From the NCBI GenBank assembly GCA_038046685.1, contig JBBSVT010000103.1, forward strand, positions 1 through 50,810: DNA of 50,810 bases. Direction: 5' to 3'. Shown one piece after another: positions 1 through 50,810 of this stretch. The number at the start of each line of letters is the position of its first letter. Position 1 is the stretch's first letter. Origin of the DNA: Nanobdellota archaeon (lineage in GTDB: Archaea > Nanobdellota > Nanobdellia > Woesearchaeales > GW2011-AR4). The notes beneath the pieces were generated by a model that was not told where the DNA came from, made no database searches, and saw only the letters and a list, made by a program, of their open reading frames with translations. The translations under genes and the position numbers were made by a program.

Positions 1-48
1 GGTAAAAATATTTATAGGGAACTTTTGAAGTGTGCCTCGTAACTTAAT

Positions 49-579
49 ACGTACTTTATTGCAATAGATTTAAATCATCTGAATGATTATTTTATTGCTC
101 TGCAAAATCTTTTGCCTAAGAATTCAAAATTAAGTTTGGCAAAATCATTTCATCTCACATTAAAATTCTTAGGGGATGTTCAACCAGATAATGCAGAAAA
201 AATTATAAATATTTTAAAAGACATAAAATTTCAGCAGTTTTCTGTTTTTCTTGACTCTATCGGGGTTTTCCCTTCTGAAAGCTGTATAAGAGTCATTTGG
301 CTTGGAATTAAGCCAGAAGGTAACATTTTAAAGTTGCAGAATATCATAGATGATTCATTAAAGCATTTATTCAAAAAAGAAAGGGACTTCAAAGCTCATG
401 TTACACTGGCAAGGGTCAAGAACTTAGAAGATAAAAAATCCCTTATTGAGCAATTAAAAAAAATTCAGGTTGAAAATGTAAAATTTGAGATAAAAGATTT
501 TAGGCTAATAAAGAGCACTTTGACGCCTAAAAGCCCGATTTATGAGGATTTGATGAGATTTAATTTGGATAATTTTTAG
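49..579 (+). CDS. thpR: RNA 2',3'-cyclic phosphodiesterase (2'-5' RNA ligase family, 2H phosphoesterase)
   Basis: Two HxT motifs (HLTL, HVTL). The frame extends upstream of the called TTG at 112 to YFIAIDL, the typical N-terminus, but only ACG (49) is available as a start; there is an in-frame TAA at 40-42. Confidence 0.88.
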   Translation, partial: TYFIAIDLNHLNDYFIALQNLLPKNSKLSLAKSFHLTLKFLGDVQPDNAEKIINILKDIKFQQFSVFLDSIGVFPSESCIRVIWLGIKPEGNILKLQNIIDDSLKHLFKKERDFKAHVTLARVKNLEDKKSLIEQLKKIQVENVKFEIKDFRLIKSTLTPKSPIYEDLMRFNLDNF

Positions 580-612
580 CAACCTTTTTAAACATACTCA
601 TTATTCCATTTT

Positions 613-704
613 TATTGCCTACGGAGCACAAGTTGCTCCAATAACTGCGAGGCTATAAAATGCAGTTCAGCATTCTGGACTGTTTTTCAGACAAAATAGG
701 AATA
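613..704 (+). promoter_or_regulatory. Putative structured 5' leader of rps2 (four-way junction)
   Basis: Stems: 623-628/634-639, 643-648/662-667, 674-678/687-691, closed by 613-621/697-704. A TATA-like TTTTTAAA lies at about 585-592. Confidence 0.5.
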
Positions 705-738
705 CGTAATAAACCATAACATATTAATAAATTTGAAA

Positions 739-1338
739 ATGGCTGAGGAAAAATTTTTGGTTCCAAGGGATGTTTATCTAAAGTCAGGGATACACATAGG
801 CACAAAATTCAGGACAAAATACATGGATCAGTTTATCTATAAAACGAGGCCCGATGGGTTGTCTGTTTTAAACCTGCAAAAAATTGATGAAAGAATAAAG
901 ATTGCTGCCTCCTTTCTAACTCAATACGGCTCAGAGGATGTCTTAGTCATATGCCGAAGAGAGAACGGATGGAAGGCAGTAGAATTATTTGGAAAATTGA
1001 CAGGAATTAGAGTTTTTGCCGGCAGATATCCGCCAGGAATATTAACAAATCCAAATCTCGAGATATACACAGAAGCAAAGATAGTGCTTGTTGTGGATGC
1101 CTGGCCTGACAAAAACGCCGTTCTTGACGCCGTTAGGATAGGAATCCCCGTAGTTGCATTGTGTGACACCAATAACCAGTCAAATTTCCTGGATTTGGTT
1201 GTTCCATGCAATAATAAAGGTAAGAAAAGTCTTGGATTATTATTTTACATTTTAACAAAGGAATTCCTAAGGTTAAAAGGAAAATTAAAAGACGGTGAAG
1301 AATTAAAGGAAAAACTGGAGGATTTTACAGAAGAGTAA
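739..1338 (+). CDS. rps2: 30S ribosomal protein uS2 (archaeal)
   Basis: YLKSGIHIGTK, GRYPPGILTNP and VPCNNKGKKS motifs of archaeal S2. ATG at 739 preferred over TTG at 733. Confidence 0.97.
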   Translation: MAEEKFLVPRDVYLKSGIHIGTKFRTKYMDQFIYKTRPDGLSVLNLQKIDERIKIAASFLTQYGSEDVLVICRRENGWKAVELFGKLTGIRVFAGRYPPGILTNPNLEIYTEAKIVLVVDAWPDKNAVLDAVRIGIPVVALCDTNNQSNFLDLVVPCNNKGKKSLGLLFYILTKEFLRLKGKLKDGEELKEKLEDFTEE

Positions 1339-2313
1339 TCAAACAGAACTTAACAAATCTTCTATTGCTTGCTTTACATTCTTACCCTTAAAAAGAACTT
1401 CGTACGTTTGTTGAGTTAAAGGCATCTTTATCTTATGTCTGCCGCTATACCCATATACAGCCATTGTTGTTGGGATGCCTTCTGCTATCATTCCATGCAT
1501 TTCTTTTTTTATTTCATCTAGTTTTTTGCCAACTGCAAGCTGCTCGCCGACAAAGTGATTTCTGCTGTGTCTGCTTGTGCACGTGGCTATTAAATCACCA
1601 ACTCCGGCCAAACCGTAGACTGTGCCTCTTTTAGCACCAAAATGCCTTCCAAAGTTATTCATTTCCATTAATCCAAGCGTGATTATAGATGCTTTTGCAT
1701 TATCACCAAATCCAAGGTTATCACAAACTCCAGTTGCCACTGCTGAAATATTTTTTAAAGCGCCGCAGATTTCTACTCCATCAACATCATTTAACTGATA
1801 TAATTTGAAATATGGCGTTGCCAGGCATTCGGCAATTATTTTGCATGTCTTTTTGTCGCTGCTTGCAACAACACTTGCTGTGGGCATTTTTCTGCTTACT
1901 TCCTCTGCATGATTTGGGCCTGACAAAACTGCTATTTTTGCTTTTCCTATTTCCTCTTGTATAACTTGGGACATTCTTTTGCATGTGGAGCTCTCAAGTC
2001 CTTTTGTCGCGCTAATGATTATCTGGTTTTTAAAATAGGGCCGGATTTTTTTCAGTGTATCCCTCAAAAATTCGCTTGGAATAGATACTATTATTATTTC
2101 AGAACCTTCAAGCATATTTTTCAAAGAATGGTCTACTATCACATTTGTCGGAATTTTTATTCCTGGCAAATACTGTAAATTCTCTCTTTTAGCTTCAATT
2201 TCATTTGAAAGCTCTTCTCTTCTAGCCCAAAGCTTTACGTCTAAACCTTTTTCACCTAATAAAACCGCTAAGGTTGTACCCCATGAACCTGCCCCCATTA
2301 TTGAAATTTTCAT
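1339..2313 (-). CDS. gpsA: NAD(P)H-dependent glycerol-3-phosphate dehydrogenase (bacterial type)
   Basis: GAGSWGT Rossmann motif, TKG, LSGPNHAEE, GALKN, GLAGVGDLIATC..SRN. Confidence 0.95.
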   Translation of the reverse strand: MKISIMGAGSWGTTLAVLLGEKGLDVKLWARREELSNEIEAKRENLQYLPGIKIPTNVIVDHSLKNMLEGSEIIIVSIPSEFLRDTLKKIRPYFKNQIIISATKGLESSTCKRMSQVIQEEIGKAKIAVLSGPNHAEEVSRKMPTASVVASSDKKTCKIIAECLATPYFKLYQLNDVDGVEICGALKNISAVATGVCDNLGFGDNAKASIITLGLMEMNNFGRHFGAKRGTVYGLAGVGDLIATCTSRHSRNHFVGEQLAVGKKLDEIKKEMHGMIAEGIPTTMAVYGYSGRHKIKMPLTQQTYEVLFKGKNVKQAIEDLLSSV

Positions 2314-2948
2314 TTTTGATTAAAATTATATTTTTGTTTTGACAACCTTGCTATCTCTTTCATTATCTTGTTTGTTACTTCCCTTAACATCTTTTTATTA
2401 ATCTTTTTATTGTAATATTCCGGAAAATATATTGGCTTTCCAATGTTCATAATGGCTCTTTTAAATTTTGGAATATAATCTCCTTTTGGCAGAATTTCAA
2501 AAGTGCCTATCAACCCGATTGGCAAAACAGGGGCTTTTGAAAAAAGAGTAAGCCTTGCAACTCCAGTTTTTGCTTTTTGCAATTTTCCTGTCAAGCTTCT
2601 TGTTCCTTCTGGATGAATTGCTATTATCTTGCCAGCCTTTAATGCCTGAATAGCCCATATCAATGCTTCTTTGCCTCCTTCTTCCCTGTCAAGAGGTACT
2701 GCACCTACATAAGTGTGCCAAACCTTTTTAAGAATGTTGTTAAAGTGCTCTTTCTTTGCAAGATGATGTATTTTCTTGTTGAGATAAGGAATCAAAGTAC
2801 ACATTATCACAAAATGGTCCATGTAGCTGGCATGATTTGCAGCTATGATAAAATGCCCATGTTTAGGGACATTTTCCAATCCATTAACTTTCTTAATCCA
2901 AAATCTGAATATTGTGGGGATTATTCTTTTTCCGATTGGATATACCAT
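2310..2948 (-). CDS. plsC: PlsC-family lysophospholipid acyltransferase (paralog 2)
   Basis: NHASYMD (HX4D) and HPEGTRS motifs; ATGA overlap with gpsA. Confidence 0.9.
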   Translation of the reverse strand: MVYPIGKRIIPTIFRFWIKKVNGLENVPKHGHFIIAANHASYMDHFVIMCTLIPYLNKKIHHLAKKEHFNNILKKVWHTYVGAVPLDREEGGKEALIWAIQALKAGKIIAIHPEGTRSLTGKLQKAKTGVARLTLFSKAPVLPIGLIGTFEILPKGDYIPKFKRAIMNIGKPIYFPEYYNKKINKKMLREVTNKIMKEIARLSKQKYNFNQK

Positions 2949-2949
2949 T

Positions 2950-3597
2950 TTAGTAATTATATTTTTGTCCTATTAGTTTTGCTATTTCTTTCATTATGCT
3001 CCGTGTGATTTTTACAAATATTTTTTCACTTGATTTTATGTTATAATATTTATTAAAATATATTGGCTTGCCGAATTTGACTTCGCATCTTTTGAAGCGA
3101 GGCAACACTTTTCCGACCGGAAGCACTTTATTTGCGTCTATGATCGCTACTGGCAGTACAGGAACTTTTGCTTTCAACGCAATTTTCGCAACGCCTGTGT
3201 AAGCCTTTTGCAGCTTTCCGTCTTTGCTTCTTCTCCCTTCAGGGAAGATAATAACTATTTCGCCTTTGTCCAGAGATTGCAGCACTTTTTTCATGTATTC
3301 TTGATTATTTTTCTTTGCATTAACTTCTTTATCCACATACACTGGAATGCCCCCCCACAGGTTAAGAAAGAATTTGGTGATAATATTTTTCCAGTAAAAG
3401 CTGTTGACCAACGCCCTAAATTGCCTATTCTGCCTTGAAATTATTATGCATGGTATAAGCAATGCATCATAATAGCTTGTATGGTTAACTGCTATAATAA
3501 ATGACTTATCTTTTGGCACATTTTCCCATCCTTCAATTTTCCTCAGCCAAAGTTTGTAAATGGGTGGAACTATCCATTTTGATATCGGGTAAGCCAT
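2950..3597 (-). CDS. plsC: PlsC-family lysophospholipid acyltransferase (paralog 1)
   Basis: NHTSYYD (HX4D) and FPEGRRS motifs; alignable over its full length with the neighbouring paralog. Confidence 0.9.
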   Translation of the reverse strand: MAYPISKWIVPPIYKLWLRKIEGWENVPKDKSFIIAVNHTSYYDALLIPCIIISRQNRQFRALVNSFYWKNIITKFFLNLWGGIPVYVDKEVNAKKNNQEYMKKVLQSLDKGEIVIIFPEGRRSKDGKLQKAYTGVAKIALKAKVPVLPVAIIDANKVLPVGKVLPRFKRCEVKFGKPIYFNKYYNIKSSEKIFVKITRSIMKEIAKLIGQKYNY

Positions 3598-3683
3598 ACT
3601 TTAGAAAAATAGAATAAGATATTAAAAAGTTTTTGCTTCTATACCTATAGAAATCCAACAAAATAGAAAAAATAATAAAAAAA

Positions 3684-4700
3684 TTATTCTATATCTTTGA
3701 TTCCGGTTTCGTCTATGTAAAACGAAGATTCACCTTCTGGCATACTAGGCGAGTCAATCAATTTAGCTACTCTTGTTCCTTTCTTGCCTTTCCTCAAGTA
3801 AACCCTGAAAGTTGAGGCATGCGCCACAATATGGCCCCCTATTGGTTGAGTAGGATCACCAAAGAACATATCTGGCTTTGCCATAACCTGATTTGTCACA
3901 TAAACACACAAATTATGCATATCTGCCAATTTCAGCAATATGTGCATATGCTTGTTTAGCTTTTGCTGCCTATTTGCCAAGGTGCCTCTGCCTATAAATT
4001 CTGCCCTAAAGTGGGCTGTCAATGAATCAATGACAACGAGTTTTACGTTTAAGCCTTGTTTTTTTATTAAGTCTTCTATCTTTTCTGCCAACAGCATTTG
4101 ATGATCAGAGTTGTAAGCCCTTGCCACTTTAATGTTCTTTAAAACCTGCTCTTCGTCCAAGCCAGCCCCCTTGGATAATTGTATAATTCTTTCTGGCCTG
4201 AAAGTGTTCTCTGTATCGATGTAGACTGCAACTGCATCTTTATCAACAGATTGGCAGCTGACAGCCAATGCATGGCCAAGCTGCGTTTTTCCAGAGCCGA
4301 ATTCACCAAAACATTCTACAATTGCGCCTGTTTCCAAGCCGCCTCCAATCAATGAATCAAATGATTTGCTTCCTGTTTTTATTCTGATTACTTTTTCTCT
4401 TCTTCTCAGCAATTCTTCTCCTGACTCAAAGCCCATCTCAAGAGATTCCCTTGCAACTGCAATCATTTTCTTTGCAACTGCATCATTCATTCCAGTTGCT
4501 TCCACAAGTTCAGCTGGCGATGCTACAGCAACGCTCATTAAATCCGTATAGCCAACTGCAATAAGCTTTTCAGCAGTTGCTGCCCCTACTCCGGGTAAAT
4601 CATAGATTGTTTTCTCTTCTTTTTCCATCTTTATTTCGCGTCTTTTTCTTCTTGAATCTTTTGATTCAGAATTTTGTATTTCTATAGCTTCTTGTTCCAT
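3684..4700 (-). CDS. radA: DNA repair and recombination protein RadA
   Basis: N-terminal HhH (DLPGVG), Walker [35 protein letters not shown]. Start uncertain (4700 or 4628). Confidence 0.97.
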
Positions 4701-4744
4701 TATAATCACTTCCTTTTATATTTTTATTCATTTTAGAAAGAGGT

Positions 4745-5041
4745 TTAAATAACCTCTTCTATAACATCTTCATCAATTTCGGAGTAGCTAGCAGTTTCCA
4801 TTTCCCTAAGAACTAAGTACTCATATGCTTTTTCAAGCACTAAAGCTGCTTTTGGCAAATCATTGACTCTGAAAGAACTTGCGCTTTGCCAAACTCCATT
4901 TTTGTCTTTATATCTCCTCTGCAGAGAAACAGTTCTGTAAGCGACCATTTCTCCGTTTCTGCCTTTTCCCTGGTTTTGCCAGACTGTGGCAGTTATAACT
5001 CCCGTGCTGAATTTCTTTTCAGGCACATTTCTACTTTCCAT
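4745..5041 (-). CDS. Small hypothetical protein, possibly a PC4-like ssDNA-binding protein
   Basis: Beta-rich aromatic/basic pattern (ATVWQN, RRYKDKNGVWQ), acidic C-terminal tail, GGGTGA SD motif, directly upstream of radA. Confidence 0.65.
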   Translation of the reverse strand: MESRNVPEKKFSTGVITATVWQNQGKGRNGEMVAYRTVSLQRRYKDKNGVWQSASSFRVNDLPKAALVLEKAYEYLVLREMETASYSEIDEDVIEEVI

Positions 5042-5080
5042 TTTTATTCACCCAAATTTGCTTTTCGCGTTTTGTTTCAA

Positions 5081-5172
5081 AGCCTCTTTAATTAGGAATG
5101 TCTTGGATTTAGGCGGATTTACGTCATTGCCTTAACATTCCAGAGGCTGGGTAGATTGTTTTTCAACAACCT
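5081..5172 (-). promoter_or_regulatory. Putative structured 5' leader RNA of the 98-aa gene/radA operon
   Basis: GAAA-tetraloop hairpin (5153-5172) followed by a long three-segment stem (5081-5148); TATATAAA at 5202-5195. Confidence 0.55.
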
Positions 5173-5205
5173 AAATAGTATTAGCTATAGTAAGTTTATA
5201 TAGTT

Positions 5206-5229
5206 TGTCCAGCAATGTCCAGTGTCCAG
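5206..5229. promoter_or_regulatory. Three TGTCCAG direct repeats just upstream of the radA-operon TATA box
   Basis: Copies at 5206-5212, 5216-5222 and 5223-5229. Confidence 0.45.
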
Positions 5230-5262
5230 TGGTTATTTGCCATATGGAAAAGAAAAATATTG

Positions 5263-5428
5263 GTAGGAAAAGCTTGTTTAATATATTATGAAAAAAATTT
5301 CCTCCTTGGCGGTTCGACGGACAACTTTCCTCCTTGCTGAACTAAATTATAAAGTCGAAAAGCTTGTCCTACTCGCCAAAAATTTCTGCGGATTTTGATG
5401 TCTAATTGCTTAATCCTTGAAATTTTTG
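5263..5428. repeat. Two imperfect inverted-repeat structures upstream of the orphan cassette
   Basis: GTAGGAAAAGCTT (5263-5275) / AAGCTTGTCCTAC (5360-5372); CAAAAATTTC (5377-5386) / GAAATTTTTG (5419-5428) enclosing GGATT/AATCC. Confidence 0.55.
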
Positions 5429-5551
5429 TCTCACCGAACGCCACGGAGATTTTTTTCTTGAAGAAAAAGTAAAGGTTTAATCCTTGTTTGCCAAAATATT
5501 ACTCAGACGAATAACCAAAATTTGATATACTTTTATTAAAAAAGTCAATTT

Positions 5552-6193
5552 ATGCATCAAGAAAAATTTTATAGGCCAAAAAAGTTTGTTGGATTATCAT
5601 TAATTCTTTTAATTATACTAACAAATGTGATAACTTTTAATTGGTACACTAATCCTGAACATAGTAAAAGTAAATATTGCTTTTTTAGCAATTGTCTATT
5701 TCATTTCAAAGTAAACATTATTTTTGGTATAATCTTTATAATCATCACAATATTATGGAATAATACCATAGGTAAATGGCAACCTATCATAGAAATATTC
5801 AAAAATCAAGTTAGTTTTATTCCTCGAACTAAAGGTTCAAGCGAAATTACACTTTCAAATCAAGAATTGAAAAATATACAAATTATAAAAACAGGTATAC
5901 CCAAAATAATTGGTATAGAGTTTAAAGATATTGACAAAATTTCACAAGCAATGAGCGAAGCGACTACAAAAACTGATTTAATTTACAAGATTATACATTA
6001 TATATCATTTAAATTGAGAAAAATTCCAATTAAATTCTTACAGTTTAATGATAAAAAAGAAGATAAAATATACATCTTCAAAAATATTATGGAAATTAAT
6101 CATAAAAGAGGATATCATGTTTCTTTATGGAAAATATCCTATTCCAAACAATTTGATTCACTATATAATGATTTATCCAATTTAGTAAATTAA
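5552..6193 (+). CDS. Orphan membrane protein (two N-terminal TM segments)
   Basis: 213-aa ORF, very AT-rich, opposite strand to its neighbours, two hydrophobic stretches. Confidence 0.7.
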   Translation: MHQEKFYRPKKFVGLSLILLIILTNVITFNWYTNPEHSKSKYCFFSNCLFHFKVNIIFGIIFIIITILWNNTIGKWQPIIEIFKNQVSFIPRTKGSSEITLSNQELKNIQIIKTGIPKIIGIEFKDIDKISQAMSEATTKTDLIYKIIHYISFKLRKIPIKFLQFNDKKEDKIYIFKNIMEINHKRGYHVSLWKISYSKQFDSLYNDLSNLVN

Positions 6194-6344
6194 CTATTAT
6201 CTGACTTTGGTTTTTCGCCTGTATCACACCATCTTCCCCTACATAGCTCGGTTCGACAAACAAAAGTAAACCTCGTTTTTAGCTTTCTTCCTTTCGCATA
6301 AAGTGAGATTATATACGCATAGCCTTCGGAACTTTTCTTAGAAT

Positions 6345-6599
6345 TTATCTGTCATATATGCTGCCTCTGTGGCCTGCAACCCTAACAAATAGAACCTTAT
6401 TTTTGAAATCGATATCAATAAGCAACCTATAATCTCCAACCCTAAGCTTATAGAAATCCCTACCTTCATAATGCTCAAGATAATGGAAAGGATTTTCTTT
6501 TATCTCCTTGACTTTCAGAACAATTCTTGCCGATATATCATTCGGCAACTTGCGTAAATATTTCTTTAATTTAGGATCCCACTCAACAGAGTAACTCAT
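6345..6599 (-). CDS. relE: RelE/ParE-family type II toxin
   Basis: YSVEW...YKLRVGDYRLLIDID...GHR signature; ATGA overlap with the antitoxin. Confidence 0.9.
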   Translation of the reverse strand: MSYSVEWDPKLKKYLRKLPNDISARIVLKVKEIKENPFHYLEHYEGRDFYKLRVGDYRLLIDIDFKNKVLFVRVAGHRGSIYDR

Positions 6600-6799
6600 T
6601 GTAAGAATTCTTTTTCCATATCTTCTTGGCTGATGTACTCGGATCGAGGAGTTTTTCTAGCTTCTTCAAGTTGCCTTTTAGCTTCATTGCTAAGCTCAAA
6701 GTCCTCTGCCAGAGCGTGTTTTATAAACTTCATGTCCTTTTGAAGATCTTTCAACTCCTCGTGTATGGTCTTAAGTGATACAGATGTCATTTCATTCAC
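6596..6799 (-). CDS. Cognate antitoxin (archaeal RelB-like)
   Basis: Small acidic helical protein directly upstream of, and overlapping, relE; C-terminal EYISQEDMEKEF. Confidence 0.75.
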   Translation of the reverse strand: MNEMTSVSLKTIHEELKDLQKDMKFIKHALAEDFELSNEAKRQLEEARKTPRSEYISQEDMEKEFLQ

Positions 6800-6946
6800 C
6801 TATGACATTAAAGGTTAGGTTCTATTTATAACTTATGGTTATTATCCTCTAAGAAAAGCACGGAAAGAATAAAAAATCGGAAAATTGAAATGTTAAGGTG
6901 CAAATAACTTTATTTTTTGAAGGATGCTTCCTCAACATATCAAGAG

Positions 6947-7939
6947 CTATCCGTTCTGTAATCTCTTTAGTTCCTCTTCCGGATTAGGATTTATATCAAC
7001 ATAATTAACAATAAACTCCAACCTATTGAACAAAGAATTGTTGTTTACTTTGCCAGCTAATTTTGTAATAGTGCCCAGCAATTCATTTTTTACTGCTTCA
7101 AATTCTGCCGGCTCTTGCTTGAATTTCATAACCTGCTCCTGATTTAGTTTAAGCAGCCTCTCAACTTGATTCCTGAAGAAAACGCACCTTATTGTTTCTG
7201 TTCCATCGTCAAGAACTGCGTTAAGCACATAAGAGTAGCTCGGGATCACATTTCCATGCTCTGCGCACTCAAACAGATCAGCTGACGGCTTTGCCCTTTT
7301 GCCGCAGCGTGGGCATGTTTCGAAATACTTGATGTCGAAAACCTGCACAATTGTGCCTAGCAGTTCAGCCTCGCTGTCATTTTCATTTAAAGTCTTGATT
7401 TCTTTTCTATTTCCAGATTTGTCATTAACATAAACATCAGTTACAGTTACTCCTATCGGATTAATCAAAAGCTGGCTTCGGTCATTAAGATGAATTTCCT
7501 TTCTTCCATTATTGTCCCTGACATAAGCGCCTAAAATCTTGACAATATCGCCTTGTCTTATATTTGAGGTATTGTCAGCCTGAGAGCCCCATAACACAAC
7601 TCTTATTGTTCCAGTTTCGTCTCCAATCACAATAGAAGCAACCTTGCTTAAGGCATCGCCTCTCATAAATTCCTTTAAATCATAAACCTGTAAAATCTTT
7701 CCTATAGTTTCTACATCCCTCATTCCAGTTAAAATGTTCTTAATCTGCAGTTTTCCGCTTAACGGCTCAAAAATTTTTACTCCAAGTTCATTTGCAACGA
7801 TATGGGCTGCTCCTTCCTTGCTTATCAAGCCAGAAAGCTGTTTCATTTTCCTATCGATTCGTTCCTCTATCTCGGAAACGCTCATTTGGGTCTTTTCGAT
7901 TATCTTCAGAATTATCTCTTCATAAGGGATCTTTATCAT
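6947..7939 (-). CDS. rpa: Replication protein A, large-subunit-like (N-terminal helical domain, two OB folds, Zn finger)
   Basis: GLISKEGAAHIVANELG, GDETGTIRVVLW, CPRC...CAEH, LDDGTETIRCVFF. Confidence 0.88.
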   Translation of the reverse strand: MIKIPYEEIILKIIEKTQMSVSEIEERIDRKMKQLSGLISKEGAAHIVANELGVKIFEPLSGKLQIKNILTGMRDVETIGKILQVYDLKEFMRGDALSKVASIVIGDETGTIRVVLWGSQADNTSNIRQGDIVKILGAYVRDNNGRKEIHLNDRSQLLINPIGVTVTDVYVNDKSGNRKEIKTLNENDSEAELLGTIVQVFDIKYFETCPRCGKRAKPSADLFECAEHGNVIPSYSYVLNAVLDDGTETIRCVFFRNQVERLLKLNQEQVMKFKQEPAEFEAVKNELLGTITKLAGKVNNNSLFNRLEFIVNYVDINPNPEEELKRLQNG

Positions 7940-7996
7940 AAACTAAAGTTAAAAGAGTTTGTTTATAATAGTTTTGTTTTTGTAAAACAAATATTT

Positions 7997-17610: not shown

Positions 17611-18104
17611 TACTTTGAAAAGGTTTCCACGCTCAATATTCCAAATCTATATGTTTTTGTGATTGAATCATATAAAGATACAGGTATATTCGTAATAAAC
17701 TTTGGAGAATTTTGCCTCTTTCTTGAATAAATTGTCCATTGGCTTTTATCAAGCCCAGTAATTTGTGGATATATTTGAGTTATGTTTATCTCGCTGAATT
17801 CAAACATATCATAATAATAAATCTCATTTTGTCTTTGTTTCATCAAAACTTCTGCTGTTTTTAATTTTAATATGTCAATGCAGTCAGTTTCCTCTGTTAT
17901 AACATCCTTGCTGCACTGCAATTCCGGCAAAAACATTGCTCTTTGGGCTATTCCAATAGCTCTAAGCTGCGACGCTTCATCTTGCTCAGACCCAATATTT
18001 CCCTTAATTACCATAGCATAAAAAATGAAACCAACAGCAACAAGTATGAAAAACACAAACAATACTGCAATTGTCTCCCCTATCTGGATTTGGGATTTTT
18101 TCAT
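17610..18104 (-). CDS. Class III signal peptide (pilin-like) protein
   Basis: MKKS|QIQIGETIAVLFVFF; LPELQCS. Confidence 0.78.
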   Translation of the reverse strand: MKKSQIQIGETIAVLFVFFILVAVGFIFYAMVIKGNIGSEQDEASQLRAIGIAQRAMFLPELQCSKDVITEETDCIDILKLKTAEVLMKQRQNEIYYYDMFEFSEINITQIYPQITGLDKSQWTIYSRKRQNSPKFITNIPVSLYDSITKTYRFGILSVETFSK

Positions 18105-18105
18105 T

Positions 18106-19122
18106 TTAATAAATCAAGGGGCATGAATTTTTTTTTGCATCGTCATTTGCATTAATCAAGATTTCGGCAGCCTCTGATATTTTGTTGATATTTTCGTTAT
18201 TGAAAACAGAAGAAGCTGCTGAAATTTTAGTTAACTCTCTTGATGCAGTGGAATATTGATTGCATTGGGCTTGCCTGTTAGACCTGCGCATTTCCTCAGA
18301 TCTTCCTATCTCTTCAATCATTTTATCTGTTCTCCCCCTGTAAATATCAGTTGTTAATCTAAGCCGAGAAAAAACATTTTTCATGCTGCATTCATATAGA
18401 TCTTTTGTATCGGAATAAACAGCTCCAATCAGGGCAGATTTTGTGATGTAAGGCAGTTGACCTTGTGATAACAGTCTGTTCTCATTCTCTTGATAGAACT
18501 CTATTGTTCCTTTTTCTTTATTTCCAATAATCCTAAGGGCAGTTACATCGGAGTCTGGAAAACTTTTTAAATCAATATTATTAACAGAATTATCAAAAAC
18601 AATAAATCTGATTTTATAGTTATTTTCATTTTTTATGGCTGGAGGGGATAAATAAATCTCCTTCTTTAAATTTGAAGGCAATGACCCGTACACATCCCTA
18701 GCGAAATCGTTACTTCCAATTATTATGTACCTTACTTGCGGGTTTGTCATAAAAAGGAGGTTTGTTGCTTTGTAAGGGACATTAAAAGGCAATGTTTGTG
18801 CTATCAGCTTGTTTCCTTTAATTAGTCCTGGAGCAAATAGTATTAAATTCTGGTACTGCCTGGAAATTCCGCCGACTGAAACCCTGTTGCAGCCTATTTC
18901 GATATTAGAATTAGGCATATTTATTGTTTTTATCGTGTCTGTGCTGACGCTCGTTCCTATTATTATCGCTTCCATGCTTTTAAGCACGGTTGCCTTTGCT
19001 GATGTTTCTGAAACACCTCTTTGCTTAACAACAAGACTCGTAAAAAAAAGGAGTATTGCAGCTCCAGCTACCAATACAAATATCCAGTTGAACTGAATTT
19101 CCATGCCTCTTTTTTTAAGCAT
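18106..19122 (-). CDS. Class III signal peptide protein
   Basis: MLKKRG|MEIQFNWIFVLVAG; C-terminal CPLIY. Start 19122 is favoured by a TATA box at about 19174-19167. Confidence 0.78.
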   Translation of the reverse strand: MLKKRGMEIQFNWIFVLVAGAAILLFFTSLVVKQRGVSETSAKATVLKSMEAIIIGTSVSTDTIKTINMPNSNIEIGCNRVSVGGISRQYQNLILFAPGLIKGNKLIAQTLPFNVPYKATNLLFMTNPQVRYIIIGSNDFARDVYGSLPSNLKKEIYLSPPAIKNENNYKIRFIVFDNSVNNIDLKSFPDSDVTALRIIGNKEKGTIEFYQENENRLLSQGQLPYITKSALIGAVYSDTKDLYECSMKNVFSRLRLTTDIYRGRTDKMIEEIGRSEEMRRSNRQAQCNQYSTASRELTKISAASSVFNNENINKISEAAEILINANDDAKKNSCPLIY

Positions 19123-20453
19123 TTTTATATAATTTCTATTTTGGATAAATATAATCATCAACTGGTATTTAAAGTTTCGTTAGAAATTTAGTTTACTCTA
19201 TGTTTAGTAAAAATTATATACATAATCCCAATTATATTTAAACTGCTTGTGAAAATCAAAACATTGGTATAATGGCGAAATATTTTTATTCCATGTGGAA
19301 ACTTTTATTTCCAGAGATTCTTTAAATGGGTTAGAGATATGTTAAAAGAATGATTAAGTAAAATATGTTTTTCAAGTTCTTCAAAAGTTGATTAAAGTGA
19401 TTTCATTTTGGTTTTTTTGTATTTTCTTTTAAATTTGTATCTTCTCGCTTACCTATCCCTGTTATTATATCTCCAACGCTCACATCCTTATAAAATACGG
19501 CTTTGCCAGACAATACTGACTCTTCTCTTGGAATACCTGCATCATAAACATTGTACCTTTTGTCATAATCTGACTCAAGCAATACCCCCATTAAATATAA
19601 AACAATAGGATGGTATCTTACTTCCTGACCGTTTGTACTTGGTACTATCCTAAATGTACCATCTCCATTAGACGTCCATTGAGTTCCACAACAGTCTGCG
19701 GGAGTCTGAGTAGGTGATTCCAAACCAATATAAAAATGACCTTCTCCATCCGTGATTTCAAGTTTTGCATTATCTTTGCCTCTTCTAAATAGGTCTCCAA
19801 CATAACAACACCATTGATGAACAATTTCGTGCCAAGTTACGCCACCTACGTCTATCTTGGAATAATCCTCAGGTGGACTTCCTGGTTTGGTTGGTAAAGG
19901 ATGGCTTATATAATACAAAGTTCCCATAAAACCAAAACCCTTTAACCTGCCACTGCTACCGTATACTCCCGAAATATCATATATTGGTAATCCTATTCCA
20001 TTGATTGAATTACTAACCGGACGATAATACGCACCAATATGTTCCTGAGGAAATTCGGGCCTTGAGACTGTGGGGACATTAAAGGCTGCAAAAAAGAAAA
20101 TGAAATCATAATCATCTGGATTTCCTTTATAAAATTCTTTTACTATTTTGTCATCCCAATAACCAATAATTTCTCCTGTAACGGGACTTCTACGTAGCAT
20201 TTCGTCAGTAATTGTAAGAATCTTTACAGGCTCGCTAGCATCAATAGTGTATAGTACCGAATTAAGTTTACATTAATTCTTAAACAATAAGTCGTATTCC
20301 AATATACGAAAATTTGACAATAAACGTCCCTACACTCAAATCTGTCAAAATGTAAACCTAAATCGTAACCTCCGATTTAATTTTAGACGACAAAACCCAT
20401 AGTACCGATTTAGGTTTACTTGTACCGAAATTGGTTTACATTTCTGCGCCTTT

Positions 20454-21322
20454 TTAAAGGCGCTTTTTGTATGCTTCATTTGGAGTCATATAATCTACTG
20501 CTTCGCTTGGTCTTTCGTTGTTATAATGGTCGATAAAGTCGTCAAGCGTTTCAAATCGCTCGTCAAATTCTTTATCTAAAATATCAAAGAATTTCTCTAT
20601 CTTCCCGTTTGTTTGAGGGTGTCTTCTTTTTGATGGCACGAAAATTATTCCCAGCTCAGCTAGTGCTTCCTGAAATTCGTGGTTTGCCTTCCCTTTTTTG
20701 TCCAGTTTGTTTGAAATAAACTGCGAGCCTCTATCGCTGTTCAATATGAAAGGCGTTACTAGATTTTCTGCAATTGCGCTGTAAAGCGCAAACAAAGAAT
20801 TCTTGGTTGTTTCTCTCCCAATCCCATATCCCATAATTTTTCTCGAACAGTCGTCAAGAAATGGAATTATTTTTTTCCCCTTCAGTTTTTTGGCTTTAAT
20901 TACGTGCCAATCAGTATGCCACATGTAATTTGGCAATGGTCATTCATATCTCTTGTATTTTCTTGGTTTTCTTCTCTTCAAATTGGGCTTTTGAAAGCCC
21001 TCTTTTACTAAGACTTGGCTTATTTTCCTTAGAGAAACCCTGAAACCTTTGCTTTTGAGTATAGCATGGAGCTTTCTTGCTCCGCATTTGTATTTTTTCC
21101 AATATTCGACTACTAAATCATAGAATTTTGAACTTAAAGGCTCAAAGAGCCTTCCTGACTTATGGTTTTTAAGTCCATCTTCGCCCCATTCATTATATCT
21201 TTGCTCTATTTTCCATAAAGCCATTCGGCTTATTTTCATCGCCATAGCGATATTATTTCTCAGTACACCTTTCTTTATCTGTCTTATAGCCCATTTTCTT
21301 TTTTTTCATTAAGTTTTGGCAT
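20454..21322 (-). pseudogene. IS481-family DDE transposase, inactivated
   Basis: ATG at 21322 with GAGGTG SD; frameshift in an A8 run near 21300; in-frame TGA at 20940-20942 (RYE*PLPN, a Trp position); DDE motifs WHTDW, SDRGSQF, NGKIE. Confidence 0.88.
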
Positions 21323-21375
21323 TAAAACCACCTCAGAAGTGGGAAAATTCAGCAAAATTAAAGTCTTGTTTAAAA

Positions 21376-22909
21376 CCTGACTTCGCCACATCATAATTAA
21401 AAGCTTACAGTTTTCATAAATTTTGGTGATAAAAAATGAAAACTGTAAACTTAAAAAACAATGTAACCTTTAGCATAGGTAATGTAGCGCTTATAGATAA
21501 AGTTAACGAAAAGTACGGGCTTTTTGACAAACTGTTTGACAACCTGGGAACAAAAGCAAAGAACATAAAGCAATCAGCAAAACTGCTATCTTACAATCGC
21601 TTGGACGATTGCGTCTCGATAAACCAATTGACTTCTGTTTATCCTGAAGAGCTTTTCAAGCAGCTTGGCTATAAGAAAATTCCTGCTGACAGATCTATTT
21701 ATCGTGATTTGGATAGGATTGGCCAAAGATTTCCTTTTCTTGAGAATAAGTATCAAGATTTAATAAAGAAAAGAGGTTTAGTCTCTGAAAAACAATTTTT
21801 TGATTTTTCATCGTCTTATTTCGAAGGAAACAAGTCCAAGCTTGGAAAGCTTGGCTACTCCAGAGACCATGAGCCGGGAAAGGAACAACTGACTTTCGGA
21901 ATTTCAACAGGAATCAACAATATTCCAACTGCCTTGACAATACAAAAAGGAAACGTTCAAGATAAAAAACATTTCAAGTTTATGCTCAAAATGGTAAAAC
22001 ATCTTCTGAAAGAGGACAGCATGCTCATCTTTGACTGCGGCGGAAACACAAAAATAAACAAGAAGAAAATAATAAAGAGCAAATTCAATTACTTAACGCT
22101 AAAGCCGAAGAAAAAGAAAACTTACAAAAAATACATTGAGATTTTTAAGAATTCAGAGAAGGGAAATTTTATTGTGAATGATATCGGGTACAAATCAGTT
22201 AAGGTTAAAGAAGGCGATGAAATTCAATATATTTTCTACTCGAACGAACTGCACAAAGACCAAACGAAAAAGCGGAATATAAAGTTTGAGCGTGAACTTA
22301 AAAAGAATGAGCCAAAGCTCATTAAGGTGAAGAAAGGGAAAGTAATCGGTAGCTACATTTCAAAAGAAGGGTACATTCTAGCCAAAGGAAGCATCCAAAA
22401 GACTTTGGATGAAATAAGGAATCCATTTATCAATGGTATGGAGGACTATTTTATTCTTGAAAGCTCTGTTGATGCTGAACCTGAAAAAATTCTCATGCTT
22501 TACAAAGACAAGGACAAAGCAGAGAAGCTTATACGAAATATGAAGGAAGGAACAGAACTAAGACCAATCAGGCATTGGTCAACCAATGCTATTATAGGGT
22601 ATTTGTTCATTGTTTTCCTCACGAATTGCCTGATAAATTTGACACATTTCCTAGCAAAGCTTCCCGTCGTTAAAAATTTGAAGTTACTCAAAAAATATCT
22701 CAACAATTTGACACTTACTGTAGTTTATCCCAAAAACAAGTTTAGATTTAGTGTTTTATCAAACATTTCTCAAGAAATTCTTGAGATTTTAGGTAATTTT
22801 GTCTATAAATATGAAGATAAATCGCTAGATTTACGCTGGTAAAAGCCAACTGTCAAAATGTGAAAGGTGAAAAAATTAAATAGAAGAATGTTAAAGTGGC
22901 GAAGTCAGG
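21376..22909 (+). mobile_element. IS1634-family element nested in IS481
   Basis: Perfect 14-bp TIR CCTGACTTCGCCAC (21376-21389 / 22896-22909); 6-bp TSD TTAAAA at 21370-21375 and 22910-22915. Confidence 0.88.
21436..22842 (+). CDS. IS1634-family transposase (apparently intact)
   Basis: [45 protein letters not shown]. Confidence 0.85.
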
Positions 22910-23129
22910 TTAAAAACTATCTAGAATGTAAACCAATTACGATACTAAACACGCTAGCATCAATAGTTGCTAATTTATAAGTAGCTTCATTAAAATTTAA
23001 AGGAAAGTTATTTTTGGATTTTGTAAGAAGATCTAAAATTAAAGGAGTTATAGCTTCATTAGAATCTTTCACTAAGAGTACATAAGCAACTTTACCTAGG
23101 GACTTTATTGGGTGTTGATTTGTTGATTG

Positions 23130-24875
23130 TTACCTGCATCTTAACGGATAATTAGCTTCAGTTGGTTGAGAACAAATATTTCCGCCGCCATCAACAATCA
23201 TGCTTTCTGGTTTTAAGTATGGTGCTGGAAGGGTTATGCCGAAATCATTGTTTGTGAATATGTTGTTGCCGAGAATAAGCTCATTTTGAGTAAGAACTCG
23301 TTCGCCTGATAATTGACTTAAACCTCCAAAATATTGCAGATTAAAAAAAGATGAGGTAGGGTCTGTATTACTAACTCGCTTAGGATTTATAAATTTATTA
23401 TTGCTAAAAATATTGTCTTTAAAGAATCTGTATTCATCTTGAGGCATTACTCTTTCTGTGTCCCAGCCTCTGGGACGCAGGCCGTAGGTTAAAGCAAAAT
23501 TAAACAAATGAGGAGAATCTTCAATAATATTTTGGGATACTAAATTGTCTTTCCAACTGTTCCAATACCATCCTCCTATACCGCAAAGGCCATTGTTCTT
23601 TATGTTATTATTTGATATTTGAGTTTTAGAAATAAAACCAAGTGTTTCTATACCACAATCATAATGGTTTTTAATCAAGTTATTCTGAATAATATCTTCA
23701 GTTTCGTCACCTAAAACAATCCCATCATCTGCACCAATTTGCTTTAATAGGTCACCGTCCGATCTTCCATCAATTCTATTGTTAATTATTTTATTGTTTG
23801 ATCCAAAAATAGAGATTATAAGACCGCCTGGATCAAATGATTGAGCATATGAAACGTCATTATTTTCAATGATATTTCCAGATGAGTACTCCTGCTGGTA
23901 ATAAGTTTCGATATAATTATCTTTAATCTGAATATTTGAACTCTTAAATACCTTAGTAGCATGGAGACGATTTCTACTGATAACACCTTTATCGCTGTAT
24001 GATACAAGTAATGCAGTAACTCGTCCTCCGGTTGTTTTTAATGTACATTCATTCAGTTTAAAATTCCTTATATTATTTATAGTAACATCGGTGTTAATTG
24101 CAACATCGGAAATACCGCTTGTAATAGAATGTCCATTACAATTTATATATACATCATTCGTATCATGAACATTCAAACAAGTACCAGTTGTCGAACTTAA
24201 ATCCCTATCCAAAACATAATTCCCGCTTTGTGTTATTTCTTGACAAGAAGTTAACGTTATAGTTGGTAATGTAATTTTCCCAAACCTCACCACACTCGGA
24301 GTTACAATATCCTGACCATTCTGATTTTTTAATCGTGTAGTTATTGAATATTCTCCATCTTGTAAATTATCATCATTTCGAAATTTATACGTAAACAATG
24401 TACCTCTCCAACCATCAGCATTTGGAGGAATTGTTACATCATCAGTATAAGGGCAATTTGGCAAAGGTGCTGGAACTTTTGCGGGCTTTTTGCAGCAATA
24501 ATAATCAGTTTTATATCTCATCACATACCTTCCTTGTTCGCAAGTATTACCTATTCTAATTTGTGGTTCTCCGCAGCAAAAATCATTATTCCAAGACCAT
24601 ACAATTGAAGGCATCAAATCATGTTCATCATTATTTGGAAATCTAACCTTGACTTCCAGTCTTGCATTAATATTATCTGCTCCTGTATTTATGACTTGAT
24701 AATCTAAATTTAAAATATTCCCTACTCTATAAGTCTCAGAAATAGTACTCATTTTTAATTGAAGATTTGTATTAATTTGTGCATTAATTGGAGTGATGTT
24801 GAGGACAAATAAAATTAAAATGATTAATAAAATCATGCTTTTAAATAAAAAACTGCGAAAGTCTAGTGAAAACAT
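23130..24875 (-). CDS. Secreted protein with a right-handed beta-helix (NosD/pectin-lyase-like) domain
   Basis: N-terminal signal peptide; CQEITQSGNYVL.RDL...CL.V.....INCNGHSI; Asn/Ile ladders. Confidence 0.78.
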   Translation of the reverse strand: MFSLDFRSFLFKSMILLIILILFVLNITPINAQINTNLQLKMSTISETYRVGNILNLDYQVINTGADNINARLEVKVRFPNNDEHDLMPSIVWSWNNDFCCGEPQIRIGNTCEQGRYVMRYKTDYYCCKKPAKVPAPLPNCPYTDDVTIPPNADGWRGTLFTYKFRNDDNLQDGEYSITTRLKNQNGQDIVTPSVVRFGKITLPTITLTSCQEITQSGNYVLDRDLSSTTGTCLNVHDTNDVYINCNGHSITSGISDVAINTDVTINNIRNFKLNECTLKTTGGRVTALLVSYSDKGVISRNRLHATKVFKSSNIQIKDNYIETYYQQEYSSGNIIENNDVSYAQSFDPGGLIISIFGSNNKIINNRIDGRSDGDLLKQIGADDGIVLGDETEDIIQNNLIKNHYDCGIETLGFISKTQISNNNIKNNGLCGIGGWYWNSWKDNLVSQNIIEDSPHLFNFALTYGLRPRGWDTERVMPQDEYRFFKDNIFSNNKFINPKRVSNTDPTSSFFNLQYFGGLSQLSGERVLTQNELILGNNIFTNNDFGITLPAPYLKPESMIVDGGGNICSQPTEANYPLRCR

Positions 24876-24882
24876 TTTTTCA

Positions 24883-25530
24883 TTAACCCCTTAAGCTGGC
24901 TAAGTTAGCAGTTGGTAATGCAGTTATACTCAAAGCTTCGGCAGCGCTTGACGAGCTTAGGCCAGTTAAACTTGCAGGTTCATTGCCCCATTCACTTATC
25001 AAAACATGATTTCCCATTCCTTCCAGCCTTAAGCTTATTTGATTGTTCTTGGCATTAATGCACAACACATCTCCTTCTACTGATATTTTGCCAATTGAGT
25101 ATGAATCACCTCCAACCAAAAAAACATTTTTTTCAGCTTCGGATTTGATGCTGTCTTTGATGATAGGGTCATTGGTCCCTTGCGGATTATCCTTATTGAT
25201 TATTTGCTCAAAACTTTCAACAAAACATACCTTATTATGCCCAGAGCACAACTGCAAATCCTTTCTTTTCACGCTTCCAAAATCGCTTGTTATGCTTTCA
25301 ATTGAATTGCTCAAATCATTCTTAAACTTAAGGCAGGCAACTTGCTCGCCCCTTGTTGTAAAAATCTGTATTGTGCTATAGCCAAAAATCAAAATGCCTG
25401 AGATTAAAACTAAAGCCAGGATATAGATGAATATTTGGCTGTACAGTTGGGATTTTTTTAGGAATTTTGAAGATATTTCGCATCGAAAGTGATTGGTTTC
25501 CGTTGTCTCGCTGTTTTCATTTTGGGGCAT
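24883..25530 (-). CDS. Class III signal peptide (pilin-like) protein
   Basis: LKKS|QLYSQIFIYILALVL; start position uncertain. Confidence 0.75.
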   Translation of the reverse strand: MPQNENSETTETNHFRCEISSKFLKKSQLYSQIFIYILALVLISGILIFGYSTIQIFTTRGEQVACLKFKNDLSNSIESITSDFGSVKRKDLQLCSGHNKVCFVESFEQIINKDNPQGTNDPIIKDSIKSEAEKNVFLVGGDSYSIGKISVEGDVLCINAKNNQISLRLEGMGNHVLISEWGNEPASLTGLSSSSAAEALSITALPTANLASLRG

Positions 25531-28500
25531 TTTTGTGTTTTACGGCCTTTTTCTGTTTTGATTCCTTAGCTATCTGCTTTAATCTTATAAAAACGTCTTC
25601 TCTTGGTTTTTTATGTTTGGTTTGTTTATTTTTGTGTATTCCCATTTCACCTAATTTTGTTTCTCTTGATTCTGGTTTTTCTACTTTTGGTGGGTTTACT
25701 TCATCATGCGATTTTTCAATTTCAAACGTTTTGAATAATTTTGCTATTTCTGCTTTTTTTTGCTCACTTTTCTTCCTAAGCCGCTCTCTTATATTGATTG
25801 CATCTTCTCTTGCCCTTGAAAATTGTTTAGGTGGTTGTTGGGTTATTGTCTTCGATAGTGATTTTTGCTTAGGCAATCCAAATTTTTCCTTTTTTGTAGT
25901 TTTTGCTTTGTATGCTAAGTATCCAAAACCAATGAGCAATATTACTATGCCAAAAGCAAATAATAATATTTTGAGGAAACTGGATTTTGGGTGGTCTTCA
26001 GGATCAGTTGGGTTTGTGTTCTTATCAACTTCGTCTTTATCGGTAAAGCCGTCGTTGTCTGTATCTGGGTTATTAGGATCTGTGCTATTGCCATATATTT
26101 TCATTAAGTTGAATTCTTCGATGTTCGTCAAGCCATCATTGTCTGAGTCAAGCTGGGCATCGTTAGGCTCATTTGGATTCAATCCATTTTGCACTTCCCA
26201 TTGGTCTGGCAAACCATCCTTGTCAGTATCTTTGCCTTGTTGCGGCTCGTCTATGTCTGGTATGCCGTTGCAATTCTCGTCATTTTCTTCGCATCTCTTG
26301 CATTGATACGAGAAACACTTTAAGCTGTTTTCACAATCTTCATTTACGCCGCAGGTATTACCCTCAGAACATTTCGTTGGGCACGGCCCTCCGCAGTCAA
26401 TATCTGACTCTCCTGAGGTAAGAATGCCGTCCAGGCAACTCTCCTGCGGCCTGCATGTTCCATAGCTGCAAAATTCGCTTTTGCAGTCATTATGATTGTT
26501 GCAATTTTGATTGTTTTGGCATTTTTTGCAAACTCCGCCGCAGTCTGCATCACTTTCTTCCTGATTTTTTACATTATCGTCGCATTTGGGAATTGTGCAT
26601 AATTCATTGTTGCAAAAATTAGTCTTGCAATCACTATCTGCTCCGCATTTTTTCCCAACTCCGCACAATTTGCATCCGCCGCCGCAGTCTGTGTCAATTT
26701 CTCCATTGTCTGTTATTTCGTTTGAGCAGCTTGCAGGCTCCAGACTTGTGTCTACAGTAATCCCGTCACTTTCTTTGACATCGCTAAAAAGACCAACTAC
26801 ATTTTTTGCTTGGACTCTAAAGAAATATCGGCTGCCATTAGTCAGACCTAGACTATTTCCGTTTGATTTGGTTACCACTACCCACTTTTTATTAGCATAA
26901 CTTGTGGTCCAGTTAACAATCTCATTTGGATTTCCTGATTCTACAAGTGAATACAAGTGGGAACTCAATTTAGATTCTTCTTCTAAAGATTCCCATTTAA
27001 CCCTTAAGCTGTCTGCACTCGATGTATAATCTGGATTGTTTGAAAGTGTGCTGTTGTCATCGACAGACAAAAGGCGCGGTGGAGTAATATCAATCGTAAA
27101 AGACACAGGCATTACGTCTGAAAATTTCTCCAAATACTGGTCTTTGCATTTAACAAAAAATGTATGCTTTCCTGGAATCAGAACCAACTTTTTTGTGTGG
27201 CTGTATCCTGAAACGCCGAATATGGTCCCATCCTCAATCAATGCATCATTTTCTGAATATTTGCATTGGGATTTTTTGTTTGTTTCTACGGCCAATGTGA
27301 CATCTGTTGAATTAAAAAATTCCGGAGTATGTGATATAATTGATATCGGAGCTTTTAAGTCCACTTTGAAAGGTATTTCTTTCGTGCCTGATTTTAATTC
27401 TGCCTTGTTCTTGCACGATACAAAATACAAATAATTACCTTCATTTTTTACAGTAATTTCCTGCTTATTTATAACCCTAAAGGTTTCATTGTCAAAGCCA
27501 GAAAATTTTCCATCCATTGTATCAAAATCGTTGGAGGTGTTGCTAAACTTGCAAACTACAGGTTCATCAACCTCTATAGTTAACGCAGTAGTTGATGGCT
27601 TTTCGACAACTGGATTTGGATAAGCAAATGCGCTCTTTAAATTAGGGGGGCTTGTATCAACATTTATATCAAAACTTCTGAACGAACTTTGCTGATTTTG
27701 GCATCTCACATTCAGTTTATGGGTTTTGGTGTCACCATCAGGTATTTTGTTAAAATTTGGAATAGTATGCGAAACTCCCCCAGTGTTTGTAAACTTCTCC
27801 ATAAATTCAAATTCAAAATCATCGTCTAGGCTGTGCCTGCATTCAGCATTATTATCAGTCTCTATTATAATATTAAAAGTGTACTTTGACGCTGTACCGA
27901 ATCTTGGGCTTGCTAGACTTATTGTGGTTGGGTTTGCATCAACAATAAACAAAACAAACCCAGTTATTTCATTTTTTGCAAAGTCTTTTGCAGAGATTTC
28001 AAGCTTTTTATTTCCATCGGTTAGATTAACTACTGCAGTGAATAATTTGTTGTTGTTTGTAGAAAATAAGTATTTAATATCTTTTGAATTTATTGTTGCC
28101 GTAGCTAAGCCAACTTCCTTGTCAAATTCAAGTTTAATCATTATCTCAGAGTCATTTAACACAGAGCCATTAGAAGGGGCAATTGTTAATTCAGGCTTAA
28201 TATTATCGATAACAATGGTTGCTGAAAACGATTGATCCATAAAAATGCCATCTTGGTTCTTTGCGTTTAACTCAAACGTATATTCACCATTTGGTAACAT
28301 CCGTTCTACTGTTAAGCTGACATTTTTATTTGACATATCATTGCCCTGCAAAGTCTCTATATATCCTGTCTCTTTGTTAACAAGGCGCGCAAATGTGATG
28401 ATGGCCGGCTCAACAAATCGCACATTTATATTTGGTTTTTGATTGCTTGTGAAATATTTTTCAAGGACCTTTGTGCCGTCAGTTATCTCAATATTTAGCA

Positions 28501-30580
28501 CTCGCGGCCCATCTGTTTTGCTGTAGGCCTGCACTATGATTTTTTTGACTTCACCAAGATTTTTGGCTGGGTCCTGGGAATAGTATCTTATAACATTAGT
28601 TCCATCATTTAAAGTCAATAGCTTATTGCCATTATCTCCATCAAATGCGTTGAGATTGCTTATTATTATTGTTTTGCTCGATGTTGATTTTTCGTAAGGG
28701 TGACCTTGGGAATTGCATGGTTCTAAGCACAAAAAGGTAACATAATCCTGAGAAGTCTTTAAGCCGTTTAATCCATTGATGCTGGTTTTGTCATGGATTT
28801 GGATAACTAGGCTATGAAGCACTCCTTTATTGATTATGGGCAATAGTGTTGTGTTTGGTCCAAAATAATCTATTTCACATTCTCGGCTTTCACAATCAAC
28901 ATTATCATCCCCGTCTGCATTCTTGACGCATACGCCACCAATATTTTGGCATGCCATTATTCCGCATTCATCTCCTGAAGGGTTAGTAATCTTATTGTTC
29001 TCGTCGTGATTGATTTTTGCATTAGAGCATTGGTCAGTAGAATAGTCCCTGCAAACTACATCTTCGCAATTCTTAGATTGACCATTGCGGAAATAGCATT
29101 TAAATGTGTCCCATGACAATAAATTTGATTTTTCTCTCGTACACAGGTCAAAAACTTCATTAAACGACTTAATGTTTTCCAGGGATTCTGTTCCCTTCTT
29201 GTCGCACCACTTACAGTTATATTCAGCAGTGCTTACACAAACTCCGATTCCAATCTGCCCTGCCAAATTCTTCCATCTGCAATTTGTGACTTTGCAGTTA
29301 TCTCTTGTGCAGGCCTCTTCAGTCTTGTAATCATAACAAGACATTGATGGCTCACAGCTAAAGCAGGAATTTATGGTTGAATGCGACCTGTCATAAAAGC
29401 AGTACTTGTTTGTTTCGCAGTCTTGTAAGGTATAGTAGAGTCCAAACGGGTTTGCACTTCTATAATTGCAGCTAATTTTGTTTATGCATGCAGGCCGATT
29501 ATTTGTTATTATGCAAAGCGTATCTGATGGGCAGGAAGCTCCAACCGGTGCAAGCCTGTTGAAATTGTTACACGAGAATGCTTTGTTAAAATTGTTGCCA
29601 AACTCTCTTCTCACTACATCAGGGAAGCTTTCTGAATATTTATCTGGAAAGTTTGTCAGCAAATAATTTTTATATTTATTATAATAGAAGTCGTTAATGC
29701 AGAAGTTATTTGCAGTAGGCTGATCCAAGCACTCTAGATTCCCTAGGCTCGCTGTTTTTGTTATTGTTGGTGTAGCGGTTTGCGGGCTATATCTTGCTTT
29801 AATCTGGTAAGTATACGTTGTATCAAAAAGCAAATCCTCTGACGCGTCTTCAAATGATTTTGTGTTTGTTGTTCCAACAAGTGCAAAGTTTGTGCATCCT
29901 CCATCTTTGCACCGGAGAATTTCATAAGATAAAGCATTTTCACTGCATTCGTCCTTCCATATTAATAAGAATTTTCTTTGGCCTTTTGCTGCTGTTATTT
30001 CAAAATCTTTTAATTCTGGAGTGTAGTTAGGATTGATGCAGCCGGCTCCTTGGCTGGTGCAACTTCCATCTAATTCAGTTCTATCAGCTGGGCTTGAGCA
30101 ACCTAGGTCTCCTCCCTCAAAGTCTGCGCATCCATTGTTGTCGTTGTCTATATTATCATCGCATTGGGGGATTGGGCATATTTGGTTGCAGTCAGCTTCG
30201 TCTTTATGAAATATTAATCCAGTTCCTTTGCATTGCGCCTCTGGCTTGATTGCTCCGCCTAATTCAGAGCAGCAGCATCCAATAGCACAGGCATTTATGC
30301 CAGAGCACGCCCTATTTACAAAAAAGAAATTGTTTGCACAATTACCGCTGTTGGATGGATTTTCTGGATTTTGGTCTGACACATAATATTCTGAAAAGTC
30401 CGTTTCTGGTGTTGGGCAACATTCCTTATCTTTTAATACCAATCTGTCTGCTGAGCAAGTTAGGAGGCCTGCTCCTGGATTACTGCAGCATCCAAGTTCG
30501 TCTGCTATGGTGATTGCAGCTATAACTAATCCAAATATAAATAATAAGATTACTATTACCCCTTTTTTTATTGTACTCAT
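25517..30580 (-). CDS. Giant (1687 aa) Cys-rich cell-surface protein
   Basis: Signal peptide; Cys-rich N-terminus; FN3/Ig-like centre; three E.D.DCGG repeats; three DxDxDG TSP3-like repeats; C-terminal TM and Lys-rich cytoplasmic tail. Confidence 0.85.
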   Translation of the reverse strand: MSTIKKGVIVILLFIFGLVIAAITIADELGCCSNPGAGLLTCSADRLVLKDKECCPTPETDFSEYYVSDQNPENPSNSGNCANNFFFVNRACSGINACAIGCCCSELGGAIKPEAQCKGTGLIFHKDEADCNQICPIPQCDDNIDNDNNGCADFEGGDLGCSSPADRTELDGSCTSQGAGCINPNYTPELKDFEITAAKGQRKFLLIWKDECSENALSYEILRCKDGGCTNFALVGTTNTKSFEDASEDLLFDTTYTYQIKARYSPQTATPTITKTASLGNLECLDQPTANNFCINDFYYNKYKNYLLTNFPDKYSESFPDVVRREFGNNFNKAFSCNNFNRLAPVGASCPSDTLCIITNNRPACINKISCNYRSANPFGLYYTLQDCETNKYCFYDRSHSTINSCFSCEPSMSCYDYKTEEACTRDNCKVTNCRWKNLAGQIGIGVCVSTAEYNCKWCDKKGTESLENIKSFNEVFDLCTREKSNLLSWDTFKCYFRNGQSKNCEDVVCRDYSTDQCSNAKINHDENNKITNPSGDECGIMACQNIGGVCVKNADGDDNVDCESRECEIDYFGPNTTLLPIINKGVLHSLVIQIHDKTSINGLNGLKTSQDYVTFLCLEPCNSQGHPYEKSTSSKTIIISNLNAFDGDNGNKLLTLNDGTNVIRYYSQDPAKNLGEVKKIIVQAYSKTDGPRVLNIEITDGTKVLEKYFTSNQKPNINVRFVEPAIITFARLVNKETGYIETLQGNDMSNKNVSLTVERMLPNGEYTFELNAKNQDGIFMDQSFSATIVIDNIKPELTIAPSNGSVLNDSEIMIKLEFDKEVGLATATINSKDIKYLFSTNNNKLFTAVVNLTDGNKKLEISAKDFAKNEITGFVLFIVDANPTTISLASPRFGTASKYTFNIIIETDNNAECRHSLDDDFEFEFMEKFTNTGGVSHTIPNFNKIPDGDTKTHKLNVRCQNQQSSFRSFDINVDTSPPNLKSAFAYPNPVVEKPSTTALTIEVDEPVVCKFSNTSNDFDTMDGKFSGFDNETFRVINKQEITVKNEGNYLYFVSCKNKAELKSGTKEIPFKVDLKAPISIISHTPEFFNSTDVTLAVETNKKSQCKYSENDALIEDGTIFGVSGYSHTKKLVLIPGKHTFFVKCKDQYLEKFSDVMPVSFTIDITPPRLLSVDDNSTLSNNPDYTSSADSLRVKWESLEEESKLSSHLYSLVESGNPNEIVNWTTSYANKKWVVVTKSNGNSLGLTNGSRYFFRVQAKNVVGLFSDVKESDGITVDTSLEPASCSNEITDNGEIDTDCGGGCKLCGVGKKCGADSDCKTNFCNNELCTIPKCDDNVKNQEESDADCGGVCKKCQNNQNCNNHNDCKSEFCSYGTCRPQESCLDGILTSGESDIDCGGPCPTKCSEGNTCGVNEDCENSLKCFSYQCKRCEENDENCNGIPDIDEPQQGKDTDKDGLPDQWEVQNGLNPNEPNDAQLDSDNDGLTNIEEFNLMKIYGNSTDPNNPDTDNDGFTDKDEVDKNTNPTDPEDHPKSSFLKILLFAFGIVILLIGFGYLAYKAKTTKKEKFGLPKQKSLSKTITQQPPKQFSRAREDAINIRERLRKKSEQKKAEIAKLFKTFEIEKSHDEVNPPKVEKPESRETKLGEMGIHKNKQTKHKKPREDVFIRLKQIAKESKQKKAVKHKNAPK

Positions 30581-31764
30581 ATTCTATTTACAGTTATAAC
30601 TTGGTAATCTGATAATTGACCATCTGTCACTTCAATTTTGAAACTAATCTGGGGTTGATTCAATACTTTTGGTAGTTTTGGCGTTATAACAAAGGCATTT
30701 TCGTCCTCGTCTGGATCTTCTGCTCTTAATTCCTGACCTTGTAGTAAATCGTTTTGGGTTATTGTGTAAAGGTACGGAAATTCAAGAACATTTTTTTCTA
30801 TATAATAAAGAGCCGGGGCCCTGTTTCTTCTGGCAAATATGTACTCAAATGGTTTCCCGTAGACTAATGATTTTTCATCTGTTATTATCACCAAATCATC
30901 CTTGGAAAATGCATTCTCAAACAATTGTATGTTAAATGAATTTTTATTATTGTTTTGGCTTCTGATATTAAATTTTATATTTCTGACGTCATTTTCGATT
31001 AATTCCTTTGTAAAGAAGTAAATATCTTTAAGCCTTACCTTAATATTAGTTGAGGTTTCCGTGATTTTAACATTTTCTTTTGTCACGATATTATTTATGG
31101 TTATTGGTATTTTTGAATTAACGCTTATATCACTTCTGCCTATAAGGACAGAAGTTTTTGATGAATTTGCAGTTATGTTATAGCCTTGCACTTCGAAAGA
31201 ATCAAGATTTATGCAACTGGCCATATTATTATCAATAAAATTTTCTATCTGGATTTGTATTGAGTTTGGGCCTTCTGAAGAGTTTAGTGGAGGCATTGTG
31301 CTTATTCCGAAAAACCCATCAAACATTTTGTCATTTGAAGAGCCAATTTTATATGGGAATGTTGCCCATGGATAGCTTGGAATTTCTGATGAATAACGAG
31401 ATAAAGCAAAGCTTGCAGGCACTATATTGTATGCAACATTAAGGTTTAGATGTTTAATAAAAAATATTCCTTCATCAGTCTCTGCATAGTCAACTACTGT
31501 TCCACCTTGGCTTTTGTGGATATAGCCGCCTTGCTTGCCAAGCAGCAATATGGAGTCTTTTGCAAGTTTGTCTAAGCATTTGTTTACAAGTTCTTTGATT
31601 GGAGGTATATCCATTGCAGCTTCCGGTGCATTTTCCAAATTCCGCTCGCTCTCCTTTTTAACTGATAATTTGGATAAATACAAAACAAAAATTACTACAA
31701 TAAACAACAGGAAACCGACGATCATAAGCATAGTAATCTGCGATCTCATAGATTTTGTTTTCAT
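30577..31764 (-). CDS. Class III signal peptide protein
   Basis: MKTKSMRS|QITMLMIVG; LGKQGGYI; NRAPAL; AEDPDED. ATG at 31764 overlaps the upstream stop. Confidence 0.78.
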   Translation of the reverse strand: MKTKSMRSQITMLMIVGFLLFIVVIFVLYLSKLSVKKESERNLENAPEAAMDIPPIKELVNKCLDKLAKDSILLLGKQGGYIHKSQGGTVVDYAETDEGIFFIKHLNLNVAYNIVPASFALSRYSSEIPSYPWATFPYKIGSSNDKMFDGFFGISTMPPLNSSEGPNSIQIQIENFIDNNMASCINLDSFEVQGYNITANSSKTSVLIGRSDISVNSKIPITINNIVTKENVKITETSTNIKVRLKDIYFFTKELIENDVRNIKFNIRSQNNNKNSFNIQLFENAFSKDDLVIITDEKSLVYGKPFEYIFARRNRAPALYYIEKNVLEFPYLYTITQNDLLQGQELRAEDPDEDENAFVITPKLPKVLNQPQISFKIEVTDGQLSDYQVITVNRI

Positions 31765-34700
31765 GTCAATCTTAGTTTTGAAGTTAAATCTGGCCATATT
31801 ATTTCTGGATTTAAGCTTGTAAGTTTGCTTCCCTGCACAAGAATATAATAGTTGCTGTTGTCCATTCGACAAGAAATTCCTGAAGATGCGTCTCTTCTAG
31901 CTTGATTGAATGTATCTGCAAAATTGCAGATATTGGTAGTAAATCCTAAGTACTCGATAACTGAATTCTTGAAGCTTTCTCCTTCCAAAGCGCCCCTTAT
32001 TATTCTGCTTCCTTGTTGTGTCATATATAATCTATCAAATTTCCTTATAGCATTAACATACGACCCATCAAATGGAGGAGTTGTTACTAGCCTTTTGATA
32101 GCATCAATTACAGCTTTTATGGGATTGGTAATAAATTCATCAATTGATGCAAGAGGATTTTCTTCCTCGGGAATTGTTATTGGGGTTGCGCTGTATATAA
32201 AGCTCTTCAGCCTCTTGTTGAACCAAGCCTTGTTTGTCGCATCGCAAGAATGGTATTGGCCGTCATCTATCAAGGCATTGTTGCAATTAGTAACCCCAAG
32301 AATATTAAAACTGTTTGCAGGAACATCTTCCAAATTTCTGTTTATTGACGTTGCTGCAATAATTATGCTTCCACTTTTCAAAACACAAAAGTTATTTGTC
32401 TGTAAGTTAGTAAGAACATTGGCAACAATTTCTCCTGACTCGCTTATGTATTGCAGGTTATTTAGGGTATTTTCTTTTGTATCGCAAAAAAGTGTAAAAT
32501 CTCCGCCCTTAAGCTTCAATAGCTTCAAAGCCAGTAATTTAGTTCTTGATGACCATTGTCCATTCTCACAATAATTGTCTTCAATATACTGGTTTTGTTC
32601 AATGCACTGCGCTGATTCGGCTGCTAATGGATCAACAAGGCATTGTGTTTCTCTTGGACAATAACCGGATTTGCTTCTGTCAGGAGTAAATTTAAGGATT
32701 GACCTTACCCAGTTGCCATCTATGCATCTTTGTCCATTAAGTGGTTGTGCCTGCGGCTCGTTTCTTTGATTGGAGATACAAGAAGCACCATTCCAGCATT
32801 GATCTTGTGGGCAACACTCTGATGGCAGTGGTGTTGCAAGTGGACTTGATGTAGTTGTTTGTGTTGAAGATGCACTACCTGGTCTAACTTCAAAAAAGAG
32901 TTCTTCTGAAGATGAAAGTTGAGGTAAACTTTCTCCAATAATTACATAAAGCGAATAAAGACCAGTAGGCCATGCGCTAGTCTGTCCAGGTTGAACAGTA
33001 ACCTCAAATTTTTGTCCATCTCGAATAAATCCAATACCATCACCATATACACTTCTATCCCAAATGTTTTCGCTTCCTCTTTTTTTAGTTACATAGACTC
33101 TAATTGGATAAGAAGGGCTAATGACCTTATTCACACCTACCTCAAGCTTAACTGTTTGGCCTTGTTGTACTATAACGGGGTCAGCTGCACTTCCTCTAAA
33201 TAGGTTATTCATTCTAATAAATGGTTCTAATGGGTTTTTATTAGATGGAGTATAAGTAGCACTTCCCAGTAATGGTGGGTCAACTTTTGTGATAACAGTG
33301 CCAGAAGTAGATGTTCCAGAAGAAGCTGGTGCAGTACTTAATCGTATTCTTTCAGTGCCCTCTGTTGGAAGCCATTTTTCAGAATATGAGCAATAATAAT
33401 TACTCTCTGGATCATTAAAGCAATAAACATGGTTTGTTATTAATTGATTGTTGGTATGTTTGTCACGCAATGCTAGTAGATTGTCGTTATTTGTATTGAA
33501 ATTTCTTCTATCAATTGCACATCCATGAAATTCACCATTATAATTTATCACAGAATTATCTGTGCTTTTAACAAAATCTACGCTAATTGTTAGATTGCTG
33601 TTCCAACAACCGCCTGTCCCTCCAGGATCATTGTAATATTCCTTTTGACTAGTTAAATTGTCATCTGCTTCACTACAACATTTTGTTCCAGTCCATTTAA
33701 AGCCAGCTGCTTCACATGTTTTCTTATTTTTGTTGTTAAGCGATGCATCACCTCTATTTGGCTCTGATGTGTCTAATTCTGTAACGAATTTGCCATCTGA
33801 TCTACAGTAGCTTATGAAATTTGCACCAGGAAGACTTACTGAAGGGGGTGTTGTTGGTGGAATAGGGGGTGGAGGCAAAGAAGTTGGTGACAATATTATT
33901 CTTTGGCAAGTTATCTTACAATTAGCATTTCCATTATTTCCGCCTCCTTCCCATGCTCTGCAACTGTCTGCTCCTTCGTTATCACATCCATGGTTTCTAC
34001 CGTATCCCTCATCAGTGCATCTAACTCTTGAATCTCCACTATCACAATTGATTATTCCACTACCAGAGACTATTCCGGTTGTTCTGGTGTATTCTTGTGT
34101 TGATGTGGAAGGAGGGGTTATTCCTCCGGCAGTAGGAGGTGTAGTGGTTAGTACTACAGAAGGTACAGACACAACGGTATTAAATGGCGGCTGTTGAATA
34201 GACTGGCCTGTTGTTAATTTCTTGCCATCAATTCTTGAGTTGCAAGAACCTTCACCACAGCATTCAACAATTGATTCTCTACCTCTGCCAATGCAAATAT
34301 ATTCATGGCTATTAATTGTGTTCTTCCATACAGTTCCATCACACTTAATCCAAGTATTTCCATCCGATAGGTATTCTGCTCCTGAACACCCTAGATACCT
34401 TATATCTCCGACATTAGTGGATGGGGATATCCAATTAGATTGCTGTTCTGAGGTGCCTGCGTTACATAAAGCTCCAGAAACTATTTTAGCACAATCGTCA
34501 GCATCATCACCACAGCATTTGCCTTGTTCATTCCAATCACTTCTAGCAATACAGTTACATGCGCCGCTTGAAACATCTGGGTTTGTTTGCTGTACTATAT
34601 TGTCTGGAACATTTTTGCAGTCGCAGTTTTCTGCTCTTTTGCATTTCTCTTCAGGAAGAAAATAACTAAACTCTGCCGGGGCTAAAGAGCCAAAATCTGT

Positions 34701-34886
34701 CTTTACATCTCCTGTTTTATAACATCCAGGACTCTGTACTTGGCAGGATTGTGGTGATGATGATGCACCACTTCCACCTCCACCTCCCCCAAATGCTTCG
34801 GCTATTTGAAATAAGAACATCAAAAAGAGTACATACGAAAAAAAAATTACAATAATCTTAGTGTGTTTCTTAGATTTTATTGACAT
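31761..34886 (-). CDS. Large (1041 aa) secreted Cys-rich protein
   Basis: Signal peptide, poly-Gly/Ser linker, CCGDD, WTGTKCCSE, YCENGQWSSRTK; Pro/Thr-rich linkers. Confidence 0.82.
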   Translation of the reverse strand: MSIKSKKHTKIIVIFFSYVLFLMFLFQIAEAFGGGGGGSGASSSPQSCQVQSPGCYKTGDVKTDFGSLAPAEFSYFLPEEKCKRAENCDCKNVPDNIVQQTNPDVSSGACNCIARSDWNEQGKCCGDDADDCAKIVSGALCNAGTSEQQSNWISPSTNVGDIRYLGCSGAEYLSDGNTWIKCDGTVWKNTINSHEYICIGRGRESIVECCGEGSCNSRIDGKKLTTGQSIQQPPFNTVVSVPSVVLTTTPPTAGGITPPSTSTQEYTRTTGIVSGSGIINCDSGDSRVRCTDEGYGRNHGCDNEGADSCRAWEGGGNNGNANCKITCQRIILSPTSLPPPPIPPTTPPSVSLPGANFISYCRSDGKFVTELDTSEPNRGDASLNNKNKKTCEAAGFKWTGTKCCSEADDNLTSQKEYYNDPGGTGGCWNSNLTISVDFVKSTDNSVINYNGEFHGCAIDRRNFNTNNDNLLALRDKHTNNQLITNHVYCFNDPESNYYCSYSEKWLPTEGTERIRLSTAPASSGTSTSGTVITKVDPPLLGSATYTPSNKNPLEPFIRMNNLFRGSAADPVIVQQGQTVKLEVGVNKVISPSYPIRVYVTKKRGSENIWDRSVYGDGIGFIRDGQKFEVTVQPGQTSAWPTGLYSLYVIIGESLPQLSSSEELFFEVRPGSASSTQTTTSSPLATPLPSECCPQDQCWNGASCISNQRNEPQAQPLNGQRCIDGNWVRSILKFTPDRSKSGYCPRETQCLVDPLAAESAQCIEQNQYIEDNYCENGQWSSRTKLLALKLLKLKGGDFTLFCDTKENTLNNLQYISESGEIVANVLTNLQTNNFCVLKSGSIIIAATSINRNLEDVPANSFNILGVTNCNNALIDDGQYHSCDATNKAWFNKRLKSFIYSATPITIPEEENPLASIDEFITNPIKAVIDAIKRLVTTPPFDGSYVNAIRKFDRLYMTQQGSRIIRGALEGESFKNSVIEYLGFTTNICNFADTFNQARRDASSGISCRMDNSNYYILVQGSKLTSLNPEIIWPDLTSKLRLT

Positions 34887-36300
34887 ATTTCCTCTTTTTA
34901 AGGATTAAGGCTGTGCTTATAATTATTGTCAAGTAAACTAAAATATTTCCATGTTTTGTATAAAAAGTTTTGTAGCTATTTACATATATCTCCCCTATTA
35001 AAATCTTTTCTTTTTCCGGCTCTATCGAGTTTACAACCTTGCCTAAAGGGTTTATAATTTGAGTTATTCCATCATTTGTGGCCCTGACAACATATTTTGC
35101 ATTCTCTGCTGCCCTTAATCTTGTGAATTGGGAGATTATTGAGTGGCCTCTTCCTAAATCCTGATTGTTAGACAAGGAAATGATAAACTGAGAACCTTTA
35201 TTCGAGTAGTCCCTTGCTATTGATTGCATTGATTCTTCATTGCACATCATAATCCCATAGAGATTGCTTTGGTGCTCAATAATTTTGAGAGCATTGCCTT
35301 TGACAACCTCCTTATCCAAAAAAAATGGTTCTGTCGAGTTGTACATATCTATGTAACCATCTGGCTTAAATACAAAAGCTGTATCTTTATATCTAACTTT
35401 ATCACTCGTATAAGATAAAGAGCCCACTATTAATGTTGTATTTAATTGTTGTGCTGTTCTTTTTAGTAATGCAGATACTGTTTTATTATCTAAAATATCC
35501 TCATTCAATGAATATTCTGGCCATATAATCATATCCGGTTTATTCTTTGAGGCTTCATAACTCATATTTAAGTATGTGTTAAGTATTAGACCAAAAGCAT
35601 TATTCTGCCGCCATTTCCATTCATATGGAAAATTTCCCTGTAACAATGCAACCTTTACTTTCTTGCCATTGTATGGGAATCCTGAATAGTTGCTGTAAAA
35701 TAGCGATGCCAAGATTATCATCAATAAAAAAACTTCAAAAAAAAGCAATATTCTGTTTTTTTTGATAAAGTAATAGGATAGGATGGAATTAGATAAGATT
35801 ATAAGAAAGGTTACACCATAACTTCCGACATACCATATTATGGGCACAGCTGCTGGTTGGAAAATTGATAAATCCATCCAATAAATTTTAATTGGCATGA
35901 TTTGATAAACAAGCAACAAAAACAGCCATATCAAAGGAGGCAATAGAATTACATAATAATCTTTTATTTTTTTAGAAAAAAAAGAAATCAAGATTAGGAA
36001 AATGGTAAAATATAGTGTAAATATCAGAATAGCAAGCATGTAAAGTTCTAAATAAAACTTAATTTTTACATTATAAACCCAATTAAAAAAAAATAATGAG
36101 GTTATTAAGCCATAAATTATGCTTAATTCTAGAATTCTTCTGCAGTTTTTTATGAAAGCAAGATAAATTAACGGGGAAAATGCTATCCAGATCAAAAAAT
36201 AAAAACCATAAGAGACGGAAACCAACATCAATATCGCTAAACCTACCAAAAAGATTTCTGATTTGTTAAAATATTTCAATATTCTAAATTTATATATCAA
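34870..36300 (-). CDS. lnt: Apolipoprotein N-acyltransferase-like protein (TM domain + carbon-nitrogen hydrolase domain)
   Basis: Multi-TM N-terminus, GSYGVTFL, VALLQGN, IIWPE, MCNE, LSNN, RAAEN..VVRATNDGIT, TFYTKHGN. The catalytic Lys is not evident. Confidence 0.82.
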   Translation of the reverse strand: MIYKFRILKYFNKSEIFLVGLAILMLVSVSYGFYFLIWIAFSPLIYLAFIKNCRRILELSIIYGLITSLFFFNWVYNVKIKFYLELYMLAILIFTLYFTIFLILISFFSKKIKDYYVILLPPLIWLFLLLVYQIMPIKIYWMDLSIFQPAAVPIIWYVGSYGVTFLIILSNSILSYYFIKKNRILLFFEVFLLMIILASLFYSNYSGFPYNGKKVKVALLQGNFPYEWKWRQNNAFGLILNTYLNMSYEASKNKPDMIIWPEYSLNEDILDNKTVSALLKRTAQQLNTTLIVGSLSYTSDKVRYKDTAFVFKPDGYIDMYNSTEPFFLDKEVVKGNALKIIEHQSNLYGIMMCNEESMQSIARDYSNKGSQFIISLSNNQDLGRGHSIISQFTRLRAAENAKYVVRATNDGITQIINPLGKVVNSIEPEKEKILIGEIYVNSYKTFYTKHGNILVYLTIIISTALILKKRKYVNKI

Positions 36301-36925
36301 TTGTTAATGACTCCTTTGCCTTATTTCTATCCATTCCAAGTATTGTAAATAAACTGATTACATCATGGGGTAGTCTTATACCAAACGGGTCTTCAGAAAA
36401 AGAGGCAATTTTTGTTTGTACTTTATATTTCTGGCACAATTTTATGTTTTGCATCATTCTTCCAAGTAATATGGAAGTAGTTTGAGCACCTTTACCAAAC
36501 AATGAACCATAAGAAAATCCGATAGCAATGTTATTTTTCTTGGCTAGTTCGCATAAAGTGTGGTTCAATCCAGCTGCTCTTTGATGCAGTGAATCTCTCT
36601 TGTCGGTATCTTCAAATCCATATATTAATCTTATTTTTTGGCTTTCAATAAAAAATTTATCAAGGTCTGAACTTTTTGATACAATCAATCTTGTCTCTTT
36701 TAAGGCATTGTTAATATTCTTTTCATTAACTATAAATCCATACTCTACACTCATATTTTTGTGGATTTCCCCTAGTTTTGATTTCGCTTGTAATTCCTCT
36801 ATGCCATGCTCCCCATAATTATAAAGAAAATATATTTTTTTAATTCCTAGCCTTAATCCTATTTCAATAAATTCTGATTCCTTGTTGTTTTTTGGGATCA
36901 CTATATCACTAAACATAAGCATCAA
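36290..36925 (-). CDS. rnp3: Ribonuclease P protein component 3 (Rpp30 family)
   Basis: GLNHTLCELAKKNNIAIGFS, QNIKLCQKYKV..IASFSEDP..R.PHD. Confidence 0.75.
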   Translation of the reverse strand: MMLMFSDIVIPKNNKESEFIEIGLRLGIKKIYFLYNYGEHGIEELQAKSKLGEIHKNMSVEYGFIVNEKNINNALKETRLIVSKSSDLDKFFIESQKIRLIYGFEDTDKRDSLHQRAAGLNHTLCELAKKNNIAIGFSYGSLFGKGAQTTSILLGRMMQNIKLCQKYKVQTKIASFSEDPFGIRLPHDVISLFTILGMDRNKAKESLTIDI

Positions 36926-36966
36926 ATTTACAACTTTTTATTTAAAGTTATTGTTCTATTTAAAAA

Positions 36967-37026
36967 CAAAAGTATTTATAAATAGCCTTGCTTTTTAAAC
37001 ATCAAAAATTCAAAAGTATTTATAAA
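36967..37026 (+). promoter_or_regulatory. Tandem identical BRE/TATA elements upstream of tbp
   Basis: CAAAAGTATTTATAAA at 36967-36982 and 37011-37026. Confidence 0.65.
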
Positions 37027-37190
37027 GACTTGTTTGGATTTTTGAGTGCGCTCAGAAATCGTTAAATGATTTCTGGCACATTTACAACAAAAATCAAGAT
37101 AACGGGGCTTATAAAGCATTAAAATACCACTATTAAGCTTCTTAAGCCCTTGTCGGTTAAAATAAGGATTATTTGGGGGTGTATTTAAAT

Positions 37191-37745
37191 ATGGCTAAAA
37201 AAGAAACTAAAAGAGATATAAAAGTAGTAAATATAGTAGTTTCTACATCTTTAAAGCATGATATACCACTTGAAAAGATGGCAGCGACTCTAAGTAATAC
37301 AGAATACAACCCAGAACAATTTCCTGGGCTTGTAATAAGAATTAAAGAGCCTAAAACGTCTGCTTTGATTTTTTCTTCAGGTAAAGTAGTATGCACTGGG
37401 GCCCGTTCAATGGAAAAGGTTGAAGAGAGTATTAAAAAAATAATTAAAAGTTTGGAAAAAATTAACGTTAAAATAACTATAAAGCCTGAGATTAAAATAC
37501 AGAATATTGTAGCATCTGGTAGTGTTGGCATGGACTTAAACTTAAACATTTTAGCCATGAAGTTGGAGAATACTGAGTATGAGCCTGAGCAGTTTCCCGG
37601 CCTAGTTTATAAGCTTACAGCTGCAAAAGCAACATTTTTGCTTTTCAGTAATGGAAAGGTTGTTTGCACTGGGACAAAGAGCGAGAAAGAAGTGCATGCG
37701 GCTCTGGACAAACTGATTGAGAACTTAAAGAAAGTTAAGGCTTAA
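37191..37745 (+). CDS. tbp: TATA-box-binding protein
   Basis: Two repeats: EYNPEQFPGL..LIFSSGKVVCTG and EYEPEQFPGL..LLFSNGKVVCTG. Confidence 0.98.
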   Translation: MAKKETKRDIKVVNIVVSTSLKHDIPLEKMAATLSNTEYNPEQFPGLVIRIKEPKTSALIFSSGKVVCTGARSMEKVEESIKKIIKSLEKINVKITIKPEIKIQNIVASGSVGMDLNLNILAMKLENTEYEPEQFPGLVYKLTAAKATFLLFSNGKVVCTGTKSEKEVHAALDKLIENLKKVKA

Positions 37746-38018
37746 ATTTTGTTTTATTTTTTATTAGTTTTTGAGTGAAATAAGAAAATGGAATTTAAGA
37801 GTTATTTTAAAAAATTTGGAATTGGATTGCTATTATTGCAGGCGGTTGAAATATATTTGGATACTTAAGTGGTCTTATAATTGCATCTTTCACTTTCGTT
37901 ATAGGTACCGTTATGGGGTAGTTTTAGAAATAAGACAAAAAATTATCTAAACTCTAATTTTTAAACTATTGGACATCCCTACCTAAAATATTTAAACTAA
38001 AAAAACAAAGATGGGATT

Positions 38019-40040
38019 ATGGAACTTAATGTTATTGATCAAATAAAGAAATTCCAAGATTTTATTGATAGTAATTACTATGATTCTCTGTTGGACAGCG
38101 TCAGGAAAGGTAATAAGGGGGTACTCATAGATTTTTCAGAGCTGTCTAAATATGACCCTGATCTGGCTACTGAACTCTTGGACGCTCCTGAAGAAACTAT
38201 TAAGGCGTTTGAAAAGGCTATTGAGCAATTTGATGTTGACAGTGAATTACATTTCAAGATCAGAATCGATAACTTGCCTAAAAACCAGCATGTTGTGATA
38301 AGGGAGATTAGAAGCAAACACATCAACAAATTATTGTTTGTGGAAGGGATTATAAAGCGTAAATCAGATGTAAGGCCACAGGTTACATCAGCCAAGTTTG
38401 AATGTCCTGTGTGTGGAAACATAATGAATGTTCTGCAATTGGAAGGCACTTTTAAAGAGCCCACCAGGTGCGGGTGTGGAAGGAAAGGAAAATTTATTAT
38501 GATCAACAAAGAGCTTGTTGATGCGCAAGGAATTGTCCTTGAAGAATCGCCAGAAAATCTTGAAGGTGGAGAACAACCCAAGAGAGTGGACATACTTGTA
38601 ACAGATGATTTGGTAAGCCCTTTAAGCGAGAAAAGAACTTCGCCAGGCAGTAAGGTTAAGGTAGTGGGTATTGTTAAAGAAGTCCCTATAATTTCCAAAA
38701 GTGGCGCAAAATCCACAAAGTTTGATTTAATGATAGATGCCAATTACATAAAACCAACTGAGGATACTTTCTATGAGGTTAACATAAGTGAACAAGAGGA
38801 AAAAGAAATTTTGGAAATAGCGAATGACCCAAAAGGCTATGAAAAACTTGTAAATTCAATTGCTCCTTCGATTTATGGCTATGAAAAAATAAAAGAAGCG
38901 TTATTGCTCCAGTTAATGGGGGGCGTTAGGAAAGTCAGAAGTGATAAAATAGTTAGCAGAGGAGATATGCATATTTTGCTCTGCGGAGACCCTGGCAGTG
39001 GAAAGAGCGCATTACTAAAAAGGATAACCCAAATTGCTCCTAAAGGGAGATATGTAGGTGGTAAAGGTGTGAGCGGAGCAGGCATAACTGCTGCTGTTGT
39101 CAGAGATGAATTCTTAAGAGGGTGGGCGTTAGAAGCTGGAGCAATGGTTTTGAGCAGTGATGGTCTTGTTTGTGTTGATGAGCTTGATAAGATGAATTCT
39201 GAAGATAGGGCTGCAATGCATGAAGCGCTGGAAAATCAAACAGTGAGCATAAGCAAGGCAAATATTCAAGCCACTTTAATAGCAAGAACAACTGTGTTGG
39301 CTGCGGCAAACCCAAAATTTGGAAGATTTGATCCTTACGGGATTATAGCAGACCAGATAGACCTTCCACCTACTTTAATTAATAGATTTGATTTAATATT
39401 CCCTATAAAGGATTTGCCAGAAGAAATAAGAGACGAAAGGATGGCAAAACATATGCTAACTCTTCATCAAAGACCTGATTTAAATGAACCAGAGGTTTCA
39501 ACAAATCTTTTAAGGAAATATATCTCATATGCTAGACAAAAAATAGTCCCTAAATTAACAGATGGTGCCTTGGAGGAGATAAAGGATTTCTATTTAAGAA
39601 TGAGAAAAAGTGGAGGGGGTGAAGGCAGTATAAAGTCAATACCTATCTCTCCAAGACAATTAGAGGCATTAGTAAGATTAAGCGAGGCTTCCGCAAAGGC
39701 GAGGCTTGACGACAGAGTCACTAGAAAAGATGCAAAAAAGGCCATCGAATTGCTGGATTTTTGTTTAATGCAAGTGGGATTCGACAGGGAAACAGGTAAG
39801 ATTGACATCGACAGGATTGCTACAGGGATAGCCGCAACCCAAAGGAGCCATATACTGGTTTTAAAGGAGATAATTGCCGAACTGGAATCTAAACTTGGCA
39901 AGACTATACCCATAGATGATGTTATTTCTGAAGCTAAAAATCGCGGACTGGATGAGGACAAGGTTGAGGAAGCGCTGGAAAGATTGAAGAGATCCGGGGA
40001 TGTCTTCGAGCCAAGGCGCGGATTTGTCTCAAGAATTTGA
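38019..40040 (+). CDS. mcm: MCM replicative helicase
   Basis: Zn finger, Walker A GDPGSGKS, VDELDKM, AAANPKFGRFD, SPRQLEAL, C-terminal WH; no intein. Confidence 0.97.
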   Translation: MELNVIDQIKKFQDFIDSNYYDSLLDSVRKGNKGVLIDFSELSKYDPDLATELLDAPEETIKAFEKAIEQFDVDSELHFKIRIDNLPKNQHVVIREIRSKHINKLLFVEGIIKRKSDVRPQVTSAKFECPVCGNIMNVLQLEGTFKEPTRCGCGRKGKFIMINKELVDAQGIVLEESPENLEGGEQPKRVDILVTDDLVSPLSEKRTSPGSKVKVVGIVKEVPIISKSGAKSTKFDLMIDANYIKPTEDTFYEVNISEQEEKEILEIANDPKGYEKLVNSIAPSIYGYEKIKEALLLQLMGGVRKVRSDKIVSRGDMHILLCGDPGSGKSALLKRITQIAPKGRYVGGKGVSGAGITAAVVRDEFLRGWALEAGAMVLSSDGLVCVDELDKMNSEDRAAMHEALENQTVSISKANIQATLIARTTVLAAANPKFGRFDPYGIIADQIDLPPTLINRFDLIFPIKDLPEEIRDERMAKHMLTLHQRPDLNEPEVSTNLLRKYISYARQKIVPKLTDGALEEIKDFYLRMRKSGGGEGSIKSIPISPRQLEALVRLSEASAKARLDDRVTRKDAKKAIELLDFCLMQVGFDRETGKIDIDRIATGIAATQRSHILVLKEIIAELESKLGKTIPIDDVISEAKNRGLDEDKVEEALERLKRSGDVFEPRRGFVSRI

Positions 40041-40050
40041 TTGTTATAAA

Positions 40051-40677
40051 ATGTTGGAACAGCAAAATATTTTTCAAAAAAGGCAAATAGCGTATAAGAT
40101 TTGGGTTTCTAATATATTAAATGGAAATTTCGCAAAAGGGGGTTTATCTGCTGGACACATCGAAATTGGTGGGTTTAATATTTCAAGGGTTAATCTCATA
40201 GCAACATTGGTTTACAAGTCTAAAGAACTTAATTACACTAACACAATTATAGATGATGGTACTGGTAAAATTTCGTTGAGAACTTTCGAAAACAACGATA
40301 TTTTCTTAAATGTTGATGTTGGTGAGATAGTTTTGATTATCGGAAAAATAAGAGAGTATAATAATGAAAAATACATCGTGCCGGAGATTTTGAAGAAAAT
40401 AGATAATATCGGGTGGATAAGTGTTAGGAAAGCGGAGTTGGCTAAGCAAGAGTATGCAGTTAGCAAGAGTGGAAGCGAGAGTAAGGCTAAAGATATTGAT
40501 AACCTCAGTGAGGAAATCTGCTCGCTTATCAAGAAATTTGACAAGGGTGATGGTGCCTCTATCGATGAAGTCATCAATAGCTCTGGAAGCACTGATGCAG
40601 AAAATATTTTGCATAAATTATTGGAGAATGGGGAAATTTTTGAATTAAAGCCAGGTAAAATTAAGGTGTTAGAATAA
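40051..40677 (+). CDS. RPA2/RPA32-like protein (OB fold + C-terminal winged helix)
   Basis: KRQIAYK, SRVNLIAT, IDDGTGKI, GEIFELKPGKIK. Confidence 0.75.
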   Translation: MLEQQNIFQKRQIAYKIWVSNILNGNFAKGGLSAGHIEIGGFNISRVNLIATLVYKSKELNYTNTIIDDGTGKISLRTFENNDIFLNVDVGEIVLIIGKIREYNNEKYIVPEILKKIDNIGWISVRKAELAKQEYAVSKSGSESKAKDIDNLSEEICSLIKKFDKGDGASIDEVINSSGSTDAENILHKLLENGEIFELKPGKIKVLE

Positions 40678-41520
40678 AATCGGAGTTACATAAATTTCCA
40701 GAAACGCCGCCGCAATAAGAAAGCCCACTGCAATTAAGATAAGCTCTGAGAAATCCTTCATGATAATAGAAAATTTGCTTGATTGGAAGTGTTTTCTTAT
40801 CAAGGCAACTGAAAGTATGCCTCCTGCAAGACCTCCGTAGAAATAAGCTGCAATCTCTGGAATGCCATGCAGAGAATATTTTAATAACCCTAGGGAAACT
40901 ATATGAAAATAATTGCCGATTTCTAGCAAATTGAGAGAACTTGTGTAATTGCTTATGTTTACCCGGATAAAATTTCCAATGGCTGCACCAATTACGGTTG
41001 CATTCCATGCCAAAATAAATATAGCTCCAGCCCCATAAATAAACGCCAATAGTGTTGAGAAGGCCAACACTTTAAAATTATTAAAAAATATTTTCTGGAA
41101 AATGCTTAAATTATTTGCAACATTTCCAGAAACCTGGTTATTGATGGCTTGTATTGTTCCTGTCTGTTTATCAAAAAGCTGGTTAATTGTAGATGTTGGG
41201 AGCATGACATACCATAAAGCGCTTGCAACCGTAATTCCCACAAACATATACATAAAAAATGTAATTGCTTTATTATGCTCCTTAAAGATTAAAGATTCAT
41301 TATCAATCAGCATATCCTTACTTTCTTCTAATTTAATAGTATTATAAAAAATAGGCAAAGCAGCCATTGTTATCATAAATACCATAATTAAGCTTGCTTG
41401 ATCCCTAAAAATCCATAAGGAAATGACAACGCTAATAGATGCATAAATAAAACCAAGAAAAAATGTTTCCCATGGCTTTTTCTCAGCTTTTAAAGGGTAC
41501 AATAGGGATTCTATTACCAT
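40669..41520 (-). CDS. SpoIIM (stage II sporulation protein M)-family membrane protein
   Basis: IFFNN, HGIPEI, AAFLEIYVTP; multi-TM. Confidence 0.85.
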   Translation of the reverse strand: MVIESLLYPLKAEKKPWETFFLGFIYASISVVISLWIFRDQASLIMVFMITMAALPIFYNTIKLEESKDMLIDNESLIFKEHNKAITFFMYMFVGITVASALWYVMLPTSTINQLFDKQTGTIQAINNQVSGNVANNLSIFQKIFFNNFKVLAFSTLLAFIYGAGAIFILAWNATVIGAAIGNFIRVNISNYTSSLNLLEIGNYFHIVSLGLLKYSLHGIPEIAAYFYGGLAGGILSVALIRKHFQSSKFSIIMKDFSELILIAVGFLIAAAFLEIYVTPILF

Positions 41521-41570
41521 ACTTTTTTACTTAGGTGCTTTATTTATATACTTTTTGAAAAGAAATCGTA

Positions 41571-42605
41571 TTAGGGATTGTTGAGTATTTCATTAGCAAG
41601 TCTTCTGGCAAGGTATTTCCCTATTATTTCATGTCCTTTTTTATTTGGATGCCACGGATCATACCAATTAGTTGGATTTTGTTTTATTTCTGAAGATTTA
41701 TATTTTGAAAATTCTTCTAGTAAGTCGTAGGCGATTAGCCCATCAGCGGTTGCCACACTAACCAATTTTTGATGATAAATCTTTAATGAGTAGTTATTAA
41801 ACCCCGATTTTAGAAATGTCGGGTGTATTAGGAATATTATCTTTGTGTTTTTTTCTTTTGAAATTTTACCTATTTCCCCTATGTTTGACTTTATATTTGG
41901 CCAGTAAACGCAATGCAGGAAATAGTCAGGGTCGAGGTTACATTCTCTTGAGTTTAACTTTTCCTTGATAAAGAAAAGTTTCATCGAAACATAATTTGTA
42001 AAATAGGATTTTGGTTTAAAAAAATAGCGGCCTGCCTCATTATTCGCATTATGGTAAAGGGGGTGCGCAGGATCATTAAGCACGTAGCTCCAGATTATAA
42101 GGTCGGGATTATATTTAAAAGCCTCTTTCTTCAGAATCGTCAATTCTTGGACTGTGGAATATCCGCCTCGGGCTAGGATAACTGTTTCAAATCTCCAGCT
42201 CCTCAATTGTTTGTTTAGGCTATCCTCAAGTATTTTTCCGAAGGATTCTCTATAGGATTCAAGACCTGAACCTTGGGCAACAGAGTCTCCGATTATCACT
42301 ATCCTGAATGTACCGTTGCTTTTTGAAAAATTATGGTCTTCATCAAAATACCCATTTGAGTTCATTCCGCATCGATTTGGTTTAAATTCGTATATAAGTG
42401 TTGAATCACTTGAGGAAGTCTCGCACATTTCCCTTTCCTTGTATTTCAAGTTCATGAATTCGTGATATTTGCGGTCTTTAGCCCCAAGAAAGATTTCAAA
42501 AGAAGTGACAATTATTAAACTTGTGACTAGAACTGTAGTCAACAGCAACGCCAATTCTTTGTATTTTTTAATATAAAACGATTTGATAAATTCATCTATT
42601 TTCAT
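41571..42605 (-). CDS. Membrane-anchored SGNH/GDSL hydrolase-family protein
   Basis: N-terminal TM, IGDS, LND, DPWHPN..GH. Confidence 0.82.
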   Translation of the reverse strand: MKIDEFIKSFYIKKYKELALLLTTVLVTSLIIVTSFEIFLGAKDRKYHEFMNLKYKEREMCETSSSDSTLIYEFKPNRCGMNSNGYFDEDHNFSKSNGTFRIVIIGDSVAQGSGLESYRESFGKILEDSLNKQLRSWRFETVILARGGYSTVQELTILKKEAFKYNPDLIIWSYVLNDPAHPLYHNANNEAGRYFFKPKSYFTNYVSMKLFFIKEKLNSRECNLDPDYFLHCVYWPNIKSNIGEIGKISKEKNTKIIFLIHPTFLKSGFNNYSLKIYHQKLVSVATADGLIAYDLLEEFSKYKSSEIKQNPTNWYDPWHPNKKGHEIIGKYLARRLANEILNNP

Positions 42606-42720
42606 GAGTTTTCTTAGCGTTTATTATTAAATTATTTCAAGATGCATTCAGGTTAAGGATACTGCAAATATGGAAGAGGTGATGATTAAATTTATAAATT
42701 AGGCTTTTTTCTTGCTTAAT

Positions 42721-43134
42721 ATGGAAGACTACAAGAAAATGCTCGAAGCGGTGAGAATGAACCTTCCAGAAGCTGTTTTCCTTAAAGAGAGGTTCGAGAT
42801 ACCTAAAGCCCTTGGGCATATTCAAGGCAATAGAACGATAATTAGTAATTTTCTCCAGATTGCCTCAAACTTGAGAAGGGAGGTTAACCATTTGCTTAAG
42901 TATGTTCTAAAGGAATTGGCTACCCCCGGCGAGATTAAAAAGAGCGGCGCTTTAATTCTTGGCACAAAAGTACCTGCTTCAAGGATAAACGAGAAGATTA
43001 GGCAGTATGCGCATGAATTTGTGCTTTGCCTTGAATGCGGCAAGCCCGACACAAAAATAGAAAAAGAAGGCGAATTAACCTACATGAAGTGCACTGCGTG
43101 CGGTGTAAAGAATTTCGTCAAGGCGAAGATTTAG
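42721..43134 (+). CDS. eif2b: Translation initiation factor 2 subunit beta
   Basis: ERFEIP, LKELATPG, C..CGKPDT...C..CG Zn finger. Confidence 0.95.
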   Translation: MEDYKKMLEAVRMNLPEAVFLKERFEIPKALGHIQGNRTIISNFLQIASNLRREVNHLLKYVLKELATPGEIKKSGALILGTKVPASRINEKIRQYAHEFVLCLECGKPDTKIEKEGELTYMKCTACGVKNFVKAKI

Positions 43135-43307
43135 CAATGTCCTTTTTTCTTTTGAAAATTTTGCTTTAACTTATAAATTTACTATTAAACGCAATTGAAA
43201 CTGAGTTTAATAGTTGTTCTACGCAATTATTACTCAGGGTCACTCTAAATTATTGATAGGGCAAGAAATCAATATATTTTTAAAGATGTGAATACTCTAT
43301 TAACCAA

Positions 43308-43868
43308 ATGAACCAAAAAAATATTTATCTCATAGTTACAATCTCTTTAATTCTTGTTATAGTAATAGGATATATAATTTTTTATAATCCTTATCCTAAA
43401 GAGATTGATGTCGAATATGGAGGTAATATTCCAAAAGGAACATTTAAGGCAGTTATAGGTGATGAATAAATATTTACCAATGGTCCTGATGTAGTAAGTG
43501 TTACCATTTATGAAAAATATGGAGTGATGAAAGACTTCTGCACATACTATGATTCCTCCAACGAGTATTTTTGCCCATTTAGATTAGGAATCAAAATCAG
43601 CGATTCTTCAGCAGAAAAACAAGCACAAATAACTTCTAATCTTGAAGTTATAAAAGAAGATGATTTGGAATATCTTTCAAATAATTTAATTTTGTATCTT
43701 AACGGCGAAAAACTTGACGAATTAAGAATTTCTGCTGAATTAAAAGGAATTGTAAATAAAGACCTTCAAATTTCTGGCTCTGGAAAAGGAAAATCAAAAA
43801 GAGATGCTGTTAATGATGCTAAGAAAAGACACGATAAATTAGTAAATATTTTTTTGGATATTAGATGA
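43308..43868 (+). pseudogene. Membrane-anchored protein resembling an archaeal SecD extracellular domain, with an in-frame stop
   Basis: ATG at 43308 encodes an N-terminal TM; TAA at 43467-43469; the frame continues into the ORF at 43524 (LYLNG..LDELRI...LKG...QISGSG.G...A..DA). Confidence 0.55.
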
Positions 43869-43996
43869 TTTCTTGCGCTTACTCTTATTCTTTTATTGTG
43901 TTCCGCACTTGATACGAGTGCCCCTTCCGTCATAACTTCCCTCGCCCCACTTCGTAGGCTCGGTGCGTAGAACAGGCATGCCGATGTTAAATACAA

Positions 43997-44145
43997 TAAT
44001 TTTGAGAGGTGAACGTAATTTGGGACAATTTTAACTTAATGTTTTAACTAAGAGGGGCTTCGCCTTTGATGAATTAAAATTGTCCCCTTAATCCTAGTTT
44101 CTAATTGCTCACTTTGTTCGCTTGATAAAATACCTCTCAAAATTA
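43997..44145. repeat. ~150-bp nested inverted repeat (long hairpin)
   Basis: 14-bp perfect arms 43997-44010/44132-44145; 13-bp perfect arms 44022-44034/44074-44086; apical GGGC-TTC-GCCT. Confidence 0.8.
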
Positions 44146-44224
44146 CTTTTCGGAACGCAATTTCCCAGAACTTGCGTAACTGGCGGAGAATATAACATAC
44201 GATCATGTATGTTAAGTTCAATAT

Positions 44225-47200
44225 TTATCCAAACCATCTGTTCAATCCTTCCTGCTTGTCTTTCTCTCTTCCAAAAACCCCTTCAACCCTATTTTTTGTT
44301 AACTCCAAAGTTTGTCTAAGATAGGCAGGAAGCCCATATTTCTCTGATAAGGAGATCGCCGGCTCTAAATATTTGATGATTGTGCCCTCTGAAACAGTGA
44401 ATATTAATCTGCTGTCGCATGCCAAACATCTTCCTGTTAAAGGTGGCCTGCGGTACTTTTCGGTGCATTTGCTGCACCTAAATTGCTGCATGGAAAATTT
44501 TCTTAAATTCCCCTTTATATCTCTTAATAAGTGTTTTTCTATAACCAATCTGGCAACATCCGCTGCATCTACAGCTCTTATTTTATCTGCTAGCTCCATT
44601 TGTCCTTTTAATTTGTCTTCCATTGAAGGTAGTGTCTTGTACGAAGAGCACTTAATACCCATGTTGATATTGGTCAGTGGATGTGTATAATGTATTGCCG
44701 AGTAGTCATTTTCAGAATTTAGTATATTTGCAAATCTTTGTATATTCACGTTCCACGGAAGCTCGTATTTTTGTGTTGATTCATAAAATTCTATTGGATA
44801 GTTTTTGACTACATCCAAATCAAACACCATATCATCAACTTCTGTTGGAACCAGTATTGAAGTTATAACTAAAGGTGCGTCTTGTGTTGCTCCTCGCGAA
44901 TTTGGAAGGAATTGTCTTGAGAAATTTAGAAGCGCGTCCATCAGTAAAGTAACCGATGCTTCATCTCCATCACAATCCCTTCTTGTTGCTGCATGAAATA
45001 AAGGATGGGCATACAATACCTGTGTTTTAGAAAATCCAATTATCCTGCCTACAATGCCGGCTGACGTATGCGGTGCCAATGCAACAACAAGGTGCCCCAC
45101 TAGGTCTTGTCCGGATTGCAAATTATAAAATTCTTTCAGGCCGTATAATGAAACTAGCAGCTCATCAATAAACCTGCTTAGATTATAAAGAATCTTGTCA
45201 GCGCCAGATTCAGGCGCATCTTCACATTTTGGTAAGATAATGTCTTGCGGATTCAATTCTAAGATTTGCTCCTCACCTGCCAATTCTGATCCGTGAATAT
45301 CTTTGGTATAGCCCAGTCTCCTCAATTCTTCCACTGAAGTTCCAATCTCTTTCGGATTGAAATGCGTGATTGGCAGCTGCGTCATATCATATCTAGTAGT
45401 GCCATCTCTGTTGACTGGCAGCTCATGTTTTGCCCTTAAGATTCCTTTTGCAGGGTGCTCCGGAACATGATTTTTGTTTGAGGTACCTCTAACACCTTTT
45501 ATCAGATCTGGGTATTGTTGCATGCCTAGTTTTTTTAATATTCTCTTAAAGTAATGGTTGATATCGATGTTCTGCAATTTATAGCTGTTTGTGTTTCCAT
45601 GTTTGCATTTTGTGTCTTCAGTTAGTCCGCATGAGCTGCAATGCCTCATTTTTTTTGTTTTATTGTCGCATTGTTCACATACACTTAGTATTGTCTCTTT
45701 TTTACAATGCTCACAAAAATATATCGGGAATTCTGCTGCTATATGCCCTGATTCCATTGCGTTTTGAAATGACCTTAATTTACCTCCCTGTTTCCCTATA
45801 GGAAATAGTGTATGTGGCTCGCCATCGAGCTTCCGCACTTTTGCCTTCTCCGGTCTACCCATTCTTGCACCGACAAAAATCCCTGATTTGTCCCTGATTT
45901 TTATCACTGAAAATAGATTTAATATGTCTAGAACATCCTCCGTCTGAGAATTTTTATATTGCTCGCAAAAATTCTTTTCGTCAAGTTTTAATAGAGAATT
46001 TAATATTTCTGCATCATCCCGTCCTATTATCACTGACTCATTATTAACATAAATATGCGGCACCCCAAGAAGCTCCAGGACTCTTTTACCCACTTCATCT
46101 TTTGGAAGAATAATCTTACTGATGTCACTTCCATTAAATTCTATTTTTGCCTTAAGGAACCAATCAACTAACACAAGAAATTCCTCCCTTGAAATAGTTT
46201 TCCAATGGTAAGTGAAATAAGGATGTAAGGGGACAGAAAGGGCTTTGCTTAATGTTATTGCTATTTTTGCTGTCGGTTTCTCAAAAAAAAAATTTTTGAC
46301 TGAGTTCTCTAGATTGACTTCCTCGAGGCCAGTTATTTCTGAGAGTTTGTGGAAGTCTAAAAAACCAAATCTGGCTACCATTTCTTTTTCAACTTCAAGC
46401 GACCACCATTCTTCACAATACCCAGCAGGTGGCAAAGTGTGTGCCCTGTTAAAGAAATCCCCATAACTGATTAGTATATCACCCAAAAATAAAATTTCCT
46501 TGGTAGATCCAACTACCTGTTTTGCTGTATATTCAGTATCCACTTTAATAACACTTCCATTATCCAATTTTACTATAGGTCCATCTATGGAGTCACATAC
46601 ACTCACAGCTGTTGCCTTCCCGGGCCTTTCTATCTTCAGTTGGGTGCCTATTGCAATGTATTTGTTAAGAATTATCATAGTAGCCGGATGTATTGCTGAT
46701 GCCGAATATCCTGACGTCCTACATCTTCCGTAACGCAAACGAAATCCTCCAACAGCAAGCGGGTGCGTCAGAACTGGTCTGCCGGCTACGAGGTCCTGAA
46801 TATATGTGTAAATTGGGGCTATTCCTTTTCTTACAATTTTTTCTTTTGCCTTCGTTTCCTTTTGCAATTGCGTGAACTCTTGCAAAAATAACCAATTCTC
46901 AAGACCAAACTCTTTGGCCCATTTTTTAAGTTGTGGCCATATTTTGGCAGCTTTTTGCGCCACACATTCCCCAAGAACTAAACACGGTCCGCTCCTTATC
47001 CCATTGGTTTCTATTCTTTCCAGGTCTTTATAATTAGAAACTTCTATATCTTCAGATGCATCACCATCAATCTGAACCGGTAAGTTGCTAACCAGAAACC
47101 TTATTTCTCTTTCTGTTGGCAAGTATTGAAGATTGGTGATTCTTTCATGATAATCATAAAGCTCTGTGACCATCCTCCTTATTTCCTTCTCTGAAGGATC

Positions 47201-47734
47201 ATAAGCGTCATATCCTAAATTTTTCCTTATGTAATCTGCGATAATAACGCTTAGGGCGCCTGCAGTTCCTCCAGCGCTTCTTATAGGCCCAGAATACATT
47301 AGAGAGAAATATTCTTTACCATCCAGCCTTTTTCCCAGTTTTAAGCCGACAAAACCTTCTAATGGTGATGACACAACACCAAGGGTTAAATAAGCCAAAC
47401 CCACCCTTATTCCTGTTTCAATCGCGTCTTTTTGTGTTTCGAAACTACAAAATTTTTGCTGGGTAGTTTCTATGGATATTTTAAGTGCAACTCTCCAATC
47501 CAGTTTTCCATAAATGCTTTCAAGTTCCTTTATTCTTTTCGGGATTCCTTTATGTAGTATTTGTGGGACTGCCACACTTATCAAGCCTTCTACTCGCTCT
47601 GTCATATTTTTGGCTAGAGGTATATTCACTTTTTCCTCAGGGTCATAACCTTTTGACCTTGCCAAATTTGCGACTTGATAAGAGGCGTCTGTCTTTGCAA
47701 GAATATCGTTCATGTAATTACCTTCATTTCTCAT
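44225..47734 (-). CDS. polC: DNA polymerase D large subunit (DP2)
   Basis: GPIRSAGGT, GGFRLRYGR, RMGRPEKA, CDGDE catalytic motif, C-terminal Zn finger; no intein. Confidence 0.97.
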   Translation of the reverse strand: MRNEGNYMNDILAKTDASYQVANLARSKGYDPEEKVNIPLAKNMTERVEGLISVAVPQILHKGIPKRIKELESIYGKLDWRVALKISIETTQQKFCSFETQKDAIETGIRVGLAYLTLGVVSSPLEGFVGLKLGKRLDGKEYFSLMYSGPIRSAGGTAGALSVIIADYIRKNLGYDAYDPSEKEIRRMVTELYDYHERITNLQYLPTEREIRFLVSNLPVQIDGDASEDIEVSNYKDLERIETNGIRSGPCLVLGECVAQKAAKIWPQLKKWAKEFGLENWLFLQEFTQLQKETKAKEKIVRKGIAPIYTYIQDLVAGRPVLTHPLAVGGFRLRYGRCRTSGYSASAIHPATMIILNKYIAIGTQLKIERPGKATAVSVCDSIDGPIVKLDNGSVIKVDTEYTAKQVVGSTKEILFLGDILISYGDFFNRAHTLPPAGYCEEWWSLEVEKEMVARFGFLDFHKLSEITGLEEVNLENSVKNFFFEKPTAKIAITLSKALSVPLHPYFTYHWKTISREEFLVLVDWFLKAKIEFNGSDISKIILPKDEVGKRVLELLGVPHIYVNNESVIIGRDDAEILNSLLKLDEKNFCEQYKNSQTEDVLDILNLFSVIKIRDKSGIFVGARMGRPEKAKVRKLDGEPHTLFPIGKQGGKLRSFQNAMESGHIAAEFPIYFCEHCKKETILSVCEQCDNKTKKMRHCSSCGLTEDTKCKHGNTNSYKLQNIDINHYFKRILKKLGMQQYPDLIKGVRGTSNKNHVPEHPAKGILRAKHELPVNRDGTTRYDMTQLPITHFNPKEIGTSVEELRRLGYTKDIHGSELAGEEQILELNPQDIILPKCEDAPESGADKILYNLSRFIDELLVSLYGLKEFYNLQSGQDLVGHLVVALAPHTSAGIVGRIIGFSKTQVLYAHPLFHAATRRDCDGDEASVTLLMDALLNFSRQFLPNSRGATQDAPLVITSILVPTEVDDMVFDLDVVKNYPIEFYESTQKYELPWNVNIQRFANILNSENDYSAIHYTHPLTNINMGIKCSSYKTLPSMEDKLKGQMELADKIRAVDAADVARLVIEKHLLRDIKGNLRKFSMQQFRCSKCTEKYRRPPLTGRCLACDSRLIFTVSEGTIIKYLEPAISLSEKYGLPAYLRQTLELTKNRVEGVFGREKDKQEGLNRWFG

Positions 47735-47735
47735 T

Positions 47736-49235
47736 TTACTGTCCAAATTTCAATATTTTTATATCTCTCGTCTGCAAATTCACTATTGGAACTCTGCTGG
47801 GTTCTGGATTATGTCCTACTTTCTCTTGAAAAATTGTTTTGCTCTGCCAACAGCTCCCGCATATCAATGTTGTATTGCGATAATTTGCCGTTGCGGTTTT
47901 ATGTATATGGCCGCTAAGGAAAAAGTCAGGGACAATTTCAATGGTTAACGGATCTTTTTTTGTATCTGGAATGTACAGTGTAGATAAATGTGAGGGTGCC
48001 AGATGCCTCCTTTTCAATAAAAACTTCATTATTAAATCTGCCCTGCTGTATCCTCCTTTGTTTCTTAATGTATCAACCTCTGCAACAAAATAATCAAAAG
48101 AATAGCCATGGTACATCAAAACATCAAACCCTAAAAAGTTGTTTGATGATTGGATATTAATTAAAGAGGGATTTGAGACCATAAGTACATTATTCAGCTC
48201 ATATAATGGCTTTGCAAAATTTTTTGATAATGGTGGCTGTGGTTCGGAAATACGCAAAGCGTCATGGTTTCCGGGGCAGATAATCAATGGTATGTGCTGC
48301 GGTATTTGTTTAATAAGATTTGCACATTCTTTATATTGTTGATAAATATCCTTTGTTGTTAGTTCCTTATCCTGTTCTGGGTAAATACCACATCCATCCA
48401 CCAAGTCTCCTGCTATGAATATATATTCTATATTTTTTGCTATATGTTTTTGTTGTTCATTTCCAAGGTCACCATTCACCCATTTAAGAAATTTCTCAAA
48501 ATCTTCAGGTAAAAATTTTGAGGAACCTACATGCAAGTCTGACAAAAATAATGCATATTTTTCTTGTTCTGATTTTTTCAGCTCTCTATTTGTCGGTGTA
48601 TCTGGCCAAAGAATGCTGTTTGCGAATATAAAATCACCCACATTTACTCCGACAACACCAATAACTTCATCCAACACTATATCCTTCGCATCATTAAATA
48701 AACTAGGCTTATTTTTATTTACCAGCACTTTTTTTTGTCCCGTCGGGTCTTCAAGAATTAAAAGCAAGTTGCCGTTTTTTGTTGTTTGTTTATTATTAAC
48801 CATCCCTATTATAGCCAAGTTTTCCTTTTCCTCTTTGTTGAATATTTTATTCATTGAAACTGTATTTTTCAGCTCCTGCCTTCCCTTCAAAATTTTTTCT
48901 ATTGATTTATACCTATTGTTAAAATAATCTACAAAGTCTTGCGGTTCTCTCTTCTTTGGTTCATCGTTGTAAGAATAAATTATTTTTATTTTAGGAGGCA
49001 GTTTTTGCTCTTTTTGTGTTGCCTCTTCCAGAATGTTTCTCGCATTGACCAGTTTGCTAATGTCGATATCGATGACGGGTGCATCATTATGCTTCTGTGA
49101 TTTTAGCGAGTCAAATATTTCAGAAAGTTGTTCGTGGTTATTAATCTTGCTTAATAGCTCTGAGCTTATTAAAACCTTGTTTTTTAAAAGAATGTCAACA
49201 AATTCGCGTTTTTTTTTAAATATTTCTTGTTGCAT
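47736..49235 (-). CDS. polB: DNA polymerase D small subunit (DP1, proofreading)
   Basis: OB fold (LEDPTG); SDLHVGS, GDLVDG, PGNHD, YHG, HLAP and GHIH phosphoesterase motifs. Confidence 0.96.
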   Translation of the reverse strand: MQQEIFKKKREFVDILLKNKVLISSELLSKINNHEQLSEIFDSLKSQKHNDAPVIDIDISKLVNARNILEEATQKEQKLPPKIKIIYSYNDEPKKREPQDFVDYFNNRYKSIEKILKGRQELKNTVSMNKIFNKEEKENLAIIGMVNNKQTTKNGNLLLILEDPTGQKKVLVNKNKPSLFNDAKDIVLDEVIGVVGVNVGDFIFANSILWPDTPTNRELKKSEQEKYALFLSDLHVGSSKFLPEDFEKFLKWVNGDLGNEQQKHIAKNIEYIFIAGDLVDGCGIYPEQDKELTTKDIYQQYKECANLIKQIPQHIPLIICPGNHDALRISEPQPPLSKNFAKPLYELNNVLMVSNPSLINIQSSNNFLGFDVLMYHGYSFDYFVAEVDTLRNKGGYSRADLIMKFLLKRRHLAPSHLSTLYIPDTKKDPLTIEIVPDFFLSGHIHKTATANYRNTTLICGSCWQSKTIFQEKVGHNPEPSRVPIVNLQTRDIKILKFGQ

Positions 49236-50444
49236 TTAAATACAGATACTCCTTTCCAGAATGTTTTTTACCCTTGGTAATGTTGACTGTGAGATTTCCA
49301 CCGATATGTTCCTTGTTCTTCCGTATCTTCCTTTTGATATCACTTTGGCATTTACAATTCCGAGCATATCGAATTCTGAGATTATATCAGAAACCCTTCT
49401 TTGTGTTAATACGCTTGTGTTTGTCTTGCTGCATAATGACCCGTATACCTCATACACTTCTCCAGTAAATATTGTGCTTCTTTTTTCAGACGATAAGGAA
49501 AGTATTGAGTAAAGCACAAGCTGGTACTGCTTAGGTTGTGTTGCAACCACATCAACTATCCTGTCCCTGTCTATTTTTTCTTCGGCTTCATCAATATCCG
49601 CAATAGTTATTTTTTTGGTATTTTTTCTGTCTGCAACCTCGCCAGCAACCCTCAATAGCTCAAGCGCCCTTCTAGCATCACCATGGTCGCGAGCAGCATA
49701 AGCTGCACATTTCTCTATAACCCCGTGCTCCAAGACATCTTTGTTGAATGCTAATTCTGCCCTCTGTTTTAAAATAGATTGAATCTGTAAGGCATTGTAG
49801 GGTGGAAAAACAATTTCCTCCTCAGAAAGGGAAGATTTTACTCTTGGGTCCAGATTGTCAACAAAAAGAACGTCGTTTGATATACCTATTATCGTCAACT
49901 GTTGTTCTGTGCCACCTTCATTAATCCTTGTTAGATTATAAAGCACATTGTCGCCAGTCTTACTAACCAGTTGGTCAATTTCATCTAATATAATTATATA
50001 ATTCTGCTTGTATTTGTTGATGGCTTTGAGAAAAGCCTTGTACACCTCTTCTGTTGGCAAACCTGTGGGGGGAATTGGTTTGCCCAATTCAGCTGCTAAT
50101 TGTGCAATTAATCTGTATTCTGTATCTGCGCTCCTCTTTAGTTTACAATTCACATATAATACCTTTAATGGTATTTCTTTCTTTTCTGCTACCTCCATTA
50201 GTTTTTTTGTTGTGTATTTGATGGTAAGGGTCTTCCCTGTTCCAGTTTTACCATACACAAAAAGATTGGATGGTTTATCTCCTTTTAAGGATGAGGAAAG
50301 TATATTGGCTATCTGTTTTGTTTGGTCTTCCCTGTGTAGGATTGTTTCGGGCGTATAGCCTGATTGAAGCATGCTTTTATCAAAAAAGAGGCTGTCTTTA
50401 CCGATAGATTCATCAAAAAACGCTTCTAATTCCTTTTCAGCCAT
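49236..50444 (-). CDS. cdc6: Orc1/Cdc6 replication initiator
   Basis: YGKTGTGKT, ILDEID, DPRVKSSL, GDARRAL, SKGRYGRT winged helix. ATG at 50444 preferred. Confidence 0.97.
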   Translation of the reverse strand: MAEKELEAFFDESIGKDSLFFDKSMLQSGYTPETILHREDQTKQIANILSSSLKGDKPSNLFVYGKTGTGKTLTIKYTTKKLMEVAEKKEIPLKVLYVNCKLKRSADTEYRLIAQLAAELGKPIPPTGLPTEEVYKAFLKAINKYKQNYIIILDEIDQLVSKTGDNVLYNLTRINEGGTEQQLTIIGISNDVLFVDNLDPRVKSSLSEEEIVFPPYNALQIQSILKQRAELAFNKDVLEHGVIEKCAAYAARDHGDARRALELLRVAGEVADRKNTKKITIADIDEAEEKIDRDRIVDVVATQPKQYQLVLYSILSLSSEKRSTIFTGEVYEVYGSLCSKTNTSVLTQRRVSDIISEFDMLGIVNAKVISKGRYGRTRNISVEISQSTLPRVKNILERSICI

Positions 50445-50487
50445 ACGTTTCCAAACGAAATGAAGGTATTTAAACATTTCTTTTATT

Positions 50488-50644
50488 CACCCCACCCCAC
50501 AATTTCCTGTGGAAAGTAGTGTTTGTTTTTGTTGGTTGTATTATTTTATTTTCTATATAGAAAAAATAAAATAATATATGATTATAACTAATAAATAATG
50601 TTATAAAAAAGGAAGTATGTTCCACACGAAACATGGGGGTTGGG
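50488..50644. other. Putative replication origin (oriC): two inverted ORB-like boxes flanking an AT-rich DUE
   Basis: Minus strand TTTCCACAGGAAATTGTGGGGTGGGG (50515-50490); plus strand GTTCCACACGAAACATGGGGGTTGGG (50619-50644); AT-rich 50516-50610; adjacent to cdc6. Confidence 0.8.
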
Positions 50645-50713
50645 ATACCGATTTGTTACTTTATAATAATAAAAACCGATAGATATTTAAATATTGGAGA
50701 ATTACTAAACAAC

Positions 50714-50810
50714 ATGCAAACCACAAACATTGAAAGCAAACTAAAATCCTTTGGACTAAACCTCTACGAAGTAAAAATATGGACAGCTTTGCTCAGCAGG
50801 GGGGTTTCTA
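50714..50810 (+). CDS. TrmB-family HTH regulator (5' part, runs off the window)
   Basis: MQTTNIESKLKSFGLNLYEVKIWTALLSRGVS matches the TrmB N-terminal pattern GLxxYExxxxxxL. Confidence 0.7.
   Translation, partial: MQTTNIESKLKSFGLNLYEVKIWTALLSRGVS

Follow-up and report, generated by a model that had tools for sequence, protein, structure and literature searches.

Three genes of an uncultured groundwater archaeon, plsC_B, plsC_A and gpsA, form an operon that is native to a Woesearchaeota-type DPANN clade and has been inherited vertically within it. With moderate confidence, we favor the interpretation that this operon makes phosphatidic acid (PA) in the bacterial way, from DHAP through sn-glycerol-3-phosphate (G3P) and lyso-PA with acyl-CoA as the donor, and that PA is then CDP-activated by a CarS-like protein. 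A bacterial-type DHAP-to-PA route was already the reading of the initial annotation, and it is supported here in that all the in silico checks proposed with it were carried out and most were favorable; neither activity of the enzymes nor expression of the genes has been shown. A search of the literature found no published account of the operon, its linkage or its pathway context.

A conserved operon among archaeal genes

The operon lies in the window (the whole stretch of DNA that was analysed, 50,810 nucleotides), where the open reading frames on the minus strand confirm the three tightly coupled genes initially reported between rps2 and radA (Table 1). The start of gpsA and the stop of plsC_A share 4 nt (ATGA), a single base separates the plsC_B stop from the plsC_A start, the gpsA stop directly adjoins that of uS2, which runs convergently, and the RadA gene is located 86 nt upstream of plsC_B. 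All seven relatives that were fetched, which represent seven other family codes, have the same plsC_B-plsC_A-gpsA order with uS2 convergent, as do 46 of 49 archaeal loci taken from species-representative public genomes; contig ends cut the remaining three. The LigT-like gene is found beside uS2 in relatives too, and RadA is the upstream neighbor of plsC_B in 31 of the 49 loci. The operon is thus real and old.

Upstream of plsC_B, a promoter-like element, AAAAACTTTTTAA, starts 37 nt before the ATG; we take it to be an archaeal BRE/TATA box, an inference from the archaeal consensus. The pattern [AC]AAA[AC][ACT]TTTTTAA is present at a fixed distance before plsC_B in 20 of the 31 loci with RadA upstream, in none of the 11 with EtfA upstream and in two of the seven other loci. 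Across 725 kb (both strands) this pattern occurs 24 times, 22 of them at this spot.

Table 1. Coordinates of the operon, its flanks and other features of the window.
Feature	Position	Strand	Description
LigT-like 2'-5' RNA ligase/phosphoesterase	112-579	+	Conserved flank past uS2; PF02834, 88.9 bits
uS2, archaeal ribosomal protein	733-1338	+	Convergent on gpsA; TIGR01012 (uS2_euk_arch), 229.7 bits, cut-off 211.5
gpsA	1339-2313	-	324 aa; last operon gene; NAD(P)H-dependent sn-glycerol-3-phosphate dehydrogenase (activity not shown)
plsC_A	2310-2948	-	212 aa; canonical PlsC/LPAAT-like acyltransferase; sn-2 step proposed
plsC_B	2950-3597	-	215 aa; diverged PlsC-family acyltransferase; first operon gene; sn-1/GPAT-like step proposed
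radA/plsC_B intergenic spacer	3598-3683	-	T-rich run right behind the radA stop, read from the sequence
Promoter-like element	3622-3634	-	Upstream of plsC_B
radA recombinase	3684-4709	-	Upstream flank; NF003301, 458.7 bits, cut-off 259
PolD DP2	44225-47746		Same contig as the operon

A bacterial-type GpsA and two diverged PlsC paralogs

The product of gpsA, which would reduce DHAP to G3P, exceeded the cut-offs of both Pfam domains (PF01210, 179.6 bits versus 23.1; PF07479, 179.4 bits versus 25) and of the NCBIfam subfamily model NF000942 (392 versus 257 bits), and remained below the cut-off for all equivalog models (e.g., NF000941, 373.8 versus 423). The Rossmann GxGxxG motif and the conserved lysine motif GALKN are hallmarks of GpsA; the corresponding residues, GAGSWG at 7-12 and GALKN at 184-188, both align with those of T. 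maritima GpsA (1Z82), which is also the best solved relative (233 bits, with A. fulgidus 1TXG at 128 bits).

Both PlsC paralogs, which are 45% identical to each other, scored well above the PF01553 cut-off of 23 (82.4 bits for PlsC_A and 90.6 bits for PlsC_B), and neither reached that of the LPAAT-specific model TIGR00530 (79.1 and 70.7, respectively, versus 102.95). PlsC_A contains NHASYMD at 38-44, DR at 87-88 and PEGTR at 113-117, and PlsC_B contains NHTSYYD at 38-44 and PEGRR at 119-123, with VDK where PlsC_A has DR. Across both 54-row PlsC alignments, H39 and the P, E and G of block III are invariant. The arginine of block II (xxDR) functions in glycerophosphate binding; all eight A-clade copies, PlsC_A included, have P[IL]DR at this block, and none of the eight B-clade copies has DR, carrying V[GDS]K/E and a Lys-rich insert instead. 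The initial statement that all catalytic motifs are intact is therefore correct for HX4D and EGxR in either paralog, but not for the block II arginine of PlsC_B.

The description of the pair as two diverged paralogs is borne out by the trees, which indicate an old, retained duplication: in the careful tree a starred clade (96/97) unites the B copies and another clade (86/89) the A copies, and a quick 76-row tree agrees (20/20 for A and 18/20 for B), with the copies at the downstream, plsC_A position in one clade. AF2 models (pLDDT 87.7 for PlsC_A and 85.6 for PlsC_B) place both paralogs in the GPAT/LPAAT fold. T. maritima PlsC (5KYM) was the top Foldseek match by E-value for both (3.8e-12 with TMq 0.71 for PlsC_A; 2.4e-10 with TMq 0.62 for PlsC_B) as well as the sole sequence match in the PDB (E of 3.9e-18 and 1.2e-13, respectively). 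The GPATs 1K30, 1IUQ, 8E4Y and 8IA1 were matched too; as modeled, PlsC_A is nearest to the LPAAT 5KYM, whereas PlsC_B has higher TM-scores to the GPATs (TMq 0.67-0.73). Although both archaeal paralogs share HX4D and EGxR with T. maritima PlsC, they lack most of its N-terminal part, presumably a two-helix membrane motif: alignments to 5KYM begin at residue 52 (PlsC_A) and 66 (PlsC_B), about 50 N-terminal residues are absent from both, and no such two-helix motif was seen in either model, each having a single short N-terminal helix. PlsC_B in addition lacks the arginine of the 'LDR' motif.

Judged from sequences and models, the A and B paralogs have diverged in function, with their substrates remaining inferred. 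In the proposed pathway, the diverged PlsC_B would add the first acyl chain onto G3P, and the canonical PlsC_A would acylate the resulting lyso-PA to PA. This order of acylation is likewise an inference. A precedent for such a division of labor, with no homology implied, is offered by mycobacterial PlsM and PlsB2, which, in the available part of that report, make PA from G3P by means of two dedicated acyltransferases without PlsY (PMC10593935). As far as that part goes, the order of sn-1 and sn-2 acylation is not fixed a priori there either, and organism and donor chemistry differ from the present case.

Core lipid genes, acyl supply and head groups

Since the source genome is 88% complete, every absence from it is provisional. 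We did not find GGGPS in it, and none of 101 genomes from the order gave a full-length match. G1PDH was not found in it either, its Fe-ADH_2 matches being one gene of a shikimate cluster and an Fe-ADH of a phosphonate cluster; strong Fe-ADH_2 matches were limited to four of the 101 genomes, none of which belongs to the eight operon genomes (the source genome and the seven relatives). The only UbiA protein of the source genome resembles a decaprenyl-phosphate phosphoribosyltransferase (178.9 bits, versus 30.7 for DGGGPS), and no DGGGPS-type UbiA was found. A polyprenyl synthase was not found in the source genome, probably because of an assembly gap, and is present in all seven other operon genomes; isoprenoid chains are therefore likely available to the clade. 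On the bacterial side, the source genome yielded no match to PlsY (PF02660), no ketoacyl-ACP synthase and no protein of PlsB size, its PF01553 genes being three small PlsC-like genes and a 788-aa fusion. Full-length CdsA (PF01148) was not found in any of the 101 genomes, and the only PF01148 match in the source genome and in each of the seven other operon genomes is a partial one inside the CarS gene. The initial annotation had set G1PDH, GGGPS and DGGGPS against cdsA, pgsA and an acyl-CoA ligase as the genes that would tell an archaeal from a bacterial route; the first three were not found and pgsA and a FadD-like ligase are present, in line with the latter route, but cdsA is missing, leaving only the CarS-like gene. 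Compared with the bacterial PA pathway (GpsA; PlsB or PlsX/PlsY; PlsC; CdsA), the archaeon thus shares a bacterial-type GpsA, a PlsC_A with LPAAT motifs and the 5KYM fold, and PgsA, PssA and Psd downstream, but PlsB, PlsY, CdsA and ketoacyl-ACP synthase were not found in it, and the first acylation would fall to a diverged PlsC paralog and CDP activation to a CarS-like enzyme.

The acyl donor would be acyl-CoA, which the FadD-like ligase of the source genome (496 bits versus a cut-off of 476) could supply from imported fatty acids. Further acyl-CoA would probably come from a linked CoA-dependent chain-building array of thiolases, an SDR ketoreductase and a FabZ-like dehydratase, together with ACAD/ETF or a second SDR. 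The array is encoded in all eight operon genomes. FabZ-like genes occur in 10 of the 101 genomes of the order, these eight among them, and lie on the operon contig in six of the seven relatives. In addition, SDR-ACAD-EtfB-EtfA-plsC_B-plsC_A-gpsA are directly contiguous in 11 of the 49 loci; no ACAD, Etf or OFOR turned up in the source genome. The initial suggestion that the chains come from scavenged fatty acids is consistent with the ligase, but may be too narrow in view of the linkage of the thiolase/FabZ-like/SDR array to the operon. The array could, on the other hand, serve fermentation or beta-oxidation and not synthesis.

In E. coli, Aas and LplT constitute a system for the re-acylation of lysophospholipids. 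Locus C112 of the source genome resembles it in encoding acyl-activating (AMP-binding), carrier (PP-binding) and PF01553 domains, in the 788-aa fusion, followed by an MFS transporter; it differs in the reversed domain order of the fusion, the built-in carrier domain, a PPTase-like ORF between the two genes and scores far under the NCBIfam cut-offs (168 versus 1349 bits). This Aas-like module is a separate locus outside the operon.

As judged from the available part of the preprint on the CoA-dependent fatty-acid synthase of Sulfolobus acidocaldarius (10.1101/2024.07.05.601840), our linked array shares with that system its thiolases, an SDR ketoreductase and a dehydratase that work on CoA thioesters. 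Measured against the same portion of the text, our array differs in that its dehydratase is FabZ/FabA-like and not MaoC, enoyl reduction would be carried out by ACAD/ETF (in some relatives) or a second SDR, and no DUF35 domain was detected in its Zn-ribbon/DUF362 protein. DPANN and PlsC are not mentioned in that portion.

Beyond PA, head groups would be attached via PgsA-, PssA-, Psd- and N-methyltransferase-like enzymes, and the source genome contains a locus, Psd-MTase-PssA-PgsA-...-CarS, that also holds a third PlsC. CarS and PgsA recur as a single locus in all eight fetched relative stretches; among relatives, Psd and PssA accompany them only in G015, and a third PlsC is located next to CarS/PgsA in the source genome, G009 and G038 and within a few kb in G050. 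The CarS-like protein scored 110.9 bits against PF01864 (cut-off 22) and fell just under the NCBIfam equivalog cut-off (NF003114, 146.1 versus 148). As the sole lipid cytidylyltransferase of the source genome, it alone could activate PA there, although its acceptance of PA is an inference. According to a review (PMC9385802, section 9), the characterized CarS of A. fulgidus strongly prefers DGGGP over PA and does not complement E. coli cdsA; the CDP-activation step would thus require a changed specificity.

Alternative roles and the lipid divide

A further-reaching version of the PA pathway, which we put forward only tentatively, is that the clade has replaced isoprenoid ether lipids with self-built fatty-acyl sn-G3P ester phospholipids, the chains being made by the array, the PlsC pair acting as GPAT and LPAAT, and CarS having switched to PA in place of CdsA. 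That the products are membrane lipids at all is inferred. Several observations weigh against the PA pathway in general: the substrate preference of the known CarS and the score of the CarS-like protein just under its cut-off, the sub-cut-off TIGR00530 scores and shortened N termini of the two PlsCs, the missing block II arginine of PlsC_B, the failure to find ACAD, Etf and OFOR in the source genome, and the likely supply of isoprenoid chains.

We regard it as unlikely, but still worth weighing, that the PlsC paralogs instead re-acylate lyso- or phospholipids acquired from bacterial neighbors or the environment, with G3P from GpsA used mainly for the phosphatidylglycerol head group and no PA made de novo. 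The Aas/LplT-like module of the source genome and its lack of any detected PlsY or PlsB-type enzyme would fit such salvage, the closest PlsC relatives outside the archaea include Patescibacteria from the same type of habitat, and the general view is that DPANN obtain lipids by scavenging, as stated in the part of PMC7242380 available to us. Nevertheless, the operon couples the acyltransferases to gpsA, whose product makes a backbone and not a lyso-lipid, in 46 of the 49 loci, keeps two anciently diverged paralogs in fixed order and, in 11 loci, directly adjoins acyl-CoA genes (thiolase, SDR, ACAD and ETF), and re-acylation already has a dedicated module elsewhere in the source genome.

An even less probable scheme is that GpsA only feeds G3P into archaetidylglycerol-type head groups, built by CarS and PgsA on host-derived archaeal cores, while the PlsCs acylate targets other than membrane glycerophosphate backbones, for example glycolipids, head groups or storage compounds. 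Many genomes of the order have CarS and CDP-alcohol transferases (49 and 57 of the 101, respectively), commonly without GpsA or PlsC, and these enzymes may serve scavenged archaeal lipids instead; moreover, seven of the 28 GpsA genomes lack any PF01553 match, which fits a head-group role of G3P and counts against the PA pathway. Consistent with this scheme are also the failure of both PlsCs to reach the LPAAT-specific cut-off, the isoprenoid preference of the known CarS and, in the accessible part of Coleman et al. 2019 (PMC6431249), the judgment that archaeal PlsC and PlsY are unlikely to act in membrane synthesis. It leaves unexplained, however, the translational coupling of gpsA to two G3P/LPA-type acyltransferases, the third PlsC by the CarS/PgsA genes and the position of the operon behind acyl-CoA genes, and PlsC_A retains all canonical LPAAT blocks along with the 5KYM fold.

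Finally, an artefact of chimeric assembly or of a mis-binned bacterial contig can be dismissed with near certainty: although the genome is a metagenome MAG and one related contig (locus L065) was binned as bacterial (Nomurabacteria), contigs (Logan) from two studies span both the uS2/gpsA and the plsC_B/radA junctions with 0 differences, so that the chimera named initially as a possible refutation does not exist, GC is even along the contig (~0.35), archaeal uS2, RadA and PolD share the contig with the operon, the archaeal flanks are the same in 46 of the 49 loci, and the uS2 on the L065 contig is itself of archaeal type, with 82% identity to that of the window.

Homologs of GpsA, PlsC and PlsY have been noted in archaeal MAGs (MG-II/III, Asgard and DPANN) by Coleman et al. 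in 2019 and, reportedly, by Villanueva et al. in 2017; unlike the Asgard and MG-II cases, PlsY was not found in our source genome. The available part of Coleman et al. 2019 (PMC6431249) lists a GpsA in Woesearchaeota and a PlsC in DPANN, and as regards gene presence ours is the same phenomenon. The genes were treated singly in that part and a membrane role was judged unlikely, whereas here they are joined in a conserved operon that includes an old paralog pair and is linked to acyl-CoA and CarS/PgsA genes, in genomes where G1PDH and GGGPS were not found.

The lipid divide, with G1P-isoprenoid-ether lipids in archaea and G3P-acyl-ester lipids in bacteria, is among the deepest splits in biology. 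Models of LUCA give it a central place, as do models of eukaryogenesis, where the archaeal host must at some stage have switched its membrane type. Until now, bacterial-type lipid genes found singly in archaeal MAGs have been set aside as patchy in occurrence and as probably having no part in membranes. Here, such genes make up a conserved operon with an upstream promoter-like element, linked to acyl-chain and head-group genes, in genomes in which the archaeal core pathway was not found, and this offers a specific case, open to experimental test, of a possible natural archaeal lineage with bacterial-type lipids. The three small, soluble-looking enzymes and CarS can be assayed or used in complementation, and in groundwater small-cell fractions the organism reaches an abundance sufficient for lipidomics. 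The pathway predicts a PA-accepting CarS variant, which would help to explain how the divide is maintained at the level of enzymes. This groundwater archaeon may naturally cross the lipid divide; in the tentative version in which ester lipids have replaced ether lipids, its clade would represent the first archaeal lineage whose membrane is essentially of bacterial type, built by a hybrid set of archaeal and bacterial enzymes.

The plsC-plsC-gpsA operon and its conservation

The window carries a real, conserved, bacterial-type glycerolipid operon, plsC_B-plsC_A-gpsA, for which an archaeal promoter is inferred (plsC_B being the upstream, diverged PlsC paralog and plsC_A the downstream, canonical one). 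The initial annotation had described three tightly coupled genes between rps2 and radA, and ORF positions together with family matches bear this out: the two plsC genes are separated by a single base, plsC_A and gpsA overlap at an ATGA, and the end of gpsA abuts that of the uS2 gene, back-to-back. GpsA matched both GPD Pfam domains and scored 392 bits with the NCBIfam subfamily NF000942 (cut-off 257), and the PF01553 scores were 82.4 bits for plsC_A and 90.6 bits for plsC_B. A gene for PolD DP2 lies on the same contig. A chimeric assembly, which had been named as one of the results that would refute the annotation, is ruled out by Logan DNA contigs covering positions 600-4800 (four runs from two studies, groundwater metagenomes), since one record spans this whole interval, separate records from a run that had not been marked as a potential source bridge the uS2/gpsA, gpsA/plsC_A/plsC_B and plsC_B/radA junctions without differences, and the contig is uniform in GC content.

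Coordinates of the operon, its neighbors and linked lipid loci (G000, the MAG containing the window; C24, C57 and C112, other contigs of G000; positions without a contig name are in the window), with the identity of proteins from relatives to those of the window
Feature	Position	Strand or orientation	Description	Identity to window
plsC_B	2950-3597	minus	215 aa; PF01553	38-67%
plsC_A	2310-2948	minus	212 aa; PF01553	47-83%
gpsA	1339-2313	minus	324 aa; both GPD Pfam domains, NF000942	50-82%
uS2	733-1338	convergent with gpsA	archaeal/eukaryotic type	66-91%
radA	3684-4709		archaeal recombinase; 86 nt upstream of plsC_B	
13-mer, window copy	3634-3622	minus		
Head-group locus	G000:C57:3187-9476		Psd, OlsG/PmtA-like methyltransferase, two-domain PssA-like, two-domain PgsA-like, third PlsC-like, GT2, CarS-like	
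Salvage-type unit	G000:C112:6497-10427		788-aa AMP-binding/PP-binding/PF01553 fusion, then PPTase-like ORF, then MFS transporter	
Acyl-CoA array	G000:C24:23113-30981		seven genes	

The same gene order, convergent on uS2, was present in all seven fetched relatives, which come from seven further family codes within the order, and in 46 of 49 archaeal loci from species-representative genomes, the remaining three being cut by contig ends. Since these sets overlap and their members are kin, the two counts are neither independent nor additive, and co-occurrence counts are not statistical tests. The pattern of identity among GpsA, the PlsC proteins and uS2 points to vertical inheritance. RadA is the immediate upstream neighbor of plsC_B in 31 of the 49 loci and EtfA in 11, and those close homologs that have an organism label are assigned to Candidatus Woesearchaeota or Nanoarchaeota. 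One locus filed under a Nomurabacteria bin (L065) has plsC_B-plsC_A-gpsA products 60-72% identical to those of the window and an archaeal-type uS2 at 82%; this contig is most likely of Woesearchaeota type and was mis-binned into a bacterial MAG of the CPR. Many other species-representative MAGs (L057-L062, L069, L076, L079, L087, L089, L092, L095, L097-L099, L102-L104) are titled 'uncultured Methanosarcinales archaeon', a label that looks wrong for contigs bearing the operon with Woesearchaeota-like uS2 and RadA.

A 13-mer, AAAAC[CA]TTTTTAA, starts 36-38 nt before the plsC_B ATG in RadA-context loci. It was present in 20 of 31 such loci, in none of the 11 EtfA-context loci and in two of seven others, and 22 of the 24 occurrences of the pattern in 725 kb (both strands) fall at this one spot. 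Going by the consensus, we presume it to be an archaeal BRE/TATA element, which may drive a near-leaderless transcript; the operon behind etfA appears to be co-transcribed instead. Both are inferences without expression evidence. Scans for sigma-70 promoters and terminators gave only background-level matches, the tRNA scan found none, and Rfam yielded just one marginal Histone3 match, inside a CDS.

Elsewhere in the window, positions 7997-36925 hold a long series of ORFs, most of them on the minus strand, that have nearly no family matches. In a scan of 17 of these ORFs, matches were limited to an M15 peptidase/endolysin-like protein (9822-10898), a beta-helix protein (23130-24875) and a protein of 1687 aa that carries a single TSP3 repeat (25517-30580), and a PHROGs search of 10 ORFs from the 8-36 kb block returned only an endolysin-like match. 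A surface-protein island and an integrated virus are both possible readings of this block. In addition, two small overlapping minus-strand ORFs at 6345-6799 (84 and 67 aa) read, by eye only, like a RelE/ParE-type toxin and a small antitoxin.

Divergence and origin of the PlsC paralogs

The two PlsC proteins share 45% identity along their entire length and form separate clades in both phylogenies, in agreement with the annotation of two diverged paralogs. In a careful IQ-TREE analysis with 23 rows, a starred clade (96/97) united all eight upstream copies, and a second clade (86/89) the eight downstream ones. A quick tree of 76 rows that included bacterial relatives placed all 20 A copies in one clade (SH-aLRT 92) and 18 of 20 B copies in another (97, starred), whereas the upstream copies of L093 and L100 are long-branched and do not join the B clade. 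These separate clades indicate that the duplication is older than the spread of the operon and that both copies have been retained in fixed order. The B copy evolves faster, its close homologs being 58-69% identical to the window protein versus 67-83% for A. The further claim that all catalytic motifs are intact holds only in part: HX4D and EGxR are conserved in both types, but in the alignment the block II motif P(I/L)DRExGG kept by A-type proteins is replaced in B-type proteins by V(G/D/S)K/E followed by a Lys-rich insert of 8-12 residues, with loss of the DR.

The AF2 models of plsC_A and plsC_B are confident (pLDDT 87.7 and 85.6), and both adopt the GPAT/LPAAT fold. The nearest structure to the plsC_A model is the T. 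maritima LPAAT 5KYM (TMq 0.71), whereas the plsC_B model has higher TM-scores to soluble or eukaryotic GPATs (0.67-0.73) than to 5KYM (0.62). The models thus give a weak hint that plsC_B may carry out the G3P step and plsC_A the lyso-PA step. Unlike 5KYM, both archaeal proteins lack the first ~50 residues, and both fall under the cut-off of the LPAAT-specific model TIGR00530.

Outside the 50% cluster of the window protein, the nearest GpsA relatives (43-48% identity) are variously labelled Latescibacterota, KSB1, Anaerotignum, Promethearchaeota and Methanobacteriota, and half of the 10 clusters consulted had no organism label (four nameless, one with a function name only). PlsC relatives outside the clade are 25-41% identical, come from Patescibacteria, Clostridia, Margulisbacteria, Planctomycetota and Actinomycetota, and their branching is unresolved. 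The mixed GpsA labels and the scattered, unresolved PlsC relatives rule out naming a donor.

Lipid genes elsewhere in the genome

The annotation had set the archaeal genes for G1PDH, GGGPS and DGGGPS against cdsA, pgsA and an acyl-CoA ligase as the contrast to be sought in this genome (G000; 1.68 Mb, 119 contigs, 88% complete, 0.7% contaminated). The archaeal set was not found and two of its three counterparts were, a PgsA-like protein and a FadD-like long-chain acyl-CoA ligase (above cut-off), but not cdsA. There was no match to GGGPS/PcrB in this 88%-complete genome, and across 101 genomes of the order no full-length GGGPS was found (best match 25.1 bits, partial). None of the three Fe-ADH_2 matches in G000 was accepted as G1PDH: one, on C33, sits in a shikimate cluster and is called 3-dehydroquinate synthase from its neighbors only, without a family scan; the second is an Fe-ADH inside a PEP-mutase phosphonate cluster; and the third is weak, under the cut-off. 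Strong Fe-ADH_2 matches occur in four of the 101 genomes, none of which has the operon. The sole UbiA of G000 scored best as decaprenyl-phosphate phosphoribosyltransferase. G000 gave no match for PlsY, ketoacyl synthase or CdsA, and in operon genomes nothing but the CarS genes themselves gave a CdsA-like match. Polyprenyl synthase (PF00348) was also not found in G000, yet each of the seven other operon genomes has it (G009, G015, G023, G038, G049, G050 and G075), indicating that its absence is probably an assembly gap and that the clade is likely able to make isoprenoid chains, which counts against our first reading. This case is a caution on other absences in the G000 MAG.

Some Woesearchaeota MAGs are reported to carry CFA-synthase genes (PMC10936187); the only G000 candidates are weak generic methyltransferase matches (27-29 bits), and we make no claim for them. 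The phosphonate-type cluster (G000:C88:26422-30706) encodes PEP mutase, a TPP-dependent decarboxylase-like protein, the Fe-ADH and a nucleotidyltransferase, and possibly serves a phosphonate head group or glycan decoration.

Three further loci encode putative lipid functions. The CarS-like protein of the head-group locus is the sole CTP:lipid cytidylyltransferase in G000 (PF01864, 110.9 bits; NF003114, 146.1 bits versus a cut-off of 148). An RpiB-orf-CarS-...-PgsA core recurs in relatives, with a PlsC copy beside it in several. The C112 unit looks like an Aas/LplT-type lysophospholipid salvage module, its fusion protein combining an acyl-AMP/CoA ligase, a phosphopantetheine carrier and a PF01553 acyltransferase, and the small PPTase-like ORF (8888-9184) matching AASDHPPT_N (27.6 bits) and ACPS (24 bits); four more genomes of the order have PF01553-carrying frames of similar length (~790-880 aa). 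Finally, the C24 array encodes, in order, a FabZ/FabA-like dehydratase, a thiolase, a Zn-ribbon/DUF362 protein (DUF35 undetected even at E<=1), an SDR, a second thiolase, a family-III CoA-transferase and a methyltransferase-SDR fusion.

This array is conserved in all eight operon-bearing genomes. FabZ-like genes are found in 10 of the 101 genomes, including all eight with the operon, and in six of the seven relatives lie on the operon's own contig. In G015, the same seven-gene array stops ~0.9 kb before uS2, so the end of C24 probably adjoins the start of the window, although no exact end overlap was found and the adjacency is inferred solely from gene order in G015 and six named loci. In many relatives the array is joined to plsC-plsC-gpsA through ACAD-EtfB-EtfA. 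For example, G050 has a co-directional series of FabZ-like, thiolase, Zn-ribbon/DUF362 and OFOR subunit genes (an epimerase and an aminotransferase interleaved), followed by thiolase, SDR, acyl-CoA dehydrogenase, EtfB, EtfA, plsC_B, plsC_A and gpsA; tblastn found none of its ACAD, EtfAB or OFOR in G000. The array could instead serve fermentation or beta-oxidation, but its FabG-like SDR and FabZ-like dehydratase look, by inference, more biosynthetic.

Proposed route across the lipid divide

The observed genes, motifs, folds, conservation, linkage and inventory can be assembled into a putative pathway in which GpsA would reduce DHAP to sn-G3P, PlsC_B would acylate G3P with acyl-CoA to lyso-PA, PlsC_A would acylate lyso-PA with acyl-CoA to PA, and the CarS-like enzyme would convert PA and CTP to CDP-diacylglycerol, from which PgsA, PssA, Psd and the methyltransferase may produce PG, PS, PE and methylated PE. 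All substrate assignments, the order of the two acylations and the formation of a membrane by the products are inferred. One study describes the stereospecificity of PlsC and PlsY enzymes as not strict (PMC13400652), so stereochemistry would be set by GpsA and the absence of G1PDH. Against the proposed CarS step, a characterised CarS is reported to prefer DGGGP over PA and to be unable to replace E. coli CdsA (PMC9385802). CarS occurs in 49 and CDP-alcohol transferases in 57 of the 101 genomes irrespective of GpsA or PlsC, and seven of 28 GpsA genomes lack any PF01553 match; some components of the network are thus also compatible with head-group reactions on scavenged lipids.

The presence of individual genes was already known. 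Coleman et al. 2019 record GpsA for Woesearchaeota and PlsC/PlsY for DPANN, and conclude that a role for them in archaeal membrane synthesis is unlikely (PMC6431249); FabG, FabI, FabZ and CFA-synthase genes have been reported in Woesearchaeota MAGs (mBio 2024, PMC10936187). Our literature search, which did not cover supplements (e.g., the Coleman 2019 trees) or Villanueva 2017, found no description of the operon, the paralog pair, the acyl-CoA linkage or the CarS-only context. As far as searched, what is new is the operon itself, its linkage, and a nearly complete pathway in genomes without the archaeal core route; in combination, these open a natural crossing of the lipid divide to direct testing.

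Follow-up and report, generated by a model that had tools for sequence, protein, structure and literature searches.

Mobile elements of the IMEX type integrate beside the Xer site at dif without an integrase of their own; the CTX phage, for example, does so by way of a folded single-stranded hairpin. In the available part of 10.1101/2021.09.09.459576, IMEX are presented as elements that exploit Xer. Of the systems described so far, the dif modules of Acinetobacter plasmids are the closest to the one reported here. As portrayed in the accessible text of PMC6449649, they are discrete units of about 0.8-3 kb containing one or a few genes and bounded by inverted Xer-type sequences; one and the same module can turn up in more than one context, toxin-antitoxin pairs occur among the modules or next to them, and no module carries a dedicated recombinase. 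The modules described below (0.8 to about 2 kb) resemble them in all these respects. In layout, integrons are closest. Archaeal integrons have an IntI with an additional IntI-specific domain, and their attC sites adopt folds of the bacterial type, according to the part of PMC9668308 that is available. As in integrons (Ghaly et al. 2022), a recombinase gene is here divergent from a site, and it is this site that single-gene cassettes (promoter-less or self-promoted) follow, as in G055 and the G022:C36 array; the cassette end has a conserved architecture and a variable sequence, and many products are small membrane or secreted proteins of unknown function. The known archaeal dif consists of two 11-nt arms and a 6-nt spacer and is stated to be single-copy in the accessible portion of a review; the Thermococcales dif lies away from xerA, as far as the available text on it goes. 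The literature searched held no paper on Xer-linked gene modules in archaea, and the system presented here appears to be undescribed for archaea in that literature.

The window and its two cassettes

The window, by which we mean the whole stretch of 50,810 nucleotides analysed, is contig C103 of a 119-contig, 1.68-Mb draft genome with 36% G+C and 88% completeness. It belongs to a Woesearchaeota-like genome from groundwater; close relatives of the genome's recombinase carry the source labels Candidatus Woesearchaeota or Nanoarchaeota, and the runs holding window DNA are groundwater metagenomes. Comparisons within the genus were made on 43 genomes, which are draft MAGs, so that copy numbers are approximate, and which are not independent samples. 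The features of the two cassettes and the genes around them are collected in Table 1. All the strings quoted in a preliminary description of cassette 1 are present in the window where it placed them.

Table 1. Features of cassettes 1 and 2, their neighbouring genes, and inverted end pairs of four modules
Feature	Position	Strand	Remarks
RadA	3684-4709	-	
Conserved promoter-like element	5193-5232		points into the cassette-1 region
Cassette 1	about 5473-6273	+	
Cassette-1 left boundary	5473-5492	+	AGGTTTA-N6-GTTTG (5473-5490), inverted copy at 6257-6273
TATTACTCAG	5497-5506	+	local form of the conserved 5' module ATTACTCGGG(G)CACAC
Inner inverted repeat, 5' arm	5504-5527	+	pairs with 6198-6221 at 19 of 24 positions
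A/T-rich TATA-like stretch	about 5530-5543		just 5' of the cassette-1 ATG (by eye)
Cassette-1 gene	5552-6193	+	213 aa, predicted N-terminal membrane helices, no known family
Inner inverted repeat, 3' arm	6198-6221	+	partner of 5504-5527; also in the chained alignment
Eroded right-end signature	6235-6273	+	CTTCCCC..AGCTCGGTTCGACAAACA, then TAAACCT
GCTCGGTTCG	6246-6255		cassette 1
Outer inverted repeats, 3' arms	6255-6263 and 6267-6273		inside 6235-6273
RPA-like protein	6947-7939	-	
aIF2beta	42712-43134	+	
Cassette-2 complete dyad element (R1 model)	43149-43231	+	70.2 bits; directly 3' of the aIF2beta stop
Cassette-2 dyad arms	43181-43218	+	
Tail TGTTCTACGCA	43215-43225	+	5' arm of a perfect 11-nt inverted repeat
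TATTACTCAG, further copy	43228-43237		cassette 2
Cassette-2 gene	43308-43868	+	membrane helix and SecD-related fragment; one frame, broken by TAA at 43467-43469
Cassette-2 right-end signature (R2 model)	43920-43998	+	53.1 bits; includes GCTCGGTGCG
GCTCGGTGCG	43958-43967		cassette 2
3' arm TGCGTAGAACA	43964-43974	+	then GGCATGCC and GTTAAATACAAT
DNA polymerase D large subunit (PolD)	44225-47746	-	
Inverted end pair, cassette 2			TGTTCTACGCA / TGCGTAGAACA
Inverted end pair, G050			TGTTATACGC / GCGTATAACA
Inverted end pair, G009			TGTTAAATGC / GCATTTAACA
Inverted end pair, G055			TGTTTTCCAA / TCGGAAAACA

The pattern AGGTTTA-N6-GTTTG together with its inverted copy gives two matches in the window against 0.07 expected, and none of 100 shuffles gave two. 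The ends of cassette 1, which had been described as complementary over about 22 bp, actually pair through a 7-bp block and a second block matching at 8 of 9 positions, with unequal spacers. When the two cassettes are aligned with each other, the 5' flanks score 29 against 19.0 +/- 2.5 for shuffles (about 4 standard deviations above), while the 3' flanks, with 15 against 16.1 +/- 2.3, do no better than chance. Exact copies of TATTACTCAG number four in the 1.68-Mb genome, about the expectation from base composition. In nhmmer searches with the single cassette-2 flanks, cassette 1 is absent among the 573 and 114 matches. A paired-flank BLAST search with colinear spacing found eight real loci and six loci in the reversed genome that reach the 40.4 bits of cassette 1, and an exact 10-mer plus 7-mer pair in common with the cassette-2 flanks is present at 654 real and 653 null loci. 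By itself, the likeness between cassettes 1 and 2 is at chance level, and two copies in one window are an insufficient statistical basis for the proposal that the same motifs flank both genes. The motifs do turn out to be real elements once relatives are added; only then is the observation significant.

The dyad element at the left end

BLAST searches and alignment of the cassette-2 5' flank identify GTTTAATAGTTGTT as the right arm of a conserved, approximately 85-nt element. The core of this element is a dyad of about 40 bp, TAACA-N-CTATTAAAC-(N)GCA, ATTAAAAC, TGC-GTTTAATAG-T-TGTTA, in which arms of about 13 nt surround the asymmetric 8-nt centre ATTAAAAC. A sequence-only model of the element (R1, 89 positions) matches 33 of the 43 genus genomes. 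Seven of 30 fetched copies, including six of the nine best-scoring ones, are located directly upstream (about 70 nt) of a conserved XerA-type recombinase gene. The dyad-linked tyrosine recombinases have 260-280 amino acids and share 72-86% identity across many assemblies. Further copies lie directly 3' of HIT-like, endonuclease-IV-like and EF2-like genes and of RelE (names assigned by eye from translations), and six loci have a small membrane ORF in the orientation of the element that starts 58-97 nt downstream of it. Dyads 3' of aIF2beta were found in five genomes, as weaker copies or right halves in the four beyond the window genome.

The window genome itself contains two strong dyads, one after SRP54 (C7) and one after aIF2beta (C103, cassette 2). 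The gene orthologous to the dyad-linked xerA has suffered an internal deletion here (124 amino acids, contig C13) and lacks a neighbouring dyad, and the genome's other XerA-like gene is located at a contig end. The dyad does not have the single copy and 11-6-11 structure of a chromosomal dif; with one to four R1 matches per genome and longer arms and spacer, it differs from the known archaeal dif in being longer, multi-copy and often linked to xerA.

The signature at the right end

GCTCGG..AACA, the 3' motif, forms the core of a signature of roughly 90 nt, for which a second model (R2) matches 25 of the 43 genus genomes. The consensus starts with an A-run and CTTTGC, continues with a short hairpin with a variable loop and then CCAC-RTTGCAY-TCTCGCTTCGCTCGGGG, after which come a variable block up to AACA, a short G+C palindrome specific to each copy and, last, a site resembling GTTAAATGCAAT. 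In cassette 2, the G+C-rich DNA that precedes GCTCGGTGCG has relatives in the same genome after carB (C104) and, in partial form, on C80, and in other genomes too. A profile built exclusively from other genomes finds four signature copies in the window genome, with cassette 2 included and cassette 1 excluded. The spacing of the inverted half-sites at the right end ranges from about 4 to 13 nt, unlike the fixed 6-8-bp core of a recombinase site. Signatures may follow each other on the same strand: G022:C36 has three of them in a 3-kb stretch next to a XerA-like tyrosine recombinase gene that is split, and G049, G001 and G012 have pairs.

RNAalifold on 20 signature copies gives no pairs and thus no common fold, and local folds of the 3' regions are unremarkable, with z-scores of +0.30, -0.54, +0.81 and +0.18. 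No bulge-helix-bulge, hammerhead-like core or end hairpin of the IS200/IS605 kind was seen by eye. Searches for known RNA families (Rfam) yielded nothing above threshold in either cassette region; the sole match at gathering threshold in the window is a histone stem-loop at 49998-50042, judged spurious. Three other candidates were rejected. A tRNA or split-tRNA origin of a GGTTCGA-like motif was dropped, as ARAGORN finds no tRNA genes in the window. A coding reading of the 3' signature fails since the frames differ between copies (by eye), and a diversity-generating retroelement was discarded, given that the G+C-rich element is found past the stop codon and that the proteins do not resemble lectins.

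Modules as units

A dyad followed by a signature on the same strand within 3 kb was found in ten places, against about 0.1-0.2 by chance (our estimate from hit densities). What follows the right arm of the dyad recurs in inverted form as the variable block that precedes AACA, and the two change together among modules (Table 1). Further nested inverted pairs of 10-14 nt, different for each module, are present inside. An inverted partner with a score of at least 24 exists within 1.4 kb upstream of 13 of 22 signature copies, compared with 3 of 22 in the downstream control. When inverted 5'/3' complementarity is expressed as a chained score and compared with 1397 genes, cassette 2 reaches 41.5, above all of them (maximum 37.9), and cassette 1 is in the top 1%, with 15 of the 1397 as high or higher.

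Complementary flanks might alternatively act as RNA, in a panhandle or in a processing stem of the type that surrounds archaeal rRNAs, stabilising, processing or circularising the message; the shared ends would then be regulatory modules that have spread through duplication and homologous recombination. Complementarity that is kept through two-sided changes in homologous modules, and that in cassette 2 exceeds all 1397 genes, speaks for such a role, as does the promoter-like element pointing into the cassette-1 region. We consider it decidedly unlikely: the A/T-rich, TATA-like stretch seen by eye shortly before the ATG in each module would leave the 5' arms outside the message, upstream of where it starts, neither a bulge-helix-bulge (by eye) nor a consensus fold of the signature is apparent, and such a role would explain neither the adjacency to xerA nor the sharp module edges within the dyad centre.

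These edges are best seen when the modules of G047 and G055 are compared. They are identical at 811 of 857 positions (94.6%; 97.5% in the gene), while the 100 nt outside each end share 43% identity. The left edge of the common block is at AAAAC of the dyad centre and the right edge inside the signature; the divergence inside the signature could equally reflect homologous recombination between signatures. The contexts are different: in G055 the module is beside xerA and a complete dyad, and in G047 it is between an antitoxin-RelE pair and a DRG-like GTPase gene (name by eye), with the right half-dyad only, as in cassette 1. At the same RelE-DRG locus, G046 has a full dyad, a different 105-amino-acid membrane ORF and a signature. 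The same module in different contexts with sharp edges at sites, a hallmark of Xer-dif modules, is thus found here.

Sharp edges would also be expected if the modules were non-autonomous, MITE-like transposons with cargo, mobilised at their nested terminal inverted repeats by a transposase encoded elsewhere and inserting preferentially next to a Xer-type dyad. The flanking inverted repeats have a loose consensus (GGGGCACACTC on the left, GAGTGTGCCCC on the right), and IS elements that target dif and pdif sites are described in the available part of PMC10132070. Several observations make this reading unlikely. The left edge in G047 and G055 is inside the dyad centre, not beside the dyad, and the asymmetric 90-nt signature has no left-end counterpart. 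By eye, the ends show no direct target-site duplication, except for a 13-nt direct repeat, GTTAAATGCAATT, around the G009:C54 module; beyond the arms, the T-run and the A-run form an inverted pair as well. The loci that were read contained no transposase gene.

Both loci of the window are hot spots. The aIF2beta-PolD gap, which holds cassette 2, ranges from 18 to 1359 nt with unrelated contents (22 measurable among 30 fetched loci; the other 8 have no PolD within the fetched flank), and in four relatives it is 18, 25, 33 and 72 nt long. The RPA-p98 gap, the home of cassette 1, ranges from about 255 to 1905 nt. The genes in the modules mostly encode small membrane or secreted proteins without a known family; other cargo includes the SecD fragment of cassette 2 and an EamA-type transporter-like protein, and some modules adjoin toxin-antitoxin pairs.

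Cassette 2 and cassette 1

Cassette 2 has both a complete dyad and a signature, the latter found at an E-value of 3.6e-8 by a profile that leaves out its own genome. The gene product is 35% identical (E 4e-26) to residues 253-396, the periplasmic part, of the genome's own SecD, which was identified by PF02355. Because this homology runs across the in-frame TAA, the gene is a decaying fragment and not the unrelated orphan it had been taken for; it has matches in 287 of 301 order genomes (a tally that includes seven unpublished ones, from which no sequence was taken).

In the contigs of runs X1, X4, X7 and X8 over positions 41000-46000, cassette 2 is contiguous, without joints and in one orientation; these contigs are assembled, with rare variants dropped, and cover the cassette-2 region. 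They contain no excision product, empty-site joint or circular junction. RNA runs covering the cassette-2 region: none are listed. The single orientation bears on the idea that the inverted repeats are DNA inversion sites, at which a tyrosine-type invertase would bring about phase variation of small surface proteins. Inverted sites do flank promoter-plus-gene units, and the recombinases weakly match tyrosine-type DNA invertase models (53-68 bits). With one orientation only in the contigs of four runs, and with the presence of the same module at different loci left unexplained, inversion is most improbable.

Of the XerA-associated dyad, the left boundary of cassette 1 keeps a remnant of the right half (GGTTTAAT..TTGTT), which leads into the outer inverted repeat by way of its 5' arm (TTGTTTGCC); a left dyad arm is not present in the alignment of dyad copies. 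The boundary is followed by TATTACTCAG, the local form of the module ATTACTCGGG(G)CACAC found where cassettes start in relatives. Over 33 positions, 28 agree (hand count) between the cassette-1 5' flank, GTTTAAT..TATTACTCAG, and its counterpart in the G055 module, the matching stretch being GTTTAAT..TTGTTT.CCAAAATATTACTC. With the G055 flank as nhmmer query, the 5' end of cassette 1 is the third-best match of the genome (E 0.92), behind the two true dyads. The 3' flanks of the two have the GCTCGG..AAACA core in common. The inner inverted pair of cassette 1 is unlike that of the G055 module in sequence, each being complementary within its own module. A profile from 26 copies in other genomes does not detect the 3' end of cassette 1 at E <= 10, from which we conclude that of its signature the core GCTCGG..AACA alone survives.

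The cassette-1 protein has no match in Pfam or NCBIfam, and a word-based search of 5.8 billion clustered proteins returned only the protein itself. A HMMER scan, on the other hand, finds seven distant relatives of the protein, the best of them being the gene of the G055 module (33% identity over 186 amino acids, E 3e-23). The gene family is present in 3 of the 43 genus genomes, each time at another locus; of the 401 order genomes sampled, a single one has it (none of the 400 others). With a 3' end that the independent profile misses and a 5' end that reaches only E 0.92, membership of cassette 1 in the module family rests mainly on this protein homology.

Could the likeness of cassette 1 to the modules be fortuitous or trivial, with an ordinary archaeal promoter and terminator in A+T-rich DNA around a vertically inherited, fast-evolving orphan? 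The chance-level likeness of the paired flanks to cassette 2, the 3' end missed by the independent profile and the 15 of 1397 genes that match or exceed its complementarity are all what would then be seen. This explanation is very improbable, being largely refuted by the homology of the protein to the G055 and G047 module gene and by the evidence for modules: the 5' flank is held in common, and the gene is found in few genomes and not at one syntenic position, the locus in relatives being empty or differently filled.

In the light of these comparisons, cassette 1 can be regarded as an eroded member of a real cassette family. Lacking the left dyad arm and with an eroded signature, it is read as an old, probably immobile copy. 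That it belongs, in this eroded and probably immobile state, to a XerA-linked module family of one Woesearchaeota-like DPANN genus is a conclusion that we hold with rather more confidence than doubt.

Comparison with integrons, dif modules and IMEX

Four neighbouring or candidate recombinases (262-314 amino acids) were compared with family models. All best match NF040815 (XerA_Arch) with 143-207 bits, the lowest value being from the half-gene. The integron integrase model TIGR02249 gives 117-189 bits against a cut-off of 265, with the match split into two stretches. An IntI with its specific domain beside an array was not found, nor was a self-contained attC hairpin 3' of each gene, as judged from folds, RNAalifold and Rfam. 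An array beside a recombinase gene is present in G022:C36 (three signatures) and, in the order xerA-dyad-module-signature, in G055; the majority of copies, and both of those in the window, occur singly at scattered places. Unlike in integrons, the complementary halves are on opposite sides of the gene. The system is not an integron and is linked to XerA rather than to IntI and attC. The preliminary description, which proposed an integron-like system, was right in kind, with mobile cassettes and a link to a tyrosine recombinase, and wrong in family: the genus does have discrete cassettes whose ends are conserved, XerA lies beside some of the dyads, the connection to IntI and attC does not stand, and the part proposed for the enzyme is a matter of interpretation.

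The dif modules of Acinetobacter plasmids differ from those described here in several ways. The present modules are chromosomal, in archaeal hosts that have one XerA-type enzyme each. The left dyad is organised as about 13-8-13, against the 11-6-11 given in the available text for dif modules, and the right end is formed by an asymmetric 90-nt signature with no second canonical site, so that canonical inverse Xer sites (11-6-11) at both ends are not found. Long nested inverted repeats are present inside the ends, and complete dyads occur beside xerA. With IMEX, the modules may share integration beside a Xer site, where the site may arise by folding of inverted segments. IMEX are phages or islands of several kb in bacteria, as opposed to archaeal single-gene modules with a right-end signature; for the latter, folding and integration are proposed from sequence alone.

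Proposed mechanism and meaning

The modules, each having the right half of a dyad as left end and the roughly 90-nt signature ending in GCTCGG-(variable)-AACA as right end, would be cut out and inserted by site-specific recombination. One crossover would be in the dyad centre, the other in or just after the signature. The XerA-type recombinase would be the catalyst, as suggested by its adjacency: the dyad is beside a recombinase gene, module edges are in its asymmetric centre and modules replace each other at fixed loci, which together argue for site-specific recombination by an enzyme of this type. Against this mechanism, xerA is adjacent in only 7 of the 30 copies, the window genome's ortholog is internally deleted, the right-end spacers vary and the contigs of four runs contain no joints. 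If a module passed through a putative circular form, its two flanks would come together as a long imperfect hairpin that presents the site; the signature would bulge out asymmetrically from it, and the crossover would be close to its apex. The inverted repeats would then serve to form this hairpin. Folded single-strand sites are used by integrons and by a Xer-exploiting phage, and the proposed hairpin resembles these.

A wider proposal, put forward tentatively and somewhat short of probable in our estimation, is that this DPANN genus runs a system of cassette exchange on its housekeeping XerA, which would be the archaeal equivalent of integrons and dif modules. The cassettes would be defined by half a dyad, a 90-nt signature and a split palindrome that, after excision, folds into a long hairpin displaying the recombination site; dyad-bearing 3' ends of housekeeping genes would be the docking sites, at which genes for small surface proteins are exchanged.

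DPANN archaea have small genomes and many strain-specific small membrane proteins, which are thought to mediate host contact. If the proposal is true, it would provide a concrete mechanism for the turnover of the genes for these small membrane proteins. It would also extend Xer-dependent modules from Acinetobacter plasmids to archaeal chromosomes, and would constitute a second route to integron-like gene capture, independent of IntI and attC. The models R1, for the dyad, and R2, for the signature, are directly usable for mapping such cassettes in metagenomes.

Features flanking cassette 1

Upstream of cassette 1, the eroded gene module in the gap between RPA and p98, a TATA-like box is located that is directed, together with the ATGTCCAGTGTCCAGTG motif following it, into the variable region containing the cassette. 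Tandem GTCCAGT is present within this motif, of which the genome contains four exact copies and two with one or two changes, all preceded by a TATA-like box. In the relatives read, the motif is kept 5' of a 98-amino-acid gene, and it also adjoins the split recombinase gene in one relative (G022, contig C36). The element may be a regulated promoter or a small-RNA start. Further along, GCGGTTCGACGGACAAC, enclosed by a direct repeat, has a 15-nt match (87%) to GGTTCGACAAAC of the 3' end of cassette 1 and may be the remnant of a further signature (the right-end element of the modules) or of a junction. A ParE/RelE-type toxin gene and its small upstream partner share the variable gap with cassette 1; in the relatives G046 and G047, and in this genome on contig C78, RelE-type pairs likewise border signatures or dyad elements (the XerA-associated sites whose right half forms the left end of a module).

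Coordinates of the features described (in the 50,810-nt contig unless another is named)
Feature	Position	Strand	Details
TATA-like box GTTTATATA, then ATGTCCAGTGTCCAGTG	5193–5232	+	~22 nt apart
Direct repeat TTTCCTCCTTG	5295–5336		on both sides of GCGGTTCGACGGACAAC
ParE/RelE-type toxin gene, small upstream partner	6345–6799	−	PF05016, E 1.6e-9
Outer perfect inverted repeat	43997–44010/44132–44145		14 nt; between cassette 2 and polD
Inner perfect inverted repeat	44022–44034/44074–44086		13 nt; nested inside the 14-nt pair
Histone 3' UTR stem-loop match (RF00032)	49998–50042	−	34.4 bits; gathering score 34
xerA ortholog (dyad-linked in the genus)	G000:C13, L020 1420–1794		124 aa
Second XerA-like gene	G000:C91, L019 1462–2406		at contig end
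G+C-rich stretch, long inverted repeat (AACAACAATAATGGCG..CGCCATTGTTGTT)	G012:C106, L119, ~1280–1400 of reversed locus	minus

Recombinase genes

The xerA ortholog of this genome has been shortened through an internal deletion and has no adjoining dyad. The second XerA-like gene is 47–50% identical to its counterpart in the relatives.

Structured elements

The region of the nested inverted repeats (~43995–44144) has fold z-scores of −5.0 (minus strand) and −3.6 (plus strand); an Rfam search of it gave no match. Positions 44104–44153 are matched by other contigs of the same metagenomes with differing flanks, which marks the region as a repeated element within the community. The histone stem-loop match, barely above the gathering score, is almost certainly spurious in an archaeal genome. 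In the relative G012, the G+C-rich stretch occupies the expected gene position of a module, with a degenerate dyad on one side and a signature on the other; the cargo of this cassette may thus be a structured RNA in place of a gene.

Follow-up and report, generated by a model that had tools for sequence, protein, structure and literature searches.

A probable mobile gene cassette with dif-like ends and integron-like organisation in a Woesearchaeota genome

Integrons are the textbook route by which prokaryotes capture and shuffle single genes. The attC site of an integron cassette is a contiguous imperfect inverted repeat of 55-141 bp that lies at the 3' end of the cassette and folds into a hairpin (R''-L''...L'-R'). 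Integrons were considered to require a specialised integrase together with such attC hairpins. A folded single strand is used also by the phage CTX. By standard IntI/attC criteria, integrons are reported from 75 of 6718 archaeal genomes (PMC9668308). In Acinetobacter, dif modules consist of small genes, including toxin-antitoxin genes, that are bounded by Xer-type 11-6-11 sites and are thought to move by means of the host Xer recombinases (PMC10132070). IMEX, which comprise the CTX, VGJ and TLC phages and the GGI, are circular elements whose dif-like site enters a dif-like chromosomal site and leaves two hybrid flanking sites (PMC5357621). The dif site itself has an 11-6-11 form in bacteria and archaea (PMC2958812, PMC8371274).

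We analysed a window comprising the whole 50,810 nucleotides of contig C103 of a Woesearchaeales genome (G000; 1.68 Mb, 119 contigs, 36% G+C). The original prediction had described in this window two cassettes with the same boundary motifs around different cargos, here called cassettes 1 and 2. Cassette 2 lies between the core genes for aIF2-beta (+) and the large subunit of DNA polymerase D (PolD, -), which are adjacent in 21 relatives within the genus (Table 1). The gap between them measures 18-1359 bp and hosts unrelated genes on either strand (22 closed loci; 8 further loci ended short of PolD). This interval is a hot spot for variable genes. At the site of cassette 1, a left flank ending GGTTTAA is common to four relatives, and three of the four (L012, L015, L017) also have the right flank TAAACCGATTTTTTAGC, with different genes inside. 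The inserts that relatives carry at this site have their own perfect 15-nt inverted arms. The exchange of cargos in related genomes, which had been proposed as a check, is observed at both window sites.

Table 1. Positions of the features of cassette 2, its surroundings and cassette 1 in the window
Feature	Positions	Strand	Basis or remarks
Cassette 1, divergent member	5486-6261	+	R' 5486-5495; TATTACTCAG 5497-5506; R'' 6252-6261
Cassette 1, inner arms and cargo	5508-5519 and 6206-6217; cargo 5552-6193	+	helix 12
aIF2-beta gene, left core-gene flank	42712-43134	+	ORF; 78-92% identity in 33/40 other genus genomes
Proximal part of the repeated ~90-nt target module (attI-like)	43155-43216	+	TATA-like GTTTAATAG at 43205-43213; ~80% identical copies at C7:5601 and in relatives
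GAGTTTA	43203-43209	+	window sequence
Outer left arm (R'-like) GTTCTACGCA	43216-43225	+	perfect complement of 43964-43973; predicted crossover G/TT at 43216/43217
Conserved 5' block ATTATTACTCA	43226-43236	+	found in L093, L098, L099, L105, L109, L110, L126, L132, L122
TATTACTCAG	43228-43237	+	window sequence
Private inner 5' arm AGGGTCACTC	43236-43245	+	pairs with 43916-43925, 9/10, one mismatch
Cargo, 186-codon frame, small protein with N-terminal hydrophobic stretch	43308-43868	+	two same-frame ORFs
Private inner 3' arm GAGTGCCCCT	43916-43925	+	complement of 43236-43245 (9/10)
Conserved 3' block TCCGTCATAACTTCCCTCGC.CCACTTCGTAGGCTCGG	43926-43963	+	89-93% identity in G011, G022, G037; 9 low-GC metagenome contigs
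CTTCCC; GCTCGGT	43938-43943; 43958-43964	+	window sequence
Outer right arm (R''-like TGCGTAGAAC, plus A at 43974)	43962-43974	+	43964-43974 perfect complement of 43215-43225
GGTGCGTAGAA, XerC-arm-like	43962-43972	+	9/11 against E. coli dif XerC arm GGTGCGCATAA
Linker, palindrome GGCATGCC (43975-43982) plus GATG	43975-43986	+	predicted right crossover G/TT at 43986/43987
Distal part of target module, starting with second core copy TGTTAAATACAATAATTTT	43985-44032	+	aligns to positions 87-130 of uninterrupted C7 module
Second, cargo-less cassette-like unit	43987-44211	+	arms 44022-44034, 44074-44086; repeated 3' block 44077-44197
Junction of cargo-less unit, ATATAAC-A-TACGATCATGTA-TGTTAAGTTCAAT	44190-44222	+	window sequence
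PolD large subunit gene, right core-gene flank	44225-47746	-	ORF; synteny in 21 relatives

The two flanks of cassette 2 rebuild a repeated module of ~90 nt. The 85 nt on its left side (43155-43239) belong to a repeated element with ~80% identity at C7:5601 and in several relatives; in the uninterrupted C7 copy they align to positions 26-109, and the right flank (43985-44032) aligns to positions 87-130. Both ends of cassette 2 contain an 18-20-nt core, TGTT-N5-CAAT-WATT, which is the attL/attR pattern expected after integration and not a target-site duplication. The cassette's CTACG stands in the left core copy and the module's AAATA in the right one, which would place the crossover at or before GTT. 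This fits G/TT crossovers and a cassette that most likely extends from 43217 to 43986 (770 bp), with putative cleavage points at these positions. The core is enriched in G000 (10 matches against 1 in the control), and a looser regular expression for the junction is not (121 against 137). The module copy in the window is an orphan, lying after aIF2-beta instead of beside an Xer-like gene. GAGTTTA-N6, originally read as the boundary of the cassette, belongs instead to this attI-like target module and lies outside the cassette.

The other motifs of the original prediction, like GAGTTTA, are all present where it had placed them, and TGTTCTACGCA (43215-43225) and TGCGTAGAACA (43964-43974) are, as claimed, perfect reverse complements. 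Alone, this 11-bp inverted repeat is unremarkable, because the window holds 72 perfect inverted pairs of 11-mers 300-1500 bp apart, compared to 48.5±10.2 in 30 first-order Markov resamples. In the 1.68-Mb genome there are 4 copies of TATTACTCAG, roughly the number that we would estimate from base composition. The end match gains its weight from a family-wide pattern, in which the inner arms of each cassette pair and the outer ends match their own partner.

This family brings together 10-12 related cassettes, found in the genus, elsewhere in the order and in metagenomes, which have one common layout around unrelated cargos. At the left end, (G)TT-N4-GCAATTATTACTCA is followed by a private arm of 10-16 nt or, written more fully, (G)TT-N4-GCAATTATTACTC(A) precedes the 10-16-nt arm, a TATA-like box and the ORF. 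The right end is composed of the exact complement of the arm, T(C/G)CGTCATAACTTCCCTCGCTCCACTTCGTAGGCTCGG, TGCG-N3-AAC, a linker and again GTT. The linker is either CAGCGA-like (6 nt) or made of A, a GC-rich palindrome and 2-4 nt, and at this spot the relatives of cassette 2 show palindromes of varying sequence (GCGATCGC, TGCGCGCA, GCGGCCGC) or the 6-nt CAGCGA form. Conservation among cassettes starts at (G)TT; in L109, which has A instead of G, the left end falls at TT after the foreign base.

We searched for the 3' block of cassette 2 with an exact 19-mer probe, which matched two reference genomes and nine low-GC metagenome contigs, as well as contig C104 of G000 itself and, by chance, some high-GC sequences. 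Given sufficient sequence upstream, the full layout, with perfect arms of 10-16 nt abutting both blocks, was detectable in six of the loci found by the probe and in L126, L132 and L122, which come from other families of the order and were reached through loci matching the 13-mer GCAATTATTACTC. Across 401 genomes (a tally that takes in one unpublished genome, G415), this 13-mer has 37 occurrences, spread over 34 genomes, versus 8 for the reversed control. Among 29 loci bearing it, three have the full architecture and one the left junction alone; the others are seemingly chance matches, many of them in apparent coding sequence. A 15-mer pattern allowing two mismatches matched the 43 genus genomes about as often as its reversed control, and only exact or one-mismatch hits were kept. 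The 3' block of cassette 2 is sparse, with 1-3 copies per genome, and had no matches in viral contigs.

The cargos mostly lack a Pfam family and include small membrane proteins. A Pfam search returned nothing for nine of ten cargo pieces and one weak match to a nucleotidyltransferase (NTP-transferase) below the cut-off for the tenth. In 3 of 12 cassettes the cargo ORF lies on the opposite strand, and L099 and L109 host closely similar cargo proteins (judged by eye) within different flanks. Each cassette looks like one gene with what is apparently its own promoter.

In 10 of the 12 cassettes, the two inner arms can form a helix of 12-18 nt when one mismatch is allowed. The individual values are 12, 18, 15, 12, 16, 16, 14, 14, 13, 10 (cassette 2), 12 (cassette 1) and 7 (L096). 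Helices between arms of different cassettes are mostly of 5-9 nt outside one group of loci with common arms (L099, L109, L110, L126), and the mean of all such helices, that group included, is 7.5. For shuffled inner arms the value is 6.6±1.2, and the longest helix among 2400 measures 12. At least eight different inner-arm sequences are present, each matched by its own partner; the arm of cassette 2 is a weak one, pairing at 9 of 10 positions with one mismatch. The covariation of the inner arms, which is stronger than that of the outer ends, had been missed in the first reading of the sequence.

For the outer arms, we compared the left 10-mer with the reverse complement of its own right arm in 10 cassettes, excluding L122, L126 and L132, from which right arms were not extractable by rule. 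The identities are 10, 8, 7, 8, 9, 8, 10, 9, 9 and 8, or 86/100 overall against 73.0±3.2 after permutation, a value reached in 23 of 50,000 permutations, although this test overstates independence because related cassettes have common ends by descent. The test shows that the two ends of a cassette travel together. Three cassettes (cassette 2, L105 and L109) have CTAC at their left end, and all three have GTAG on the right, despite differing flanks and cargos. The claim that each window cassette matches its own far end holds in full for cassette 2 (10/10), while cassette 1 falls short of it (8/10).

A similar distinction applies to the boundary motifs that the two window cassettes were said to have in common. 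Their 5' flanks are related (alignment score 29 versus 13.6±2.2, reached by 0 of 1000 shuffles), while the likeness of their 3' flanks is insignificant alone (15 versus 13.0±2.3, reached by 194 of 1000 shuffles). Cassette 1 has an orthologue in locus L146, where it is the first cassette after the module beside an Xer-like gene. The two cargos are 33% identical (E 3e-23), and the L146 cassette has the arms GGGACACACAATTC/GAATTGTGTGTCCC and the outer ends GTTTTCC.../...GGAAAAC. Overall, the comparative evidence supports the original idea of discrete units with mutually matched ends, such as a unit that circularises or folds on itself may leave.

G000 contains one full tyrosine recombinase gene (C91) and one fragment (C13). 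The C91 protein scores below the cut-offs of the archaeal XerA model NF040815 (XerA_Arch; 207 bits, cut-off 220), of the integron integrase model TIGR02249 (184 bits, cut-off 265) and of PRK15417 (130 bits, cut-off 435). It aligns in a single stretch with Pyrococcus abyssi XerA (4a8e, E 2.6e-41) and in two stretches only with IntI4 (2a3v); from these comparisons it appears closest to archaeal XerA. Its relatives in the genus form two groups, of 43-51% and 39-43% identity. In 8 of the 15 loci of the first group (L145-148, L150, L151, L153, L156), the module adjoins the start of the Xer-like gene, pointing away from it, and cassettes come after the module; at least two of the other seven loci are cut by contig ends. 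None of the 14 loci of the second group has the module beside the gene. The module-linked recombinases are a separate paralogue group, and a member of it may be the catalyst of cassette movement. Near the C91 gene of G000 lies a diverged copy of the module, and the contig ends ~60 nt beyond.

The junction arms are recognisable by sequence as candidate Xer binding sites. The XerC arm of E. coli dif, as printed in PMC2731167, is matched 11/11 (GGTGCGCATAA) at 5 of 13 junctions (C104, L093, L099, L107, L110) and 9/11 in cassette 2, and the adjacent arm CGATGTTAAAT matches the XerD arm at 9/11, with the site split into C arm, spacer and D arm as in PMC10132070. Four metagenome junctions (L093, L107, L108, L109) have the 11-6-11 form with the centre CAGCGA or CAGCGG; that of cassette 2 is 11-9-11, others have centres of 9-11 nt, and linker length ranges from 0 to ~14 nt. 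The junction cores GTTAAAT, GTTAGGC, GTTAAGT and GTTAAAC fit GTTRRRY, the integron core site. In this family, cores of the GTTRRRY type with a predicted G/TT crossover are combined with a left cassette end that is complementary to its own inverse core. When we looked in G000 for a chromosomal dif, allowing up to two mismatches in the left arm, we obtained 228 matches versus 150 in the control and no clear 11-6-11 site; no canonical single-copy dif was recognised in this genome, which is 88% complete.

The right junction (43921-43996) does not fold above shuffles on either strand (z 0.18 and 0.39), so that the contiguous junction is not an attC-like hairpin; from R'' to R' it spans only ~26-32 nt. 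The left junction does fold (z -3.3), and its fold suggests a possible alternative core with the arms TAATAGTTG and CAATTATTA around TTCTACG. When the junctions of putative circles were computed, 6 of 10 cassettes folded at z -3.3 to -6.6 with a crude choice of linker. In these folds the private arms form the basal stem, followed by inner pairs and by an apical stem made of the outer arms. The circle of cassette 2 reaches only z -1.6.

The cargo frame of cassette 2 is interrupted by a single in-frame TAA (43467-43469), and contigs of four sequencing runs have no other letters there. No Pfam family matched this cargo. Both cargos had been described as membrane-protein genes, and in cassette 2 the frame does have the hydrophobic stretch but is broken by this stop. 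Given the in-frame stop and the mismatched inner arm, this apparently solo copy seems to be decaying. No circle, joint or empty site of cassette 2 was found in the contigs of four DNA runs, and contigs drop rare forms.

Compared to the Xer-related systems, the cassettes resemble Acinetobacter pdif modules in a nearly identical left arm (GGTGCGCATAA), small size and some genes of unknown function. As described, however, the Acinetobacter modules are plasmid-borne, with XerC/XerD heterodimer sites in alternating orientation, and the private hairpin arms, accessory blocks and adjacent recombinase paralogue found here are not described for them (PMC10132070). IMEX are similar in that a circle with a dif-like site is proposed and hybrid sites are present at both flanks; they differ in being kilobases long and in using a single chromosomal dif, whereas the cassettes measure 0.3-1 kb and use a repeated module, with several per genome. 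Integration at the chromosome's own dif by housekeeping Xer does not apply here, because the targets are a multi-copy module, unlike the single chromosomal dif, no 11-6-11 dif was recognised in G000 and the linked recombinase is a separate paralogue. The XerA/dif system of archaeal chromosome dimer resolution (PMC2958812) has in common with the cassettes a recombinase close to P. abyssi XerA and 11-bp inverted arms (...ATAA / TTA...). Archaeal dif is single-copy and 11-6-11, while the sites described here are multi-copy, often with centres of 9-11 nt, and bound genes.

The closest functional parallel is the integron, and a canonical cassette with IntI and attC, as in the archaeal integrons of Ghaly et al. 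2022 (PMC9668308), could account for several features. Like integrons, the cassettes carry single genes between GTT/AAC ends, have a predicted G/TT crossover, many cores of the GTTRRRY type (GTTAAAT, GTTAGGC, GTTAAGT) and a left end complementary to their own right end. At the head of the arrays of relatives stands an att module, adjacent to a tyrosine recombinase gene of divergent orientation (8 loci in relatives, none in the window), and solo or CALIN-like copies occur elsewhere. A canonical cassette is nevertheless very improbable. The gene separates the two hairpin halves, which lie at opposite ends of the cassette; one half and no less than 30 nt of conserved sequence are at the left end, whereas attC lies wholly at the 3' end. 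Moreover, there is no contiguous attC hairpin (the right junction has no fold), the arms are dif-like, the candidate recombinase is XerA-like and scores under both integrase cut-offs (184 against 265, 130 against 435) with IntI4 aligned in two stretches only, and the cassettes seem to carry their own promoters, in both orientations (3 of 12 reversed).

The covarying arms flank an ORF, and the paired ends could instead act in RNA, as a long-range helix in a gene-spanning transcript serving stabilisation, processing or circularisation rather than DNA recombination. The TATA-like box at 43205-43213 would set the start of such a transcript near 43235, just before the 5' arm. We consider this unlikely. 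The outer arm (43216-25) lies upstream of that predicted start, and in every cassette another TATA-like box follows the 5' arm, ahead of the ATG, and a T-run comes before the 3' arm, so that the main mRNA would lack both arms. The cargo is on the other strand in 3 of 12 cassettes, Rfam families gave no match, and module insertion and the link to the recombinase gene would be left unexplained. Inverted ends of 10-11 bp, further inverted arms and copies dispersed through intergenic DNA would suit a non-autonomous, MITE-like transposon that has terminal inverted repeats and a passenger gene and depends on a transposase from another locus. This is distinctly unlikely, given the target-homologous core of 18-20 nt at both ends, as in attL/attR, in place of a target-site duplication, the inner arms that vary between cassettes and would be unsuited as a transposase binding site, and the tie between the target module and a tyrosine recombinase gene. 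The least probable reading, already disfavoured, is that nothing moves and that lineage-specific small genes reuse promoter and 3' regulatory modules, the 11-bp match being due to chance. The 5' module does stand before other genes that lack the 3' block, the 3' block likewise occurs where the 5' module is missing, and 11-bp inverted pairs are common; yet in 10 of 12 cassettes the private arms directly adjoin both blocks, an uninterrupted module can be reassembled from the flanks, and orthologous cassettes recur in different contexts.

Cassette 2 is probably a small mobile gene cassette of an integron-like Woesearchaeota system that uses an Xer-type recombinase and dif-like cores. In this system, a cassette would be one gene between the two halves of one recombination site. 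The left half would consist of TT-N4-GCAAT, a short conserved block and the private arm, and the right half of the complementary private arm, a conserved block of ~40 nt, a dif-like arm (GGTGCG.A.AA) ending in AAC and a short linker. In a putative circle, the two halves would come together as a single dif-like core with a long imperfect hairpin around it, and the private arms could give stability there to a single-stranded fold or to a cruciform. The cassette would integrate at G/TT by site-specific recombination into the repeated ~90-nt module, which would play the role of attI and which in relatives lies beside the XerA-like recombinase gene. In the window, an orphan module between aIF2-beta and PolD contains cassette 2 followed by the cargo-less unit.

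Whether these cassettes represent a DPANN form of cassette capture parallel to integrons, with an Xer paralogue, dif-like cores, private hairpin halves cut near the tip and spread to orphan att modules among essential genes, is in our view evenly balanced. We found no published description of this cassette system in the literature on archaeal integrons, XerA/dif, dif modules, IMEX and Woesearchaeota mobile elements. Literature combining IMEX, XerA and archaea returned nothing on archaeal elements, that on Woesearchaeota mobile elements, inverted repeats and cassettes nothing relevant, and the term IMEX is absent from the text of a 2021 review of archaeal tyrosine recombinases. If this form of capture exists, gene-cassette capture in general would have arisen repeatedly, or else integrons would derive from a system of this kind. 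Some of the hypervariable small-gene content that ultra-small archaea have in their reduced genomes would then be accounted for. The system would also offer a simple, testable recombination system of one recombinase and ~100 nt of site, and annotators could find cassette boundaries where standard integron finders would probably miss them.

We also looked for RNA features. No tRNA genes were found in the window, and Rfam at gathering threshold returned only a borderline Histone3 match elsewhere; nothing relevant came from permissive scans that covered both cassette regions, nor from 18 related loci scanned at gathering threshold. We rejected a reading as a pure promoter with a minus-strand gene for a small RNA, since the apparent promoter at the right end is the inverted site arm, and likewise one as a bulge-helix-bulge intron, whose geometry does not fit.

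The cargo-less unit next to cassette 2 belongs to another, more abundant family, with ~10 copies of its 3' block in G000. Its arms enclose only ~40 nt. A unit of the same type on metagenome contig L101, where there is no synteny with PolD, has a gene between the arms, which from its sequence we take to encode a glyoxalase-like protein. In the window, a further core, TGTTAAGTTCAAT, starts at 44210 and adjoins the stop of PolD.

The cargo of cassette 2, a putative mobile gene cassette between the aIF2-beta and PolD genes, is divided by one in-frame TAA into 53 and 132 codons of the same frame. Since the contigs of four runs contain no variant at this TAA, the nonsense mutation has probably become fixed. 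Lying across the stop is a weak C/D-box snoRNA-like match (snoU36a, E 0.93), with a box spacing at odds with archaeal sRNAs.

The linker of cassette 2, which is the short stretch between AAC and the next GTT, contains a GC-rich palindrome with counterparts at the related loci L099, L110 and L096 and on C104, another contig of the same genome. These palindromes measure 6-8 bp, vary in sequence by cassette (GGCATGCC, GCGGCCGC, TGCGCGCA, GCGATCGC) and stand within an AT-rich genome. Further right lies the 3' block, the conserved stretch before AAC, of a second cassette family, found in approximately 10 copies in this genome and in many in its relatives. Every copy terminates in ...TAAC-A-palindrome-GTT.

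Additional features (window coordinates unless a contig is named)
Feature	Position	Strand	Remark
Non-coding stretch 5' of cassette 1	5291-5488
RelE/ParE-like toxin ORF of 84 aa, with a small ORF of 67 aa upstream	6345-6799	-	named by eye only
snoU36a-like match	43457-43537	+
In-frame TAA	43467-43469
Palindrome in the cassette 2 linker	43975-43982
3' block, second family	44077-44197
Rfam Histone3 3' UTR stem-loop	49998-50042	-	34.4 bits; gathering score 34
Partial module, contig C59	~2340-2431	-

Upstream of cassette 1, the divergent member, a non-coding stretch of approximately 200 nt retains 87-93% identity in at least six genomes of the genus, far exceeding that of the adjacent DNA. Its right end reads GGTTTAAT-NNTTG-TT, where variable cassettes start. 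Rfam returned nothing matching this stretch, which could encode an RNA or act as a second att-bearing platform. Directly right of cassette 1 is the pair of ORFs of which one is toxin-like; typical cassette cargo includes toxin-antitoxin pairs. The Histone3 match, in an archaeal genome, is probably a chance hairpin.

After a partial copy of the module (the repeated attI-like target), contig C59 of the same genome carries ATTAAATCAATTATTACTCGGGG and a piece of the 3' block in inverted orientation; the partial module precedes a gene for a Cys-rich repeat protein. The same arrangement is also found at the related locus L145, after the Xer-linked module.
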